Below, in pieces: positions 1-64,000 of a DNA stretch of 64,000 nucleotides. The notes under the pieces were generated by a model that had not been told where the DNA came from, did no database searches, and saw only the letters and a program-made list of their open reading frames with translations. A program made the translations under genes and the position numbers. How positions within the stretch are numbered: the stretch's first letter is position 1; every line of letters begins with the position of its first letter. The stretch is taken from positions 62,001-126,000 of IMG/VR virus record IMGVR_UViG_3300044712_001937; one strand, given 5' to 3'.

Positions 1-2
1 GG

Positions 3-1478
3 GGTGATTCTGAAAATTTTGAAATTGGTATAACTCGACAGGATTTTAAAATTAGAGCTATTTTAATTAATACATTTACTGTTTTTGGCACATCATTTAC
101 TGATAATAATTCTACTCAATGGGGGCAACAGTTTGGTAGTCACGATTATGGTGGAACTTTAGCTGAATTACATTACGTTATTGATTCTCCAAATCAAGCA
201 AATAATATTGATATTAATCAAAAAAGAATCGGAAAAATTACCGAGACAATATATTATTTACCTGAAGATGTTTCAGACGCAACAATTCAGGATTATATCA
301 GTAATAATAAAGATTTAGGAACTTTATATAAAGTACTTGACCCAACAGAATATGCTATATATAAAAATAACGGTGATTTTGTATTTATAATACCTTGTAA
401 TCGTGGTAGAATTTATACTAATGAATTAGGTGTTGAAACTAAAGTATTATCTAATGAAAAAATTGGAGTTTTTGGAGAATTTAAAGGTTTTATTACTTTT
501 GAAATTACTGATGAAGATGTTCCATTTTCACATATAGAAAAAGACCTTGATGAAGGAAGTGGTCAAGCAGATAGTTATTATTGGTATAGAGCAACAAGAT
601 GTAAATTTAAATTTCCACAACATGCTAATAGAGGACAATCATTTATGTATGATGAACCCGGTGGAACTCAAGATTCAGGTGCAATTAAATGGCGTAATGA
701 ACATTTTACTTTTATTGGAAGTAATATATATAGTGTAGCTAAATTTAACCCAACAGTACATAATGGAACAAACCCTTATTATAGTGGAAATCAATTAAAC
801 AATGGATTTTTAAATTCAGATGTTATTAATGAAGTTACTAACTTTGAAAGTTCATTTAGAAGTATAGGTTTATTGTTAAGTAATGATAGTAATATTTTTC
901 CATCTAATATGACACGTAATGATGGTGGTAATATTACAAATGGATATTTTGGTGCAAATTGGATTAATTTTGCAATATACTTTCCACAACCAAGTACATA
1001 TAGAGGTGGTAATTCTCCAGTTTTAGGCGCATATCCTAATTTAGGGACTCCTTATTTAATATATACTCCTTCATTTTTAGCTCAACAATTCTACGGAAAT
1101 TATAATAATAAAACATATAATCCTGTTTATTGTTGGTTTGGTCAATCAAATAATAAACAGTTAATTGGTGCTGATAAAAAAAATACATTTGGATTTGCAC
1201 GTTCAGATTTACATTGGACTGATTTTATTTTAGTACCAACTTCTGATATTAATAAAATTGCAAATTATCAAAGTAAAGGATTTACTGATTCTAATGTTGC
1301 TGGTTTAACTAAAAGTAATTATAAAAATGGTGGAAATTTAAATTCATGCCCAATTACAAGTTATGCAAGATTAAATAATATAAGTACTAATAATCCAGAT
1401 ACTAAATATTATTTTTATAAAGGATTAGGTTTATCAGATTGTTTTAAATATTTGATTTCATTAAACTTATTAAAATAA
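3..1478 (+). CDS. 5'-truncated putative virion structural protein (Asn/Tyr/Gly-rich); the frame is open from base 3, so it is longer than the 645..1478 track ORF
   Basis: Manual translation from base 3 (GDSENFEIGITRQDF...) has no stop before 1478 and runs in frame into the track ORF; followed by a terminator. Confidence 0.65.
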   Translation, partial: GDSENFEIGITRQDFKIRAILINTFTVFGTSFTDNNSTQWGQQFGSHDYGGTLAELHYVIDSPNQANNIDINQKRIGKITETIYYLPEDVSDATIQDYISNNKDLGTLYKVLDPTEYAIYKNNGDFVFIIPCNRGRIYTNELGVETKVLSNEKIGVFGEFKGFITFEITDEDVPFSHIEKDLDEGSGQADSYYWYRATRCKFKFPQHANRGQSFMYDEPGGTQDSGAIKWRNEHFTFIGSNIYSVAKFNPTVHNGTNPYYSGNQLNNGFLNSDVINEVTNFESSFRSIGLLLSNDSNIFPSNMTRNDGGNITNGYFGANWINFAIYFPQPSTYRGGNSPVLGAYPNLGTPYLIYTPSFLAQQFYGNYNNKTYNPVYCWFGQSNNKQLIGADKKNTFGFARSDLHWTDFILVPTSDINKIANYQSKGFTDSNVAGLTKSNYKNGGNLNSCPITSYARLNNISTNNPDTKYYFYKGLGLSDCFKYLISLNLLK

Positions 1479-1507
1479 AAAAATCCGGTTAAATAACCGG
1501 ATTTTTT
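1477..1507. terminator. Bidirectional intrinsic terminator between convergent genes
   Basis: A7-TCCGGTT AAAT AACCGGA-T6 hairpin. Confidence 0.85.
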
Positions 1508-1523
1508 ATTGTTGCTTTTATCT

Positions 1524-2021
1524 TTATACCTTCTTCAGCGTATATACCGCATTGGCAAGTAATTCCCATCCACCTTGACCACTTGTAGCTGTTACTTTGA
1601 ATATAAGTGTTTTTGTTGCGGAATTGTAACTTTGTACCTGAAATTTAAGTCCATTTTCAATCTCAATTAAATTCTTAGCAGTGTTATATGTGAATTGGAT
1701 TCCCACAAGAGTAACTTCACCACTACAATTATTTGTCCAACCACATCCATTATAATTTGGCGAATAATCAAAATCAAATTTGAATGACATGTTAATGTCA
1801 GATAACCCATCATTACTCAAAGTACCACACTCATAGTAAGTTTTCCCATTTACTGCAACACTTTGGAAATTCCAACTACCTTCTAAAACAGTCTGACTGA
1901 TTATTGGTTTTACGGTTGGCTCATCTGGAGTAGCAACTTCGTCTTTATCCCCACCACAAGAAGAAAAACTTACCATTGCTATTGCGAAAATCGCTACTAA
2001 ATAAAATAATTTTGTTTTCAT
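1524..2021 (-). CDS. Bacteroidota-type lipoprotein, possible lipocalin-like beta-barrel
   Basis: Signal peptide ending FSSC-GGDKDE (lipobox with acidic tail); LEGSW motif; upstream TGTAAC-N16-CGTA promoter. Confidence 0.7.
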   Translation of the reverse strand: MKTKLFYLVAIFAIAMVSFSSCGGDKDEVATPDEPTVKPIISQTVLEGSWNFQSVAVNGKTYYECGTLSNDGLSDINMSFKFDFDYSPNYNGCGWTNNCSGEVTLVGIQFTYNTAKNLIEIENGLKFQVQSYNSATKTLIFKVTATSGQGGWELLANAVYTLKKV

Positions 2022-2143
2022 AATTTTTAAAAGTTTTTAAGTTATATCTGTATATACGATTGTTTTAAATAATTGTTACAAATTTTTATTATAAATTTTA
2101 AAGAATTATATAATAAAGTATTTATACGTAAAGTATTCATATA

Positions 2144-3304
2144 ATGGAAATATTGTTGAACAGTAGAAAAAATGTTAAATCGATAAATAGTAGCATAACT
2201 AATAAAATAGAGTTTAATAATAGAATAGCTCCTATGTTAGAATATGAAGTACATAATTTATTGAGTGCTACTGATATTTTTGATAATGAAAGAGAAGAAA
2301 ATGTTATTTATCGAATTTATGGTAAAATAAATTATCTATCAATTTTAAATGGAATTAAAAATGCTAATTTATATACTGAAGATTATTTTAAAAAAAATAC
2401 TGATTCTACAATACCTACAAAATCATTATTAAATACTTTTGAATTTTACATATTACGACCACATCATTATGAAAAATTTATAGATAGTAATATTAAATAT
2501 GTAAGATATTTTGAAGTAATTGCAATTCCAAATGATTTTGAATTATTACCTGCTGCATTCTCAACAAATATTTTTGGAGAACAAATATTTGCGTTTAATT
2601 GTACTAAAGATTTTAATGTTACAAATTATTATGATTCTTTTGGATTTCCAGTAACTGAATTATTTTTATATGCAAGATATAAACCGCAAATTATAAATTA
2701 TTCTTCCAGACCTGCAAAAAATGAAGAATTATATAATACAATATGGAAACTAACTGATGATAATTTTTCAAATATAAGTGTGTTGACGACACCAAGTTCA
2801 AATTCATTGTCAATAGGTGATGTTGTATATGGTGATGTTATTGAATATGGTAAAACAGAATTTTTGATTGAAAATTTAATAGAACAAACATACTATATAA
2901 AAACTCCGTATTCACCTAATACAAATGATAATGTAAGATGGAAATATAATCCTTTTATCCCATTGAGATTAAGATATTTTGGAAGTGAAGTATATACTGA
3001 AAATATTAATTCTACTATTTATGATGTGAAAAATACAATACCTAATTACGCAACATCGATAGATAGTTCTGGAAATTATGTTTGGAGAAGGATTTTACCT
3101 CAAGGATATACCGACCCAATAAGTAATGAAGGTGTTGATTATCCTTTTATTAATAAAAGAAGATATTTATTTGCAAATATAGAATTATCAGTTTCAACGG
3201 ATTTAACAGCTAATTCTATTATGACTAATTTACAATTTGCACCACCAACACCAATTGACTCAACTCCATTAACTGAATTAAATAGTTTTAATAAGCCATG
3301 TTAA
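2144..3304 (+). CDS. Putative virion (tail/baseplate) protein
   Basis: 386-aa ORF with GTATTTATA motif at 2118-2126; composition like neighbouring structural genes. Confidence 0.5.
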   Translation: MEILLNSRKNVKSINSSITNKIEFNNRIAPMLEYEVHNLLSATDIFDNEREENVIYRIYGKINYLSILNGIKNANLYTEDYFKKNTDSTIPTKSLLNTFEFYILRPHHYEKFIDSNIKYVRYFEVIAIPNDFELLPAAFSTNIFGEQIFAFNCTKDFNVTNYYDSFGFPVTELFLYARYKPQIINYSSRPAKNEELYNTIWKLTDDNFSNISVLTTPSSNSLSIGDVVYGDVIEYGKTEFLIENLIEQTYYIKTPYSPNTNDNVRWKYNPFIPLRLRYFGSEVYTENINSTIYDVKNTIPNYATSIDSSGNYVWRRILPQGYTDPISNEGVDYPFINKRRYLFANIELSVSTDLTANSIMTNLQFAPPTPIDSTPLTELNSFNKPC

Positions 3305-4128
3305 TTAAAGAACAAATAAAATTAAATTATAACGATATGAATTTAAAGTTTAACTTAAATTCAAATACTGACTTAACTGGATATCAACAAGAAATTGATA
3401 AATATACGACTACTAAAAGTGATAATTTAATTAATCCTATTAATGATTTAGAAATTAAAAGATTTAAGCTAAGTAAATATACTGAAATTTTTTTCTATTT
3501 TAACAATAATGGTTCATATGGGAATAATTATATTAATGCTGGTTTTTCTCAAACTGAAATAAATAGTAATGCATCAACGATTTTAAATAGTTTTTACATA
3601 TTAGATGTTTATGATTCATATAATCAATATAATCAAAATAAATTAGGTGTAATATACATGACTAAAATTTATCAAAATATAAATAATGGTATCGTTACTT
3701 ACACAACATTGCCCACTTATTATATTAATGATGGGTCAAGTCAATTTTATTATTTAAACTTACCTAAATATTATTTAAATCAGTTTACAGGTAATACAAT
3801 TTCAATATATGGTAAATTTAGTTTTTTTCAAGCTAAAGATGGTGTATTAAAACCATTTTATAATGATTTTAATAAAAATATACCAATGAATCCTATTTTT
3901 GAGTATGTTAAAATCGATGTTGATTTAGTTAATAAAACTTGGAATTTTAATGATTATACCAATAATAAAGGTAACTTATTAACTTTTTATGAAATTGCTA
4001 CATCAACAAGCAATAATAATTATGTAGATAAAATTAATAGTGATATTGAAACAATTGACGATGTTAAACCTGTATATCCTATAGAAAATAATTTTGATTA
4101 TACTACTGGTGATTATAAAACAGTATAA
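3298..4128 (+). CDS. Putative virion protein
   Basis: 276-aa ORF overlapping the previous stop (translational coupling). Confidence 0.45.
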   Translation: MLIKEQIKLNYNDMNLKFNLNSNTDLTGYQQEIDKYTTTKSDNLINPINDLEIKRFKLSKYTEIFFYFNNNGSYGNNYINAGFSQTEINSNASTILNSFYILDVYDSYNQYNQNKLGVIYMTKIYQNINNGIVTYTTLPTYYINDGSSQFYYLNLPKYYLNQFTGNTISIYGKFSFFQAKDGVLKPFYNDFNKNIPMNPIFEYVKIDVDLVNKTWNFNDYTNNKGNLLTFYEIATSTSNNNYVDKINSDIETIDDVKPVYPIENNFDYTTGDYKTV

Positions 4129-4877
4129 CCGAATTTTGGTTTTCTTGTAGTTTTAACTATTTCAAATTCTTTTTCATCTTGAATAAAAGCAAGTGCTTTA
4201 AGCGTATATTTTGAAACAAAAAATCTATCTCCATCAATATTTTCAATTGGATTAGATTCATTTAAACCTTCAAGAAGTAATGGAATCGGATTGCCTTTAA
4301 TAAATAAATATTCTTGTCGTGATGCAAAATTAGTTACAATTTGTTCATCATATAAATTCACATCTTCTCTATATTTTGTAAATAATGATACTTCATATGT
4401 TAAATCAACATTCACAGGTTCAGGCATTCTAAATTGTAAATATATTGTTTGTCCATTATCTAAAATTGGTACATTTAAATATCTAAATTTTCTACCTTGA
4501 GCAACTCGCCATTTACCACCTAATCTTGTTCCAGCTTCTTTATTTGTTCGTCTTACTGTAATATATGGAGTTGGAACATTATTATCGTTATCTGTAAATC
4601 TCCACGTTTTTGAAAATTCTCCCCATCTATCATTTTCTAAATAAAATGTAGGTACTAAATTATTATCAATTACTAATTTCATACCATCAAGATTCACATA
4701 ATCAAACACTGATTGGTCAATATCTTCAAATAATATAGTTCTTGGTAGATATTTAGTTTTAACGTCAGTTTGACGCATTAATTCTTCAATTCTATCCATT
4801 CCATATTCTAAGAAATTAGTTCCAACAGCAGGTGGATTAATATCCAAAGTTATTTTAGATTTTTTAGGAAGTGCCAT
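4113..4877 (-). CDS. Tail completion/sheath-stabilizer-like protein (T4 gp15-like)
   Basis: RTILFEDIDQSVFDYV and PEPVNVDLTYEVSLFTKY segments resemble jumbo-myophage tail terminator proteins; late motif at 4899-4907. Confidence 0.55.
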   Translation of the reverse strand: MALPKKSKITLDINPPAVGTNFLEYGMDRIEELMRQTDVKTKYLPRTILFEDIDQSVFDYVNLDGMKLVIDNNLVPTFYLENDRWGEFSKTWRFTDNDNNVPTPYITVRRTNKEAGTRLGGKWRVAQGRKFRYLNVPILDNGQTIYLQFRMPEPVNVDLTYEVSLFTKYREDVNLYDEQIVTNFASRQEYLFIKGNPIPLLLEGLNESNPIENIDGDRFFVSKYTLKALAFIQDEKEFEIVKTTRKPKFGYTVL

Positions 4878-4908
4878 TTATATTTTTTATGTATTTTATA
4901 TAAATACC

Positions 4909-4940
4909 TTTGACTTTAATATTTTTATTATATATATTTG
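4909..4940 (+). promoter_or_regulatory. Bacteroidota sigma-A promoter for the early operon starting at 4962
   Basis: TTTG (4909-4912), 20 nt, TATATTTG (4933-4940). Confidence 0.7.
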
Positions 4941-4961
4941 CTTACTTAATATTTTATCTAA

Positions 4962-5321
4962 ATGCTTGTAGAACGTAAAGAATATAAAGAAGAAGATGGG
5001 TCAATTGGATATATAGAATCAATATTTAAATCAGATAACGTTCTTAAATCAACATATTTTCCAAAAATGCAAAGATTATATATTGCATTTGGTAGAGGTG
5101 ATACTTATTCTTATGGAAATGTAACTCCAGAAATGTATGATGAATTTGAAAAGATTGATTCACAAGGTAAATATTTTTATAAAAATCTAAATAAAAATAT
5201 TAAATATCCATCACGTAAAGAATTTACATTATATCCAAATGAAGTGAAAGACTTGAAAGAAGTTGTTGAAGAATATAAAAATAATATTGAAGAAAATTAT
5301 GATGAAGATGGAGACGAATAA
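4962..5321 (+). CDS. KTSC-domain protein
   Basis: SDNVLKSTY...LYIAFGRGDTYSYGNVTPEMYDEFEKIDSQGKYFYKNL fits the KTSC pattern. Confidence 0.75.
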   Translation: MLVERKEYKEEDGSIGYIESIFKSDNVLKSTYFPKMQRLYIAFGRGDTYSYGNVTPEMYDEFEKIDSQGKYFYKNLNKNIKYPSRKEFTLYPNEVKDLKEVVEEYKNNIEENYDEDGDE

Positions 5322-5583
5322 TATTATTAATATTCTTAAACAAGCATTGAAATTTTATGCAAATGAAAATAATTATTCAGATGGTGGTGATGTTGCTTCT
5401 ATTGATTTAGATAAAGGTAATCATGCAAGATTTGCATTAGAACAAGCAAAAAAAATTGAAGATATTATGGATAATGCTGAAGATGAATTTGTGAAAAATA
5501 TTTCGAATGATATTGAAATGAATGTTGATAGTGACAAAATAATAAATTTAATCGAAAAATATAAAAATGATAACGGAATTTGA
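5263..5583 (+). CDS. Hypothetical protein
   Basis: ORF packed within the operon; true start may be a later Met. Confidence 0.55.
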   Translation: MLKNIKIILKKIMMKMETNNIINILKQALKFYANENNYSDGGDVASIDLDKGNHARFALEQAKKIEDIMDNAEDEFVKNISNDIEMNVDSDKIINLIEKYKNDNGI

Positions 5584-5941
5584 TGAATATCAAAAAGAAG
5601 CTATCTCAATGAGAGTTTCTTTAGAAAGATTTAAAGAAAATAATCCGGATTTACCTGAAAATGTGTTAAAAATAATGGCACTTACTTATGATGGATTAGG
5701 TTTAGGTGAGGCTGGTGAAGTTCAAGGTAAAATTAAGAAAATTATCAGAGATAATGGTGGAATAATTTCTGAAGATAATGTAAATGAATTAGTTGGCGAG
5801 ATGGGAGATACTCTATGGTATTTGGCATCTATGTGTGATATTCTTGGAATAACACTAAGCGAAGTTGCTGATTATAATATTGAAAAATTAAGGTCAAGAA
5901 TCCGTAGAGGAACTATGCATGGAAGCGGAGATAATCGATAA
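5567..5941 (+). CDS. MazG-like nucleoside triphosphate pyrophosphohydrolase
   Basis: GLGEAGEVQGKIKK...ELVGEMGDTLWY...NIEKLRSR motifs. Confidence 0.85.
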   Translation: MITEFDEYQKEAISMRVSLERFKENNPDLPENVLKIMALTYDGLGLGEAGEVQGKIKKIIRDNGGIISEDNVNELVGEMGDTLWYLASMCDILGITLSEVADYNIEKLRSRIRRGTMHGSGDNR

Positions 5942-6013
5942 ATTATGAAAATAGTATTGTGTTTATTGATTTTTTCAATCGTACCGAGTATTTATATAAA
6001 AAATATAAATATT

Positions 6014-6655
6014 ATGGTATTAAAGAATTGTTTAAATTGTAATAAAGAATTTTCAGTCGTTGATAGTAGAATTAATTCTGCTAAATATTGCTCAAAAGAA
6101 TGTGAAGGAAATTTTAAAAAAGGCGAAAATAATACAATATGTACAGAATGTGGTAAATCTTTTCATTTAAAAGAGTCACAAAAAAAACGTCATAAAAGAA
6201 CTCATGGATATTTTTGTTCTACTACTTGTGTTGCCAATTTTAGAAAAAAAGCATATTTGGGTGATAATAATCCTAATTTTAGGAATGCCGAAAGAGACGA
6301 TGGATATTTATTAGATAGATTACCTAAATTTGGTAGAATTAAATTACATCATAAAGTTGTTTTTGAACTTTTAGATATCGATAAAATACCTAAAAAATAT
6401 TGTATACATCATCGAGATTGTGAAATTGATAATAATGATAAAGAAAATTTAGTATTAATTTCATTAAGTGACCATAGATGGTTACATAAAAATTTTGGAA
6501 ATGCTACACTATGGGCATATAATAATAATAAAGTATCTTTAGAAGAATTATGTACATGGTGCAAAAATCCAGAAAAAGCACGTAGTTTATTACCATTAAA
6601 TATTATTAAACAAAAAGAAGATAAGTCTTATGAAAATTTTTATCAAGTATCATAA
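6014..6655 (+). CDS. HNH homing endonuclease with N-terminal Cys zinc-binding repeats (start revised from 5945)
   Basis: CxxC repeats; IHHRDCEIDNNDKENL...HRWLH; GTATTTATA at 5988-5996 lies 17 nt before ATG 6014. Confidence 0.8.
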   Translation: MVLKNCLNCNKEFSVVDSRINSAKYCSKECEGNFKKGENNTICTECGKSFHLKESQKKRHKRTHGYFCSTTCVANFRKKAYLGDNNPNFRNAERDDGYLLDRLPKFGRIKLHHKVVFELLDIDKIPKKYCIHHRDCEIDNNDKENLVLISLSDHRWLHKNFGNATLWAYNNNKVSLEELCTWCKNPEKARSLLPLNIIKQKEDKSYENFYQVS

Positions 6656-7103
6656 TCCAATTTGTAAATTAGAATCCTTCGGTAATTGGATTGATTTAAA
6701 GTCTGCTGAAAATGTTGAAATTAAACAATTTGAAAATAAATTAATTTCATTAGGTGTTTCAATGAAACTTCCAAAATATTTTCAAGGAAATATTGTTCCA
6801 AGAAGTGGAACTTATAATAAATATTTTGTAATTCAAGGTAATCATTATGGAGTTGTGGATGGGGGTGATGATAAATCTGATGGTTATTCTGGAAATAATG
6901 ATATTTGGAAATTTAATGCAATTGCAATTAAAAATACTAAAATATCTGAAGGTGATAGAATATGCCAATTTGAAATAAAACCTATAATGAAAGCTCCTTG
7001 GTATGTTAAATTAAAATGGATATTTACTTCTAAAATAGATTTTATTGAAGTAGATGATTTAAAATGTAATGATAGAGGTGGTTTCGGACATTCCGGAAAA
7101 TAA
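6630..7103 (+). CDS. dut: dUTPase (trimeric type)
   Basis: IVPRSG, GVVD, EGDRICQF and C-terminal RGGFGHSG motifs. Confidence 0.9.
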   Translation: MKIFIKYHNPICKLESFGNWIDLKSAENVEIKQFENKLISLGVSMKLPKYFQGNIVPRSGTYNKYFVIQGNHYGVVDGGDDKSDGYSGNNDIWKFNAIAIKNTKISEGDRICQFEIKPIMKAPWYVKLKWIFTSKIDFIEVDDLKCNDRGGFGHSGK

Positions 7104-7128
7104 TTAAATTATAAAAAATAAATATAAT

Positions 7129-7389
7129 ATGTTAGATGATAAATTAATAACATGGAAACATATGGATGTTAAAGCTATTGAAAATGCTTATGATAAAATA
7201 CATCCATTAATTTCAGGAGATTATCCTGATTCTAAAACCAGAAATAAATTAATAAAATTATTAGAAGCATTTCTTCCTGATTATAATTTTAAATGTGATG
7301 AAGAAAATAATCCCCCTAATGTTGTTAATTCAGGAAATATTGTGGTTAATGTGAGTAAAAATAATGAATATATTAATATAATTTTTTAA
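7129..7389 (+). CDS. Hypothetical protein
   Basis: 86-aa ORF in operon. Confidence 0.55.
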   Translation: MLDDKLITWKHMDVKAIENAYDKIHPLISGDYPDSKTRNKLIKLLEAFLPDYNFKCDEENNPPNVVNSGNIVVNVSKNNEYINIIF

Positions 7390-7391
7390 AT

Positions 7392-8111
7392 ATGAATATT
7401 ATTGAATTAAATAGATATCAATTTGAAGAAATATATTTTAGATTAACGGATTATGTTAATCCTATGTGGTCGAATATTTCTTATGATGAATGTGCAGAAT
7501 CCGCTTTAAAATATATTGAAGATAATTCATTATTAAATAATATTTCTGAAATGAATAAATTGGATGATGGGTATAAATTAATTAAATATTTAAATAATTT
7601 AAACGCATTTCATTCAATATATATAACACCCAATAAAAAAAGAATATTTTATGAAGGAGTTATGCCTTATAGATTTATTAATGAAATAAAGTTTCCTGAT
7701 AATTTTAATTTATCTGAAATTGATATTCAATTTTTATGTAAAAAATATAATTTAACTACATCTAAAGTAGATTTTGACTTATTTAAAATCTCTATTGGAG
7801 TTATTGCTGAAACAACTGAAGATTTTCAAAATTATGTTGATTCATTAGTTGGTGATAATTATAATAGAAAAACATCAAGATATGGGAAGTATACTAATAC
7901 TGATAAATTTACATATCATTGTATTTCAAAAGCAATACATTTATGTGGAATAACAGTTAAAGATGTACTTATAACTGAAAATGCTTATAAAAATAAAGAA
8001 ATAAATAAAATTATTGAAATAATAAAACCAACAATGTATCCATTGTCACCTGAAAAAGCAAAAGAAATTAAAGAAAATTTTGAAACATTAATTAATAAAC
8101 ATAAACAATGA
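7392..8111 (+). CDS. Hypothetical protein
   Basis: 239-aa ORF; stop overlaps thyA start. Confidence 0.6.
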   Translation: MNIIELNRYQFEEIYFRLTDYVNPMWSNISYDECAESALKYIEDNSLLNNISEMNKLDDGYKLIKYLNNLNAFHSIYITPNKKRIFYEGVMPYRFINEIKFPDNFNLSEIDIQFLCKKYNLTTSKVDFDLFKISIGVIAETTEDFQNYVDSLVGDNYNRKTSRYGKYTNTDKFTYHCISKAIHLCGITVKDVLITENAYKNKEINKIIEIIKPTMYPLSPEKAKEIKENFETLINKHKQ

Positions 8112-9271
8112 AACAATATTTAGATTTATTACAAAACATCATAGATAATGGTGTTGAAAAAGAATCCGGAAGAGCTAACATGGCAAATACTATTGGAATT
8201 TCTAATGGTATAATACGAATGAATTTACAAGATGGATTTCCATTGCTTACTACAAAGAAAATGTATTTAAAAGGCGTTATTCATGAATTATTATGGTTTC
8301 TTCGTGGTGACACTAACATTAAATATCTTGTAGATAATAATGTTAATATCTGGAATGATGATGCATATCGTTGGTATTTAACTTTATTAAATAAAAGGCA
8401 AAAAGAATTAGAAGGTTCATCAATTGAATTGGTTAAATTAACACAAGATGAATTTATAAATTGTGTTAAAAATTTTGATTCTATTTATGAAGATAAAATA
8501 AAATATATGATTTATTCTCATCACCCTGATGAGTTTCAACCTGTATTATCTATGCTATCTCATTTATTCGAATATGAATATCGTTTGGGTGACCTTGGGA
8601 AAGTTTATGGATATCAATGGAGAAATCAAAATGGTGTTGACCAAGTTAAAGAAGTACTTGACAATTTAAAAAATAATCCATATAGTCGTTATCATATTAT
8701 TGATGGTTGGAATAAAGCTGATTTTAATGAAATGGCATTACCTCCTTGTCATTTATTATATCAATTTATAGTTAGACCGTTAAGTTTTAAAGAAAGAAGA
8801 GATTTAGCACATAAATATGCTATTGATAATAATTTATTTCCATTAGCTATTGATGCTTTTGGAAATAAAGGAATTCCTGAATATATGAATACTATTGATG
8901 AAACAGGATGGAATATTCCTAAATTCTATCTTGATTTAAATATGTATCAACGTAGCTGTGATACTGCACTTGGTGTTCCGTTTAATATAGCATCTATGTC
9001 GTTATTACTTATGTTATTTGCTAAAGTAAATAATATGATTCCGGGGGTTTCTACATGGATTGGTGGTGATACTCATTTATATGTAAATCATATTGAAAAT
9101 ATTAAAGAACAAATAAACAGAGAACCATTTAAATTACCAAGTTTGAATATAAATAAAGAAATTAAAAATCTTGAAGATATTCTTAATTTAACTATCAATG
9201 ATTTCGAATTAGTAGGGTATGAATCGCATCCTGCAATTAAATTTGAACTATTTACTGGTTTAAAAAAATAA
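8108..9271 (+). CDS. thyA: Thymidylate synthase with insertions
   Basis: FPLLTTKK, ELLWFLRGDTN, GKVYGYQWR, ALPPCH, YQRSCD, GVPFNIAS, GDTHLY. Confidence 0.97.
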   Translation: MKQYLDLLQNIIDNGVEKESGRANMANTIGISNGIIRMNLQDGFPLLTTKKMYLKGVIHELLWFLRGDTNIKYLVDNNVNIWNDDAYRWYLTLLNKRQKELEGSSIELVKLTQDEFINCVKNFDSIYEDKIKYMIYSHHPDEFQPVLSMLSHLFEYEYRLGDLGKVYGYQWRNQNGVDQVKEVLDNLKNNPYSRYHIIDGWNKADFNEMALPPCHLLYQFIVRPLSFKERRDLAHKYAIDNNLFPLAIDAFGNKGIPEYMNTIDETGWNIPKFYLDLNMYQRSCDTALGVPFNIASMSLLLMLFAKVNNMIPGVSTWIGGDTHLYVNHIENIKEQINREPFKLPSLNINKEIKNLEDILNLTINDFELVGYESHPAIKFELFTGLKK

Positions 9272-9279
9272 AAACTTGA

Positions 9280-9513
9280 ATGATAATATTATATATAGTC
9301 ATAATAGTATTATTAATTGTAATAATTCTTTTTCTTTCTTTAGCGTTATATCACTTTATAAAAAAAAGTATATATCTATCAAAGAAAGAAAAGGAATATA
9401 TTTTATTTGTAATTGACATATTTAAGGAGTATGGGGATGATTTAGGAATTCAATCTAAAGACCAACATAAAATTTTATGTGATGAACTTGATAAAATAAA
9501 AAATAAATTATGA
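9280..9513 (+). CDS. Small membrane-anchored protein
   Basis: N-terminal hydrophobic stretch of about 25 aa. Confidence 0.55.
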   Translation: MIILYIVIIVLLIVIILFLSLALYHFIKKSIYLSKKEKEYILFVIDIFKEYGDDLGIQSKDQHKILCDELDKIKNKL

Positions 9514-9812
9514 GCTGGGGAATTACTTTTAAAACAGAAATTGAACTATTAAGAATGAGTTTTAATAGTATTGAAGAAGTTAAAGATAAAGTTAAAGAAA
9601 ATGATTCTTTAATTAATAGTCTTGAAATAGAAATTAAAATGTTTACATCATCAAATCCAAAAGATATAATTCCTAATGATTGGAATGAACAACCTATTGA
9701 TTGGATTAATAATCAAATTACTGAAAAGTTAAATTTACTACATGAATATATAATTGAGAATTTTAAATTATCCTGTTATATTGAATATTTAGAAGAACAA
9801 ACAATAATTTAA
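9510..9812 (+). CDS. Hypothetical protein
   Basis: 100-aa ORF coupled to the previous stop. Confidence 0.55.
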   Translation: MSWGITFKTEIELLRMSFNSIEEVKDKVKENDSLINSLEIEIKMFTSSNPKDIIPNDWNEQPIDWINNQITEKLNLLHEYIIENFKLSCYIEYLEEQTII

Positions 9813-9836
9813 ATCTATAAGATATTTTAAATAAAA

Positions 9837-9857
9837 AAAGGGAGTTTAACTCCCTTT
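9837..9857. terminator. Bidirectional terminator
   Basis: AAAGGGAGT-TTA-ACTCCCTTT between convergent genes. Confidence 0.75.
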
Positions 9858-10518
9858 ATAATGTAAAAATACTTTGGTCTTTATTCCAATTATCAAAATT
9901 AAACGGGTCAATACCCATTCTTTGTAATGTTTTTGTTGTTAGAACTTTAACTATCCTTGGTTCGATTTGCATATCTTTAATATCATTAAAGAAATAATAA
10001 AGTTTGTCAAGTTTTAAATCTTCAGGGTCTATTCCACGAAAATCCCAACCATTTACTATTTTATTATCTCTTTTTAACACTGCAAAATGTGTATATTTTG
10101 GGTTAACTCCAGTACTTTTTACTTCACTTATAGGTGAATCTATATTTAATTCATTAACAATAAAATTTTGTTGTTCATCACTTAACCACCAATTAATTAA
10201 TTCTTCATTTGAATTAAAATCACCATAATCTAATCCTAAAAAATAATTTTGAAATTTTTTTATTAATTCAGCTTTTTCATTAGGATTTTCATTTCCTTTA
10301 ACAAAATTTAATACAGATTGATACCAATTATATTCTGGAGAATTAATAGAATTAACTAATTTTGCATGACCGGGAAATTTGCTCATTATTATATTAAATG
10401 ATTCACTATTTTGAATTGGTTGTTGTTCTATATAATTTTCATTCAATTTTGATTTAAAATTTTCATTAACTTTTCCCATGACTTCAAAAAGTCTTTGTTT
10501 TGTATTTTGTTTATTCAT
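9856..10518 (-). CDS. Putative internal head protein with KQRLFEVMG leader
   Basis: N-terminus MNKQNTKQRLFEVMGKVNENFKSKLNE shared with 43262 and 43785 ORFs; late motif 10533-10541. Confidence 0.55.
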   Translation of the reverse strand: MNKQNTKQRLFEVMGKVNENFKSKLNENYIEQQPIQNSESFNIIMSKFPGHAKLVNSINSPEYNWYQSVLNFVKGNENPNEKAELIKKFQNYFLGLDYGDFNSNEELINWWLSDEQQNFIVNELNIDSPISEVKSTGVNPKYTHFAVLKRDNKIVNGWDFRGIDPEDLKLDKLYYFFNDIKDMQIEPRIVKVLTTKTLQRMGIDPFNFDNWNKDQSIFTL

Positions 10519-10544
10519 TGATTTAAATTTTATATAAATACTAA

Positions 10545-11096
10545 TTAATTTCCTTTTGTTTCATTTAAAAATGGAACAACATCTTCTTTTACAGGTACTC
10601 CTGTTATTTTTCGCCAGTAAGGTTTAAAACCTCCAATTGATTGTTTTGTTGTATCAGTAATCATATTAGCATTTTCGACTTCATAAAATCTTCTTTTTTC
10701 ACCCGAAAAATTATATTCGATAATATCACCACGATTAATTTCTAAATTTTTTTCTTCTAATTCTTTAAGATAAACTCCAAATGTAATATTTCCAGTATCA
10801 TCACGAGTTATACCACCTCTATTTTCGCCATAGTATAATTGTTTGCTTTCATCAACATTTACCATAACACTAATTTTCACAGGTGGCATAAATTTTTTGT
10901 CTTTAGATTTAGTTTGACCATATAAACTATGGGATTTAGTCTCAATAATATTAATCTTATGTATAGTAACTTCTTGAGCATTATCTGTATCAAGAAAATT
11001 TCTACCATACATTACATCAAGATTAAAAGAATTATCAGTCATAAATAAACCGTATCTATTATCTTCAAGATTTTCAACTTGTTTTTTCTTTCTCAT
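10545..11096 (-). CDS. Neck/head-closure protein (T4 gp14-like)
   Basis: Size, position next to the gp13-like gene, FMPPVKI...INRGDIIEY...FYEV pattern. Confidence 0.55.
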   Translation of the reverse strand: MRKKKQVENLEDNRYGLFMTDNSFNLDVMYGRNFLDTDNAQEVTIHKINIIETKSHSLYGQTKSKDKKFMPPVKISVMVNVDESKQLYYGENRGGITRDDTGNITFGVYLKELEEKNLEINRGDIIEYNFSGEKRRFYEVENANMITDTTKQSIGGFKPYWRKITGVPVKEDVVPFLNETKGN

Positions 11097-11098
11097 TG

Positions 11099-12217
11099 TT
11101 AAATACTAATTATAGGGAACATTGGTGGTTGATAACCACGTTCTTTATTTACATTTTCAGCAATCTTAGCACGTTCTTCAGTTAAGTTAACCTGACTTAA
11201 TTTAGTTAACTGGTCTAATATAATTTTTTCAGTATCTTCTTTTAATTTAGTTCCTTCTTCAAGTAAATGTCGATAATCCATAGTTAATTGCTTTTCAGCA
11301 ACACCAAGTTCACCAGTATAAAAACCACGAATTCCACCGATTACCATTTTTACTTTCGCAATAAGTAAATTACGTATTTGTTGACGAGCAACATCATTTA
11401 ATTTATCCCATTTCAATATTGTTGTTGGAGGGTCTGAAGGAAGTTTAATGATATCATCATTTTCTTCCATACATTTATCTCTTCCAGTATTATTAGTATC
11501 ATAATACCAATACCATACCTTTCTTCCATTATAATGTTTTCCCCATCCATCATTAATTTCATTTCGACTACCGGGTATAGGATATAAATGCAATAATTTT
11601 TCTCCTGATGCTAATCCAGTTATACGATATGTTAATGTAGATTGCATTACTCTTTGTTTTGTTCCTCTATCTTGTGCAGATAATAGTGCTGAATATGTGG
11701 GTTGAACATATGAAGCTGGACGACCAAGATAAGACCATCCTAACATTCCAGCAGACCAACCAACTGTTGTATATGGGTCAACTAACCCTCCACCTATTTC
11801 TGGTGGAGTTTCCCATAATACTTCATTAACTTCACGATTTGCAGGAATTAAATAATGTTGAGTGTTTGCAGAACATACTATATAATCACGTTTAAGTTCC
11901 CAACCAGTAGCTGCTGGAGCATTTGTGCCTAAACCAACTTGTTTAGAATAAGCATATGTAAAAGATTCCATATATTTATTTGATTTAGTAGTAAATGCAG
12001 ATAAAAAATCAGCGTTTCCACTACTTAAACCTTCTAATCCAATCCATTGTTGTTGAATTAACCAATTATTTATAATTGATGAATAATCTTCAAGTACCAT
12101 TTCATAATACGAATCCATCATTTCATCTTTTAACTCAAAAGGACGTAATGGATAACCTAATTCATGTTTTACATGAAGGTATAATTTATTTCTATCTACT
12201 GTTGTTATTAACGCCAT
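11099..12217 (-). CDS. Neck/head-tail adaptor protein (T4 gp13-like); start revised to MALITT
   Basis: KLYLHVKHELGYP...ELKDEMMD...VLEDYS start typical of gp13-like neck proteins; late motif 12243-12251. Confidence 0.6.
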   Translation of the reverse strand: MALITTVDRNKLYLHVKHELGYPLRPFELKDEMMDSYYEMVLEDYSSIINNWLIQQQWIGLEGLSSGNADFLSAFTTKSNKYMESFTYAYSKQVGLGTNAPAATGWELKRDYIVCSANTQHYLIPANREVNEVLWETPPEIGGGLVDPYTTVGWSAGMLGWSYLGRPASYVQPTYSALLSAQDRGTKQRVMQSTLTYRITGLASGEKLLHLYPIPGSRNEINDGWGKHYNGRKVWYWYYDTNNTGRDKCMEENDDIIKLPSDPPTTILKWDKLNDVARQQIRNLLIAKVKMVIGGIRGFYTGELGVAEKQLTMDYRHLLEEGTKLKEDTEKIILDQLTKLSQVNLTEERAKIAENVNKERGYQPPMFPIISI

Positions 12218-12267
12218 AATTTTATTATATTTGTATTTCAATAATAAATACTTTAAGATATTATATT

Positions 12268-12729
12268 ATGTCAAAAATTGAATATGAAATAGCTTTAAAT
12301 GAATCAGGAAGACCTTGTATTGAATTAGGTACAGATTATAAAGAAACTGCTGCTGATAAATTTTTTTGTATTGAAATAACGAGATATTTATTACAAGGAA
12401 TGTATAGTCGTAGAAGAGATGATTTAGACCAAAATACTGTAGAACAATTATTAAACTCTATCAATTTTCTTGGTCAAATTAGCGATGAAACCGCAGCATT
12501 AATTTGGAAAGGAATGAGAGAAGTAGGTGATATTGCATTTTTAACTAATAATAACTACCATATAATTGTTGAAACTCTTGAAGATTTAAATAAACTTGAC
12601 CAAAATTTAATTCTTTTTGGTGAAAAAATATTTAAAAGAAAAGAAGGATTAAAAGTGTTAGTTACTAAAGAGATGCAAATATATGAATTAGTTGGTGGTA
12701 TTGAAAATCAAAATTGGAGTAAATTATAA
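12268..12729 (+). CDS. Hypothetical protein
   Basis: 153-aa ORF coupled to the helicase. Confidence 0.55.
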   Translation: MSKIEYEIALNESGRPCIELGTDYKETAADKFFCIEITRYLLQGMYSRRRDDLDQNTVEQLLNSINFLGQISDETAALIWKGMREVGDIAFLTNNNYHIIVETLEDLNKLDQNLILFGEKIFKRKEGLKVLVTKEMQIYELVGGIENQNWSKL

Positions 12730-15227
12730 TGAAACCTACTTCAGAACAAGAACGAATATTTACATTCGTACAAAAACGTCCTGAAAATATTTTAATTAAG
12801 GCATTTGCTGGTTGTGGTAAATGCCTTGGTATCGATACATCTATTTTAATGTATGATGGTACAATAAAAAAAGTTCAAGAAATTAAAATAGGTGATTTTT
12901 TAATGGGCGATGATTCAACTCCAAGAAAAGTATTATCAATTAATTGTGGATATGGTGATTTATTTAACATAATACCTCAAAAGGGTAATTCTTGGATATG
13001 TAATGATATTCATGTAATGTCATTATATCATGAATATAAAAATAAAATAATTGATATTCCTCTTAATGAAATTAATTATCCTAAATATCCTAATGGTAAT
13101 TATAGATATGGACGTATAGTAAGAACTGGTGTAGAATTTAATTCACAAAATATAACAATCGACCCATATTTATTAGGATTATGGTTAGGTGATGGTACTA
13201 AAGAAAAAGGTTCACCTATAATACATGTACATGTAAACGAAAAACCTATTATCAATTATTTGTTAAATATTAAATATGAAAACATTACTCCGAAATTTAA
13301 TAAATATAAAAAAAATTTATATAGTGTTAGTTTAACCACAGAAAATTTTCATGGTCGAACTGTAAATAATATATTAAGAGATGAGTTTAAAAAATGTTTA
13401 AATGTTGATGGTAGTTTTTCAATACCAAAAAATTATTTAATTAATTCAACTGAAAATAGATTAAAATTATTAGCAGGTATTATCGATACTGATGGTCATA
13501 ATCATCATAAATATTTTGAAATTATAACTAAATATAAATCATTTGCAAATGATTTACTATTTCTTTCTCGTAGTTTAGGCTTTGCTGCTTATGTAAGTGA
13601 AAAAATTGGAACAATAAAAAAAATAAATTTTAGTGGCAAATATTGGAGAGTTATAATAAGTGGTTCTTTTGAGAATCTACCTTGTTTGCTTGATAGGAAA
13701 AGATGTAAGCCAAGAATACAAACTAAATCTGTTTTAAGAACTGGATTTAAAAAAGAATATGCTGGAAAGGGAAATTATTTTGGGTTTACTTTAGATGGTA
13801 ATGGAAGATTTTTATTGGAAGATTTTACTATAACCCATAATACTTCAACTATTGTTGAAGCTGTTAAAATGTTACCGAAAGATAAATCTATAATGTTTTT
13901 AGCTTTCAATAAACATATTCAAGAAGAATTAAAAACTAAATTGCCAGAACATGTTCGTTGTTACACTACATATGGATTAGGAAATGCAGCTATTAAAAGA
14001 AAATATGGTGATAAAATTAAATTTGATGAATTTAAAATAGATAAAATCATCAATAAAAAGGTTAAAAATTGGGATTTAGAATCTGAATTTAATGATGAAA
14101 ATGAAATTGCTATATATTTAAACAACATCAAAAAACTTGTTAATCTTTGTAGATTAACTATGACAATTAAACCTGAATATGTACCATATGTTGCAGATAG
14201 ATATGATGTAAATATCAATAAATCAAAAGATATTAAACGTGTACTTAAAGTTTTAGATGAAGCCACTACAGATAGAACATTGTACGATTATACCGATATG
14301 ATATTTTTACCTGCTATTGATAATGGAATATGGATGTTTCCACAGGATTATGTTTTTGTTGATGAAGTTCAAGATTTAAATCGTTGTCAAATAAAAATAA
14401 TTGAAAAAGTTTTAAAAAGAGATAAGACAAGTGGAAAATTTACTGGTAGATTAATTGCTGTTGGTGATTTTTTTCAAGGAATATATGGATTTAATGCTGC
14501 AGATGAAAAATCATTTGAATGGTTTGAAAAATTTGCAAACACTAAAATTTTACCGTTATCAGTTTCATTTAGATGTTCAAAAAACGTTATAATTGAAGCA
14601 CAAAAAATAGTTCCAGATATTAAAGCTTTAGATAATGCACCTGATGGTTTAGTTAGAGAAGGTGATGTTTTAAATGAAGCAGGTGATGGTGATTTTATTA
14701 TTTGTCGCACAACAATGCCATTAGTTAAGTTATTTTTTGAATTCCTTACACAACATAAAAAAGCTATTATTAAAGGTTCTGATATTGGAGTTCATTTAAT
14801 TGAATTAATTGGAAAAATAAATTCATTAGAAAATTTAGTTAATTTTTGGGAACGTGAACTACAAACATATAGAAAAGATTTAAAAGCGGAAGGTATTTTA
14901 AACCCAAATGAGCATTCGGGATATTCAAATCTTCAAGATAAAGTAACCACATTATTATTTTTAGCAAAAATAGCTGATAATGTTGAAGATTTGAAAAATA
15001 AAATAAAATTAATATTTACTGATGAAATTAAAGGTATTGTATTAAGTACTGTACATAAAGTAAAAGGTTTGGAAGCTAATCGTGTGTTTATTGTTCGTCC
15101 AGATTTATTACCAATGGCAAATGTTCAAGGTTGGCAATATATTCAAGAAAAAAATTTACATTATGTTGCTATTACAAGAGCTAAACATGAGTTAATTTAT
15201 GATAGAAATTGGAGTGATGAAAATTAA
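12729..15227 (+). CDS. UvrD/Rep-like SF1 helicase interrupted by an intein
   Basis: Walker A AFAGCGK/T split by the intein; VFVDEVQD, VGDFFQGIYGF, LSVSFRC, STVHKVKGLE, YVAITRA. Confidence 0.9.
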   Translation: MKPTSEQERIFTFVQKRPENILIKAFAGCGKCLGIDTSILMYDGTIKKVQEIKIGDFLMGDDSTPRKVLSINCGYGDLFNIIPQKGNSWICNDIHVMSLYHEYKNKIIDIPLNEINYPKYPNGNYRYGRIVRTGVEFNSQNITIDPYLLGLWLGDGTKEKGSPIIHVHVNEKPIINYLLNIKYENITPKFNKYKKNLYSVSLTTENFHGRTVNNILRDEFKKCLNVDGSFSIPKNYLINSTENRLKLLAGIIDTDGHNHHKYFEIITKYKSFANDLLFLSRSLGFAAYVSEKIGTIKKINFSGKYWRVIISGSFENLPCLLDRKRCKPRIQTKSVLRTGFKKEYAGKGNYFGFTLDGNGRFLLEDFTITHNTSTIVEAVKMLPKDKSIMFLAFNKHIQEELKTKLPEHVRCYTTYGLGNAAIKRKYGDKIKFDEFKIDKIINKKVKNWDLESEFNDENEIAIYLNNIKKLVNLCRLTMTIKPEYVPYVADRYDVNINKSKDIKRVLKVLDEATTDRTLYDYTDMIFLPAIDNGIWMFPQDYVFVDEVQDLNRCQIKIIEKVLKRDKTSGKFTGRLIAVGDFFQGIYGFNAADEKSFEWFEKFANTKILPLSVSFRCSKNVIIEAQKIVPDIKALDNAPDGLVREGDVLNEAGDGDFIICRTTMPLVKLFFEFLTQHKKAIIKGSDIGVHLIELIGKINSLENLVNFWERELQTYRKDLKAEGILNPNEHSGYSNLQDKVTTLLFLAKIADNVEDLKNKIKLIFTDEIKGIVLSTVHKVKGLEANRVFIVRPDLLPMANVQGWQYIQEKNLHYVAITRAKHELIYDRNWSDEN
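12822..13841 (+). mobile_element. Intein (340 aa) with LAGLIDADG-type endonuclease
   Basis: Starts CLGIDT, ends DFTITHN followed by Thr; contains LLGLWLGDG and LAGIIDTDG blocks. Confidence 0.92.
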
Positions 15228-15327
15228 ATTGTCATTATTTTGTAAATTTATGTCATTATTTGTAATTTTTTTATAAATTTGCATATTTATATCTTTATAA
15301 TAATAATAATTTAATTAATTTTACACA

Positions 15328-15447
15328 ATGAAAAAACTATTTTTTATTTCGATTATTTTCTGTGCTCTTTTAGCATCATGTACAAGTAATTCTTCATGCA
15401 ACAAAACCACAGACAGTACAGCAGTTGATACAACAGTTGTAAAATAA
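15328..15447 (+). CDS. 39-aa lipoprotein missed by the ORF track
   Basis: MKKLFFISIIFCALLASC-TSNSSCNKTTDSTAVDTTVVK; lipobox LASC; TAAATTTG promoter element upstream; hairpin downstream. Confidence 0.7.
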   Translation: MKKLFFISIIFCALLASCTSNSSCNKTTDSTAVDTTVVK

Positions 15448-15454
15448 TTTTGAC

Positions 15455-15482
15455 GTTCCATATCGCTTCGGTGATATGGAAC
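15455..15482 (+). terminator. Stable TTCG hairpin after the small lipoprotein gene
   Basis: GTTCCATATCGC-TTCG-GTGATATGGAAC; only a weak U-tract. Confidence 0.55.
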
Positions 15483-15501
15483 AATTTATTTTAATTAAAT
15501 T

Positions 15502-15780
15502 ATGAGGTGGATAGTAAGAATAACTAATGAATTAAACAAAAGAATCAATGTTTCCTTTGACCCTTTAAATGAAATCATTTATTTTCGTGGAGAATATAAA
15601 CCTAAAAATGTTGAATGGATTGTATTTAGTGAAATTATAAGTCCAATTAATATCGATTTAGATATTATCGAAACAAAATTATTTGAAGCTTATGAACTTT
15701 TAACAAAAAGAGTTGATATATATTTGAACCTTTCACAAGGTTTTGAATTTATTAAAGAAATTGAAATTAAAAAAGATTAA
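15502..15780 (+). CDS. Hypothetical protein
   Basis: 92-aa ORF. Confidence 0.55.
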   Translation: MRWIVRITNELNKRINVSFDPLNEIIYFRGEYKPKNVEWIVFSEIISPINIDLDIIETKLFEAYELLTKRVDIYLNLSQGFEFIKEIEIKKD

Positions 15781-16172
15781 AGTAATTCAGCTATTAATTT
15801 AATAGAATCACTTTCACTATAAGGATAATAATATTTAGTGTTAATAAATCCAAATGAACCCTTACCAACATTTGAATTATTCACCGGAACGTTTTTTTTT
15901 GACTCATTTAAAACATTTATTGATGTGTTCAAAGACCCAATAGATGTATTTATTTTTCCTAATTCATCATAAAACAATCTATTTTGTTCTTTTTGGTCAT
16001 TATACATTAATTGATAATGTTCTTCCATTTTATCTACTTTAGGAACTACAACTAATTGATAGAACCCATAAAATAAACCCAGCATTGATGTTATTAATAC
16101 AATAAAACTTCTTATTGAAAATATAATCTGAGTATTTGCATCAATTTTTGTATCAGTACCCTTTTTCACCAT
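15777..16172 (-). CDS. Single-pass membrane protein with coiled coil (holin/spanin-like candidate)
   Basis: One TM segment (FIVLITSMLGLFYGFYQLVVV) followed by a heptad-like region. Confidence 0.45.
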   Translation of the reverse strand: MVKKGTDTKIDANTQIIFSIRSFIVLITSMLGLFYGFYQLVVVPKVDKMEEHYQLMYNDQKEQNRLFYDELGKINTSIGSLNTSINVLNESKKNVPVNNSNVGKGSFGFINTKYYYPYSESDSIKLIAELL

Positions 16173-16193
16173 CTTAATTTCCTTTTTAATATA

Positions 16194-16661
16194 TTAATTT
16201 TTATTAAAATTAGAACTTTCCCACATAATTTTAATATCAATTCTATTATTATCAGTTTCGTACCAGTAAATCAAAGTATCATCTGTATTAATTAATGCAG
16301 TGAAACCTTTTGGAAATTGTTGAAACGTCATCTCAATGCCATTTATATAAATTTTAGCATTAAATATCCAAGTCTTTACTGATGTGTTATTTAATTTTGA
16401 ACCGCTAATTAAGTATAATTCATACCTATATTTAGGTAATGAAGCAACTGTTTTTCGCTTTTGCTCATAATTAGGACAACTTAAAATCCTTTGTACTGTT
16501 GCAAATGATGATATAGATAACATTTCTGATTTGGAAATTTCATAAGACCAATTACCATAATCAGCATATAATTTTTTTTCTCCATAAGTTTGACCATTAA
16601 TCGAGAAAAATGAAATTATTATTAGTATTCCGGATACTAAAGTTTTCAACTTCATTTGCAA
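16194..16661 (-). CDS. Secreted/periplasmic protein
   Basis: Signal peptide ending INGQ; late motif 16674-16682. Confidence 0.5.
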   Translation of the reverse strand: MQMKLKTLVSGILIIISFFSINGQTYGEKKLYADYGNWSYEISKSEMLSISSFATVQRILSCPNYEQKRKTVASLPKYRYELYLISGSKLNNTSVKTWIFNAKIYINGIEMTFQQFPKGFTALINTDDTLIYWYETDNNRIDIKIMWESSNFNKN

Positions 16662-16740
16662 TTTTATTACAGATATAAATACAATAAAATTTTACATTAT
16701 ATTATCAAAAATCATAAAAAATCTCATTTTTATATAAAAA

Positions 16741-16767
16741 AAAAGGGTTGATAATCTCAACCCTTTT
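16741..16767 (-). terminator. Terminator of the capsid operon
   Basis: AAAAGGGTTGA-TAATC-TCAACCCTTTT with a long A-run that forms the U-tract on the minus strand. Confidence 0.8.
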
Positions 16768-16785
16768 ATTCTATTGTATTATAGA

Positions 16786-18468
16786 TTATTGTAAATCACC
16801 AATACCCCAAGTTTGTAAACCATCACATAAGATTTTACCATAATAACGGTTAAGCACCATCTTTTTAGCGTAACGTGTCATGATACCACGAATAGGAGTG
16901 AAATCGAATGGATTGTACATTACAGGAGTTAACTGCATTGGTACATAAGGAGCATAAATATATCCAGTTTCAAGAATTGAAGTACCTTTGTGACCAATTA
17001 ATATTGTATTAGCTGGTGCATATGGGTCTCTGTAAACTTGATAACGACCTGATAAGATACCGATTTTTTCAATACCCATATTATATTTATCTTGTTCAGG
17101 GTCAGCATTACTAACGTGGAAATATTCAAGGTCATCGAATACTGCAGAAACTTCAGGAGAAACTACTACCCAAGAAGCACCACCACGTAATGTTGATTTA
17201 TGAATTTGAGCTGAAATTTGGTTAACTTTAGTGATTAAAGTTTGATTCCAGTCTTTTTGAGTTCCGTAATATGCATTAGTTTGTTTACGTAAACCATTGT
17301 AATCCCAACGAGCAACCCATGCAGCACCTCTACGTAAATCACGAAGAATTTCACGGTCAATTTCTGCAGCCATTTGTTCTGATAATAAAGCAGTTAATTC
17401 AGCTTCAGCATCAATATTATGGAAAGCACTAACGTCTTGAGCTAATTCAGGAGTCCACATAGCACGCATTTTACGTGATTCTACAGATACTGTTACTTGG
17501 TCAAGTACGAATGTAACTTCAGCCATTTTTGAATCTTCTTCCATATCACTATAAGTGTTATATGTTACAGTAAATGAAGGAGTTGTTGCAGCACTCAATG
17601 CTTGATAACCATTTGTACCTGCATATGAAATGTCAGCTACAAGAACAATTTGACCAGCACTATTAACAATTGCTTGTCCGTATTTTTGAACTTTTACATT
17701 AAAAGGAATTGAATTTCCAGCAGTAATAGTTTCAGATGCATAAGGAGCAGGAGCAGTTAAATTAACTGAAGCAGTTATTTTTAATGAAGCTAAGAAAGAT
17801 TCTGTATCCATTGGAACACCAGCAGGACCTATTAATTTTCCTTGGTCAGTTGTTGAAAAACCACCAGCAGTAATAGTAATATACTTATCAGTACCAAGTG
17901 TATAAGAAGCAACACTTGTAGTTGCTGTAATAGTTAATATTTCGCCTCTTGAACGGTCGAATAGTGAAGTACCTTCATCACCATAAGAAGTAGCATAGAA
18001 AGAATCATATAATGATTTAGTTTCAAACTGAGTTCTTTCAATGTTTGCTTTATCTGCAGCATTACCATATGCACCATTAGGTGAAGTATGTTCATTACCT
18101 GAAGTAGTTGTATGAGTATTATCTAATACACGTGTACTTGTTTTAGGGTTGATGTAATATAATTTACCAATAGGTAAATTTAATGCCTGTACAGATACGA
18201 TATCATTAGCTAATAATTTAGCAAATACCCTACGAATAACAGGGAATGCAACTGTTTCAAACTGACCACTTGAAGTAGCATCAGTAGATTCGTTAATCAT
18301 GTATGATAATTGGTTTTCGAATAATTGCGCACAATTTTCTTTAACATTACCATCTAATCCTTCTAACAAACCAATTTTTTCCCAACGGTTTGTAGTAATT
18401 TCTCTTTGTTCACGAAGTTGTTTTAATCCAATATTACCAACTTCAGCACTTTCTGTTAAAAATCCCAT
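16786..18468 (-). CDS. gp23: Major capsid protein (T4 gp23-like)
   Basis: FPVIRRVF, VSVQAL, ESRKMRAMWTPELAQD, AEAELTALLSEQMAAEIDREI, YIYAPYVP, GIMTRY. Confidence 0.97.
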   Translation of the reverse strand: MGFLTESAEVGNIGLKQLREQREITTNRWEKIGLLEGLDGNVKENCAQLFENQLSYMINESTDATSSGQFETVAFPVIRRVFAKLLANDIVSVQALNLPIGKLYYINPKTSTRVLDNTHTTTSGNEHTSPNGAYGNAADKANIERTQFETKSLYDSFYATSYGDEGTSLFDRSRGEILTITATTSVASYTLGTDKYITITAGGFSTTDQGKLIGPAGVPMDTESFLASLKITASVNLTAPAPYASETITAGNSIPFNVKVQKYGQAIVNSAGQIVLVADISYAGTNGYQALSAATTPSFTVTYNTYSDMEEDSKMAEVTFVLDQVTVSVESRKMRAMWTPELAQDVSAFHNIDAEAELTALLSEQMAAEIDREILRDLRRGAAWVARWDYNGLRKQTNAYYGTQKDWNQTLITKVNQISAQIHKSTLRGGASWVVVSPEVSAVFDDLEYFHVSNADPEQDKYNMGIEKIGILSGRYQVYRDPYAPANTILIGHKGTSILETGYIYAPYVPMQLTPVMYNPFDFTPIRGIMTRYAKKMVLNRYYGKILCDGLQTWGIGDLQ

Positions 18469-18494
18469 TTTTAATATTTTTAATTTTTATTTAT

Positions 18495-20174
18495 TTATTT
18501 TTTACCTCTTGTTTCCACGTAATTGATAAGTTTTCTCATTTTATTAATATGAGCATCATTTGCGTAGGCTGTTTTTTCTACTACTTCATCAAGTTTTTGC
18601 TTTGAACTTGGTTGTATTGAGGTAGATACCTTTTTTTCAAAGCTTTCAGTTATAGTTTTTTTACCAACTTTCATTTCTGAAAGAATAGTTTTATATTTAT
18701 TCTGTGATTCAGTAATACTATTAACTTGTTTAAATTCGTTAATAATTTTTATTTTATCTTCTTGTGTTAATGCTAATTCTTCATTCACTAAAATATTATT
18801 TACATGAGCTAAATTAGTATTGAACACAGCCATTTCTTTTAATTGTGAACGATATTTCTCAAGAGCGTTTTTATAGCTTTCGATTAAAGTACTTGCAGAT
18901 TTTTTATATTTAATACTTTCATTTAATTTTTTAGTCAATTTCTTGTTTTCATCAATTAAACCTCCTAATTTTTTACTAACATTTTCATTTGTATTGTTTA
19001 CACTACCCAAACGTTTATGTCTACCTTGTGCAAAATCAGGAGCTGGTAAATGGTCACCTGCAACTTGTTTACTTGCACTATGAGCAATACCCATAGCTTC
19101 GTCAACAGGAGCATTTCCATCACCTAAAGTATTTGTAATATCTTCTTCTGTAATAGAAGTTTCATCGGTTACAGCAGGAGCAACTTGTTGTGATAATTGT
19201 TCTAATTCTTCGTCACTCATACCTTCTAAATTTGCAGTAATGCCTTGAATTAAAGCAGAACGGTCTATTTCAGCAATTTCTTCAGGTTCTTCTTGACTTT
19301 CTTCACCACCAAATTCACCAATAAGACCTTGTAATATTTCAACCATGTCTTTTAGTTTTTCAACAGTAGAATCTTCATTACCTTCTTCACCACCTTCAAT
19401 ATTTTCCATTCCTTCAATACCTTCATCATTATCTTCACCACCTTCACCATTTTCATTACCTTTCATACCTTCTTCACCACTTCCAGCATTGTCAAGTTCA
19501 CCACTTAAATTATCCATATTTGATATTTCATCATCAATTTCATCAATAGTGATAACTTCATCGCTGCCATCCATTTCATCTAAAGCTGTGTTAATTTCAT
19601 TCATGTCAAGACCTGTCATATCAAGTTCTTCACTAACATTAGTCATTGGTTTTCCTGAAGTTGGAGCTACAATTTTATTGTCAAATCTTTTTCCGTTATT
19701 ACTATCGGCACTATTACCAAAATTAGGAGTATCAGATTCTTTATCAGCTATAAAACTTTTTTCACGTTCTTCAAAAATTCCAGTATTTTTTGCTTTTTCA
19801 GTAAATGTGCTATCATCACGTGTATCTGTGATTTTAACATCTTCTGAAACTTTAGCAACATTCTTAGCACCTTTAGTAAAAGGTTCACCTTTGTTTACAA
19901 CCGAATTGGTTTCTTTAATTTGTTCTTTCATAACAGGTTCTTCATTATTTGTATTTGTATTATCTACTTCAGTAGATTCTTCGCTTTCGTCCAATTTTTT
20001 ATAGGACTCTTTTTTAGATTTATTTTTAGTAATTTCTTCTTTCAATAAATTATTAAACTTATCTGGAAATTCATCTACTAACTTTTTCTTTGCATTAGCT
20101 TCTGCTGTTTCCAAAATTGCGTTATAGTCGCTTAAAGCTTCTTTTATTATTGATGTTTTTTTATCGTCTTTCAT
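18495..20174 (-). CDS. Prohead core/scaffold protein (gp22-like)
   Basis: Acidic coiled-coil protein between protease and MCP genes; many (I/L/V)xE sites. Confidence 0.75.
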   Translation of the reverse strand: MKDDKKTSIIKEALSDYNAILETAEANAKKKLVDEFPDKFNNLLKEEITKNKSKKESYKKLDESEESTEVDNTNTNNEEPVMKEQIKETNSVVNKGEPFTKGAKNVAKVSEDVKITDTRDDSTFTEKAKNTGIFEEREKSFIADKESDTPNFGNSADSNNGKRFDNKIVAPTSGKPMTNVSEELDMTGLDMNEINTALDEMDGSDEVITIDEIDDEISNMDNLSGELDNAGSGEEGMKGNENGEGGEDNDEGIEGMENIEGGEEGNEDSTVEKLKDMVEILQGLIGEFGGEESQEEPEEIAEIDRSALIQGITANLEGMSDEELEQLSQQVAPAVTDETSITEEDITNTLGDGNAPVDEAMGIAHSASKQVAGDHLPAPDFAQGRHKRLGSVNNTNENVSKKLGGLIDENKKLTKKLNESIKYKKSASTLIESYKNALEKYRSQLKEMAVFNTNLAHVNNILVNEELALTQEDKIKIINEFKQVNSITESQNKYKTILSEMKVGKKTITESFEKKVSTSIQPSSKQKLDEVVEKTAYANDAHINKMRKLINYVETRGKK

Positions 20175-20277
20175 ATTATTAAATTATCAGTCAATACCAT
20201 AATTTTTATATAAATACATTCTTTTTATGGAAAAGTATTATTTTTAATAATTTTCTTGTTTTTTTAAAAAAATTTGA

Positions 20278-20997
20278 TTATAACAAAAACTTGTCAATAG
20301 CTGTAATAATCTTATTTTCATCTTCTTTTAAATAAATTCCATTTTTATTTACATAATTTTCACCGAAACTATTATTAGTACCAGTTTGACTAATTGGAAA
20401 TAAAAATGCACCGGGTGTACTTGGTGTTGCAACTAAGTCAAAACCAATTAATTCGAAATCATTCTGTACTAAATTTTCACCATTAATTTCCTTTAATGTA
20501 CCGACACCACGGGAACTAATACCTAATTTTATTTTATTTTGTAGATATAAAACGATTTTATCACCTATAACTGAACAAACACCATATTTAATATATCCCG
20601 GACTTACAATTAATTTTAATTGTCCATATAACACATTTTCCTCATCTCCCTTACCCCACCACATTTTAGTAATTAAATGTGAAATGTTTTGTAAGGAAAT
20701 GATGCTTGAATCCGGATGGTCAGCTTCTGAAACTGCACTATTATTATCAACTAATTGTTGATACATTTGTGCTTGTGGTACTAATACGTCTTTAGGATAT
20801 ATCCTACCATTTTTATTTTTAACACCCCATTTTTGTAATACACAGTTAACTAATACTGGTTCATTTGGTTTTAATACAAATCCTTCAGTTATTATTGTAG
20901 GATTCAATTCAGAGCTTAAAAAACCTGCGTCATGCTCAATAAGAATCATTTTTTCGTTGAAACGATTTTCGCAATATGTGTTAATATATTTAATCAT
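20278..20997 (-). CDS. gp21: Prohead protease (T4 gp21-like, S77)
   Basis: KNKNGRIYPKDVL, SEADHP, LGISSRGVG, FDLVATPSTPGA. Confidence 0.95.
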   Translation of the reverse strand: MIKYINTYCENRFNEKMILIEHDAGFLSSELNPTIITEGFVLKPNEPVLVNCVLQKWGVKNKNGRIYPKDVLVPQAQMYQQLVDNNSAVSEADHPDSSIISLQNISHLITKMWWGKGDEENVLYGQLKLIVSPGYIKYGVCSVIGDKIVLYLQNKIKLGISSRGVGTLKEINGENLVQNDFELIGFDLVATPSTPGAFLFPISQTGTNNSFGENYVNKNGIYLKEDENKIITAIDKFLL

Positions 20998-21011
20998 TTT
21001 TATTATTCAAT

Positions 21012-21689
21012 TTATTCCGCATATTTCCAAATATATCCACCTGCGGTTTTTTTTCTTCCGTTACAAACATCTGAAATTGTGCAACGATTTATTTTTAATT
21101 CTTTAGATGCTGTTATTACTCCTAACCATATTTTAATTTTGTTATAATTTAAATCAAATTGTATAATAGTTTTATATTTTTTTGATGATTCAGGTCTTAA
21201 CTTACCATACATAGGATTATTTTCACCAGTTCGATGAATTGATAAACTTTTTCTACCTTCTTCACTAATTTTTCTATTTTTAGCACCAATTCTCATTCTT
21301 TCAATAGTTTCACTACTGTAAATTCTATTTTTTAATGCATTAGAAATTTTTTTATTTACAATAAATCCTTGATTACCGCCACGACCACCACTTGCAATAT
21401 TGGTTAAATTAAATCCCCATGATTTAATTAAATCAATCCAATATATTTCCCAAAATCCCCAATTATCTATTGGAACAGAATCGAGAATATTAAGAATAGG
21501 TTTTAAATTTTTATTTAGTAGCGATAATATCCAATTATTTTTATGAGTATTGCTATATTTACATTTTCTCACATGTTCAATTAATCTAAATTTTGGATTA
21601 TCTGACTTACCCAAATACCTAATTTCATCGGTATTTGGGTAAGTTAATGAATATATGTAAGTTTGCCCTGCTTTTAATATTTCACTCAT
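21012..21689 (-). CDS. GIY-YIG homing endonuclease with NUMOD3/NUMOD1-like repeats
   Basis: YIYSL...YLGKSDNPKFRLIEH; GENNPMYGK; C-terminal CNGRKKTAGGYIWKY. Confidence 0.88.
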   Translation of the reverse strand: MSEILKAGQTYIYSLTYPNTDEIRYLGKSDNPKFRLIEHVRKCKYSNTHKNNWILSLLNKNLKPILNILDSVPIDNWGFWEIYWIDLIKSWGFNLTNIASGGRGGNQGFIVNKKISNALKNRIYSSETIERMRIGAKNRKISEEGRKSLSIHRTGENNPMYGKLRPESSKKYKTIIQFDLNYNKIKIWLGVITASKELKINRCTISDVCNGRKKTAGGYIWKYAE

Positions 21690-21815
21690 ATTAAATATCT
21701 TTTATATAAATAGTTTAATTATCAATTTTCTTTTTATAAATAGTTTAAAGAATTCAATAAGAAGTAAATATTTAAGAAATATTATCGTATGTATTTATAG
21801 AAAATTAATTAGTAT

Positions 21816-24800
21816 ATGAGTAATAAAGTTGATTTAATTGACCCTAATGGAATTAACACAATTTCTGAATTTGGCGATAAGGGAATTCCACAATACCAAG
21901 ATATGTATATTTTTGTTGAATTAGCTGCTATTAGTAGAGGTAGAACTGTATTAACAACATCAGGTGGTTTTAATGACCCTTCAGTTATAGTTAATTTAAT
22001 TGGAGTTAATCAAATAGATGCTGAAAATAATTCTAATAATGGAAATTTTACAACAAATTATTATGATGGAAGTACTGGAGAATATATAAATTATGAAAGT
22101 TTTGGTATTGAAAGTATTAAAATTAAAATTGATTCATCATATGTACCACAAATAAATATTAGATTCGTTGATATTAGAGGTGTATCATTTTTTAATCAAA
22201 ATAATTCTCCATATAGAATTATGTTTGATTTTCCACCACCTATTTTTCAATTAAAAGTAAAAGGTTATTATGGGCATCCATTGAAATATCAAATGCATAT
22301 GGTTAAATATAACACAGATTTTCAAGCAAATACTGGTAATTTTTATATTGATGCTCAATTTATTGCATTAACATATGCGCCATTAACCGATGTATTATTT
22401 AGATATATAGTTAATTTTCCATTAATGGATGAAATTCCAACAAACTCAGATACTACACTTCCACCTAATAATACTTATGAGTTGTATCAAAAAGTAAAGA
22501 ATTTATATAGTGTTGGTGCTGATAAAATAAAAGCTGATGTTAATAATAAAAAAATTGAAGAAATTACGACAACTATAAATGCTAAAATCGCAGCCATTAA
22601 TTATATTAATGATATTAAAAATAATTCTTATTTAACTGATGAAACTGTTTCAGCAGTCAGTCCACCTAATTTAGTTGTTTATGAAAATCCGGGAGATGGT
22701 AGTTTTTATAATTATACTATTGTTAATAACACATCTCAATATGATGAAATGCTTAAAGCAGCTAAAGATGGTAAGAAAAATAGCACATTTGGTTTATATT
22801 TAAATATGTATACTACTAATACAAGCCAAACAAGTATAGCATATGAAGCCATGAAAAAATGGAGTATTGGTCTTGCAATTGCAGGTACTGATATTTCAGG
22901 TTCTGAAGCTTTTTTTGATAATTTTGATACAACTTGGAACATTAAAACAGGAAAAAGAGATGATATTAAACATCATTACGTTAATATTGATTTAACTAAA
23001 TATTATAAATTAGTTACAGAATCAATTGAAAATGATAAATTAAATAAAAAAAATTCTTTAAATGAATTAGATGTTAAAATTAATGAAACTGTTATAGGTA
23101 CACTTGGAATGATGCCTACTGTTTATAATGTATTTAAAATTATTTTAGATGATGTTGATAAATTTTTTAGTAAATTAGCATATACATCTCGTGAATCGCA
23201 AAATCATCATTCTGATAGTGCAAATAGAGCATTAATAACTGACCCTAATTTATTTAGAGATAATAGTAGAGATAAAGAATTATATGCATTTCCATTATGT
23301 GTTAAGGAAAAAGTACTTAATTGTGTAAAAACCGAAAGTAGAGTAGCACCTATTGAACTTAGCCAAAAATGTTCAACTAAATTTCCAGAATTAAAATTAA
23401 TAGATGAATTCATTAAAACATTTCAAAAACAAAAGAAAATTAATGAATTTACAAATAAGAAAAATGAAACTACTGATGATGGTAATAGTGTGTGGATACC
23501 AGTATCACCATATGATGCAAGTTTAGGTACTATATATAATGATGCTAATGATGCATCTACGCCATATTTAAACGTACATAATATTGAAGAATTATATGAA
23601 ATATTATTACAAAGATTTTACATATTATCTCAATCTGCATTAAGTAAAACGTTTTATGATGAATCAAGTTCATCTATACGAGATTTTTATGCTAAAGCAG
23701 AAGCTCGTAATTTAATTACTTCATTAGACCAAAATTTAATCCAATCATTACAAACTAATGTAGAAAATGTTATTAAGAAAAATGCAAGTAATTTTTACAA
23801 CTTTATTGAAAAATCTACCAATGTTAATTTAAAAAACACATATATTAGTAATGATAATGAAACAATTCCTTTAGCTAAATCAACAAATTCAGCTCAAATT
23901 TACAAAAGAGCTAATAGTAATTATAGTGGAGTTTTTATATCTGCTGAAGATAAAATTGATGAATTAACACCAGATAAAGATTCAACTAATTTAGTTGTAA
24001 AAAAACTTGCTGAATTAGTTGAACAACCATCATGGCTTTCAAGTTGGTTTGGAGCTAAGAACGAATTTGCAGATATGTTTGGAATTACAACTAAAAATTT
24101 ATTTTCAGTAAATGATATTATTGATTCAGGAAGTGATAATGCTAAAGCAACCGCACGTGATGATAGATATAATGCAGGTGTTGCTGGAAAATTTAGTGTT
24201 CTTGATGTTGAATATTGGAATTGTACAAGATATATTATTGCTACAACAAGAGTAACTGAAGATGACATTGATGAAACATATTATATTGACTATGCAAAAA
24301 CTAATGGAAATTTCAGTTTACTTAATAAAACTCCTTCAGACCCTGAAGTTAATAATGTATTTGAATCATTATGTTTTGTTTTTGAAGAATATGGATGGGA
24401 TATTCATAGAATTTTAAATTCAAGTAATGTGAGTTATGAATTAAAAAAATTATTAATTCTATCTAATTTTGGAAATACTTTATCTTTTTTCGCTAAATAT
24501 CCAAAAGATTTGAATTTTATGCTCACACTTCCTGCAATATTACAAATACCAGCATTTTTAATTGGGTATTATGCAATGTTGCTTGAAGATAATATGAAAC
24601 CGGGTGAAAAATTATATATTGAATTCGATAATTTAATAAATAATAAAGCTTTAGATAGTAATGGAAATAATATAGTATTATCCGATAAATTTTGCCATTA
24701 CGGTATACATATATTTGCAGATATACATGATATTTTAAAATTATCTGAAAACGATAAATCATATATTAAAGAGTTCGCTAACAGTCTTGATTATTTTAAT

Positions 24801-27017
24801 TCTACTGAAATAAATAAATATATCAAAGGTTTTATAGATTTAATTAATGATTGTCTTAAAGATGGTAAAACATTAGTTTCATCTAATAAAGATATTGATA
24901 ATGATAAACTTAAAGTTGCTTTTGGTATGCAAACATTAGAAGGTGAAGGTCAATCACCTAAAGTTACTTGGAATCCAGCACCCAGATTTGCACAAGTTCA
25001 AGATTTTTATTATAAAATTCTCACTAAATTTAATTTTGTCAACTATAATAATAGTTTAGATATTAATGATACTATAGATACTAAATATATATCATTAAAA
25101 ACTACAAATTTAGATTCTACTCTGAAAAAACCGATAAACGATACATTTTTCACTGCATTTTTTAATGAACTAACACCTAACATTCCAAAAAAAGCTGATG
25201 AATTAAAAAAAGAAAATAAAGATATTGAAAAAATGTCTGTCGATGAAGATATTATAACTCAAACATATTATTCGTTTAAAAATATTAATGACAAATGGCT
25301 CACAAATCTTCCTAAAGATGATGAAGATTGTAAATTTGATGACCCAAAAAATTCATTATGTAAAGGTTATCCATTTAATGAACCGGGTAAAGCATTGATA
25401 GATTCATTTGTATTTGTTGATAGAGCTATGAACCCTATTGGCGATACTATGCTTAACACACAAATTCTTTTAGATATATATGAAGACCCTAATATAAGCG
25501 TTTATTCTGTATTATCACAATTATTATCATTAAATGGATTCGAATTTTTTCCGTTACAAAATTTCATGAATTTTTCGACAGAAAAATGGAAAGAATCTTT
25601 TTTAATTAATACTGGTGAACCTGTAAAAACAAATCCAACTTTTGTATGTATGTATATTGGAGGTACTTCAAGTTATCCAACAAGAGGTCTTAATTTAACA
25701 AATAATGGGTTTGAAGATGATTGTATCGTAGATTTAAAAAATGCTACAGCTACTGATTTTGCATATGATGAAAAATGTATAGAAGATAATGGTGCAACAA
25801 ATGATGATACCGATAAACAAGAAACTGATGAAAGAAACAAAACAGTTAAGGCGTTTAAAGTTAGATTTGGTGAACAAAACCAATCAATGTTTACAGATAT
25901 TAAAATTGATAGTAAAGATTATCCTGAAACAAACGAATCAATTCAAATTTTGTCACAATTAGCTGGAGATAATAAACCTGCTGCACCTACACCTAAAGGT
26001 CAAAATTTATTTAGTTTATATGAAAATAGGTCATATAAAGCAACTATTACTGGTTTAGGCAATGTTATGATTCAACCAACACAATATTTTCAATTAGAAA
26101 ATATACCGATGTATAATGGAGCGTATATTATTCTTAGTGTTGAGCATAATATTAGTGCAAATAAAATGATGACATCATTTTCAGGAATGAAGATATTAAA
26201 ATATCCAATTCCAAGAGTAACTGATGCTTCTGCATTATTTGGTGTTGATGGTGGCGATTCTGATGAAACTGGTAATTATAGTGCAAGCAATATATATGCT
26301 GGTACTCAAGCTGAAACTATATCTCAAGCAAAATTAGATAAATTAAATTCTGTATTTGGTATTGATGTATCGTATGCTCAAGGAAATATTAATTGGAATA
26401 AAATAACAATTCCTAAAGGTGATGGATATCATAAACCTGATTGGGTTATAATAAAAACAACTCAAGGTACTACCATAATAGATAAAAAAGCTGTTAGAAA
26501 TGCTACAGGTGTAAAAAATGCAGGAATTAAAGCAACATATTATCATTTTGCACAACCATATACTGGCAATAACATTATAGATAATGCGAAAGAACAGGCA
26601 AAATATTTTTTAACTCAAGTTAAAGCTCTTAGTGGTATAAAAAAACCTGATTTCCCTCTTGTTGTTGATTTTGAACATATTGATTCAAAAGGAATTTTTT
26701 GGAGTAATAACAAAACTAATAATGATTTATGGTTAAAAACATTTATAGCAGAATTAAAAACTGCTGGTTATGATACTATTATTTATGGCGGTGGCGGTGC
26801 ATTAAAAGATTGTACGAGTGCAAATTTCAGTCCAACGCCATTATGGTTATCACAATATATTGAACCTGAATTAAATAATCCAAATCCTCCAAAGGGTTGG
26901 GATTGGACTATTTGGCAATTTAGTAGTATGGGTAAAGTAAATGGAATTACTGAAAATACTGTAGATATAAATGCTATGAAAAAAACTTATTTTGATAAAT
27001 ATCCATTAATATCATAA
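21816..27017 (+). CDS. Large tail/baseplate hub protein with C-terminal GH25 muramidase
   Basis: C-terminal GIDVSYAQG, IIKTTQG, YYHFAQP, VVDFE, WTIWQFS...VDIN motifs of GH25; late motif 21791-21799. Confidence 0.8.
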   Translation: MSNKVDLIDPNGINTISEFGDKGIPQYQDMYIFVELAAISRGRTVLTTSGGFNDPSVIVNLIGVNQIDAENNSNNGNFTTNYYDGSTGEYINYESFGIESIKIKIDSSYVPQINIRFVDIRGVSFFNQNNSPYRIMFDFPPPIFQLKVKGYYGHPLKYQMHMVKYNTDFQANTGNFYIDAQFIALTYAPLTDVLFRYIVNFPLMDEIPTNSDTTLPPNNTYELYQKVKNLYSVGADKIKADVNNKKIEEITTTINAKIAAINYINDIKNNSYLTDETVSAVSPPNLVVYENPGDGSFYNYTIVNNTSQYDEMLKAAKDGKKNSTFGLYLNMYTTNTSQTSIAYEAMKKWSIGLAIAGTDISGSEAFFDNFDTTWNIKTGKRDDIKHHYVNIDLTKYYKLVTESIENDKLNKKNSLNELDVKINETVIGTLGMMPTVYNVFKIILDDVDKFFSKLAYTSRESQNHHSDSANRALITDPNLFRDNSRDKELYAFPLCVKEKVLNCVKTESRVAPIELSQKCSTKFPELKLIDEFIKTFQKQKKINEFTNKKNETTDDGNSVWIPVSPYDASLGTIYNDANDASTPYLNVHNIEELYEILLQRFYILSQSALSKTFYDESSSSIRDFYAKAEARNLITSLDQNLIQSLQTNVENVIKKNASNFYNFIEKSTNVNLKNTYISNDNETIPLAKSTNSAQIYKRANSNYSGVFISAEDKIDELTPDKDSTNLVVKKLAELVEQPSWLSSWFGAKNEFADMFGITTKNLFSVNDIIDSGSDNAKATARDDRYNAGVAGKFSVLDVEYWNCTRYIIATTRVTEDDIDETYYIDYAKTNGNFSLLNKTPSDPEVNNVFESLCFVFEEYGWDIHRILNSSNVSYELKKLLILSNFGNTLSFFAKYPKDLNFMLTLPAILQIPAFLIGYYAMLLEDNMKPGEKLYIEFDNLINNKALDSNGNNIVLSDKFCHYGIHIFADIHDILKLSENDKSYIKEFANSLDYFNSTEINKYIKGFIDLINDCLKDGKTLVSSNKDIDNDKLKVAFGMQTLEGEGQSPKVTWNPAPRFAQVQDFYYKILTKFNFVNYNNSLDINDTIDTKYISLKTTNLDSTLKKPINDTFFTAFFNELTPNIPKKADELKKENKDIEKMSVDEDIITQTYYSFKNINDKWLTNLPKDDEDCKFDDPKNSLCKGYPFNEPGKALIDSFVFVDRAMNPIGDTMLNTQILLDIYEDPNISVYSVLSQLLSLNGFEFFPLQNFMNFSTEKWKESFLINTGEPVKTNPTFVCMYIGGTSSYPTRGLNLTNNGFEDDCIVDLKNATATDFAYDEKCIEDNGATNDDTDKQETDERNKTVKAFKVRFGEQNQSMFTDIKIDSKDYPETNESIQILSQLAGDNKPAAPTPKGQNLFSLYENRSYKATITGLGNVMIQPTQYFQLENIPMYNGAYIILSVEHNISANKMMTSFSGMKILKYPIPRVTDASALFGVDGGDSDETGNYSASNIYAGTQAETISQAKLDKLNSVFGIDVSYAQGNINWNKITIPKGDGYHKPDWVIIKTTQGTTIIDKKAVRNATGVKNAGIKATYYHFAQPYTGNNIIDNAKEQAKYFLTQVKALSGIKKPDFPLVVDFEHIDSKGIFWSNNKTNNDLWLKTFIAELKTAGYDTIIYGGGGALKDCTSANFSPTPLWLSQYIEPELNNPNPPKGWDWTIWQFSSMGKVNGITENTVDINAMKKTYFDKYPLIS

Positions 27018-27046
27018 AAAAAGGGACTTAAATAAGTCCCTTTTTT
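27017..27046. terminator. Bidirectional terminator
   Basis: A6-GGGACTTA AA TAAGTCCC-T6. Confidence 0.85.
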
Positions 27047-27810
27047 AATTCGTGTAAACTAATTATATCATCATCCACAGTTTCGGGATTATATTTCATT
27101 TCATTAATTTTATTTATTGCTTTATTAATACTTTCAATATTTGCATTAGCTTTAGCATTTTCTAATAACATAATATTATTAGTTTTATAATCTTTTAACA
27201 TTGATTCTTTTTGTTTTTTCGTTGATTTTATCAATTGCAATAATAATGTTTTATCGTCTTCATTTAATCCTTCATATTTTTCATTAAATTTATCAATAGC
27301 AATTTCAATTACAGCTTCATCCACGTGCTCAACAGTTTCTACCAATTCAACTAAATTCTTTTTGGGCGATTTTATATGATTTAAAACTACAGTAAATGAT
27401 TCATGAATTTTATCAACATCAACTTTATCGTAATCATTTAATGATTCTCTAATTAAACAATTAATAGCATTATATAATTCAACTTTTTCTTCATCAATAG
27501 ATGTTGTGTTTTCATTAATAAATGAATTTAATTTAGCATGTTCATTATCAATTTCATCAATAGTGTAAATTTCAAATTGTTTTATATTATTATCAATATA
27601 ACGAGTTGCCATCATATCGTTATCAATATGTTTATTTTCGATGTTGTTATAAATTTTAAACTCCAATTGTAATATTGGTGAATTTTTCACAACATCAAAA
27701 AATTTTGAAGTAAGTTTCTTTGATTCTTCATTTAAAGTTTTACTGAAATAAGAATCCTTTAATTTATTTGAAATTAATAGATTAACAACACCTATGTTAA
27801 TATTTTTCAT
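27028..27810 (-). CDS. Conserved head-module hypothetical protein
   Basis: 260-aa helical ORF downstream of the portal gene; late motif 27830-27838. Confidence 0.55.
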   Translation of the reverse strand: MKNINIGVVNLLISNKLKDSYFSKTLNEESKKLTSKFFDVVKNSPILQLEFKIYNNIENKHIDNDMMATRYIDNNIKQFEIYTIDEIDNEHAKLNSFINENTTSIDEEKVELYNAINCLIRESLNDYDKVDVDKIHESFTVVLNHIKSPKKNLVELVETVEHVDEAVIEIAIDKFNEKYEGLNEDDKTLLLQLIKSTKKQKESMLKDYKTNNIMLLENAKANANIESINKAINKINEMKYNPETVDDDIISLHELKKGLI

Positions 27811-27891
27811 ATAGTTAAATTAGATTTTCTATAAATACTGTAATTATTTAATAATGTTAGCATAATACTATTAATAAATTTTAATATTAAA

Positions 27892-29883
27892 CTATTCATT
27901 TAAATCGATGTTTTCAATATCTTCAATTTCAATATCTTCTACAATAATATTTTTTTGTTCAGTATTAATACTTTCGCCTTTTTTTAATAATTCATCAATT
28001 TGATTTATCATTAACTCAGCATTTTTATTTAAATTTTCATTAATTTTATTATTTTCAAATATAATTCTTTTATTTATTTGAGTATTTCTTTTTTCAGTTT
28101 CAGAATGACTACCAAAAATCATTTCTTCAACATGTTTATTATAATTAAAAGTTTCTTTATTTTCAGCCATTGGTGGAGTTCCACCCATTTCACCACCTGC
28201 TGGTGGCATACCGCCTCCTACTGGTGCTGGTGCACCACCCATTGGTGCTGGTGGCATACCGCCCATTTCACCACCTGCTGGTGGTATACCACCTCCTACT
28301 GGTGCTGGTGGCATACCACCTGTAGCACCCGACATATTCATTGCATCTTCTGGAACTCCAAATCTTGCATCAATATCTTTAAATAAACCAGATTTTTTAA
28401 TTGAAATTGGAGAATCTGCAAGTTCTTGCATCACAACTTTTTCCATTTTTTGTTGTTTCAAATCTTCAACAATTTCTCTATCACTCATATTGAATAATAT
28501 TCGTTTAGCATTAGTATGAGACATTGCAGCAATACCACCTTCACCACGAGTTAATTCAGTATATGTTTGTGCTTTTTCACGGAATAATTCAGCTTTTAAT
28601 TGTTCTGCTTGTGTTGAAGGATTTGTTAATGTAAGAGTAAAACTATTTAAATCTTCACCACTATAACCCAATAAATATAAATGAATCATTGCCATTTTAT
28701 TGAGTTCTTGAATAATTGCTTGTTGGATACGATTAATTTTCTTAGCAAAACGAATATCATATTGAGCTAAATTTTTTCCACCACCTGCTGCGTCTTGAAA
28801 ACTTAAAAACGGTTTTGGAATTCCTAATCCAATAAATAAATTATCTCTTAGATATTCAATATCTTGAATTTGGTCAAGATTAGATGCACCCGGAAGTGTA
28901 TCAACTCCAGTTGCAGTATTTGCATTACGAACAGGTATGAAATAATCTTCATCATTACCTAATATATTAAATCTATAATCGATTTGACCATCATTAGGTG
29001 ATACTTGTGCAACTTTTTTAAATTTAGTTGCTACTTTATAGATATAATCTTCAATATCATCTTCATCAATATTACCTACATCAATTTTAAATACCTTTTT
29101 TTCCCCAGCACGTATAATACGATAAGTTAACATGGCATCTTCAGCCATAACTAATTGCCTAAATACTCTACGTACTTTATTTAACACAGATGAACCATAT
29201 GGTAAATATTTATCATCACCAAGTAGCCTAAAATGCGCAATTTCAAAAACGTTAAATTCATCACCAGTCATTCTTTCTTTAAATTTTATAATTGGTTTAC
29301 CGTTTTGAACTCTTTCAATTCTTTCTATTTCATAATTAACTAATTGCTTAACATGACTAATACCTTTTTTACGTTCTCCATATAGTAAAACAAAATTATC
29401 GCCATACTTTACAGTATTTCTTACCCAAAAAGGTAAATTAACGTTAATATCGATAGTATTATAGAAAAAATCTTCTAATAATAGTTTTATTCTTTCTTTA
29501 TTAGAATTTATATTTAACATTTTACCATTTAATCCAATAGTAGTACATTCTTCCATAAATAAATCCAATGCACTTGAAATAATTGGATAATATTCCATAC
29601 CTTCATAATCAATATAAGCTGGAAGTCTGGCTGCTTCATATTGTAATGCTTTTTGAAAACCTCTATCTGTTGTTCTGAAAAATTTATTTTGAAGTTCTCT
29701 TTTTTGTTCTAATTCTAAACCTTTACGATGTATTTCTTCAGGACTATTACCTTTAATAATAATTTTGCTTGTATTATTTGTAGGAATAATTTGAGCTTGA
29801 TTAGTTTGATTTTGAAAACCATCAAGATTAAGCATTTTATTTAGGTTTTGATATATAGTTCCCTTTTTATCTTGTTCAGCCAT
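27892..29883 (-). CDS. gp20: Portal protein (T4 gp20-like)
   Basis: YEGMEYYPIISSALD, KYLPYGSSVL, EDAMLTYRIIRAGEKKVFKIDVGN, EDYFIP, LPGASNL. Confidence 0.95.
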   Translation of the reverse strand: MAEQDKKGTIYQNLNKMLNLDGFQNQTNQAQIIPTNNTSKIIIKGNSPEEIHRKGLELEQKRELQNKFFRTTDRGFQKALQYEAARLPAYIDYEGMEYYPIISSALDLFMEECTTIGLNGKMLNINSNKERIKLLLEDFFYNTIDINVNLPFWVRNTVKYGDNFVLLYGERKKGISHVKQLVNYEIERIERVQNGKPIIKFKERMTGDEFNVFEIAHFRLLGDDKYLPYGSSVLNKVRRVFRQLVMAEDAMLTYRIIRAGEKKVFKIDVGNIDEDDIEDYIYKVATKFKKVAQVSPNDGQIDYRFNILGNDEDYFIPVRNANTATGVDTLPGASNLDQIQDIEYLRDNLFIGLGIPKPFLSFQDAAGGGKNLAQYDIRFAKKINRIQQAIIQELNKMAMIHLYLLGYSGEDLNSFTLTLTNPSTQAEQLKAELFREKAQTYTELTRGEGGIAAMSHTNAKRILFNMSDREIVEDLKQQKMEKVVMQELADSPISIKKSGLFKDIDARFGVPEDAMNMSGATGGMPPAPVGGGIPPAGGEMGGMPPAPMGGAPAPVGGGMPPAGGEMGGTPPMAENKETFNYNKHVEEMIFGSHSETEKRNTQINKRIIFENNKINENLNKNAELMINQIDELLKKGESINTEQKNIIVEDIEIEDIENIDLNE

Positions 29884-29954
29884 TTTTATAATTTTTTATA
29901 TTTTTTTATAAATACTAAATGTTTTTTGAAAAGACATTTGTATATAAATACATT

Positions 29955-32033
29955 TTATTTTTTAATTAATCCATCAAATAACCAAGAATTTACACCATAT
30001 GGATTCATAGGCGATGAACTGGATGGCGATATAATAGGTTTATTTTTTAATTGTTGTTTAGAACCTATTGTTTTCACATCATTTAAATTCATAATAGCTG
30101 TTAACATTTTTTCAGTAATTCCTTTACTTTGTTTAAACCTAACCATATCAAAATTAAGAACGTATAATCCTATTGATAAACCCATTATTGAATCATCATG
30201 GAATGAACGTTTATGGTCAGCAACACGATTTCCGGGAATTGTTACAAATGTTTTTAATTCACTAAGTAATCTTGTAGACCTTATCAACACATCTTCTAAA
30301 TGAATAGCTCGTTGCATTTCAAGTAATACTGAAGCTCTATTGTTACCGATGAAAAAACCCGGTATTAAATCAACAGTAATTACAGAACCATCGGACATAG
30401 TTTTTTGACCTTTTTTAATATATCCTTGTAATCTATCTCTGGAAGGTTTATGTGAAACTTCTGCATAATGAATACTTTCTTCAGGATAACCATATTCAAT
30501 TAATTTTTCAACAGTTTGAACTCCATAACCACCAGTTATATCAACAACACAATACGCATTATTATATCTTTTTCCGTATTGATATGCAACTTCAGCAAGT
30601 TGTTGTGGTGATATTTTACCATAATATTCTGCAACTTGCTCAACTTTATGCCTTTTTATTTTAACTTTTTTAATTTTATCACCTTTAGTTATAATTTTTT
30701 CTTCAATAATTTCAATAGTTTTTAACATATTTAATGTTGAATTATCTTCGCCATGTCCGGGAGATGCATCTAATGCCATTATATAATTTTCACCGGGTAA
30801 TGGGTCTTCGAAAATCCACATATTTAAATCAACATATTCTTGACGAAGTATAGGTCTAATTTCATTTTCTTGTATTCTTTTTAGATATTCTTCAGCAATA
30901 AAATTATCTCCTGAACCTAAAAATGAACATAATAATTCTTGCGCAATTTTGCGCATATCTCCGTTAGCTCCTTTAATTTGTTCTTCAAACCAAGGAGATG
31001 TGGCTTCCCAGCCATCATCAACCATTTTATTTCTTTGTGATTTACTCCACTTTTCGTCTGGAATTTTTATTTCATCTTCTTTATTCTTGTTCTTAACCCA
31101 ACTTAACCCAACATTATATCTTGGGTCATTAAACCACCACAATTCGACTGCTTTAAAACCATTATCACTTAAACCAGTTTCTTTATTGATTTTACGAGCA
31201 CCATCAAAATGTTTATAAAATACAGCATCTAAACCTGATGGTGTACTAACCATAATAGCTCTACCACCTGTACCAAGTGTTGGTTTAGCTGCAGTCCAAA
31301 ATTTATCACCCATATCAGTCCATGCAGTTTCATCCCAAAATATTAAAGTAGGTGTCATACCACGTAAACCACCTTTAGCTGAAAATGCACCTAATTTAGA
31401 ATCATTATCATATATTTTTAATTTTTGAGTGTCTTTATATTTTCCACCAAGACTTTCCCTACCAGTTTTTGGTCTTAACCAAGCAGGACAACCTTCAATA
31501 AATAATACAACGTCACTCATAATTTCATCACGAGCAGTTTCAAGTTTATTTGCAATGATTGCAACCTGTCTATTTGAATTGAACATAATGTACCAAGCAA
31601 TATATGCACAAGTAGTTGTAGAAATACCTGCCTGTCGATATTTATTAGCAACAACTAATCGATTATCTCTATATGTTTGAATTAATTCTTTTTGAAAATC
31701 AAATAATTTAAAAGGCACTATTAGACCAGCTAAACCTTGTGTTTGGTCGAAAATAGTTAAATATGTCTCAATAAAATAAATTGGATTAGTACCACAACGA
31801 ACAATTTCTTTTTCTTGCTCATATAATGTTAATTCGCTTGCTTTTTTAGCAATTCCAGCTTCAGTAACGATAATCGGTTCAATTTTTCCCGATTTTTTTC
31901 GCATTTCTTCCGCTAATTTCCTAATTTGTTCCTTTTCTTTTTCTTTATTATAATCTAACGGAATTATAGGTATATGTTCTGGATATTGTGACTCTTCTTT
32001 ATCTAATTTATCTAATTCGTCTTTAGTACTCAT
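29955..32033 (-). CDS. gp17: Terminase large subunit (T4 gp17-like)
   Basis: NKYRQAGIST, LIFWDETAW, VSTPSG, QELLCSFLGSG, ALDASPG, HDDSIM. Confidence 0.95.
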   Translation of the reverse strand: MSTKDELDKLDKEESQYPEHIPIIPLDYNKEKEKEQIRKLAEEMRKKSGKIEPIIVTEAGIAKKASELTLYEQEKEIVRCGTNPIYFIETYLTIFDQTQGLAGLIVPFKLFDFQKELIQTYRDNRLVVANKYRQAGISTTTCAYIAWYIMFNSNRQVAIIANKLETARDEIMSDVVLFIEGCPAWLRPKTGRESLGGKYKDTQKLKIYDNDSKLGAFSAKGGLRGMTPTLIFWDETAWTDMGDKFWTAAKPTLGTGGRAIMVSTPSGLDAVFYKHFDGARKINKETGLSDNGFKAVELWWFNDPRYNVGLSWVKNKNKEDEIKIPDEKWSKSQRNKMVDDGWEATSPWFEEQIKGANGDMRKIAQELLCSFLGSGDNFIAEEYLKRIQENEIRPILRQEYVDLNMWIFEDPLPGENYIMALDASPGHGEDNSTLNMLKTIEIIEEKIITKGDKIKKVKIKRHKVEQVAEYYGKISPQQLAEVAYQYGKRYNNAYCVVDITGGYGVQTVEKLIEYGYPEESIHYAEVSHKPSRDRLQGYIKKGQKTMSDGSVITVDLIPGFFIGNNRASVLLEMQRAIHLEDVLIRSTRLLSELKTFVTIPGNRVADHKRSFHDDSIMGLSIGLYVLNFDMVRFKQSKGITEKMLTAIMNLNDVKTIGSKQQLKNKPIISPSSSSPMNPYGVNSWLFDGLIKK

Positions 32034-32078
32034 TTATAAATTTTTATAATAAATACTTAAAAAATAGTATTTATTGAT

Positions 32079-32654
32079 ATGGTAAAATGTGGTATATATA
32101 AAATAGTATCAAAAAACACAAATAGAATTTATATTGGTAGTTCATCTAACATAGTTAAAAGATGGAATACACATATTAATAATTTATTAAATAATAAACA
32201 TCATTCAATAAAATTACAACGACATTTTAACAAATATGGTATTGATGATTTATTATTTTCAATAATTGAAGAATGTTCAATAGAATCTTTGTTAAATAAA
32301 GAACAATATTATTTAGATAATAATTATTGTTATTTTAATATATGTAAAAATGCAAGAAATTGTTCAGGTAGAATACCTTGGAATAAAGGTATGAAAATGT
32401 CTAAAGAATTTTCAACAAAAATGAGTATTATTGGTATTGGTAATAAAAATCGTATTGGTAAAACCCATAGTATTGAAACTATTAATAAAATACGAAATAG
32501 TTCAAAAAATAGAATTTTTAAAACTAAATTAAGTGATATTGAAATTAATGAAATTAAATTAAAATATATACCTAAAAAATATAATTCATTAAAATTAGCA
32601 AAAGAATATAATGTAAGTAAAAGTACAATTTTAAAAATAATACATAAAGTGTAA
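32079..32654 (+). CDS. GIY-YIG homing endonuclease, antisense to the packaging module
   Basis: CGIYKI...IYIGSS...RW..H...L.NNKHHS..LQ..FNKYG; C-terminal HTH-like segment. Confidence 0.88.
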   Translation: MVKCGIYKIVSKNTNRIYIGSSSNIVKRWNTHINNLLNNKHHSIKLQRHFNKYGIDDLLFSIIEECSIESLLNKEQYYLDNNYCYFNICKNARNCSGRIPWNKGMKMSKEFSTKMSIIGIGNKNRIGKTHSIETINKIRNSSKNRIFKTKLSDIEINEIKLKYIPKKYNSLKLAKEYNVSKSTILKIIHKV

Positions 32655-32659
32655 AATAA

Positions 32660-32894
32660 TTAAAATTGTACTAACCGCAAAAAATGGTAAATATCTTGAT
32701 TTATCATTTTTCGAAACACATATGCCCTAACATGGTGCTATGTGCAAATTAATATGCAAAATACGTAGTTGACTAATTGTTTCAACGTGACTTACGACTT
32801 TAGTTTTAATGGAGATTCACCAGCTCGAACAATTACCGTTTCCATGTCACTCTACGAATTTCGATTTCCTTCCTCCGAATGGTAGGATGAACTC
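32660..32894 (-). ncRNA. Putative structured noncoding RNA upstream of the terminase gene
   Basis: GC-richer gap with no plausible ORF; several complementary helices on the minus strand; preceded by CTATTTATA (32908-32900). Confidence 0.6.
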
Positions 32895-32912
32895 AAAAAT
32901 ATAAATAGTTAT

Positions 32913-33395
32913 TTATTGAAATTTTATCGAAGAAGTTTCAATAAATTCATTATTTTTTAATATAATTTTTCTCGCTGATAACATATCTTTAACTTTAGCT
33001 AAAGTCATACCGTAGTGAAATACTAATAATGGTAAATCATCATTATCTTGTTCAAACATACTTTCATAATCACTAATCATATTACCATTTTCATCTTGTT
33101 TATCTACTTCATACGCTAACGCATGGATTGTATAATAACCATGCATATATGGTCTATCTACAGCTTCATGTAAACAACACAAATCAAATGTTTTTGTTTT
33201 AAGATTGATAGTTTCATTGATATAATCCTCAGTTGGTGGTTCAGCATTATCACAAGCAGGTGATAAATCCCAACGCCAAGCTTCTATATCAATTTTTGAA
33301 TCATCATGGGAAAAGATAAATTCGTATAATCCTTCATCTTTAGAGTTATATCCAATTTTTAATACGAATATTAGTTTTAACTTATTTTCATCCAT
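32913..33395 (-). CDS. Hypothetical protein
   Basis: 160-aa ORF with late motif 33407-33415. Confidence 0.6.
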   Translation of the reverse strand: MDENKLKLIFVLKIGYNSKDEGLYEFIFSHDDSKIDIEAWRWDLSPACDNAEPPTEDYINETINLKTKTFDLCCLHEAVDRPYMHGYYTIHALAYEVDKQDENGNMISDYESMFEQDNDDLPLLVFHYGMTLAKVKDMLSARKIILKNNEFIETSSIKFQ

Positions 33396-33430
33396 AGTAT
33401 TTTTTTTATAAATACGATATGGATTAGAAT

Positions 33431-33841
33431 TTATTGATATAGAGTGCCTAAATTATCAAAATTCACATTAACATTTGTGTTATATTTTTCATTGATAAAA
33501 TCATTAAGAGCTGTAATTTCAAAAGAATATATTTTTTTAATTAATTTCCACTTTTTCAATAATATAAAATAACTTATTATTGTAATTATTAATAATATTA
33601 TAAATAATTTAAATGAAAAAAATAAGATTATTAATAATAATAATATTGGTATTATATTCTTTATAAGATATATGTAACTATGTAGAACATGTAAAAATTC
33701 TTCACAATATGAAATAGTAATATCTTTCATTTTAAAATATTCTTCTTTCTTAAGAAGTTCTTCATATTCGTTTTTATTATAATTAGTTTTACGAATAAAT
33801 TTTAATGATTTATATTTCCTATTTATTGTTCTTAGTTCCAT
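33431..33841 (-). CDS. Membrane protein (start revised to MELRTINRKY)
   Basis: Two adjacent hydrophobic segments; TGTAAC-N16-CGTA promoter at 33888-33863. Confidence 0.55.
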   Translation of the reverse strand: MELRTINRKYKSLKFIRKTNYNKNEYEELLKKEEYFKMKDITISYCEEFLHVLHSYIYLIKNIIPILLLLIILFFSFKLFIILLIITIISYFILLKKWKLIKKIYSFEITALNDFINEKYNTNVNVNFDNLGTLYQ

Positions 33842-33950
33842 ATGATTTATTTTTTTGATATATACGGTAAGTAGATTCAATTGTTACATATAAAACAAAA
33901 AAGCCAGTATTTTATTACTGACTTTTTGTTTTTATTTAATTTTAAATCAA

Positions 33951-36668
33951 TTATACACCACCCATTGAAGTTTTACCTCCAGTACCACCAGATGCAAAAG
34001 GATTTTCAGTTCTTAAAGGTGTGTATATGTAATTACCACCTTGTAAACCAAAACTTGGATTTTTTAATTTATCCATTTCATAACCTTGTTGCATTAGTGC
34101 ATATTTTTGTTCAGTACTCATTTTCATTGCTGCTTGTTTTCTTGCTCCAGCCATCAATGATTGTGAAAATATTTTATTAAAAGCATCGTTAATTGAATTT
34201 GGGTCAGCTTGATTTATTTTTTCAAATTTACTTGCATTACTTGAAAATGTATCCAAAAAACCTTCATCAATATTTCCTTTAAAATTTTTGAATTGTTCAT
34301 CAATAACAATATCAAGTTTTTTCAATGCTTCAGGTTTACTACTTTCATTTAAAGTAGATTTTCTTAAACCAGCTTTTTCTTCAATACGATTACGAATATA
34401 TCGTCTAAGTTTAACTTCAGATTCACTCATAATTGGTTTATCAGTTTCAGCACCTTCACGTTTTACATTTTTCCACATTGCTGCAGCAGCTACAGCTTTA
34501 GGGTCTTTAGCACCACTTGCTTTTGCTTTTGCTTCAACATCCTTAAATCCTTTACCCGGTTTACCGATATCTTTACCTGCTTTTGCTTGTTTTACAACTT
34601 CAGATTTTTTTTCTTTTGATAATCCAGCACTTGGTTTTTCAGTTTCTTTAATCACACCCATATTGGTAGCTGATTTAGCTTTAAACTTTTCTTGTGATGG
34701 AACACCATCAGTAGTTGTTTTAAATTTTTGATTTGCAGGAGCATTAAATGCAACTCCATTATCAATACCAGTTGCAATTTTACCTTGTGGTGCAACACCT
34801 TTTTGTTTTGGGTTTAATATAGCTTCTTTAATACCTTTTTTTACAGGTTTATTAAATGCCACACCATTAGCCATTCCAGTTTTTTTACCACCTTGTGGTG
34901 CAACACCTTTTTGTTTTTTATTTAATATAGCTTCAGATACAACACCAAGAGATTGTGCAGGAGGTGCAAAACCAACATTAGGTTGAGTTTCAACTCCATC
35001 AACATCTTCTTCAACAGTTTTAATTCCAGCACCTGCGCTTGTTCCAGCAATATTTGCTTGACCACCACGAGTAAGTTGATTAGTAATACCTTGAATAACT
35101 TTAGTAGTATCAATAGGTGTTTGTCCAGCTTTTTGAAGTCTTTGATTTATAGCATTAATTTGTTGTGCAAATTGATTAGCTAAATCATTAGCTTTTTTCA
35201 TTTCACCAGCAACTTCGCCACTATGATATGTTTGTTTAACTGCAGTTGCAGCATTTCCAATACCTTGTGCAACATTTTGTCCAGCTTGTTTTACATTTTG
35301 AACTGCTTGACCCACTTTTTCAGCACCTGCCTGATAAGCATTTTTAGCAACATTTTTAGCAGCATTACCAACAGCTTGTCCACCTTTAGCAATTCCACCA
35401 ACAGCAGCTTTACCTAAATTAGATAATCCACCCCATAATTCATCAATTTGACCAGAAATATCATCACCTTCATTCATTTGACCAGCATAAGGTGTCAAAT
35501 TATCTGCATATTCTTCATGTCCATAATCATTTTTCAATGAATTAATTATTTCAGGATTTGAAAGTAATGCTACTAATTTAAAATCAGGTTTATTTTCTCC
35601 GTCATTATAACCATTTGCAAATCTACTAATAACATTAGTTTTTTCTTCATCACCACATTCCATTAAAGATTCTTTAGTATAACCTAATGATTCTGCAAAT
35701 TTACCAAAACCTTGACATTCCAAACATTCACCTTCACCAATTTCAGCAGCTTTTTCTTCAGGTTCAACATCAAGATTTGCAATTTCTTCATCAGGTACTA
35801 CTTTAAGTATAATATCGGCAAGACCTTTTCTATCACTAATATCCATTTCTTTAAAATCATCTTTGAAAGGAGCTAAAAAAGTTTTAACATAACCTTGAAC
35901 TTGTTGAGGTTCTAATTCTGTTTTTCTTAATAAATTAGTTAATTTACCTAATTTAGATTCAATATCTTGTACAGTTAAACTTTTTTGGTCATCTGGAGTC
36001 ATAGCATCACCAGTTTCATCACCTTCAGGTTCAGGTGTTTCTTCACCACCATCTAATTCACCTTCAGGTTCAGGTGCTACTTCAGGTTCGGGAGTTTCTT
36101 CACCACCATCTAATTCACCTTCAGGTTCAGGTGCTACTTCAGGTTCGGGAGTTTCTTCACCACCACCATCTAAACCAGTTTCAGGTTCAGGTGTTGGAGC
36201 TGGTTCAGGTGCTACTTCAGGTGCAGTTGCAGCAGCTTGTGCATCGTTTAACCCTTTTTCAGCAGCATTAATTTCTTCTTCAGCACCTTCTTCAACACTT
36301 TCACCAAGTAATCTTTTTTTACCACCATTTGGATTTGCTTTATATTTAGTTGTTTCATTAATAGTATGGAACAACATATTTCTTTGTTTTTCAGCTTCAC
36401 TTAATGAGTGAAATTGATAATTAGTAACATTTGACAACCCACCAATATATGCAAAATCAGCAACATTAGGGTCTTGTTTAAGACCAGCTTTTTTTATGTA
36501 GTAATTATGATTTTCTTTAATAATACCATAAGCAACTCCATCAGATGCTCTTTTATAGTCGATTAAACTACCTAAATTACGTGTAGATTCTTTTATAGAA
36601 ACTTTTTTTACTTCAGCTAATGTATTTAGTCTTTGGAAAAACGCTTCTTTTGAATTATTCTTTTTCAT
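33951..36668 (-). CDS. Large acidic prohead core/internal protein with repeats
   Basis: 905 aa, low complexity, many (I/L/V/M)xE sites; late motif 36712-36720. Confidence 0.6.
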   Translation of the reverse strand: MKKNNSKEAFFQRLNTLAEVKKVSIKESTRNLGSLIDYKRASDGVAYGIIKENHNYYIKKAGLKQDPNVADFAYIGGLSNVTNYQFHSLSEAEKQRNMLFHTINETTKYKANPNGGKKRLLGESVEEGAEEEINAAEKGLNDAQAAATAPEVAPEPAPTPEPETGLDGGGEETPEPEVAPEPEGELDGGEETPEPEVAPEPEGELDGGEETPEPEGDETGDAMTPDDQKSLTVQDIESKLGKLTNLLRKTELEPQQVQGYVKTFLAPFKDDFKEMDISDRKGLADIILKVVPDEEIANLDVEPEEKAAEIGEGECLECQGFGKFAESLGYTKESLMECGDEEKTNVISRFANGYNDGENKPDFKLVALLSNPEIINSLKNDYGHEEYADNLTPYAGQMNEGDDISGQIDELWGGLSNLGKAAVGGIAKGGQAVGNAAKNVAKNAYQAGAEKVGQAVQNVKQAGQNVAQGIGNAATAVKQTYHSGEVAGEMKKANDLANQFAQQINAINQRLQKAGQTPIDTTKVIQGITNQLTRGGQANIAGTSAGAGIKTVEEDVDGVETQPNVGFAPPAQSLGVVSEAILNKKQKGVAPQGGKKTGMANGVAFNKPVKKGIKEAILNPKQKGVAPQGKIATGIDNGVAFNAPANQKFKTTTDGVPSQEKFKAKSATNMGVIKETEKPSAGLSKEKKSEVVKQAKAGKDIGKPGKGFKDVEAKAKASGAKDPKAVAAAAMWKNVKREGAETDKPIMSESEVKLRRYIRNRIEEKAGLRKSTLNESSKPEALKKLDIVIDEQFKNFKGNIDEGFLDTFSSNASKFEKINQADPNSINDAFNKIFSQSLMAGARKQAAMKMSTEQKYALMQQGYEMDKLKNPSFGLQGGNYIYTPLRTENPFASGGTGGKTSMGGV
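36037..36165. repeat. Perfect 57-bp tandem repeat (about 2.3 copies) encoding EPEVAPEPEGELDGGEETP
   Basis: Unit at 36037 and 36094, partial copy at 36151. Confidence 0.9.
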
Positions 36669-36747
36669 TTGTATTTTTTTATTATTGCTAATTATTTACT
36701 TTACATTTTTTTATAAATACTTTATTTAAAGCAAAAAAATGTAGTTA

Positions 36748-36996
36748 TTATATTATTTCGTATTTTTCATTTGTGATTTTATACTTGATTAACATTTCAT
36801 AAACTTTAGGTGTTATTAATTTTTTTCGCTTATAATTATTAATAACAGTTTGATTTGCATTTTTTAATGAAACATTTTCGTTTAAATATTTCATATTATT
36901 ATGTAAAGATTCTAATATTGAATTGAATGTTTTTTCAGCTTTTTTGACTTCAACATACTCATTTAATTGTTTCTTTGTCACATAAATTCTTTTCAT
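36748..36996 (-). CDS. Small head-associated hypothetical protein
   Basis: MKRIYVTKKQLNEYVE start with LNE motif. Confidence 0.5.
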   Translation of the reverse strand: MKRIYVTKKQLNEYVEVKKAEKTFNSILESLHNNMKYLNENVSLKNANQTVINNYKRKKLITPKVYEMLIKYKITNEKYEII

Positions 36997-37817
36997 TATA
37001 ATTCAGGATTTAAAAATTCATCAAGACTTAACTCTTGAGTTAAATATTGGTTATTTAATTCATATAATTTTTCAAGATATCCTGTATTCCTTATAACTTT
37101 AAATACAAGATTTTCTGTTGAAAATTCACCTCCTTTTTCAAGTCCGGATTGTCTATATTTTTTTATCTTATCTCGTAAATCATTATATTTTTTAGTAAAA
37201 TCTTCTGAATCTAAATTTGACTCTAAATCATCAATAGCATTCATTAAATCTGATGCTTTTAGTTGTACATCACCAGTATCAACATTAATAATTTTTTTAG
37301 TAGGTTTTCTAATCCATAAATTTTTAATTAAAGAATATGCTCCTGAAGAATATCTTGTTACTTCATTGTTTTCGTAATACATTTCAACATCATGACCTTT
37401 AACTTGAATTGGAAGTCTTTCATTCCATAAAGTCTTTTTTAATTTAAGGTAATCACCAACAAATTCTTCATTATCAGAAATTTGTTTAAAATCAAGAATT
37501 ATATGAATGTCTAAATCTGAATTTTCACTATAATTATAATTAGCCATACTACCAATAAGTAAAACATCGTTGAAATTAAGATTTTCCATATCGGAATATT
37601 CAATAAATCTTTTAGCATTCAATAATAATGCTTTTCTTACATCAGGTTTAATATTTTCATTTTCATCCCAAATTAGAGGATTTAATGTTTCATGCATTTG
37701 AATTGATGTAACATCAACTTCATCAGGTTGTACAACTTCTTTCAACACTTCAGAAATATTATTCTTTTTCCAAAATCTACCTGACCATGAACGTGGATTT
37801 TTATTTATATCAACCAT
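36996..37817 (-). CDS. DNA polymerase beta-superfamily nucleotidyltransferase
   Basis: LIGSMANYNYSENSDLDIHII (GS...DxD) and HDVEMY third carboxylate. Confidence 0.8.
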   Translation of the reverse strand: MVDINKNPRSWSGRFWKKNNISEVLKEVVQPDEVDVTSIQMHETLNPLIWDENENIKPDVRKALLLNAKRFIEYSDMENLNFNDVLLIGSMANYNYSENSDLDIHIILDFKQISDNEEFVGDYLKLKKTLWNERLPIQVKGHDVEMYYENNEVTRYSSGAYSLIKNLWIRKPTKKIINVDTGDVQLKASDLMNAIDDLESNLDSEDFTKKYNDLRDKIKKYRQSGLEKGGEFSTENLVFKVIRNTGYLEKLYELNNQYLTQELSLDEFLNPEL

Positions 37818-37819
37818 AA

Positions 37820-38131
37820 TTACAATTCTAATAATGAATTAATTAATTTTTGTTGGTTTTCAGATAATGCAGGTGTTGACTGTGATTTAAATGCTTTTGC
37901 TTTTTTTTCAACTAATAATGAATATAATACATCAATAACCTCATATTCATTTTCTTGTAGTAATCTATCAATAGCATTTTTAATATTTCCAACTTTAACT
38001 AAATATGCTCTATCATATTCTGCAGTTTCGGGATTATCAATAGTCCAATTTTTAAACGCTTCATGAATTTTTAATTCAGGGTTTAATTTTACCATATTTT
38101 CGAATAGTAGTTTTTTACTATCTTTTTTCAT
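37820..38131 (-). CDS. Putative internal head protein with KLLFENM leader (start revised)
   Basis: MKKDSKKLLFENMVKLNPELKIHE; late motif 38148-38156. Confidence 0.55.
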   Translation of the reverse strand: MKKDSKKLLFENMVKLNPELKIHEAFKNWTIDNPETAEYDRAYLVKVGNIKNAIDRLLQENEYEVIDVLYSLLVEKKAKAFKSQSTPALSENQQKLINSLLEL

Positions 38132-38206
38132 AAAAAATATATTTTTATATAAATACATTATTATTAATTAAAGTGTTATTGTATTTATATAAAATTCTCA
38201 TACGAA

Positions 38207-40087
38207 ATGAATTTAGAATGTTTAAATACTATAATTACCGATAATTTAGCAATTCATATTGATTTAACTAATCTTAAATCTTGGAATTTAAATACCGGAT
38301 TTACTTCATTTAGTTTAACTAAATGGAAGAAAGCATTTTCTGATAATATCAATCTAATTGATTTAGGTTTAACTGGTTTTGATAATGGAAAAACTAATAT
38401 TATGCATAGTGGAATTACTCTTACACCTAAAGATAATTTATTTTCTATGTATAGAATTGGTTATAATGATATTTACAACCCAACAAGTAATAATACAAGT
38501 GGATATACTGCAATAACAAGATATGATATATATCCTATGTACGGTGTTACTACAGGTCAAAGTGGAAATTATTTTGATTTAAATGGAGGATATTTACAAG
38601 GATTTTTTAAATTGAATGGTTATAATTATGAATTATTACCAGCCAGATATGGAAAAGGTATTACTATTGAAACATTGGTTAATTTATATCCTAATTCATA
38701 TGGTATTTTTTATACAATGGGTTTACGAGCCGAAGACAAATTTAACACATATTTTTCAGGAGAAACAATAGTTAAAAATAATGAAGTTACTGGTGTTACA
38801 ACAAGTTTTAATAATTATTTAGATAGCTTAAAAGAAAATATTACAATAAAAAAAGCGTTTAGTTCATACGAAGATAATAAAACAGTTGTTTATTCACAAA
38901 TACCACAACTTGATAATATTGAAAATAATATAATTGCTTTTGAAATTACTCAAGATAAATATTTGGCTTATAAATATATTGATAGTAATGGGATTGTTAT
39001 TGAAGATAAATCTTTAAAAACTATTAATAATTCAGGTTTTACCCTTATTTCAATAACATATACTCCTAATGAAAATATTGTTGACCCAGATATTTTAGAA
39101 TGTGCTGAAAGAAGGACTGGAAAATTAACATTTTATATCAATGGTCGTTCTGTATGGACAATTAAAGAATATCCTGAATTTTATTTTCACTCAATTATTA
39201 ATGATAAAGAAAAGCAAATTGGTGTTCCATATTCAATTAGTTGGGGTGGTGGTAGTTTTGGTTTAAAACATTCTTGGCATTATGATATACAATCATATTC
39301 AATATACACAGGTCAAAATAATACATATATTAATAATAATATTTTTGTACAAGGTTATCCATTACCTACAGAGTGTATTCCAATTCCAGATGAAAGTTAT
39401 TTAAATGGATTATCAATAAGTGCAAATAGTAATACGTTTTATTCTGTTGATGAATGTAATCCATTAATAACACATCCCATAACTGTAATGTCTATAAATT
39501 ATACTGGACAAACAGGCACTACTTCCGGAAACACATTCTTAATTAAATTTAATCACCCAATTTCAATATTATCAAATCGAGATTATGATGTAAAATTATC
39601 TATATTCGATAAAGATTTTTTTAAAAGAAATTTAAATATTGTAAATAAAGCATCCATTTTAATATATAGTGATGAAACTGATGTTAATATTATTGAAGAT
39701 AATGAATATACATATCCATCTTCTGGAAATTCTAATGTTTGGGTTGATTTAAAATCAAAGTTCAACATACCCGATAATTCTGGAAAGAAAAATGTTTATA
39801 TAGGTTTATTACTTGAAACTAATGATAGTTTTAATTTAAATCAACCATTTTATGTGAAAGATTTCATATACACCGGAGCAGATATTTTAACTCAAGATAA
39901 TAGAAAAAGAAATTTAACTATTGAGCAAAATTTTGATTCTGGATTTATTGGTGGAATTCAAAAACTTAGAGTTTATGATAATGCTTTAACATCGCAAGAA
40001 ATTTTACATAATGCATTTATTGAAGCTAATAATTATCCAGATTTGAATTTTATAGTTAGTAAAGGTGGTAGAATAATTTATAGATAA
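38207..40087 (+). CDS. LamG/concanavalin A-like virion protein
   Basis: FTLISITY...KLTFYINGR and GFIGGIQKLRVYDNALTSQEILHN are typical LamG motifs; late motif 38181-38189. Confidence 0.7.
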   Translation: MNLECLNTIITDNLAIHIDLTNLKSWNLNTGFTSFSLTKWKKAFSDNINLIDLGLTGFDNGKTNIMHSGITLTPKDNLFSMYRIGYNDIYNPTSNNTSGYTAITRYDIYPMYGVTTGQSGNYFDLNGGYLQGFFKLNGYNYELLPARYGKGITIETLVNLYPNSYGIFYTMGLRAEDKFNTYFSGETIVKNNEVTGVTTSFNNYLDSLKENITIKKAFSSYEDNKTVVYSQIPQLDNIENNIIAFEITQDKYLAYKYIDSNGIVIEDKSLKTINNSGFTLISITYTPNENIVDPDILECAERRTGKLTFYINGRSVWTIKEYPEFYFHSIINDKEKQIGVPYSISWGGGSFGLKHSWHYDIQSYSIYTGQNNTYINNNIFVQGYPLPTECIPIPDESYLNGLSISANSNTFYSVDECNPLITHPITVMSINYTGQTGTTSGNTFLIKFNHPISILSNRDYDVKLSIFDKDFFKRNLNIVNKASILIYSDETDVNIIEDNEYTYPSSGNSNVWVDLKSKFNIPDNSGKKNVYIGLLLETNDSFNLNQPFYVKDFIYTGADILTQDNRKRNLTIEQNFDSGFIGGIQKLRVYDNALTSQEILHNAFIEANNYPDLNFIVSKGGRIIYR

Positions 40088-40134
40088 TTCAAAAAAAATT
40101 TAAATACATCGTATTTAACTATAAATTATATACT

Positions 40135-40344
40135 ATGGGCAAACTTGATGAAATTTATGAAGGTTGGAAAAATTATATATTTCCAAGTCCTACAGTTGAA
40201 AAAGAAGCAAAACGAAGAATTGAAATTTGTGTTAAAAATGAATGTAAAAAATTTAAAAATAATAATACATGTGGATTGTGCGGTTGTTATATGCCAGCTA
40301 AAGTAAGAAGTATCAAATCACATTGTGTTATGGGTAAATGGTGA
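40135..40344 (+). CDS. Small Cys-rich (zinc-binding) protein
   Basis: RRIEIC...C...CGLCGCYMPAKVR...CVMGKW. Confidence 0.65.
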   Translation: MGKLDEIYEGWKNYIFPSPTVEKEAKRRIEICVKNECKKFKNNNTCGLCGCYMPAKVRSIKSHCVMGKW

Positions 40345-40902
40345 TTATGCACCATTTAACCTATCAACAATAATATCTCCAATGAAAGTATCAAAGAATT
40401 TTTCTTTTAATCTCAAATCCTTTTCATTATTATAAGCTTTAAATTCTATAATATCATTATCTGAACTAAGTAGTTTAACTGTAACATTTTCCCAAGAAAT
40501 ATCATAATTACCAACACTACTGTTGACAGAATTATCAGTATATTGACCTACTTTATTTACAATAATATTATCTTCGCCATTATTTCCAAAATCCAATCCA
40601 ATTAAAATAGGTTCTTTCATTGGGTCATATTTATATTCAAACTTCACATAATAATCTATTGTAATATATACTGAATCGTCAGTATTACCTTCCCAATTTC
40701 CACCTATATTTAATGGTTCTTGCTCAATTATTTTAAATTTTTCCTTAAATTTCCATATCGAATCAATTATTAATTGTTTTTGAAAATCAACATTTTGTAA
40801 TAATTTAATCTCATCTTGTAAATTTATCTCTTTATCATTATTTAAAAAATCAAAACTTGAAAATTCTTCATTTATAATATTTATAATATTTTTATTTTCC
40901 AT
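40345..40902 (-). CDS. Putative internal head protein (IINEE leader)
   Basis: MENKNIINIINEEF; late motif 40920-40928. Confidence 0.5.
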   Translation of the reverse strand: MENKNIINIINEEFSSFDFLNNDKEINLQDEIKLLQNVDFQKQLIIDSIWKFKEKFKIIEQEPLNIGGNWEGNTDDSVYITIDYYVKFEYKYDPMKEPILIGLDFGNNGEDNIIVNKVGQYTDNSVNSSVGNYDISWENVTVKLLSSDNDIIEFKAYNNEKDLRLKEKFFDTFIGDIIVDRLNGA

Positions 40903-40984
40903 CGTATTAGAAATTTTATAATAAATACTGACTCAATAATATAAATCTTGAAACATTTTCTAAATGTTGACGTATTTATAAATG

Positions 40985-41135
40985 AAAAGTCATTGCTTAA
41001 TTATTAATTAAGTTAGGTCTGATAAAAGTCAGGAATGATTTTTAAATTTTATTGCCAGTTAGTGGTTATGTAAAATTTAAAAGACTTGACTATTGATAAT
41101 TGCATCAAAATTTAATTTCGATGCAATTATTTTTT
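40985..41135 (+). ncRNA. Putative small structured RNA with its own promoter and terminator
   Basis: TGAAAC-N16-CGTA at 40949-40974; three-way junction plus long hairpin; terminator ATAATTGCATC...GATGCAATTAT-T run. Confidence 0.55.
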
Positions 41136-41143
41136 AAAATAAA

Positions 41144-41174
41144 TTTGTATTTATAAAAAAAATAATTACATTTG
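41144..41174 (+). promoter_or_regulatory. Bacteroidota sigma-A promoter of tRNA cluster 1
   Basis: TTTG 41144-41147, 19 nt, TACATTTG 41167-41174. Confidence 0.75.
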
Positions 41175-41206
41175 TACCGAATAAGTATAACATAATAAAT
41201 ATTCAA

Positions 41207-41281
41207 ATGAAAAATTTAATACATATCCACCCCCAACCACAACAACATCCACAAATGTTGAATGGGGATAATATGGCTTAA
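41207..41281 (+). CDS. Attenuator leader peptide 1, MKNLIHIHPQPQQHPQMLNGDNMA (His/Pro/Gln-rich)
   Basis: Manual translation; lies between promoter and terminator; contains antiterminator segment TTGAATGGG. Confidence 0.8.
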   Translation: MKNLIHIHPQPQQHPQMLNGDNMA

Positions 41282-41313
41282 ATTTTTTAAAAAAGTTTTT
41301 AAGTTTAACATAT

Positions 41314-41348
41314 AAAAACCCATTCAGAGAAATTTGAATGGGTTTTTT
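41314..41348 (+). terminator. Conditional terminator of attenuator 1
   Basis: AAAAACCCATTCA-GAGAAATT-TGAATGGGTTTTTT. Confidence 0.85.
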
Positions 41349-41375
41349 ATTTTCAGGGATTGGGCGAGTTTAATA

Positions 41376-41386
41376 TGTTCTTTGAA
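41376..41386 (+). promoter_or_regulatory. boxA-like antitermination site
   Basis: TGTTCTTTGAA shortly after the terminator. Confidence 0.55.
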
Positions 41387-41464
41387 TTATCGAAATTGAG
41401 GTTATTTTTTTTATGTTAACTTAATTAATTTCGACATTAATTGTATTTATAATGAAAAATATAT

Positions 41465-42103
41465 ATGAATATTGAAAATTTAAAATTAATAATTGAAAAC
41501 AGTACTTCATTAAGTGAAGTTTGTAAGAAAATGAATATAAATAATAATGGTAACTCATTTAAAAAAATAAAAAAATTTATAAATGATGAAAGTATATCAA
41601 TATCTCATTTTAAGCGAAAATCAAAAAATATTTATAATGTTGATAAATTAAAATTATTAGTAAAAAATTCTACAACATATTCTGAAATATGTAGAGGGTT
41701 TAATATTAAAGAAACTGGTGGAAATATTAAAACAATTAAACAAAAAATTAATGAATCTAATATAGATATATCACATTTTAATGGTAAAGGTTGGAATAAA
41801 GGGAAAAGATATATTAATAATTTTAAAAAAAGTGAATTAAACAAAATATTAGTTGAAAATTCAACATATATTAATACGCATAAACTTAAATTAAGATTAA
41901 TTAAAGAAGGCTTACTTGAGCATAAATGCTATGGAGATAACTGTTGTATTATCAATATGTGGAATAATAAATTAATATCATTACAATTAGACCATATTAA
42001 TGGAAATAGAAGAGATAATAGAATTGAAAATCTTAGATTATTATGTCCTAATTGTCATTCACAAACTGAAACATATGGAGGTAAAAATAACGTAAAAAAA
42101 TAA
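41465..42103 (+). CDS. HNH homing endonuclease inserted ahead of tRNA cluster 1
   Basis: LQLDHINGNRRDNRIENLRLLCPNCHSQTETY; duplicated N-terminal repeat; late motif 41443-41451. Confidence 0.9.
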   Translation: MNIENLKLIIENSTSLSEVCKKMNINNNGNSFKKIKKFINDESISISHFKRKSKNIYNVDKLKLLVKNSTTYSEICRGFNIKETGGNIKTIKQKINESNIDISHFNGKGWNKGKRYINNFKKSELNKILVENSTYINTHKLKLRLIKEGLLEHKCYGDNCCIINMWNNKLISLQLDHINGNRRDNRIENLRLLCPNCHSQTETYGGKNNVKK

Positions 42104-42110
42104 TATATTT

Positions 42111-42185
42111 CTGGGTGTTCCACAGATGGATATATGGGCGTGCCTTGGAAGCACGTGTTCGTGAGTTCGAATCTCACCACTCAGA
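42111..42185 (+). tRNA. tRNA-Pro(UGG)
   Basis: Acceptor CTGGGTG/CACTCAG; CGTGC-CTTGGAA-GCACG; TTCGAAT T-loop. Confidence 0.85.
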
Positions 42186-42200
42186 CTAAATTGTTTTAAT

Positions 42201-42273
42201 GGTGTTTGAAGCATTAAGGTGATGTGCTTGACTGTGAATCAAGAGAAAACGGGTCAGTACCGTTCTTACACCC
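42201..42273 (+). tRNA. tRNA-His(GUG), atypical T-loop
   Basis: CTTGA-CTGTGAA-TCAAG; acceptor has mismatches; T-loop GTCAGTA. Confidence 0.7.
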
Positions 42274-42332
42274 AAATTATCGGTTAATTAACCTATAAAA
42301 TATATTTATAGGCATTTTAAAAGATAAAATTA

Positions 42333-42407
42333 CGGAATGTTGAGGAATTGGTTTCCCTCGCCTACCTTGGACGTAGGAGCATGTCGGTTCGAGTCCGGTC
42401 ATTCCGA
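42333..42407 (+). tRNA. tRNA-Pro(UGG)
   Basis: CGGAATG/CATTCCG; CCTAC-CTTGGAC-GTAGG. Confidence 0.88.
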
Positions 42408-42416
42408 CTATTAAAT

Positions 42417-42492
42417 CGAGTAATTGGGGAGTTGGTCACCCCGCCACATTTGGGATGTGGAGAACTCGCAGGTTCGAATCCTGCTTACTCGA
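42417..42492 (+). tRNA. tRNA-Pro(UGG)
   Basis: CGAGTAA/TTACTCG; CCACA-TTTGGGA-TGTGG. Confidence 0.88.
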
Positions 42493-42494
42493 CT

Positions 42495-42567
42495 GTATTA
42501 GTGGACTGTTGGTAGTCCGTCAAGATTGTGGCTCTTGCTGACGGGGGTTCGATTCCCCTCTAATACC
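42495..42567 (+). tRNA. tRNA-His(GUG)
   Basis: GTATTAG/CTAATAC, C discriminator; CAAGA-TTGTGGC-TCTTG. Confidence 0.85.
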
Positions 42568-42573
42568 CTAAAT

Positions 42574-42657
42574 TGTCCTTTGGTGGAATTGGTTTAAACA
42601 CAACTGTCTTTGAAGCAGTAACCTTCGGGTTTGCAGGTTCGAGTCCTGCAAGGACAA
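42574..42657 (+). tRNA. tRNA with Gln(UUG) anticodon and long variable arm
   Basis: TGTCCTT/AAGGACA; ACTGT-CTTTGAA-GCAGT; variable arm ACC-TTCG-GGT. Confidence 0.85.
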
Positions 42658-42664
42658 CTAAAAT

Positions 42665-42736
42665 TACTCAATAGTGTAATGGCTACCACACAACACTTTG
42701 ACTGTTGTAATTCTGGTTCGAGTCCAGATTGAGTAA
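42665..42736 (+). tRNA. tRNA-Gln(UUG)
   Basis: TACTCAA/TTGAGTA; CAACA-CTTTGAC-TGTTG. Confidence 0.88.
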
Positions 42737-42776
42737 CAATTTAAATAAAATTGCGTATATTACTAAAAAAACAATT

Positions 42777-43198
42777 ATGAATTATAATCTTTTCCTTGAT
42801 GATGTAAGAGAACCTGATGAAGTATTTGGATATACTAATAATCAGCTATATTTAATAGGTTGGAAAATAGTTCGAAATTATGATGAATTCATTAAATGTA
42901 TTTCTGAAAATGGAATTCCTAATGCTATTAGTTTTGACCATGATTTAGGACATGAACATTATAAAATACAAACCAATATTAGCTATAATCAATTTAAAGA
43001 AAAAACTGGTTTTCATTGCGCAAAATGGTTGATTGATTATTGTATTGTATTGATAATAAATTAGAACTTCCAAACACTATTTTAATACATTCATGGAATA
43101 AAGTGGGTAGTGCAAACATTAAGTCGTTATTTGATACATATAATAAAGTAAAAAATATTAACACTCCTAACAATTATCCACCAATACCTTATTCTTAA
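42777..43198 (+). pseudogene. Cyclic-phosphate-processing receiver-like protein, frameshifted by a TATTG x3 tract
   Basis: LFLDDVREP...ISFDHDLG...TGFHCAKWL; removing one TATTG unit (43038-43052) restores IDNKLELPNTILIHSWNKVGSANIKSLF. Confidence 0.7.
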
Positions 43199-43261
43199 GA
43201 ATAGAATAAATTCATATCGGATTTTTATAATATTTATTGTATTTATTATAAATTTCTGATT

Positions 43262-43756
43262 ATGGAATATAAAAATAATAAACAAAAACTTTTTGAAGTT
43301 ATCGCAAGACTTGATAAAACATTCAAACCTAAATTGAATGAAAGTAATGATAAATCAAACAAAAAGGGATTCCATACCAATATTGAAGAAGATACTATTA
43401 ATAATAATAACTTTAGAAAAGTATTATATACTGGTCAAAATTTACAATTAGTTTTAATGGCTTTAAAACCCGGTGAAGAAATTGGTGAAGAAACTCATCC
43501 AAATATTGACCAATTTTTTAGAATTGATGCTGGTAATGGTAAATGTATTATTAATGATAATGAATATAATTTAAAAAATGGTGATTGTATTATAGTTCCC
43601 GCAGGTTCTAAACATAATATAATTAATAATGGTAAGAAAGAATTAAAATTATATACCATATATTCACCTCCACATCATAAAGATGGTATTATCTTTAAAA
43701 CCAAAGACGAAGCTGAAAATAGTAAAGAAAAATTTAATGGTAAAACAACAGAATAA
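43262..43756 (+). CDS. Cupin-domain protein with KQKLFEV leader
   Basis: LKPGEEIGEETHPNIDQFFRIDAG...IVPAGSKHNIIN...LYTIYSPPHH; late motif 43239-43247. Confidence 0.85.
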   Translation: MEYKNNKQKLFEVIARLDKTFKPKLNESNDKSNKKGFHTNIEEDTINNNNFRKVLYTGQNLQLVLMALKPGEEIGEETHPNIDQFFRIDAGNGKCIINDNEYNLKNGDCIIVPAGSKHNIINNGKKELKLYTIYSPPHHKDGIIFKTKDEAENSKEKFNGKTTE

Positions 43757-43784
43757 ATAATATTAAAAATAATAAATTAGCAAT

Positions 43785-44057
43785 ATGAAAGACAGTAAAC
43801 AAAGATTATTTGAAGTAATGGGAAGACTTGATAAAACTTTTAAACCCAAAAATGTTCTTAATGAATGGAATTTCGATAAGAAAAAAGATGATGATTCTGA
43901 AGAAGAAAAAAAAGAAGGTGAAGAAACTCAAGAACATGAAGAATCTGAAACACCTGCTGAAGAAAAAAAAGAACATAAAGAAGATAAAGAATTAGACGAA
44001 GCTGATGAAGTAAAACCTAAAATCCCTGTAAATGCTATTGCAAAGGTGGGTAAATAA
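43785..44057 (+). CDS. Small acidic protein with KQRLFEVMG leader
   Basis: MKDSKQRLFEVMGRLDKTFKPKNVLNE followed by an E/K/D-rich tail. Confidence 0.65.
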   Translation: MKDSKQRLFEVMGRLDKTFKPKNVLNEWNFDKKKDDDSEEEKKEGEETQEHEESETPAEEKKEHKEDKELDEADEVKPKIPVNAIAKVGK

Positions 44058-44085
44058 ATTTTTTTTAAAAAAAAGTTAAAAATAA

Positions 44086-44123
44086 TTTGTTTTTAATTGA
44101 AACTTTTTTACCTTTGTATCGTA
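44086..44123 (+). promoter_or_regulatory. Overlapping sigma-A and ECF-type promoters of tRNA cluster 2
   Basis: TTTG 44086-44089 + TACCTTTG 44109-44116; TGAAAC 44098-44103 + N16 + CGTA 44120-44123. Confidence 0.75.
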
Positions 44124-44159
44124 TTTAGTTTAAAACGCTATAACAATTAAAAAATAGAA

Positions 44160-44252
44160 ATGATGAAAAAAGTACTCGACATATTAGTAGCAGAAACATT
44201 AGTTGCCTTATTATGGGCAGTTGATGAAGATATGCTATGTTCAGTCGGGTAA
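44160..44252 (+). CDS. Attenuator leader peptide 2, MMKKVLDILVAETLVALLWAVDEDMLCSVG (V/L/A/D/E/W-rich)
   Basis: Manual translation; 3' end GTTCAGTCGGGT is a perfect 12-nt complement of the terminator 5' arm. Confidence 0.82.
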   Translation: MMKKVLDILVAETLVALLWAVDEDMLCSVG

Positions 44253-44280
44253 GTTTTATTACGATATAAAACAAGTTTTT

Positions 44281-44318
44281 AAAAAAACCCGACTGAACTA
44301 AAATCAGTCGGGTTTTTT
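44281..44318 (+). terminator. Conditional terminator of attenuator 2
   Basis: A7-CCCGACTGA-ACTAAAA-TCAGTCGGG-T6. Confidence 0.9.
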
Positions 44319-44325
44319 GTTTTTA

Positions 44326-44338
44326 TGTTCTTTGACAT
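44326..44338 (+). promoter_or_regulatory. boxA-like antitermination site
   Basis: TGTTCTTTGACAT between the terminator and the first tRNA. Confidence 0.65.
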
Positions 44339-44349
44339 GCTGGAATTTT

Positions 44350-44422
44350 CGAGGTCGTGGTGTAATGGTCTGCATAACACACTGTCACTGTGTCGGTTGG
44401 GGTTCGAGTCCCCCGGTCTCGG
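44350..44422 (+). tRNA. tRNA-Asp(GUC)
   Basis: CGAGGTC/GGTCTCG; ACACA-CTGTCAC-TGTGT; G discriminator. Confidence 0.85.
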
Positions 44423-44486
44423 CAATATCCTATCGGAAGGTAGGAGAAACTAAATTATTTAAATCCGGAATAGAATAATTTAGAAA

Positions 44487-44561
44487 GGACGTATAGTTTA
44501 TATGGGTGTGAATGCCACCGAGATGGGGTGGTGGTTGCTGGTTCAAATCCAGTTACGTCTG
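44487..44561 (+). tRNA. Atypical tRNA, nominal Ile(GAU), noncanonical anticodon loop
   Basis: GGACGTA/TACGTCT; CCACC-GAGATGG-GGTGG (no U33). Confidence 0.55.
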
Positions 44562-44567
44562 CAAAAT

Positions 44568-44643
44568 ATCACCATAGGGGAGTCTGGTCGTCCCTGCTTG
44601 CCTGTCACGCAAGAGAACACGGGTTCAAATCCCGTTGGTGGTG
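44568..44643 (+). tRNA. tRNA-Asp(GUC)
   Basis: ATCACCA/TGGTGGT; CTTGC-CTGTCAC-GCAAG. Confidence 0.85.
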
Positions 44644-44790
44644 CTAATACTTTACTGTCGAATTATATTAAGTTGATATAATTTATGAAGATAAGCGGAT
44701 TGGTGTAATAAACACATCTACCTTAAATAAGTAGAAACCTGTAACATGTGAAAGTTATCATCCGCAACAAGAAAGTAAAGTATTTATTAT

Positions 44791-44874
44791 CGTGCATTAT
44801 GCAAGCGGTCAAAGCGGCAAGTCCTTCAAACTTGTATCGAAAGATTTCGAGGGGTTCGAATCCCCCATGCATGA
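44791..44874 (+). tRNA. tRNA with Glu(UUC) anticodon and long variable arm
   Basis: CGTGCAT/ATGCATG; CAAGT-CCTTCAA-ACTTG (C33); variable arm ATC-GAAA-GAT. Confidence 0.75.
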
Positions 44875-45141
44875 CTTTAGTTATTTTCATTCAAAAGTGT
44901 AATACAATGCACTTTTGAATGAAAACACAATCATTAGTATCATATATGAGACTTTCAACAATAAATGTTGAATATTTCTATAAAATTTTAAGTTATTGTG
45001 GAAAATATACAACAAATTGAATAAAAGTTATTTATTTTCTACAATATATAATGTATGAAATAACCAACATTAGTAAAACGATGAAATTATATTCTAAACT
45101 AATAACCACTTAGCTTATAAGCATATTTTAAAAATTACGTA

Positions 45142-45426
45142 ATGTGTGAAATAACAAACATTATTTATATGGAAAACGAAATTTTAAAAAAAGAAATCCT
45201 TAAACTCCGGGAAGAAAATGAAGACCTTAAAAGTAAATTAATTGATTTAACTTTTGAACAAAATTATAGCATTGAAAAAGAATTAGCTGAAATTGTTCGA
45301 GAATTATATTCTGGTGTTTGTGAAGAATTAAAAAATAAAAAAAGTGAACTTACTAAAAAACAAATTTTAGAAAATATTAGAAATAATCTACAAGAATTTG
45401 CAAAAAACTATAAGTTTAAATTATAA
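45142..45426 (+). CDS. Hypothetical coiled-coil protein
   Basis: 94-aa ORF; probable start at MENEIL. Confidence 0.55.
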   Translation: MCEITNIIYMENEILKKEILKLREENEDLKSKLIDLTFEQNYSIEKELAEIVRELYSGVCEELKNKKSELTKKQILENIRNNLQEFAKNYKFKL

Positions 45427-45430
45427 AAAT

Positions 45431-45502
45431 GCTCGGTTGGTAAAGTGGCTAATACGTCTGACTTTCTATCAGGAGTCACGGGTTCGATTCCCGTACCGAG
45501 TA
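45431..45502 (+). tRNA. tRNA-Glu(UUC)
   Basis: GCTCGGT/ACCGAGT; TCTGA-CTTTCTA-TCAGG. Confidence 0.85.
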
Positions 45503-45576
45503 CAATTAGGTGTCTAAAGCATTAAAGACTTAAATTCGGTAAAAAGTTAAATAATTAAGCCATGCCTAATTAAATC

Positions 45577-45648
45577 AGTCTCTTAGCGTAGCGGAAGCGC
45601 ATCTGCCTTACATGCAGAGGGTCATAGGTTCGAATCCTATAGGGACTA
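45577..45648 (+). tRNA. tRNA-Val(UAC)
   Basis: AGTCTCT/AGGGACT; TCTGC-CTTACAT-GCAGA. Confidence 0.88.
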
Positions 45649-45766
45649 CAAATGTCTATCATAGCTGGGTAAAATCCCTTAAAGGAATACTGGAGTAACG
45701 ATAACCTAAGTGAAGTGGTATTATGCGAGATAGTTATAATGAAAAGTTGGTCACTCAGTAATTATA

Positions 45767-45841
45767 GGGTGAAAATGGTGTAAGTATGGGAGCACATCTG
45801 CATGAAAGCAGCAGGACGAAGTTCGAATCTTTAACACTCCA
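45767..45841 (+). pseudogene. Degenerate tRNA-like element
   Basis: D-like and TTCGAAT arms present, but 6-nt anticodon loop (ATGAAA) and poor acceptor pairing. Confidence 0.5.
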
Positions 45842-45846
45842 CAAAT

Positions 45847-45931
45847 TGGAAAATGGTGTAATGGCTAAACATCCCACTCTTACAAAGTGGAGACGAGAAG
45901 TATAATCCGAGTTCGAATCTCGGTTTTCCAA
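45847..45931 (+). tRNA. tRNA with Val(UAC) anticodon and long variable region
   Basis: TGGAAAA/TTTTCCA; CCACT-CTTACAA-AGTGG; 16-nt variable region. Confidence 0.8.
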
Positions 45932-45939
45932 CATAAAAT

Positions 45940-46020
45940 GTCCTCTTGGTGGAACGGTAGACACGATAGTTTTAGAAACTATTGCTGAAAGGTGTGAGAG
46001 TTCAAGTCTCTCAGAGGATA
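45940..46020 (+). tRNA. tRNA-Leu(UAG)
   Basis: GTCCTCT/AGAGGAT; ATAGT-TTTAGAA-ACTAT; class II arm. Confidence 0.88.
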
Positions 46021-46066
46021 CTAATATTTTATAATAATTAAAATAAACTTAATTCTTGCAAAAACA

Positions 46067-46732
46067 CTATTTATTTTTTATTATGTTAACAATAACGTTT
46101 AAATATTTTTTTGATGTTTGTTCTTTGAAATATTTTTGTTGTGATGTGTCAATAATGCATAATTCAATCCCTTGTTCTAAACAAGCTTGAAATTTTCTAT
46201 TATCATTATTTTGAATTTGTTGAAGTTTATTTTCGCCAAATATTGGTTCATAATGAAATAAACCATTTAACTCAAAAGCAAGTTTAAGTGAAGGAATATA
46301 AATATCTAATTCAGAATTTATTATATCTTTATTATTAAATAATATTTCTAAATCAGGATATAATAATTTTAATTGTCCTTCAAGATAAATTTCAAGTTTA
46401 GACCTACGATTACCTTTTGTTTTATGTGTATTATTATAAATTGCAGCACATGATTGTGAACAAAAATGATTGTTTGATTTTTTTATTTCACTATTAGGTT
46501 TTATAATTTCAATACCACAATTAATACAAGTAAAAATTGTACTATTATTGAAATATAGTGAACGACATTTTTTTGTACAAAAATTACCACGATTATATTT
46601 ATTTTCTTTTATATAATGTTTTATTCTCTTTTTTTGACATTGGAAAATATTATCACAATAGTGACATTTTAAATTCAAAAAATCATTTGATTTAGCTGTA
46701 TTAAATTCTTCTTTGGTAAATAATGGAATCAT
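46067..46732 (-). CDS. Zinc-finger plus PD-(D/E)XK/Vsr-like endonuclease inserted antisense in tRNA cluster 2 (start revised to MIPLFT)
   Basis: CxxC repeats; ELDIYIPSLKLAFELNGLFHY; late motif on the minus strand at 46755-46747. Confidence 0.75.
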   Translation of the reverse strand: MIPLFTKEEFNTAKSNDFLNLKCHYCDNIFQCQKKRIKHYIKENKYNRGNFCTKKCRSLYFNNSTIFTCINCGIEIIKPNSEIKKSNNHFCSQSCAAIYNNTHKTKGNRRSKLEIYLEGQLKLLYPDLEILFNNKDIINSELDIYIPSLKLAFELNGLFHYEPIFGENKLQQIQNNDNRKFQACLEQGIELCIIDTSQQKYFKEQTSKKYLNVIVNIIKNK

Positions 46733-46820
46733 AAGACTTAATTTATAATAAATACTATAAATTTTCATTTTCGATATAGTTTTTCGGGACAAAGTAAAAG
46801 AATTAATTAATAATATATAT

Positions 46821-46907
46821 GGCTTTGTGGCGAAATTGGCAGTACGCAACAGACTTAAAATCTGTGGTTCAGTAATGGACGTGTCGGTTCAAGTCCGACC
46901 AGAGCTA
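46821..46907 (+). tRNA. tRNA-Leu(UAA)
   Basis: GGCTTTG/CAGAGCT; ACAGA-CTTAAAA-TCTGT. Confidence 0.9.
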
Positions 46908-46975
46908 CGCTATTGAGTTTTACACTTTTAGATTTCCGTGAAGTTAGTTAATAACTGAGAAAGAAAAAGTGATAT

Positions 46976-47051
46976 GGGGTATGGGACTGCTAGGGTTGGT
47001 CATCTCGCTTGCACCGAGAAAATCAGGACGATTCGAATTCGTCATGCTCCA
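46976..47051 (+). tRNA. tRNA-Ala(UGC)
   Basis: GGGGTAT/ATGCTCC with G3:U70; TCTCG-CTTGCAC-CGAGA. Confidence 0.88.
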
Positions 47052-47112
47052 CTGAGACAGACTGTTAGAATTTTATAGAACCTGTTGCTGGGTAGCGTAA
47101 AAATTCGAATAT

Positions 47113-47187
47113 GGTTCTGTAGCCCAATTGGTAGAGGCATCAGATTTAAATTCTGTATAGGTGTGGGTTCGACTCCCACCATCCCTA
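47113..47187 (+). pseudogene. tRNA-like gene, nominal Leu(UAA), mismatched acceptor stem
   Basis: Good D and T arms, CAGA-TTTAAAT-TCTG; GGTTCTG does not pair well with CATCCCT. Confidence 0.55.
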
Positions 47188-47194
47188 CTAACAT

Positions 47195-47265
47195 ACATCT
47201 GTCGTCTAATGGTAAGATATCGGTTTCCAACTCCGAGGATAAGGTTTCGATTACTTTCAGGTGTG
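47195..47265 (+). tRNA. tRNA-Trp(CCA)
   Basis: ACATCTG/CAGGTGT, G discriminator; loop TTCCAAC. Confidence 0.75.
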
Positions 47266-47283
47266 CTAATTAATTATAAATAT

Positions 47284-47550
47284 ATGAGTAGTGAAGATGG
47301 TAGGTATCATATAACTGATATCAAAACAGGTAGAAAATTTTTAGTTGAACCAATTGGTAATCCCCATGTTAATTGGGGTGATGTAAACCCTGCAACAAAA
47401 AAATTAGAAGGGGATTATGGTGATAAATATCGAGGTTCAATCGATGAAAAAAATTCAATAATTACTGAACAAAATGGATTTAAAAATATTATTGTAGGAG
47501 AAATTGGTGAATCTCCAGTAGATTTGATGAATAAAATTTTAAATTCTTAA
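47284..47550 (+). CDS. Conserved phage hypothetical protein (start revised to MSSEDG)
   Basis: The upstream part of the track ORF overlaps tRNAs; ATG at 47284. Confidence 0.65.
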   Translation: MSSEDGRYHITDIKTGRKFLVEPIGNPHVNWGDVNPATKKLEGDYGDKYRGSIDEKNSIITEQNGFKNIIVGEIGESPVDLMNKILNS

Positions 47551-47652
47551 ATTGCCGAATATTACCGGATATTGCCGGAATAAAATAAATTAATACTGAA
47601 TATCAAGTATTTATATTTTTATTTTATTACCGGATATTACCGGAATAAAATA
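47551..47652. repeat. Five 10-bp ATTRCCG(G/A)A(T/A) repeats in two blocks
   Basis: Units at 47551, 47561, 47571, 47626, 47636; each block ends TAAAATA. Confidence 0.8.
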
Positions 47653-47730
47653 TTGCTTATTTTGGGTTGACGATAGTAAGTTCCAAACATTTAGGAATGA
47701 TATGAGGGTTCATTCATAAGCGCATCTAAT

Positions 47731-47813
47731 ACGTCCGTGACCGAGTGGTTAAAGGTGATAGTCTCCAAAACTATTTGCGAAAGCATACGTGGGTTCAAAT
47801 CCTACCGGGCGTG
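47731..47813 (+). tRNA. tRNA with Trp(CCA) anticodon and long variable arm
   Basis: ACGTCCG/CGGGCGT; ATAGT-CTCCAAA-ACTAT; arm TGC-GAAA-GCA. Confidence 0.85.
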
Positions 47814-47875
47814 CTTTAATTTATTAAAAATCAATAACTTATGAAAACGCAAAAAGCAATGAGCACCCTATTAGG

Positions 47876-48335
47876 GTGCAATTAACAAGACAAGAACGAA
47901 GAAGAAATAAACATAGTGATGAATTTAATTTAATTTTCAAAATTTTTTTTTCAATCATATCGTTATAAAATACTTGATTTTTCAGGTGTTGACATTAAAA
48001 CTTTATTATCTTTAAATCATGAAGATTCTAAAGTTTGTTTTAAAAAATTTGATAATGGAGAATATTCGAAGGATGAAATATATTTTCAAGGTATTCCAAC
48101 CAGACATCCAAATATTCTTAAATCAATAATTATATCAAAAAAATCTTGGGGTTTACATGTTAAAATGTGGAGTGATGGTATTTATGAAGGTTGTTTCACT
48201 AAAAAAGAAATTTTAGAACAATTTTATGATAAAAATATTATTATACCTAATAGTTTTTTATTAGATTTAGATAATCAAATTATAAAAAAATTTAAGAATT
48301 ATGGCATCACAAAACAAATTAAAAAAGATGATTAA
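47876..48335 (+). pseudogene. Hypothetical ORF broken at a T9 homopolymer
   Basis: GTG-QLTRQERRR frame joins the QSYRYKILDFSG...KKDD frame if one T is removed at 47943-47951. Confidence 0.45.
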
Positions 48336-48486
48336 TAGTTATTGTTGGAGTAGTTTAAAAAATACTGTACAAGAAATGAAATTAAAACGTGTACTTTTTT
48401 ATACTGCAAATGATAGAAAAATGAATAAAAAGGTAGATTGTAACAACATTGATTAAAATTCGTATTTATAAACAAAACTTATATTT

Positions 48487-48921
48487 ATGAAAAAAACTAT
48501 TTTAAGTATTATTTTATCGTTAATATCTATTCTTGGATATACACAAGAAGTATCAGGTCAATTTACTAAATTGAATGAATCGTATTATCAAAATAATTTC
48601 GCAAATCAGATTAAAGGAAAAACTGAAGTTATTTTAGATGATAAAGCTCGTGTAGATATTGTTACGGATACTTTTGCAATTGAAGTTGATTTTGCTGAAA
48701 AATGGGCAGAATCTATAGGACAATCTCAATATTATGCGAGAAAATTAAATAAAAAAGCTGGTATATTATTAGTTATAAATCCTGCAACTGATGATAAATA
48801 TTTAAAACGTCTAATCATTACTACAATTTATGAAAATGTAACTGTTTGGTTATGGGATTATACAACAGATAAATGGTGTAAAGTTCAAACTAAAATTGAA
48901 TATTCATATAAATTTCAATAA
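48487..48921 (+). CDS. Signal-peptide-bearing PD-(D/E)XK-like protein
   Basis: Signal peptide; ARVDIVTDTFAIEVDFAEKWAESIGQSQYY. Confidence 0.6.
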   Translation: MKKTILSIILSLISILGYTQEVSGQFTKLNESYYQNNFANQIKGKTEVILDDKARVDIVTDTFAIEVDFAEKWAESIGQSQYYARKLNKKAGILLVINPATDDKYLKRLIITTIYENVTVWLWDYTTDKWCKVQTKIEYSYKFQ

Positions 48922-48959
48922 TTCTTGATAATTTCAATTTTAAAATATAAATTTGCCTA

Positions 48960-49697
48960 ATGTTAATATTGACAAGAAAAAAAGATTATTATGATGGTGT
49001 TGCTGGTTCAACTGGCATTGATAAAACCATTGTATATGAACGAGAAGAAAAGGAACTTACAAATAAAGAAGTTCCAATGTTTTTCGTACATGGAAGTCAT
49101 TCTTGGCAAAAAAATAGAGATTCTGCTTTTATTAATTTCAGATATCATAATTTAAAAAAAGAATTTCAGAAAAAATATCCATTAATGAATTATTTTATTA
49201 TTGGATTTTGTGGGAAACTTTATGTGGGTTGGAAACTTTACTATGAAATTCCACAAGGTTTCTCAATTCCTAATAAATTAATTACTGAAATTACATTTGA
49301 TGAAAGTTATATTACATCAATGATTGACGATAAAAGCGGATGGCGTGGTAAGTTTTCAGATAATTTAAATGAGATTAAAAATTACGATGCTTTAGATATA
49401 TTTAGAAAATATCACACTCCAATATTTGTATTTGATTCGGATTACGATGTTACATACATTTCAAATAATGGAAAATATAGAAACATGAATTCCAAATTCT
49501 TCATAAATCCAACTCTAAATAAATATGAATTTTATAAAATATTTGATTCATTTCAAGCATTTCAAGAAATTCAAATGTTTATGAGTGGTGTGTTAGGTTC
49601 TAATGAAAAAAATATTGTTGAAGTTGAAGATAAATACAAGATTACACAATATGGATTTGATAAATGGAGCTTTAGAAAAGAACCAAGTAAAAAATAA
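48960..49697 (+). CDS. Conserved phage hypothetical protein
   Basis: KKDYYD...FYKIFDSFQAFQEIQMFMSGVL...KITQYGFDKWSFRK; TAAATTTG promoter element upstream. Confidence 0.65.
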   Translation: MLILTRKKDYYDGVAGSTGIDKTIVYEREEKELTNKEVPMFFVHGSHSWQKNRDSAFINFRYHNLKKEFQKKYPLMNYFIIGFCGKLYVGWKLYYEIPQGFSIPNKLITEITFDESYITSMIDDKSGWRGKFSDNLNEIKNYDALDIFRKYHTPIFVFDSDYDVTYISNNGKYRNMNSKFFINPTLNKYEFYKIFDSFQAFQEIQMFMSGVLGSNEKNIVEVEDKYKITQYGFDKWSFRKEPSKK

Positions 49698-49700
49698 ATA

Positions 49701-49976
49701 ATGAATATGGAAGTTAAAAAAATATTAATAATACCTGCCAGATTTGTTGAAAAAACTGAAGAAGGTAAATATATTATTGATGTTTTATTACAAAATAAGC
49801 ATAAATCTATAACTGAAAGGAGATTGTTTGATGAATATTCTCTTAAAGGTATTGATAATCCTAATTTATTATTTATTGGTATTTTAACTGGAGTTGGTGT
49901 TATGCAATGTAATTTCATGGATGCTAATGACTATGAAGATTTATTTAAGAAAAAATGGAATGTATTATTAAAATAA
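49701..49976 (+). CDS. Hypothetical protein
   Basis: 91-aa ORF. Confidence 0.55.
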   Translation: MNMEVKKILIIPARFVEKTEEGKYIIDVLLQNKHKSITERRLFDEYSLKGIDNPNLLFIGILTGVGVMQCNFMDANDYEDLFKKKWNVLLK

Positions 49977-49991
49977 GTTCTTTAACATAAT

Positions 49992-50350
49992 GGGGGTGAC
50001 TGGCTTTGATTTCAGGTAGGGCGGTAACGTAAGCAAGTAGTAGTTGAATCGGACTACTCTAAAAAGGTTCAAAACAATAAATGCAGAAGACATTATGTCT
50101 ATTCCAACTTCCTTGACAAAAGGAAAAAGCGTATTCGCACAGAGTGCTGAACTTGCAATAGCAGCTTAAGGAAACAATAAACGGCAAAAGCATGTAAACA
50201 TGTGAGGTTTGAGATACCTTTAAATAATCACTCTGGTTTTTTTGTTTTCCATAATAACTTAATATTTTGTTGATTTAGAAAAATCAAATAAACTTGTAGA
50301 AAGCTTATTAAACACAGGAAAGACGAGGGGTTCGATACCCTCCACCTCCA
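49992..50350 (+). ncRNA. ssrA: tmRNA with tag (A)AEDIMSIPTSLTKGKSVFAQSAELAIAA
   Basis: 5' GGGGGTGACTGG pairs with 3' CACCTCCA; T-arm GGTTCGATACCC; internal ORF 50083-50169 ending LAIAA-stop. Confidence 0.93.
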
Positions 50351-50396
50351 CAAACTTTTTTCTATCTCCATAGTATTTATATGAAAATGTAATACT

Positions 50397-50951
50397 ATGG
50401 GAGATTGGAAAAAAAATAGGAAAACAGTAGCCACAATATGTAAAACGTGTAGTAAAACTTTTGAAAAAATAAAAACTGAATATAATAGAACAGAAAAATT
50501 AGGTAAAAATCATTATTGTAGTAGAAATTGTTGTGGAAAAGACAATATAAAAAAAACTATGGGTGAATGGTTTGGAAATGGTAATACATCTCATTTAAAA
50601 AATATTATAAGAAGTGATGAATTTACTGGATTTAGAGAATTTCTTAGGAGAGCAAGAAATAGAGATAAATTAGGTGATTTAACTTTAGAAGATATTAAAG
50701 AAACGTGGAATAATCAAAATGGTATTTGTCCATATACTGGAATTAAATTAACATTACCTACATATAGTAGAAATAAAAAAAATGTTTTTCAAGAATTAGC
50801 ATCATTGGATAGAATTGATTCTAACAAACCTTATGAAAAAGGAAATATTGTGTTTGTATGTGCATCAATTAATTTAATGAAAAATTCAATGACTGAAGAA
50901 GAAACTATTGCATTTTGTAAAAAAATTGCTTTATTTTGGTATAATAAATAA
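50397..50951 (+). CDS. HNH-like homing endonuclease immediately after tmRNA
   Basis: CPYTG...LASLDRIDSNKPYEKGNIVFVCASINLMK; late motif 50373-50381. Confidence 0.75.
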   Translation: MGDWKKNRKTVATICKTCSKTFEKIKTEYNRTEKLGKNHYCSRNCCGKDNIKKTMGEWFGNGNTSHLKNIIRSDEFTGFREFLRRARNRDKLGDLTLEDIKETWNNQNGICPYTGIKLTLPTYSRNKKNVFQELASLDRIDSNKPYEKGNIVFVCASINLMKNSMTEEETIAFCKKIALFWYNK

Positions 50952-51399
50952 TCAATCGATTATGGATATTGAAAAATTTAAAAAACATTTGGATGAATGG
51001 ATTGAATCTCCAAGTGGTAAAGCTTATATTGAAAAAGAACGAAAGGAATATGAACTAAAAATTCAAAGATATAATAGTTTTACTGATTGGCTTAAAACAA
51101 ATAGTTTTGATAATTTATTGTATCGTTTAATTATTAAACACGATGAAGAATATAGAGCTAAATGTTATGAAAATGGTTATGAACCATATCCAAATCATGT
51201 TTTACAATTTATTATTGATTATGCTTTTACTTTCGGCAAAAAAGTGAATAAAAAAATCATTAAAAAAAATAAACTCGATTCAGATTTTCCATATGATATT
51301 ACAGAATTTGAAGGTTTTTATTTTCAAATTATATATGGACAGGGTAGTATTGTTAGAATTTATAATCGAGATGATACAAGATTATTGTTGCAAATATAA
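50908..51399 (+). CDS. Hypothetical protein
   Basis: ORF in operon; probable start MDIEKF. Confidence 0.55.
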   Translation: MHFVKKLLYFGIINNQSIMDIEKFKKHLDEWIESPSGKAYIEKERKEYELKIQRYNSFTDWLKTNSFDNLLYRLIIKHDEEYRAKCYENGYEPYPNHVLQFIIDYAFTFGKKVNKKIIKKNKLDSDFPYDITEFEGFYFQIIYGQGSIVRIYNRDDTRLLLQI

Positions 51400-51635
51400 T
51401 GTCAAATAAAAAAAGAAATAAAGCTATTCGTGCAAAATACGAATTAGAAAAAGAAAAAAAAGAACATCCTGACTGGTGTTATTGTGATGAACCAGATTAT
51501 GATTTTAATTCTCCAATTGGAAAAACTGAACCAATTGATGGTTTTCCGTATTGGAATTCTGAAAATTATACTCAGGATATTTTTTTATGTAAAAAGTGTT
51601 TAAAAAAACATGTAATAAAAATAGTATTTGCATAA
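51399..51635 (+). CDS. Small Cys-containing protein
   Basis: CYC and CKKC motifs. Confidence 0.5.
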   Translation: MSNKKRNKAIRAKYELEKEKKEHPDWCYCDEPDYDFNSPIGKTEPIDGFPYWNSENYTQDIFLCKKCLKKHVIKIVFA

Positions 51636-51638
51636 TTT

Positions 51639-51724
51639 GGCGAAGTGATGGAACTGGTAGACATGCAGGACTTAAAATCCTGTGGTCAGTAATGACCGTG
51701 TGGGTTCGACTCCCATCTTCGCTA
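51639..51724 (+). tRNA. tRNA-Leu(UAA)
   Basis: GGCGAAG/CTTCGCT; CAGGA-CTTAAAA-TCCTG. Confidence 0.92.
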
Positions 51725-52021
51725 CAAATAAAATTTTAATAGTATTTATGAAAAATAAATTATCTGAACCACCAAAACCTCCTTTATGTAGGATAATAAG
51801 AGAAGGATGTACTCATTTTTGTAATAAATGTCATTCATCGACACCAAGAAGATGGGTTTTGATTGGTAAAAGATATTGTTTAAATCCTGATTGTCAAAAT
51901 TCATATGGCTATAAAGAAAAAGAGTAATAATGATTGTGGATGTGGTAAACCAGTTAAAGTTACTGACTCAAGTAATAAAAAAAGTAATTTTAAAAAAATT
52001 ATACCAAAAAAATGAAAAAAT

Positions 52022-52102
52022 GTTCTCGTGATGGAATGGTAGACTTGGCAGTTTCAAAAATTGTTGCTGAAAAGCGTGTGGGTTCGAGTCCCACCGGGAA
52101 TA
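52022..52102 (+). tRNA. tRNA-Leu(CAA)
   Basis: GTTCTCG/CGGGAAT; loop TTCAAAA; class II arm. Confidence 0.82.
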
Positions 52103-52185
52103 CAAAAATAAAATTTATTATTCTCAGTAAAGAAGAAGTTGAGAATGATAGAAGTAAAGCTTATAAATATTTAATTTAAATTTTT

Positions 52186-52428
52186 ATGAAAATTCACTAT
52201 AATCCATACGTTAATAATGATGAAGAAGATTATCCTGAATTTGCTTTATGTGGAACATTAATGCCTCAAGATGGTGGAAATGAAACTAATGATGAAAAAT
52301 TTGTGACATGTAAAAAATGTTTAAAATCAATAAAAAAAATTAATAATTGGAGAGATGAAACTGAAAAATATATATTAAATGATATGCAAGGTTTCGTTGA
52401 TTTTCAAAATAAAAATAATTTAATATGA
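52186..52428 (+). CDS. Small zinc-binding protein
   Basis: ALCG...VTCKKC. Confidence 0.55.
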   Translation: MKIHYNPYVNNDEEDYPEFALCGTLMPQDGGNETNDEKFVTCKKCLKSIKKINNWRDETEKYILNDMQGFVDFQNKNNLI

Positions 52429-52477
52429 AAAAAATCTTTGAATTCTTGTAGGTACGCTCTAATGCGACCACAAGAAT

Positions 52478-52780
52478 ATGGGTGGATTAAAAGAAATTGT
52501 AAAATCAACCACAAATCGTGGTGAGTTCAATCGTGCATATAAAATGCATTTAGAACATTCCGGAAAAATTCATTGTTCCAGATGTGGTTATCATCGTGGT
52601 GAAAACGAAGATAATAATTATTATGGAGGTTATAAAAAAACTAATGGTCATTGGAGTATAACATACCCAAATTGGAAATTAGTATCTAAACAACCAAAAC
52701 AATGGATGAAAAAACCAATCAATATTGTGTATGAAACAAGACACAATCGTGAATATGTTGAGATTAAATTCTCAACATAA
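52478..52780 (+). CDS. Hypothetical protein
   Basis: 100-aa ORF with CSRC motif. Confidence 0.55.
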   Translation: MGGLKEIVKSTTNRGEFNRAYKMHLEHSGKIHCSRCGYHRGENEDNNYYGGYKKTNGHWSITYPNWKLVSKQPKQWMKKPINIVYETRHNREYVEIKFST

Positions 52781-52784
52781 ACAT

Positions 52785-52855
52785 TGCGATATCGTCTAAT
52801 GGTAGGACACCTCTCTCATAAGGAGTGAATTGCAGTTCGATTCTGCATATCGCAA
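52785..52855 (+). tRNA. tRNA-Met/Ile2(CAU)
   Basis: TGCGATA/TATCGCA; loop CTCATAA. Confidence 0.82.
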
Positions 52856-52879
52856 CAACATTCCAGCATGTTAAAACAA

Positions 52880-52905
52880 AAAAACCCGGATGATACCGGG
52901 TTTTT
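52880..52905. terminator. Bidirectional terminator
   Basis: AAAAACCCGG-ATGATA-CCGGGTTTTT. Confidence 0.85.
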
Positions 52906-53338
52906 AAAATTTAACGTTACATGTTTTTTCTTTAAAATCGAATTCTAATTCGGAGATATATAACGAACTACCTTTAACTAATGTTGGATTAGCAAGTATA
53001 AATTTCCATTCAAAATCATTTATATTTTTTTGTATATTTTCTTGTACAATTTCATCAGTTTGTTTATCTGTATAATTAACATAAAAAATTCCTTCAACTT
53101 TTTCAACATCAACAATAAAATTTTCAATACCCATTTGGTTAAGCCAAAAGCTTACTTTCCAAGTAACATTAATATCACTACCTACAATATCTGAATCATA
53201 TTGAGAAGAGAAACTACTAAAGCCATAAAAATATGAATTTTGTAATTTTTCTGTAAATGTGAATCTATCATCAGTTAAGGCATAACTTTCATTTAGATAA
53301 TTTTGAATTTCTTCTTTAATAATATGTTGTAAACTCAT
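52904..53338 (-). CDS. Putative internal head protein (IIKEE...LNE leader)
   Basis: MSLQHIIKEEIQNYLNES; late motif 53355-53363. Confidence 0.55.
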   Translation of the reverse strand: MSLQHIIKEEIQNYLNESYALTDDRFTFTEKLQNSYFYGFSSFSSQYDSDIVGSDINVTWKVSFWLNQMGIENFIVDVEKVEGIFYVNYTDKQTDEIVQENIQKNINDFEWKFILANPTLVKGSSLYISELEFDFKEKTCNVKF

Positions 53339-53414
53339 TATATTAATTTTTAAATATAAATACTTTGATTATTATTAAAATTAATTTAATATATTTGTCG
53401 ATATTAATAACATT

Positions 53415-53714
53415 ATGACAAAATTTGCGTATAAGTTATTCAGGAAGAAAAAATGTGGTGATATTACGTCATTATTTATCAATAATACAAGAGTCTTACC
53501 ATTAAATACTTGGATTGAAGCTAAAGGATACCCAACGCCCGGTTTTAAATTTAGACCATTTTGGCATTGTACAGAGCAACCAATTGCACCACATTTAAGT
53601 ATGAAAGGTAGAGTTTGGTTAAAAGTAGAAATGGAAGATTTTGAAGAATTAATAAGACCTGAAAATCAAGGTGGAAAATGGTTTTTAGCTAAAAAAATAA
53701 AAATACTAATATGA
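53415..53714 (+). CDS. Hypothetical protein
   Basis: 99-aa ORF after a TATATTTG promoter element at 53390-53397. Confidence 0.6.
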   Translation: MTKFAYKLFRKKKCGDITSLFINNTRVLPLNTWIEAKGYPTPGFKFRPFWHCTEQPIAPHLSMKGRVWLKVEMEDFEELIRPENQGGKWFLAKKIKILI

Positions 53715-54730
53715 TTAAGAAAGAAGAAATTACAGTAAACAAGTCGCATTGGGAAAATATGAATAGTGATGAATTGGAAATATTTGCAAATAAAATATTT
53801 CAATACTATCGTGAAAATGGTTTTCCATATTTTCCTACTGACATTGAAAGTAGGATGAAAGATTTTAACACATTAAAGAAATTTGATTTTTCAAATATTA
53901 TTCAAGATGATGTTGTTAATCAAACAATGCATGGTTTAGGTCTGGCTTGGTCATATTTTCCACATGCTTTTGAAGTGAAATGTGGTAATAAAATGACTCC
54001 TTATGAAGCATTTATAGATGATGAAATATTTATGAGAGTAATACGGAGAAGATTAAAAATGGGTACATATATTAGTGATTCTGGAATTAGAAAAATGTTG
54101 AAATTATTTAGTAATGTTCAAAGTGTTTCCAATTTTAGACCTACTGCAGCAGCAGCTATATATAACACTTTTGCAAAAAACGGTGTGGTTTGGGATATGT
54201 CTGGTGGTTGGGGTGGTAGATTACTTGGTGCAATTGTAAGTAATGTTGGAAAATATATTGCAACTGAACCATCTACTAAAACATACGAAGGATTAAGAAA
54301 ATTAGGTGAAGATTTTGGAAAAGAAAATAAATGGGAAATATATCCTGTTGGTAGTGAAGATTTTTTACCAATTGCAAATTCTTTAGATTTGTGTTTTACA
54401 TCTCCACCATATTTTAACCAAGAAAAATATGCAGATGAGCCAACTCAAAGTTATATTAAATATCCTACTCGTGAAGAATGGATTGAAGGATTTTTAATTA
54501 AAACATTTGAGAATTGTCATTGGGGATTAAAGGATGATGGTTTGATGATTATTAATATTGCTGATGTAATAGGTAGAAATAGTATAAAATTAGAAGAAGA
54601 TACTATCAAATCTGCTGAAAAAGCAGGATTTAAATTAAGGAAAAAATTCTATCTTGCATTATCGAATGTTAATATGAGAAATAAAGAAAATAAACATAAA
54701 TTTGAACCGATGTTCTTATTTACTAAATAA
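53711..54730 (+). CDS. SAM-dependent DNA amino-methyltransferase-like protein
   Basis: WDMSGGWGGRLLGA (motif I) and FTSPPYF (motif IV). Confidence 0.82.
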   Translation: MIKKEEITVNKSHWENMNSDELEIFANKIFQYYRENGFPYFPTDIESRMKDFNTLKKFDFSNIIQDDVVNQTMHGLGLAWSYFPHAFEVKCGNKMTPYEAFIDDEIFMRVIRRRLKMGTYISDSGIRKMLKLFSNVQSVSNFRPTAAAAIYNTFAKNGVVWDMSGGWGGRLLGAIVSNVGKYIATEPSTKTYEGLRKLGEDFGKENKWEIYPVGSEDFLPIANSLDLCFTSPPYFNQEKYADEPTQSYIKYPTREEWIEGFLIKTFENCHWGLKDDGLMIINIADVIGRNSIKLEEDTIKSAEKAGFKLRKKFYLALSNVNMRNKENKHKFEPMFLFTK

Positions 54731-54788
54731 ATTATGAAAATTTTGGGGTAATTTTACATTACTTGGTATTTATAATAAAATATTGATT

Positions 54789-55559
54789 ATGAGTATTGGT
54801 ATATATAAAATTACAAATCCTAAAGGAAAAATTTATATTGGACAAAGTATAAATCTTGAAAAAAGAATTAATGATTATAAATATTTGAATTATTCAAAAA
54901 ATCAATATAAATTATATAATTCATTTCAAAAATATGGTATTGATTCACATATTTTTGAAATAATAGAAATTTGTGAAATTCATAATTTAAACAATAGAGA
55001 AAGATATTGGCAGGATTTTTATGATGTTTTACATAATGGTCTTAATTTAATATTAACGACCAATGATAATTGTTTACCAATTGTTTCTAAAGAAACTAAA
55101 GAAAAAATAAAAAAAAGTCTTAATAATTATTTTATTAAATTAGGTACTTTAAAAAGAAATGAAATTTATGGAAAAAGCAGTCGTAAACGAAAAGGATGTA
55201 TAGGATTAAAAGGACGTGTTATTTCTGATGAAACTAAAAGAAAAATAAGTATTGCAAAAAAAGGACATATAGTTTCTGACGATACTAAACTAAAAATTAA
55301 AAACAAAATGATTGGTAGAGAAATTTCATGGAGTAAAAAAATTGGTGATAGTAATCGTGGAAAAAGTAAAAATAAAGGAAAACACTGTAAACCAATAATT
55401 CAATTAAATAAAAATGGAGAAATTTTAAATAAATGGAAAAGTATTTCTCAAGCATCAATTGAAACAAAAATTCCATTTAATTCAATATCTAATTGTTTAA
55501 CTGGTTATTGTAAAACATCAAGAGGTTTTATTTGGAAATATGATAATAATATAGAATAA
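54789..55559 (+). CDS. GIY-YIG homing endonuclease with NUMOD repeats
   Basis: MSIGIYKITNPKGKIYIGQS; NUMOD3-like SDETKRKIS; GFIWKY; late motif 54766-54774. Confidence 0.9.
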   Translation: MSIGIYKITNPKGKIYIGQSINLEKRINDYKYLNYSKNQYKLYNSFQKYGIDSHIFEIIEICEIHNLNNRERYWQDFYDVLHNGLNLILTTNDNCLPIVSKETKEKIKKSLNNYFIKLGTLKRNEIYGKSSRKRKGCIGLKGRVISDETKRKISIAKKGHIVSDDTKLKIKNKMIGREISWSKKIGDSNRGKSKNKGKHCKPIIQLNKNGEILNKWKSISQASIETKIPFNSISNCLTGYCKTSRGFIWKYDNNIE

Positions 55560-56608
55560 TGAATAAAGAATTAAATATATTGCATGAACAAGGTTTATTG
55601 CAAAAACAAGTTCATCCTAATTATAAATTAATTATTTGGAATTATACTCCAAAAGTTAGTTATGAAAAATTATGGAAAACTAATGATTTATTATTAAAAT
55701 GTCGAGGTTTAGTGACTGATTTTCAAGGAAATATAATTGCTAATTGTATTCCTAAATTCTTTAACTATGAAGAATTAAATTATAATGATATTCCTAACGA
55801 ACCTTTTGAATTTACAGATAAAATGGATGGTTCTTATATTAATTTTTTTAATTATAATGGTAATTGGATTTTTTCCTCACGAGGTTCATTTTCATCAGAA
55901 CAAGCTATATTAGCTAATAAAATATTTAATGAAAAATATTTTAATAAAGTAATATTAAATCCAGAATATAATTATATTATGGAATTAATAGGAATTGATA
56001 ACAGAATTGTTATTTATTACCCTAATAATGATTTAGTTTTATTAACTTGTTTTTCAAAAGAAAATAAAGAAATTAATATATATTCTGAAGAATTTAATGG
56101 GTTTAATAAGGTTAAAAAATATGATGGAATAATTGATTATAAAAAAATAAAAGCATTAATTTCTGACGATACTGAAGGATATGTTATTCGTTTTAAAAAT
56201 GGATTTAGAATGAAAATTAAAGGAGATGAATATTGTAGATTACATTCGATAATAACTAATGTTTCGAATATTGTAATTTGGAAACATATGAAAGATGGTT
56301 TACCTTTTGAAGAATTGCTTGATAGAGTTCCGGATGAATTTTATAATTGGGTACTTAAAACTAAAAATGAATTAGAAGATAATTATTATGCCATTGAATG
56401 TCCATTATTAAAAGAATTTGTAGAAATATATTATTTTAATGGTAGTTATAATCGCACAAAATTTGCTAAAGCAGTTTTAGAATCTAAATCTAAACATAAA
56501 TCTATATTATTCTCCTTATTTGATAATAAAAAATATAATCAAGTAATTTGGAAAGCAATTAGACCTACATTTAGTAAGCCATTTCGAGATGGTTATGATA
56601 CGGATTAA
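55559..56608 (+). CDS. T4 Rnl1-family RNA ligase
   Basis: CRGLV...IPKFFNY, KMDGS (motif I), ELIG, EGYVIRF, MKIKGDEY. Confidence 0.85.
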   Translation: MNKELNILHEQGLLQKQVHPNYKLIIWNYTPKVSYEKLWKTNDLLLKCRGLVTDFQGNIIANCIPKFFNYEELNYNDIPNEPFEFTDKMDGSYINFFNYNGNWIFSSRGSFSSEQAILANKIFNEKYFNKVILNPEYNYIMELIGIDNRIVIYYPNNDLVLLTCFSKENKEINIYSEEFNGFNKVKKYDGIIDYKKIKALISDDTEGYVIRFKNGFRMKIKGDEYCRLHSIITNVSNIVIWKHMKDGLPFEELLDRVPDEFYNWVLKTKNELEDNYYAIECPLLKEFVEIYYFNGSYNRTKFAKAVLESKSKHKSILFSLFDNKKYNQVIWKAIRPTFSKPFRDGYDTD

Positions 56609-56613
56609 TTGAT

Positions 56614-56642
56614 AAAAGCGAAGGTTTCTTCGCTTTTTTTTT
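56614..56642 (+). terminator. Intrinsic terminator
   Basis: AAAAGCGAAG-GTTT-CTTCGC-T run. Confidence 0.85.
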
Positions 56643-56667
56643 GTATTTATAATAAAACAATATAGAT

Positions 56668-57474
56668 ATGAAAATAATTAAATTTTTGAAGAAAATTTTT
56701 CCGTTCTTCTTTAAGAAGAAAAAAATAATTAATGTAAAATTTGGATGGAAAAAAGATGATTATGACCCAAGAGATTTTAAATTTAAAATTACAACTCCCC
56801 ATGAATTACCTCCAATGGTTGACCTTAGAAACTTATGTCCACCAGTGTATAATCAAGGAAGTGTTGGAAGTTGTACAGCTAATGCACTTGGTGCTGCATT
56901 TCAATTCGAACAAATAAAACAAAAAAAAGAAGATTTTATTCCTTCAAGATTATTCATTTATTATAATGAAAGAGCTATGGAAGGTACTATTAATGAAGAT
57001 GCTGGTGCAATGATTCGTGATGGTATTAAAACAATGGTTAAAGATGGTGTATGTCCTGAAACTATGTGGGAATACATTGAAAATAGATTTAGAACTAAAC
57101 CAAGTGATAATTGTTATAAAGCTGCACTTGATAATCAAGTATTAGAATATTTAAGAATATCACCGTCTTTATATGAAATTAAACATTGTTTAAATGAAGG
57201 TTACCCAATATCTTTCGGATTTTTAATATATCCTTCTTTTATGGATGGTGATGTTGCTCGTACTGGTATAGCTAATATGCCAAAAAATAATGAGAATTAT
57301 ATTGGTGGTCATGCAGTATTAGCTGTCGGATATGATGATAGTAAAGAAGCATTAATTGTTAGGAATAGCTGGGGTGAAAATTGGGGAATTAATGGATATT
57401 TTTATTTACCTTATGGTTATATTACAACTCCCGAATTATCAAATGATTTCTGGACAATTAGATTGGTGGAATAA
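56668..57474 (+). CDS. Papain-like (C1) cysteine peptidase
   Basis: NQGSVGSCTANA, GGHAVLAVGYDD, VRNSWG; late motif 56643-56651. Confidence 0.92.
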   Translation: MKIIKFLKKIFPFFFKKKKIINVKFGWKKDDYDPRDFKFKITTPHELPPMVDLRNLCPPVYNQGSVGSCTANALGAAFQFEQIKQKKEDFIPSRLFIYYNERAMEGTINEDAGAMIRDGIKTMVKDGVCPETMWEYIENRFRTKPSDNCYKAALDNQVLEYLRISPSLYEIKHCLNEGYPISFGFLIYPSFMDGDVARTGIANMPKNNENYIGGHAVLAVGYDDSKEALIVRNSWGENWGINGYFYLPYGYITTPELSNDFWTIRLVE

Positions 57475-57490
57475 AATAAATTAAAAATAT

Positions 57491-57533
57491 TGTAACTTTT
57501 TTTTGGAAGTCTCGTATTTATATCATATATTTG
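57491..57533 (+). promoter_or_regulatory. Overlapping ECF-type and sigma-A promoters of tRNA cluster 3
   Basis: TGTAAC 57491-57496 + N16 + CGTA 57513-57516; TTTG 57502-57505 + TATATTTG 57526-57533. Confidence 0.75.
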
Positions 57534-57619
57534 CAGAGTGAATTTAATGAATTCTGTATTTGACTGTTTTGAATGGCGAGGGTCATTAAATTTAATAACA
57601 AAATAAACAATATAAAGAA

Positions 57620-57709
57620 ATGAGAACATTTGGTACATATTATTACGGTAAAAAATCCTATAAACACCTTATAGGATTCGGGAATTCTATGTCCAAAATG
57701 CAAAGATAA
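57620..57709 (+). CDS. Attenuator leader peptide 3, MRTFGTYYYGKKSYKHLIGFGNSMSKMQR (Tyr/Lys-rich)
   Basis: Manual translation; contains GGATTCGGG complementary to the terminator 5' arm and an 8-bp protector hairpin. Confidence 0.8.
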   Translation: MRTFGTYYYGKKSYKHLIGFGNSMSKMQR

Positions 57710-57736
57710 CAGCAATGATTTTTGCGTAATGAACTG

Positions 57737-57766
57737 AAACCCGAATTCGAAAGATTCGGGTTTTTT
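57737..57766 (+). terminator. Conditional terminator of attenuator 3
   Basis: AAACCCGAAT-TCGAAAG-ATTCGGG-T6. Confidence 0.88.
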
Positions 57767-57780
57767 GTTTTTATATAAAT

Positions 57781-57863
57781 TGTGTAGATGGTAAATTGGC
57801 TAAATCAGAGGCTTGTAACACCTTCGTCATTCGACTATGTAGGTTCGATTCCTACCTGCACAA
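57781..57863 (+). tRNA. tRNA-Tyr(GUA)
   Basis: TGTGTAG/CTGCACA; loop TTGTAAC; class II arm. Confidence 0.8.
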
Positions 57864-57870
57864 CAAATTT

Positions 57871-57943
57871 GACTTCGTGGCGCAATTGGTAGCGCAATAG
57901 GCTTTTAACCTATGGGTTGGGGATTCGACTTCCCCCGGAGTCA
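57871..57943 (+). tRNA. tRNA-Lys(UUU)
   Basis: GACTTCG/CGGAGTC; ATAGG-CTTTTAA-CCTAT. Confidence 0.88.
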
Positions 57944-58003
57944 CGGTAGGAAGACTGTTATAATTTCATAGTTCCAAGTAATGGAAAGCATAGAAATTAA
58001 ATT

Positions 58004-58087
58004 GGGAGTGCGCTAACGCTGGAGAGTTAGGTTTGTCTGTAAAACAAATGTCTTTCGGCTGAGTGGGTTCGAATCCCACTACTCCCA
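58004..58087 (+). tRNA. tRNA-Tyr(GUA)
   Basis: GGGAGTG/TACTCCC; TTTGT-CTGTAAA-ACAAA. Confidence 0.88.
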
Positions 58088-58153
58088 CAAATTTAATATT
58101 AAAATAGGTGTATTATACCTATGTTTAATAGTATTTATATTAAATTTAATATT

Positions 58154-58549
58154 ATGTTTGAAAATTGTAAAAATTCAAAAAAACAAGGTGATTTAGGATT
58201 AGGAAAAGCAATTGGATGGTTAACAGAATGTGGTTATACTGTTTCTATACCATTAACTGATTCACAAGATTATGATTTGATTGTTGATATGGATAATAAA
58301 TTAAATAAAGTTCAAGTTAAAACAACCAGATATAAAAATAAAAATGGAATTTTTTGTGTTAATTTATCAGTTAAAGGAGGCAATCAAAGTAGTAATACAA
58401 TAAAAAAATTTGATGCTAATTTTACTGATTATGTTTATGTTTATACATCGAATAATGAAATGTATTTTATTCCGTCATGTGAAATAAAAACAAAAAATAA
58501 TTTAAATATTGGTAAATTATTTTCAAAATATAAAATAATGACTTCGTAA
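58154..58549 (+). CDS. PD-(D/E)XK homing-endonuclease-like protein within tRNA cluster 3 (start revised)
   Basis: KKQGDLG...PLTDSQDYDLIVD...KVQVKT; GTATTTATA at 58131-58139. Confidence 0.82.
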   Translation: MFENCKNSKKQGDLGLGKAIGWLTECGYTVSIPLTDSQDYDLIVDMDNKLNKVQVKTTRYKNKNGIFCVNLSVKGGNQSSNTIKKFDANFTDYVYVYTSNNEMYFIPSCEIKTKNNLNIGKLFSKYKIMTS

Positions 58550-58612
58550 CTTAATTGGTAGAGTACCACTCTCTTAAAGTGGGAGTTGTGGGTTCAAATC
58601 CCACCGAAGTCA
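58540..58612 (+). tRNA. tRNA-Lys(CUU)
   Basis: GACTTCG/CGAAGTC; CCACT-CTCTTAA-AGTGG. Confidence 0.9.
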
Positions 58613-58696
58613 CTAACTGAACTTAGCAAATGGAGTTCTGTCAACCATCAAGCATGATTAAATCGTAGGAGGGGGAGAGTTTAAAATTTGCAATAT

Positions 58697-58783
58697 GACC
58701 TTGTAGCTCAACTGGATAGAGCTTCTGGCTTTTAACCAGAAGGGAGCGTAATGCCGTTGTGGGTTCGAGTCCCACCGGGGTCA
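58697..58783 (+). tRNA. tRNA with Lys(UUU) anticodon and long variable arm
   Basis: GACCTTG/CGGGGTC; TCTGG-CTTTTAA-CCAGA; 18-nt variable region. Confidence 0.85.
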
Positions 58784-58790
58784 CAAAATT

Positions 58791-58942
58791 GGATTGTCTT
58801 TCGGTGTGGTGAACCGAGCCGTCCCGATAAGGACGGTGCTCAAAAGGATATGGTTAATAAAGAAGATTTCTCGCCTATGTATGATAGATGCGCATAATAA
58901 CATAGGATGGTGCTTCGCTTGGTTCGAATCCCCTACAGTCCA
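58791..58942 (+). ncRNA. tRNA-Ile-like RNA with about 75-nt insertion in the variable region
   Basis: Acceptor GGATTGT/ACAGTCC, D arm, CGTCC-CGATAA-GGACG, TTCGAAT loop. Confidence 0.55.
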
Positions 58943-58957
58943 CTAATATTTATTTTT

Positions 58958-59194
58958 ATGGAAACAATTAAAGAAATCGTAAAGGGGACTATGGCAAAAT
59001 TAAGCCATATATGCAATTCTAAAGCATATTTTATTATTGACACTGAATACCATCAATATCAATTAGAAATTGATTGTAGTGACAAAGAATGGGAAAATAC
59101 GTATATTTATCCGGAATATAAAAGCATTACTTTAATGCGATGGATAAAAAAAGGTATAGATAAGAATGATGATTCATTTATAATGCTGAAATAA
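58958..59194 (+). CDS. Hypothetical protein (start revised to METIKE)
   Basis: The upstream part of the track ORF overlaps the tRNA-like element. Confidence 0.6.
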   Translation: METIKEIVKGTMAKLSHICNSKAYFIIDTEYHQYQLEIDCSDKEWENTYIYPEYKSITLMRWIKKGIDKNDDSFIMLK

Positions 59195-59319
59195 AATTCA
59201 GCATTTTTTTTGTTAAAATTTTTAAAATTTATTTAGTCTAATTAAAAATAACCTTGCATTTTTCGTATATAATATTTAAATTTGAGAAAAAATAACTTTA
59301 AGCTTAATTAATATGAAAA

Positions 59320-60147
59320 ATGGCTAAAAATGAAAAGAAAAAAGTAACTACAACTACAGTTACAACAACTGTTACAGAAGAAATTCTAACTACTCCTACA
59401 AACGAAAAAACTCACATTATTTGTATTCTTGACCGTTCAGGTTCTATGCATTCTATTATTAATGACTCAATTGGTGGGTTTAATACTTTTTTAAAGAAAC
59501 AAAAAGACCTTCCTGATGAAGCTACAATTACAGTTGTAATATTTGATGACCAATATGAATTAATTTATGATAATATTGATATTAAAAGTGCAGAATTATT
59601 GACTGATAAAATTTGGTCTCCACGTGGCAATACTGCGTTATATGACGCAATTGGAAAAACCATTACAACTGAAAAAGCTAAGTTCAGTAAACTTGGAAAA
59701 GATGCTCCTGCTAAAGTTTTAGTTTGTCTTGTAACTGATGGACAAGAAAATTCAAGTCATGAATATAAATCTGATGCAATCAAAAAAATGATTAAATCAT
59801 GTGAAGACGAAAATTGGAATTTTATTTATTTAGCAGCTAATCAAGACGCATTTGCAGTTGGAAGTAGTTTTGGTATGAGTGTTGGAAATACTTATAATTA
59901 TACAGCTTCAAGTCGTGGTGTTGCAGATATGTCAAATGTTATGTTTAGTGCAACTGCTTCTTATCGTGGTATGGATTCTAAATCTGCAAGTTTTAAAAAA
60001 ATGTCTAAATCATTAGTTGATTTAGATGAAAACGATGATGCTATTAATTTAACTAATAATGGTACTTCGGGTACGTTAAATATTAATGGTAATAATATTA
60101 CAACCAGTACAACATATGTTACTGATACTACAATTCCAAAGAAATAA
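59320..60147 (+). CDS. vWA (MIDAS) domain protein
   Basis: ILDRSGSM, RGNTALYDAIG, VTDGQENSS. Confidence 0.9.
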   Translation: MAKNEKKKVTTTTVTTTVTEEILTTPTNEKTHIICILDRSGSMHSIINDSIGGFNTFLKKQKDLPDEATITVVIFDDQYELIYDNIDIKSAELLTDKIWSPRGNTALYDAIGKTITTEKAKFSKLGKDAPAKVLVCLVTDGQENSSHEYKSDAIKKMIKSCEDENWNFIYLAANQDAFAVGSSFGMSVGNTYNYTASSRGVADMSNVMFSATASYRGMDSKSASFKKMSKSLVDLDENDDAINLTNNGTSGTLNINGNNITTSTTYVTDTTIPKK

Positions 60148-60191
60148 AAATTTTTGTTTTTTTCTGTTTATGTATCTATATTTAGTTTAAC

Positions 60192-60218
60192 AAAAAGGGT
60201 GATTTATTCACCCTTTTT
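60192..60218. terminator. Bidirectional terminator
   Basis: AAAAAGGGTGA-TTTAT-TCACCCTTTTT. Confidence 0.85.
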
Positions 60219-60725
60219 TATTACAATTTCATAATATTGAATTAATTGCTTTTCGTATTCGAAATATCTGATATTAGATTCATCTGGAGTATAATTTACC
60301 ATTTCTCTTCCTTTAATAACTACTCCATCATATCCAAGTTTCTGCATTTCATCTTCAATTGTAGTTTGAGAAAAAAATATTCTCTTATCACCATAACCAC
60401 TTTTATCAAGTAAATTTTTATTTTTTAAATAATTATATATTAGAGAATTGTAACTCCAAATTTCCCAATCATTTAAGGTATTAAATATTTTTGGATTTTT
60501 AGGAATAGCACCTACAACAAAAAATACTTTTCCATATTGTTTTGCTAAATTTTTATTAGATAAAAATGCAGTATATAATCCTCTTCCTAACATTGCTGCA
60601 CCACCATTTTCTTCACCTACTTCTCTAATACCTCTAATAGTAACGTTTTTTCTTTTCCATCTAAGATATTCAGATTGATTAAAATTGTTTATAACTTCAT
60701 TTATTATAGATATTAAATTATTCAT
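60204..60725 (-). CDS. ADP-ribosyltransferase-like protein with IINE leader
   Basis: TIRG...LGRGLYT...LAKQYG...GYDGVVIKGREMVNY resembles small phage ART domains; late motif 60742-60750. Confidence 0.6.
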   Translation of the reverse strand: MNNLISIINEVINNFNQSEYLRWKRKNVTIRGIREVGEENGGAAMLGRGLYTAFLSNKNLAKQYGKVFFVVGAIPKNPKIFNTLNDWEIWSYNSLIYNYLKNKNLLDKSGYGDKRIFFSQTTIEDEMQKLGYDGVVIKGREMVNYTPDESNIRYFEYEKQLIQYYEIVIKKGE

Positions 60726-60930
60726 ATTTTGTTAAATTTAATATAAATACTATAAATATTTACTTATAGTAAATTTATTTAGATGAAACTAAAGGTTAAA
60801 AAGTTATTAGATAAGATATTGAAAAAAAGATAAAATATTTTTATCTAAATTTTATATAAAACTTGAATTTATTGGTATTTAGATTTACCTTTGTAAATAT
60901 ATGAAATAATATAAATCTAAATATAAAAAT

Positions 60931-63315
60931 ATGAATAAAACTATTAATGGTTATAAACTATTATCTGATTTTAAATTTCAATCTAATTATAGTAAATTTA
61001 ATGAAAATTTAAGTAGAAAAGAAAGTTGGAGTGAAAGTGTAGATAGAGTTTTTAATGAAATGCATGAAATTAAATTTAAAAAAATTTTAGAATCCAATCC
61101 TAAATTTAAAGAATATTATGATTTTGCAATAAAAAGATATAAAGATAAAAAAGTTTTAGGTTCTCAAAGAGCACTCCAATTTGGAGGTACGCCAATATTA
61201 AAACATAATGCTAAAATATTTAATTGTACAGTATCTTATTGTGATAGAATTGAATTCTTTCAAGAAGCAATGTATATGTTATTATGTGGATGTGGCGTTG
61301 GATTTAGTGTACAAAATAAACATATTGATAAACTACCTACAATAAAAAAAAGAAGTAATAAATCTAAAGTATTTGAAATAGAAGATTCTATTGAAGGTTG
61401 GAGTGATGCAATCGGAGTATTATTATCAAGTTATTTTGATGGAAATGTACCTTTTTCTAAATATCAAAATTGTCATGTAAATTTTGATTATAGTAATATT
61501 AGACCTAAAGGTTCATATATTAGTGGAGGATTTAAAGCTCCCGGACATGAAGGTTTAAGAAATTCTATTCAAAAAATAGAAGAATTATTGGAAAAGGAAT
61601 TAGATAAACAAAACTTTAATGGGAAAATTGAATCAATAATTGCATATGATATAGTTATGCATATGTCAGATGCTGTTTTATCTGGTGGTGTCAGAAGAAG
61701 TGCAACTATTTGTCTATTTAGCCCTAATGATAATAAAATGTTAAATGCTAAAACAGGTAATTGGTTTATTGAAAATCCTCAAAGAGCAAGAAGTAATAAT
61801 TCAGTTTTATTAAATAAAAATACTTTAACTAAAGAAGAATTTAATCATTTTTTTAAATATACTAAACAATTTGGAGAACCGGGTTTTGGTTTTACTACCA
61901 ATGAAGATATTATATTTAACCCTTGTTTTGAAATTGGAATGTATCCTCAAACTGAGGAAGGAATTTCAGGTTGGGAATGTTGTAACTTAGTTGAAATAAA
62001 TGGAAATTCTTGTATTAATGAAGAAGAATTTTATGATAATTGTAAAGCTGCTGCATTTATTGCTACATTACAAGCAACATATACTGATTTTAAATATTTA
62101 AAACCTGAAAGTAAAAAAATATGTGATAGAGAAGCGTTATTAGGTGTAAGTATTACAGGTTTTATGAACAATCCACAAATATTATTAAATCCAGATATTC
62201 AAAAAAAAGGTGCTAAAATAGTTAAAGAAATAAATAAAGAAGTTGCTGAAATGATTGGTATTAATCAAGCAGCAAGAACTACTTGTGTTAAACCTTCAGG
62301 TAATGCATCTACATTATTAGGTACTGCATCAGGAATTCATGGTGAACATTTTAGAAGATATTTTAGAAACGTTCAAGTTAATAAGGATGATGATATAGGC
62401 ATTTATTTGAAAAAAATAAATCCTAAAATGTTTGAAAATTCAGTTTGGAGTGCAAATAATACCGATTGGGTAATTTCTTTTCCTATTGAAGCTAATGTTA
62501 ATAGTATATTTAAAGATGAATTAGTAGGAACTAAATTATTGGAATATGTTAAATTAACTCAACAAAATTGGGTTGAAGAAGGAACTAATGTTGATTTGTG
62601 TATTGAAAAATCAATTAGACATAATGTAAGTAATACTATTATCGTAGATAATTGGGAAGAAATTGAAAATTACATTTTTGAAAATAAACAATGGTTTTCA
62701 GGAATAAGTTTATTACCAATGACAGGAGATAAAGATTATAATCAAGCACCATTTACTTCAATTTTAACATCAAAAGAATTAGTGAAAAAATATGGAGATA
62801 TTGCAATGTATGCATCAGGATTGATTGTTGATGGTTTAAATGCATTTAATAATAATTTGTGGTTAGCTTGTGATATTCTAAATGGACTCGGTGAAAAAAT
62901 TGAATATAATGAAGAAGATGTAAAAAATGAATTAATGAAATTAACTCCAAGAGAAGCTTGGAGTAATTTAGGTTTTAAAAACGGAACGTTAGATATTCTT
63001 TCAAAAACATTTATTAAACCAGAAGTTGAAGAATATAAAAGATATATGGATTCAACATTAATAGGTAGTGTACATAATTATGCATTAAAAAAAGATTGGA
63101 TTCGTAGAGCTAAACAATTTTCTGAACGATATTTTAAATCAATCAAAGAAATGACTTATTGCTTAAAAGATGTTAATAATTATCATAAATGGATTGAAAT
63201 TAATAGAGAATTGAAAGATGTTGATTGGGAAAATATAGTTGTGAAACCTAAATATACAGATATTGATACTACAGGAGCAGTTGCTTGTAGTGGTGGTGCT
63301 TGTGAATTAACATAA
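60931..63315 (+). CDS. nrdJ: Ribonucleotide reductase, probably class II (B12-dependent, monomeric type)
   Basis: FNC, RRSA, NPCFEI, CCNLVE, TCVKPSGN and C-terminal CSGGACEL; no small-subunit gene adjacent. Confidence 0.85.
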   Translation: MNKTINGYKLLSDFKFQSNYSKFNENLSRKESWSESVDRVFNEMHEIKFKKILESNPKFKEYYDFAIKRYKDKKVLGSQRALQFGGTPILKHNAKIFNCTVSYCDRIEFFQEAMYMLLCGCGVGFSVQNKHIDKLPTIKKRSNKSKVFEIEDSIEGWSDAIGVLLSSYFDGNVPFSKYQNCHVNFDYSNIRPKGSYISGGFKAPGHEGLRNSIQKIEELLEKELDKQNFNGKIESIIAYDIVMHMSDAVLSGGVRRSATICLFSPNDNKMLNAKTGNWFIENPQRARSNNSVLLNKNTLTKEEFNHFFKYTKQFGEPGFGFTTNEDIIFNPCFEIGMYPQTEEGISGWECCNLVEINGNSCINEEEFYDNCKAAAFIATLQATYTDFKYLKPESKKICDREALLGVSITGFMNNPQILLNPDIQKKGAKIVKEINKEVAEMIGINQAARTTCVKPSGNASTLLGTASGIHGEHFRRYFRNVQVNKDDDIGIYLKKINPKMFENSVWSANNTDWVISFPIEANVNSIFKDELVGTKLLEYVKLTQQNWVEEGTNVDLCIEKSIRHNVSNTIIVDNWEEIENYIFENKQWFSGISLLPMTGDKDYNQAPFTSILTSKELVKKYGDIAMYASGLIVDGLNAFNNNLWLACDILNGLGEKIEYNEEDVKNELMKLTPREAWSNLGFKNGTLDILSKTFIKPEVEEYKRYMDSTLIGSVHNYALKKDWIRRAKQFSERYFKSIKEMTYCLKDVNNYHKWIEINRELKDVDWENIVVKPKYTDIDTTGAVACSGGACELT

Positions 63316-63336
63316 ATATAATACTCAAATAGTTAT

Positions 63337-63367
63337 AAAAATCCTCTTAATATTTAAGGGGATTTTT
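63337..63367 (+). terminator. Intrinsic terminator after the RNR gene
   Basis: AAAAATCCTCTTAA-TAT-TTAAGGGGATTTTT. Confidence 0.8.
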
Positions 63368-63469
63368 TATTGTATATTAATTTGAATATATGCAAATAAA
63401 GCTATATTTGATATGTAACAAATTAATAATATCTTCGTACTTTATTTTATAATTAAAATATTAATATTT

Positions 63470-64000
63470 ATGTATCAGAACTGGATAAATTCAAGAGGTT
63501 TACGAACATTAAATTACCAAGAAAATGCAGTAACTAAAGTCAATAATAGTTTAGAGGAACAGGAAATAACTGTTTTAGCTGCATGTCCAAGTGCAGGAAA
63601 AACTATTATGACTATTCTTATTATGGATGAGTATCTTAAACAAAATCCAAATCATAAGGTAATGGTTTTAACACATGGAACAACTGTTTTACGTACTCAA
63701 TTTTATGATGTGCTTAAAGAAGTTAAACCTGATTTTTCTTATAATCTTGTTGAAAAAATTTCACAATATGACCCAAGTGTAGGTGCTAACATTTGTCTTC
63801 CACAAACTATTGCCGGATATAAATTAAATAAAATCGATTTATTGATTGTAGATGAAGCACATCAATTCTATTATGGTGAAAAATTAATTAAAGATATTAT
63901 TAAACAAACTCATCCTAAAAAACAATTATTACTTACAGGTTCACCTTCACCATTTATCGCTAAAAACTTACCAATAATTCCAATTACTTTAAATACCATT
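63470..64000 (+). CDS. SF2 DExH helicase, 3'-truncated by the window end (not in the ORF track)
   Basis: MYQNW...LNYQ...ACPSAGKT...LIVDEAHQ...LLTGSPS; TGTAAC-N16-CGTA promoter 63414-63439. Confidence 0.85.
   Translation, partial: MYQNWINSRGLRTLNYQENAVTKVNNSLEEQEITVLAACPSAGKTIMTILIMDEYLKQNPNHKVMVLTHGTTVLRTQFYDVLKEVKPDFSYNLVEKISQYDPSVGANICLPQTIAGYKLNKIDLLIVDEAHQFYYGEKLIKDIIKQTHPKKQLLLTGSPSPFIAKNLPIIPITLNTI

Follow-up and report, generated by a model that had tools for sequence, protein, structure and literature searches.

The locus lies in a 64,000-nt stretch of DNA (hereafter the window), which is part of the 365-kb genome of an uncultured tailed jumbo phage with a G+C content of 26.8%. Positions 57502-57772 comprise, in this order, a host-type promoter, a 29-codon open reading frame (ORF), a hairpin between regions 1 and 2 (1:2), an antiterminator (2:3) and an intrinsic terminator (3:4) (Table 1). 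The cargo that follows consists of five tRNA genes, in the order Tyr-Lys-Tyr-Lys-Lys, and an endonuclease-type ORF, with no genes for biosynthesis or aminoacyl-tRNA synthetases. Both Tyr genes score below the Rfam tRNA threshold. All features that an initial annotation had reported were found where it had placed them, which confirms its observation: the tRNA order (as called by ARAGORN), the run YYYGKKSYK at residues 7-15 of the ORF, in which seven of nine residues are Tyr or Lys, and the antiterminator pairing all held, while the protector hairpin, described as 8 bp long, is present with a real length of 10 bp.

Table 1 Features of the Tyr/Lys unit and of its two sibling attenuators in the window.
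Feature	Coordinates	Strand	Details
Sibling attenuator 1	41144-41347	+	Promoter 41144-41174; leader 41207-41281; terminator 41314-41347
Sibling attenuator 2	44086-44318	+	Promoter 44086-44116; leader 44160-44252; terminator 44282-44318
Bacteroidota-type promoter	57502-57533	+	-33 TTTG 57502-57505; 20-nt spacer; -7 TATATTTG 57526-57533
Leader ORF	57620-57709	+	29 codons, TAA stop; ORF call, conserved in relatives
Regulatory codons	57638-57646 (Tyr); 57650-57655 (Lys); 57659-57661 (Tyr); 57662-57664 (Lys)	+	
Region 1, 5' arm of protector hairpin	57654-57663	+	Inside codons 12-15
Region 2	57669-57682	+	57669-57678 pairs with region 1; 57674-57682 pairs with region 3 (antiterminator)
Region 3, 5' arm of terminator, common to antiterminator	57740-57748	+	
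Region 4 and T-tract	57753-57772	+	GATTCGGG 57753-57760; T-tract 57761-57772
Regulated tRNA array	57781-58784	+	ARAGORN
tRNA-Tyr (first)	57781-57864	+	ARAGORN
tRNA-Lys(ttt)	57871-57944	+	ARAGORN
tRNA-Tyr (second)	58004-58088	+	ARAGORN
PD-(D/E)XK endonuclease-type ORF	58121-58549	+	Inserted in the array
tRNA-Lys(ctt)	58540-58613	+	ARAGORN
tRNA-Lys(ttt) (last)	58697-58784	+	ARAGORN
Probable end of transcription unit	59182-59205	+	Next strong terminator on this strand

The promoter is a dedicated one, situated between a peptidase gene (56668-57474) and the leader, and transcription is inferred to start near 57540. The pattern TTTG-N18-21-TAnnTTTG has seven matches in the window, three of which lie just upstream of its three leaders, and the motif is found upstream of 28 of the 34 attenuators of the family compared with 2.7% of background windows. 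The promoters of this phage resemble those of Bacteroidota, and we infer that its host probably belongs to this group. The peptidase gene has no other terminator before 57736. The terminator hairpin ends 17 nt ahead of the first tRNA, a gap that measures 1-45 nt in most relatives; because a mere 9 nt separate the T-tract from the first tRNA-Tyr, there is no room for a promoter of the tRNA's own and read-through is the only route to expression of the array.

The start of the leader ORF is conserved in related phages, its length ranges from 25 to 31 codons, and the indels in its sensing part are all of 3 nt. Its upstream context is A-rich and devoid of a Shine-Dalgarno motif, as in the other genes of the phage. 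Taken alone, the Tyr/Lys enrichment of this leader is modest given the AT-rich genome (8 of 28 residues versus 3.9 expected, P=0.034). Among the 293 small ORFs of the genome, 15 reach its Tyr/Lys fraction and just 2 reach seven Tyr/Lys in a nine-residue window. The best such window holds 5-7 Tyr/Lys in every relative, and a count of 6 is reached by at most 1.4% of control ORFs. Codon-position entropy in the leader alignment shows no third-position excess (0.37, 0.52 and 0.53), and 75 synonymous substitutions stand against 255 non-synonymous ones. Both results fit selection on composition and not on peptide sequence, and neither provides evidence for coding. The leader is translatable; that it is translated is inferred from sequence alone.

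The core of the protector hairpin pairs AATCCTAT (57654-57661) with ATAGGATT (57671-57678), and its extension (57654-57663 with 57669-57678) gives 10 perfect pairs around a 5-nt loop. The antiterminator pairs GGATTCGGG (57674-57682) with CCCGAATTC (57740-57748) through 9 bp, including one G.U, and a terminator scan identified the intrinsic terminator at 57736-57764, with 12 pairs, together with its T-tract. The computed duplex energies are -15.7 kcal/mol for 3:4, -14.6 kcal/mol for 2:3 and -11.0 kcal/mol for 1:2. The region folds better than 200 of 200 shuffles (z=-5.6), and the 2:3 complementarity exceeds that of 299 of 300 shuffles (z=-3.8) and of all 293 genomic control windows. The segment 58786-58946 does not fold better than its shuffles.

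Comparison with relatives supports these helices to different degrees. Across 15 relatives, pairing in helix 1:2 is complete (100%), with one compensatory change from G:C to A:U. In helix 2:3, the window displays an A:T to T:A flip relative to its relatives, with both strands changed. Among close relatives of the Tyr/Lys type this helix hardly varies otherwise and offers no covariation signal. In their MAFFT alignment, the row of the window is shifted by one column and the true flip appears as unpaired cells; the 2:3 pair count on this alignment was dropped on account of this shift and of the near-invariance of the helix. In one divergent relative (L065), the terminator is a different one and is matched by region 2; in another (L071), the region 2 match is no better than chance. 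In the type represented by sibling attenuator 1, the 2:3 helix shows two pairs with compensatory changes, and none of 500 shuffles attains its score.

In order to follow the effect of ribosome position, we used a co-transcriptional model in which the RNA is cut at region 3 and the ribosome footprint is held unpaired. Without a ribosome, 1:2 forms and 2:3 has no pairs. With the A site at any of codons Y8-Y14, 2:3 is complete (9/9 pairs); it falls to 3 pairs at H16 and to none from L17 to the stop codon. The model thus predicts that the antiterminator is freed only by a ribosome stalled at the Tyr/Lys run. A boundary directly after the cognate run is likewise found in 34 family members, and in all three attenuator types the sensing part is enriched in cognate codons (Fisher tests 2e-6, 2e-7 and 2e-11, uncorrected for relatedness). 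An equilibrium fold of the full leader with the footprint was discarded, as it yields the terminator in all states and cannot separate them. Since the terminator wins at equilibrium in every modelled state, the switch would have to be kinetic, like that of classical attenuators, an inference drawn from equilibrium folds without a kinetic model. In about half of the relatives, the minimum-energy fold of the ribosome-free truncated RNA already favours 2:3, so that the default state may differ among members.

All three attenuator types are met again in related phages, across dozens of contigs. An RNA-motif search that required regions 2, 3 and 4 only, with neither an ORF nor tRNAs asked for, returned 30 loci, each with a Tyr/Lys-rich ORF and, wherever enough downstream sequence was available, followed by Lys/Tyr tRNAs. 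The 25 distinct relatives obtained in this way all keep the ORF, the Tyr/Lys run and the 1:2, 2:3 and 3:4 pairings. The order of the cognate residues varies between lineages, their composition being constant. A candidate fourth leader, in contig L004 (10108-10179), was rejected, its supposed terminator falling within a tRNA-Ser.

The two sibling units of the window display the same correspondence between leader and cargo. Sibling attenuator 1, the leader core of which reads HIHPQPQQHPQ, precedes an inserted HNH ORF and then Pro/His/Gln tRNAs (42111-42737), and His, Pro and Gln account for 10 of its 23 leader residues (P=3e-6). Sibling attenuator 2 precedes Asp/Glu/Val/Leu/Ala/Trp tRNAs, and these amino acids make up 20 of 29 residues (P=3e-5). 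Each of the three leaders is depleted in the residue sets of the other two. Together with the relatives, these two units constitute the strongest support beyond chance. The match extends to individual codons: in all six distinct Pro/His/Gln arrays that contain a tRNA-Arg(acg), the leader core has a CGC or CGT codon, and Arg outside the core is encoded by AGA, AGG or CGG (mostly AGA/AGG, CGG twice). No core Arg is present in 13 arrays without tRNA-Arg; the exceptions are two leaders with a core Arg codon for which no tRNA-Arg was detected. Arrays with a tRNA-Leu(taa) likewise have extra TTA codons in their leaders. What the sequences document directly is the presence of the elements and how they are conserved, the compensatory changes, and the agreement of leader codons with downstream tRNAs. 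We further infer that every tRNA group of this phage, and not Lys/Tyr alone, is under such control.

The same island encodes an Rnl1-type RNA ligase, a cyclic-phosphate-processing protein and a tmRNA. No further tRNAs occur within 6 kb beyond the window, and Pfam gave nothing for ten small neighbouring ORFs. Protein queries from 38207-40084 and 59320-60144 matched solely the window's own contig, a DNA search of cultured phages revealed similarity at the tRNA level only, and no tRNAs lie close to the nearest public relative of an island protein (LR756500, 35% identity).

We propose that this element is probably a ribosome-mediated (leader-peptide) transcription attenuator that tunes the Tyr/Lys tRNA array to how much charged tRNA-Tyr and tRNA-Lys is available. 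The initial annotation had proposed this arrangement of 1:2, 2:3 and 3:4 alternatives, a reading now supported by related phages and by the presence of all structural hallmarks of such an attenuator, without experimental proof. In this mechanism, host RNA polymerase would initiate at the Bacteroidota-type promoter and transcribe the leader. When Tyr- and Lys-tRNAs are ample, the ribosome would pass the YYYGKKSYK run and hairpin 1:2 would re-form behind it, leaving region 3 free to form the terminator, and transcription would stop 9 nt before the first tRNA. When either tRNA is scarce, the ribosome would stall on the Tyr/Lys codons and cover region 1; region 2 would then pair with region 3, the terminator would be blocked and the polymerase would read into the array. 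Lastly, RNase P would excise the tRNAs from the read-through transcript. The net effect would be a negative feedback in which tRNAs are made on demand. Leader translation, termination, read-through and the physiological signal all remain inferred, in the absence of expression, termination or ribosome data. It counts against this reading that a stall caused by amino-acid starvation would not be relieved by extra tRNA.

A bolder reading, which we regard as no more than possible, is that these attenuators are immune sensors of tRNA depletion by PrrC, PARIS, PtuAB or Septu-like defences. Retron-Eco7 PtuAB degrades tRNA-Tyr and is countered by the tRNA-Tyr of T5 (PMC11555353), and PrrC and PARIS are countered by phage tRNA-Lys. 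The initial annotation was correct in naming tRNA-Lys as the PrrC target and, as the T5 work shows for the retron part, tRNA-Tyr as a target of retron-associated effectors; the link that it drew to these defences is plausible and remains speculative. Depletion of tRNA-Lys or tRNA-Tyr by an anticodon nuclease of the host, or by some other defence that degrades tRNA, would stall the leader ribosome and switch on replacement tRNAs, which would work alongside the RNA ligase, the cyclic-phosphate-processing protein and the tmRNA of the island. If true, the phage would possess an inducible counter-defence, with the damage being read directly from translation. tRNA-Lys and tRNA-Tyr are documented as defence targets in E. 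coli systems (PMC11555353), and it is only by analogy with these that the tRNA-Lys and tRNA-Tyr carried here may be suspected, speculatively, of a counter-defence role. If such control applies to every tRNA group that the phage carries, a rationale specific to defence, itself still speculative, is not needed.

Three other explanations deserve consideration. The terminator could be a plain constitutive one, belonging to the peptidase gene or to a small peptide gene, with leaky read-through into the tRNAs and with the ORF, the Tyr/Lys run and the 2:3 pairing arising by chance. Tyr and Lys codons are indeed common at this G+C content, other small ORFs equal the Tyr/Lys fraction of the leader (15/293), and no earlier terminator follows the peptidase gene. 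Such an accident is nevertheless very unlikely: the three features are retained together in 25 distinct relatives, a dedicated promoter separates the peptidase gene from the leader, the two sibling units of the window are matched to their respective arrays (P=3e-6 and 3e-5), Arg and Leu codons vary with the tRNAs that an array contains, and compensatory changes exist. Alternatively, the leader RNA could be a translation-independent riboregulator that binds uncharged tRNA, in a T-box-like manner, or a protein, the ORF being incidental. The terminator/antiterminator logic is common to T-box and protein-mediated attenuators, and codon-position entropy gives no clear coding signal. We hold this to be highly improbable as well, since Rfam gave no match to the T-box or to any other family even with the cut-off relaxed to E<=1, the leader is only ~120 nt long, and that of attenuator 2 would need to sense six tRNAs, which is impossible for a single specifier. 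The conserved start and length of the ORF and its 3-nt indels argue against it, as do the cognate residues, whose order changes from lineage to lineage while their composition does not, and the use of CGY specifically for core Arg, with AGA/AGG for the most part (CGG twice) elsewhere.

The remaining alternative accepts a leader-peptide attenuator and attributes it to another signal, namely host amino-acid starvation, nascent-peptide arrest, or a leader RNA or peptide acting in trans. A classical attenuator responds to the level of charged tRNA irrespective of what has altered it. Trans-acting attenuator RNAs and peptides are known, such as rnTrpL and peTrpL in Sinorhizobium (PMC7968998, PMC7298713), and the proline-rich core of sibling type 1 might stall ribosomes on its own. 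However, the leader codons are read by precisely those tRNAs whose genes are regulated, down to the correspondence of CGY with tRNA-Arg(acg), which is what feedback on tRNA supply predicts, and the C-terminal parts of the peptides are accounted for by the RNA pairing that they encode. We thus see very little room for this alternative and retain attenuation by tRNA supply.

Phage tRNA genes are usually viewed as constitutive helpers, serving codon usage or opposing tRNA-cleaving defences. If our proposal is true, their expression would follow demand through a feedback in which the ribosome serves as the sensor and its codons are matched to the anticodons under control. The reach of leader-peptide attenuation would then include non-coding cargo, viruses and expression signals of the Bacteroidota type. 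The family amounts to a natural experiment: it comprises three types of sensor and dozens of variants, and its leaders shift as arrays gain a tRNA. Why phages carry tRNAs, an old question, can thereby be tested directly. These attenuators might also be used as compact ~250-nt parts reporting the supply of chosen charged tRNAs.

No Rfam family matches the attenuator, at gathering score in the window or at E<=1 in 57480-59300; neither the T-box (RF00230, with its stem I specifier loop and, in the antiterminator, the conserved T-box sequence) in the window or in 57480-59300, nor amino-acid leaders such as His, Leu, Thr and Trp were found, and the literature searched contained no earlier report of an attenuator on phage tRNA genes. 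In its organization, the unit corresponds to the amino-acid operon attenuators of E. coli and Salmonella (trp, his, leu, thr, ilv, pheA), with the same promoter, short ORF and run of regulatory codons, the same 1:2, 2:3 and 3:4 alternatives, an intrinsic terminator, and the proposed read-out of charged tRNA through ribosome position; as in the thr and ilv leaders, one leader would sense several amino acids. It differs from them in being viral, in having tRNA genes rather than biosynthetic enzymes as cargo, in its TTTG/TAnnTTTG promoter, absence of a Shine-Dalgarno motif and probable Bacteroidota host, and in lacking sequence similarity to any Rfam leader family. Moreover, the stop codon of the phage leader lies 25 nt past region 2, so that termination would rely on 1:2 re-forming and not on a ribosome masking region 2.

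The E. coli pheST attenuator (pheM leader) controls, as is proposed for the phage unit, a translation component cognate to the sensed tRNA; its cargo is an aminoacyl-tRNA synthetase, a single amino acid is sensed, and the system is cellular. T-box riboswitches also choose between terminator and antiterminator according to the state of a specific tRNA and also control translation-related genes, but they need no ribosome, since a specifier codon and the T-box sequence bind the uncharged tRNA directly, whereas the phage leaders are too short for this and sense several amino acids. Lastly, the tRNA regions of phages that counter defences share with this locus clustered tRNA-Tyr and tRNA-Lys genes and nearby homing endonucleases (PMC11555353, PMC11464382, PMC13096335, PMC10264068). 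The tRNA-Tyr of T5 is expressed from a strong constitutive promoter (PMC11555353), whereas expression of the array described here would depend on ribosome stalling.

The initial annotation had read 57491-58783 as a Tyr/Lys leader controlling Tyr-Lys-Tyr-Lys-Lys tRNAs, in which a perfect 8-bp protector hairpin sequesters part of an antiterminator. All of the features it named are present in this unit (attenuator 3), where regions 1 to 4 form the hairpin 1:2, the antiterminator 2:3 and the terminator 3:4; the hairpin held, but is perfect over 10 bp (57654-57663 with 57669-57678). The observation is confirmed and its interpretation as an attenuator is supported in silico, making a leader-peptide attenuator of tRNA genes the likely reading. 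Tyr or Lys occupies 8 of 28 leader residues against 3.9 expected (P=0.034), a fraction reached by 15 of 293 small ORFs, and a window with 7 of 9 Tyr/Lys occurs in only 2 of these 293. In an AT-rich genome this enrichment is weak by itself. Stronger signals come from the RNA: none of 200 shuffles folds as well as the region (z=-5.6), and the complementarity between region 2 and the terminator 5' arm exceeds that of 299 of 300 shuffles and of all 293 genomic control windows.

The 5' untranslated region (57541-57619) exceeds that of the relatives by about 50 nt and holds a 19-codon ORF (57547-57606) containing GAATGG..GGG, like region 2 of the Pro/His/Gln type; it could be a recombination remnant. 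A hairpin is also predicted over the leader stop codon (57697-57726), between regions 2 and 3, and several relatives have it with altered pairs.

Features of the Tyr/Lys unit and of the tRNA island
Feature	Position	Remark
Leader ORF	57620-57709	YYYGKKSYK = residues 7-15
Antiterminator 2:3	57674-57682 and 57740-57748	GGATTCGGG complementary to CCCGAATTC
Terminator	57736-57764	T-tract attached
tRNA array	from 57781	tRNA-Tyr, then Lys, Tyr, Lys, Lys
Cyclic-phosphate-processing receiver-domain protein	42729-43064	in tRNA island
tmRNA	49992-50351	28-residue tag; in tRNA island
Rnl1-type RNA ligase	55559-56608	in tRNA island
HNH endonuclease-type ORF	41465-42103	within or beside tRNA arrays
GIY-YIG endonuclease-type ORF	54783-55559	within or beside tRNA arrays
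PD-(D/E)XK endonuclease-type ORF	58121-58549	within or beside tRNA arrays
Long-variable-region tRNAs (Gln, Glu, Val, Trp, Lys)	42574-42658, 44791-44875, 45847-45932, 47731-47814, 58697-58784	

At equilibrium the terminator always wins, which is what a kinetic switch would give; the RNA was therefore folded as present before region 4 is made, with the ribosome footprint kept unpaired. In this co-transcriptional model, the RNA without a ribosome forms 1:2 and no 2:3 pairs. Helix 2:3 is complete (9 of 9 pairs) when the A site lies at any of codons 8-14 (Y Y G K K S Y), and it falls to 6 pairs at codon 15, 3 at codon 16 and 0 from codon 17 through the stop. Since 2:3 is complete only with the A site around the Tyr/Lys run, the model predicts that stalling on this run would give read-through. 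The same boundary lies right behind the cognate run in 34 family members, and the sensing part of each of the three types is enriched in cognate codons, relatedness being uncorrected. The duplex energies are -11.0 (1:2), -14.6 (2:3) and -15.7 kcal/mol (3:4).

This layout recurs at 41144-41347 (attenuator 1) and 44086-44318 (attenuator 2). The leader core of the former, HIHPQPQQHPQ, precedes Pro, His, Pro, Pro, His, Gln and Gln tRNAs, the first tRNA-His being called only by Rfam and relaxed ARAGORN; the leader of the latter, with D, E, V, L, A or W at 20 of 29 residues, precedes Asp, Glu, Val, Leu, Ala and Trp tRNAs. Their enrichments relative to the phage's own proteome (P=3e-6 and P=3e-5, respectively) are matched by no other small ORF among 293, and each of the three leaders is depleted in the other two residue sets. 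In each unit the leader ORF contains, internally or at its 3' end, a copy of the terminator 3' arm that can pair with the terminator 5' arm. Three of the seven Bacteroidota-type promoter motifs in the window (TTTG, 18-21 nt, TAnnTTTG) lie directly upstream of the three leaders, and the motif is found <=160 nt upstream in 28 of 34 family units compared with 2.7% of background windows. A Shine-Dalgarno-like core is rare among the long ORFs (4 of 49), and the leaders resemble these ORFs in having A-rich start sites; this fits a Bacteroidota host, so that the missing Shine-Dalgarno motif is no argument against leader translation. Attenuator 2 also precedes the tmRNA and Leu/Met tRNAs, and 764 nt including the HNH ORF separate attenuator 1 from its first tRNA (1-28 nt in relatives).

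Two queries, the adjacent peptidase gene and a conserved protein of the island, retrieved relatives at 34 + 36 viral loci and 80 metagenomic loci. The family comprises phages of roughly 330-365 kb in which all three tRNA groups recur, each directly behind a terminator that itself follows a leader ORF of matching type. An IMG/VR motif search requiring only regions 2, 3 and 4 of the Tyr/Lys type returned 30 loci, each with a 26-31-codon ORF, and Lys/Tyr tRNAs lie past the terminator in every locus with enough downstream sequence. The best 9-residue window of the 25 distinct leaders holds 5-7 Tyr/Lys (median 7); a value of 6 is reached by no more than 1.4% of 715 control small ORFs. Tyr/Lys order varies by lineage (YYYGKKSYK, SYYGYKSYK, YYKQYYYK, KSYKKYKMKK) with composition retained, and the sensing part of the leader alignment contains four indels, each of 3 nt.

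Pairing of helix 1:2 is complete (100% of cells) in 15 sequences, three of which carry a G:C to A:U double change; its covariation score is reached by 4 of 500 shuffles. Helix 2:3 is almost invariant in close relatives of the Tyr/Lys type, and the window itself carries a compensatory flip, with ATTCGGG/CCCGAAT in place of the AATCGGG/CCCGATT of relatives; region 4 stays the same despite the flip, and the change in region 2 therefore serves 2:3 specifically. Two 2:3 pairs of the Pro/His/Gln type have changed in a compensatory way (A:U to G:C; U:A to C:G), a score reached by 0 of 500 shuffles, and region 3 often has a better Watson-Crick match in region 2 than in region 4. The divergent locus L065 has an unrelated terminator stem and a region 2 that matches it (z=-4.6); in L071, another divergent relative, and in the Asp/Glu unit of L065, regions 2 and 3 match only at chance level.

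An Arg codon is present in the leader core of all six distinct Pro/His/Gln arrays with tRNA-Arg(acg), always as CGC or CGT, the codons read by that anticodon; Arg outside the core (position 2 or tail) is encoded by AGA, AGG or CGG. Core Arg is absent from 13 arrays without tRNA-Arg, and two members have a CGC core codon with tRNA-Arg undetected, Rfam included. Counting these two as failures, we calculate a Fisher P of about 5e-4 (counts 6/0 and 2/13, relatedness uncorrected). Extra TTA codons appear in the core where Pro/His/Gln arrays hold tRNA-Leu(taa), and the array of the related locus L004 extends with Met, Cys, Asn, Ile, Ser, Phe, Gly and Thr behind the leader core TINKYFVSKSYK.

The tRNA groups (42111-58784 and relatives) sort by first codon base: group 1 reads CCN/CAN, plus CGN in some phages; group 2 GAN/GTN/GCN, plus Leu and Trp; and group 3 AAR/TAY, with further codons beginning with A or T in L004. 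In L002 (7496-7638), L049, L058 and L067 the first tRNA follows the Tyr/Lys attenuator only after a spacer of about 140 nt with 3-4 repeats of a TATGAAAAAYAGNTATAA-like motif, and the Lys/Tyr array of L047 ends with a second copy of the attenuator terminator sequence (19494-19520). The two most divergent relatives carry tRNAs with anticodon CTA, reading TAG (L065 9706, L071 14006), a hint that stop codons may be recoded in these phages.

A plain terminator accompanied by a chance ORF is very hard to reconcile with these data, as it leaves unexplained the dedicated promoter, the conservation in relatives, and the three-fold match of leader and array together with codon tracking. The data do not support a T-box-like or protein-mediated switch, which appears improbable: there is no Rfam family match even at E<=1, a single leader would need to respond to six tRNAs, and ORF start, frame and length are all conserved. 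That the attenuator reports amino-acid starvation, or that its RNA or peptide works in trans, is conceivable and not excluded; against both, feedback on tRNA supply predicts the exact correspondence seen between the codons sensed and the tRNAs regulated.

The window derives from the 364.7-kb contig IMGVR_UViG_3300044712_001937 of a tailed phage encoding a T4-like major head protein, portal and terminase; among cultured phages, the closest by head protein infects Flavobacterium (34% identity). The G+C of the window is 26.8%. Its 41-59 kb interval holds 25 tRNA genes (ARAGORN), 3 additional tRNA-like matches (Rfam) and the tmRNA, interspersed with an Rnl1-type RNA ligase, a cyclic-phosphate-processing domain protein and several homing-endonuclease-type ORFs. 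The receiver-domain protein, tmRNA and ligase in one island tentatively suggest a tRNA-repair/ribosome-rescue module. For Gln, Glu, Val, Trp and Lys, a tRNA gene of normal length is accompanied by a second one of 83-88 nt whose variable region is enlarged, a form that is uncommon for these classes. A tRNA-like gene flanked by the two tRNA-Asp genes (44487-44561; Rfam 41.5 bits) has no anticodon assignable by ARAGORN because its anticodon loop is abnormal, and is kept at the same place in L046, L050, L071 and L075. Immediately 3' of the last tRNA-Lys lies a 153-nt element (58791-58943) with an acceptor-like closing stem and a T-arm-like end, called by relaxed ARAGORN as tRNA-Ile(gat) with a 56-nt insert; no Rfam family matches this element, which folds no better than shuffles.

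The background statements of the initial annotation, that tRNA-Lys(UUU) is the PrrC target and tRNA-Tyr a reported target of retron-associated effectors, are correct (PMC11555353): retron-Eco7 PtuAB degrades tRNA-Tyr and phage tRNA-Lys counters PrrC (PMC11555353), and both tRNAs are also targets of PARIS and Septu. The attenuators might sense tRNA-targeting defence, a speculative reading made attractive by the adjoining RNA ligase and tmRNA; the data can be explained without it, since every tRNA group is under the same control.

The full-text literature searched contains no report that we could find of leader-peptide attenuation of tRNA genes, phage or cellular; an older report is not excluded, subscription journals being mostly outside the search. 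In its inferred mode of action the Tyr/Lys unit resembles the trp, his, thr, ilv and pheA attenuators, and it meets every testable structural criterion of their class. It differs from them in having tRNA genes as cargo, in being viral, in its Bacteroidota-type expression signals, and in a stop codon placed well past region 2.
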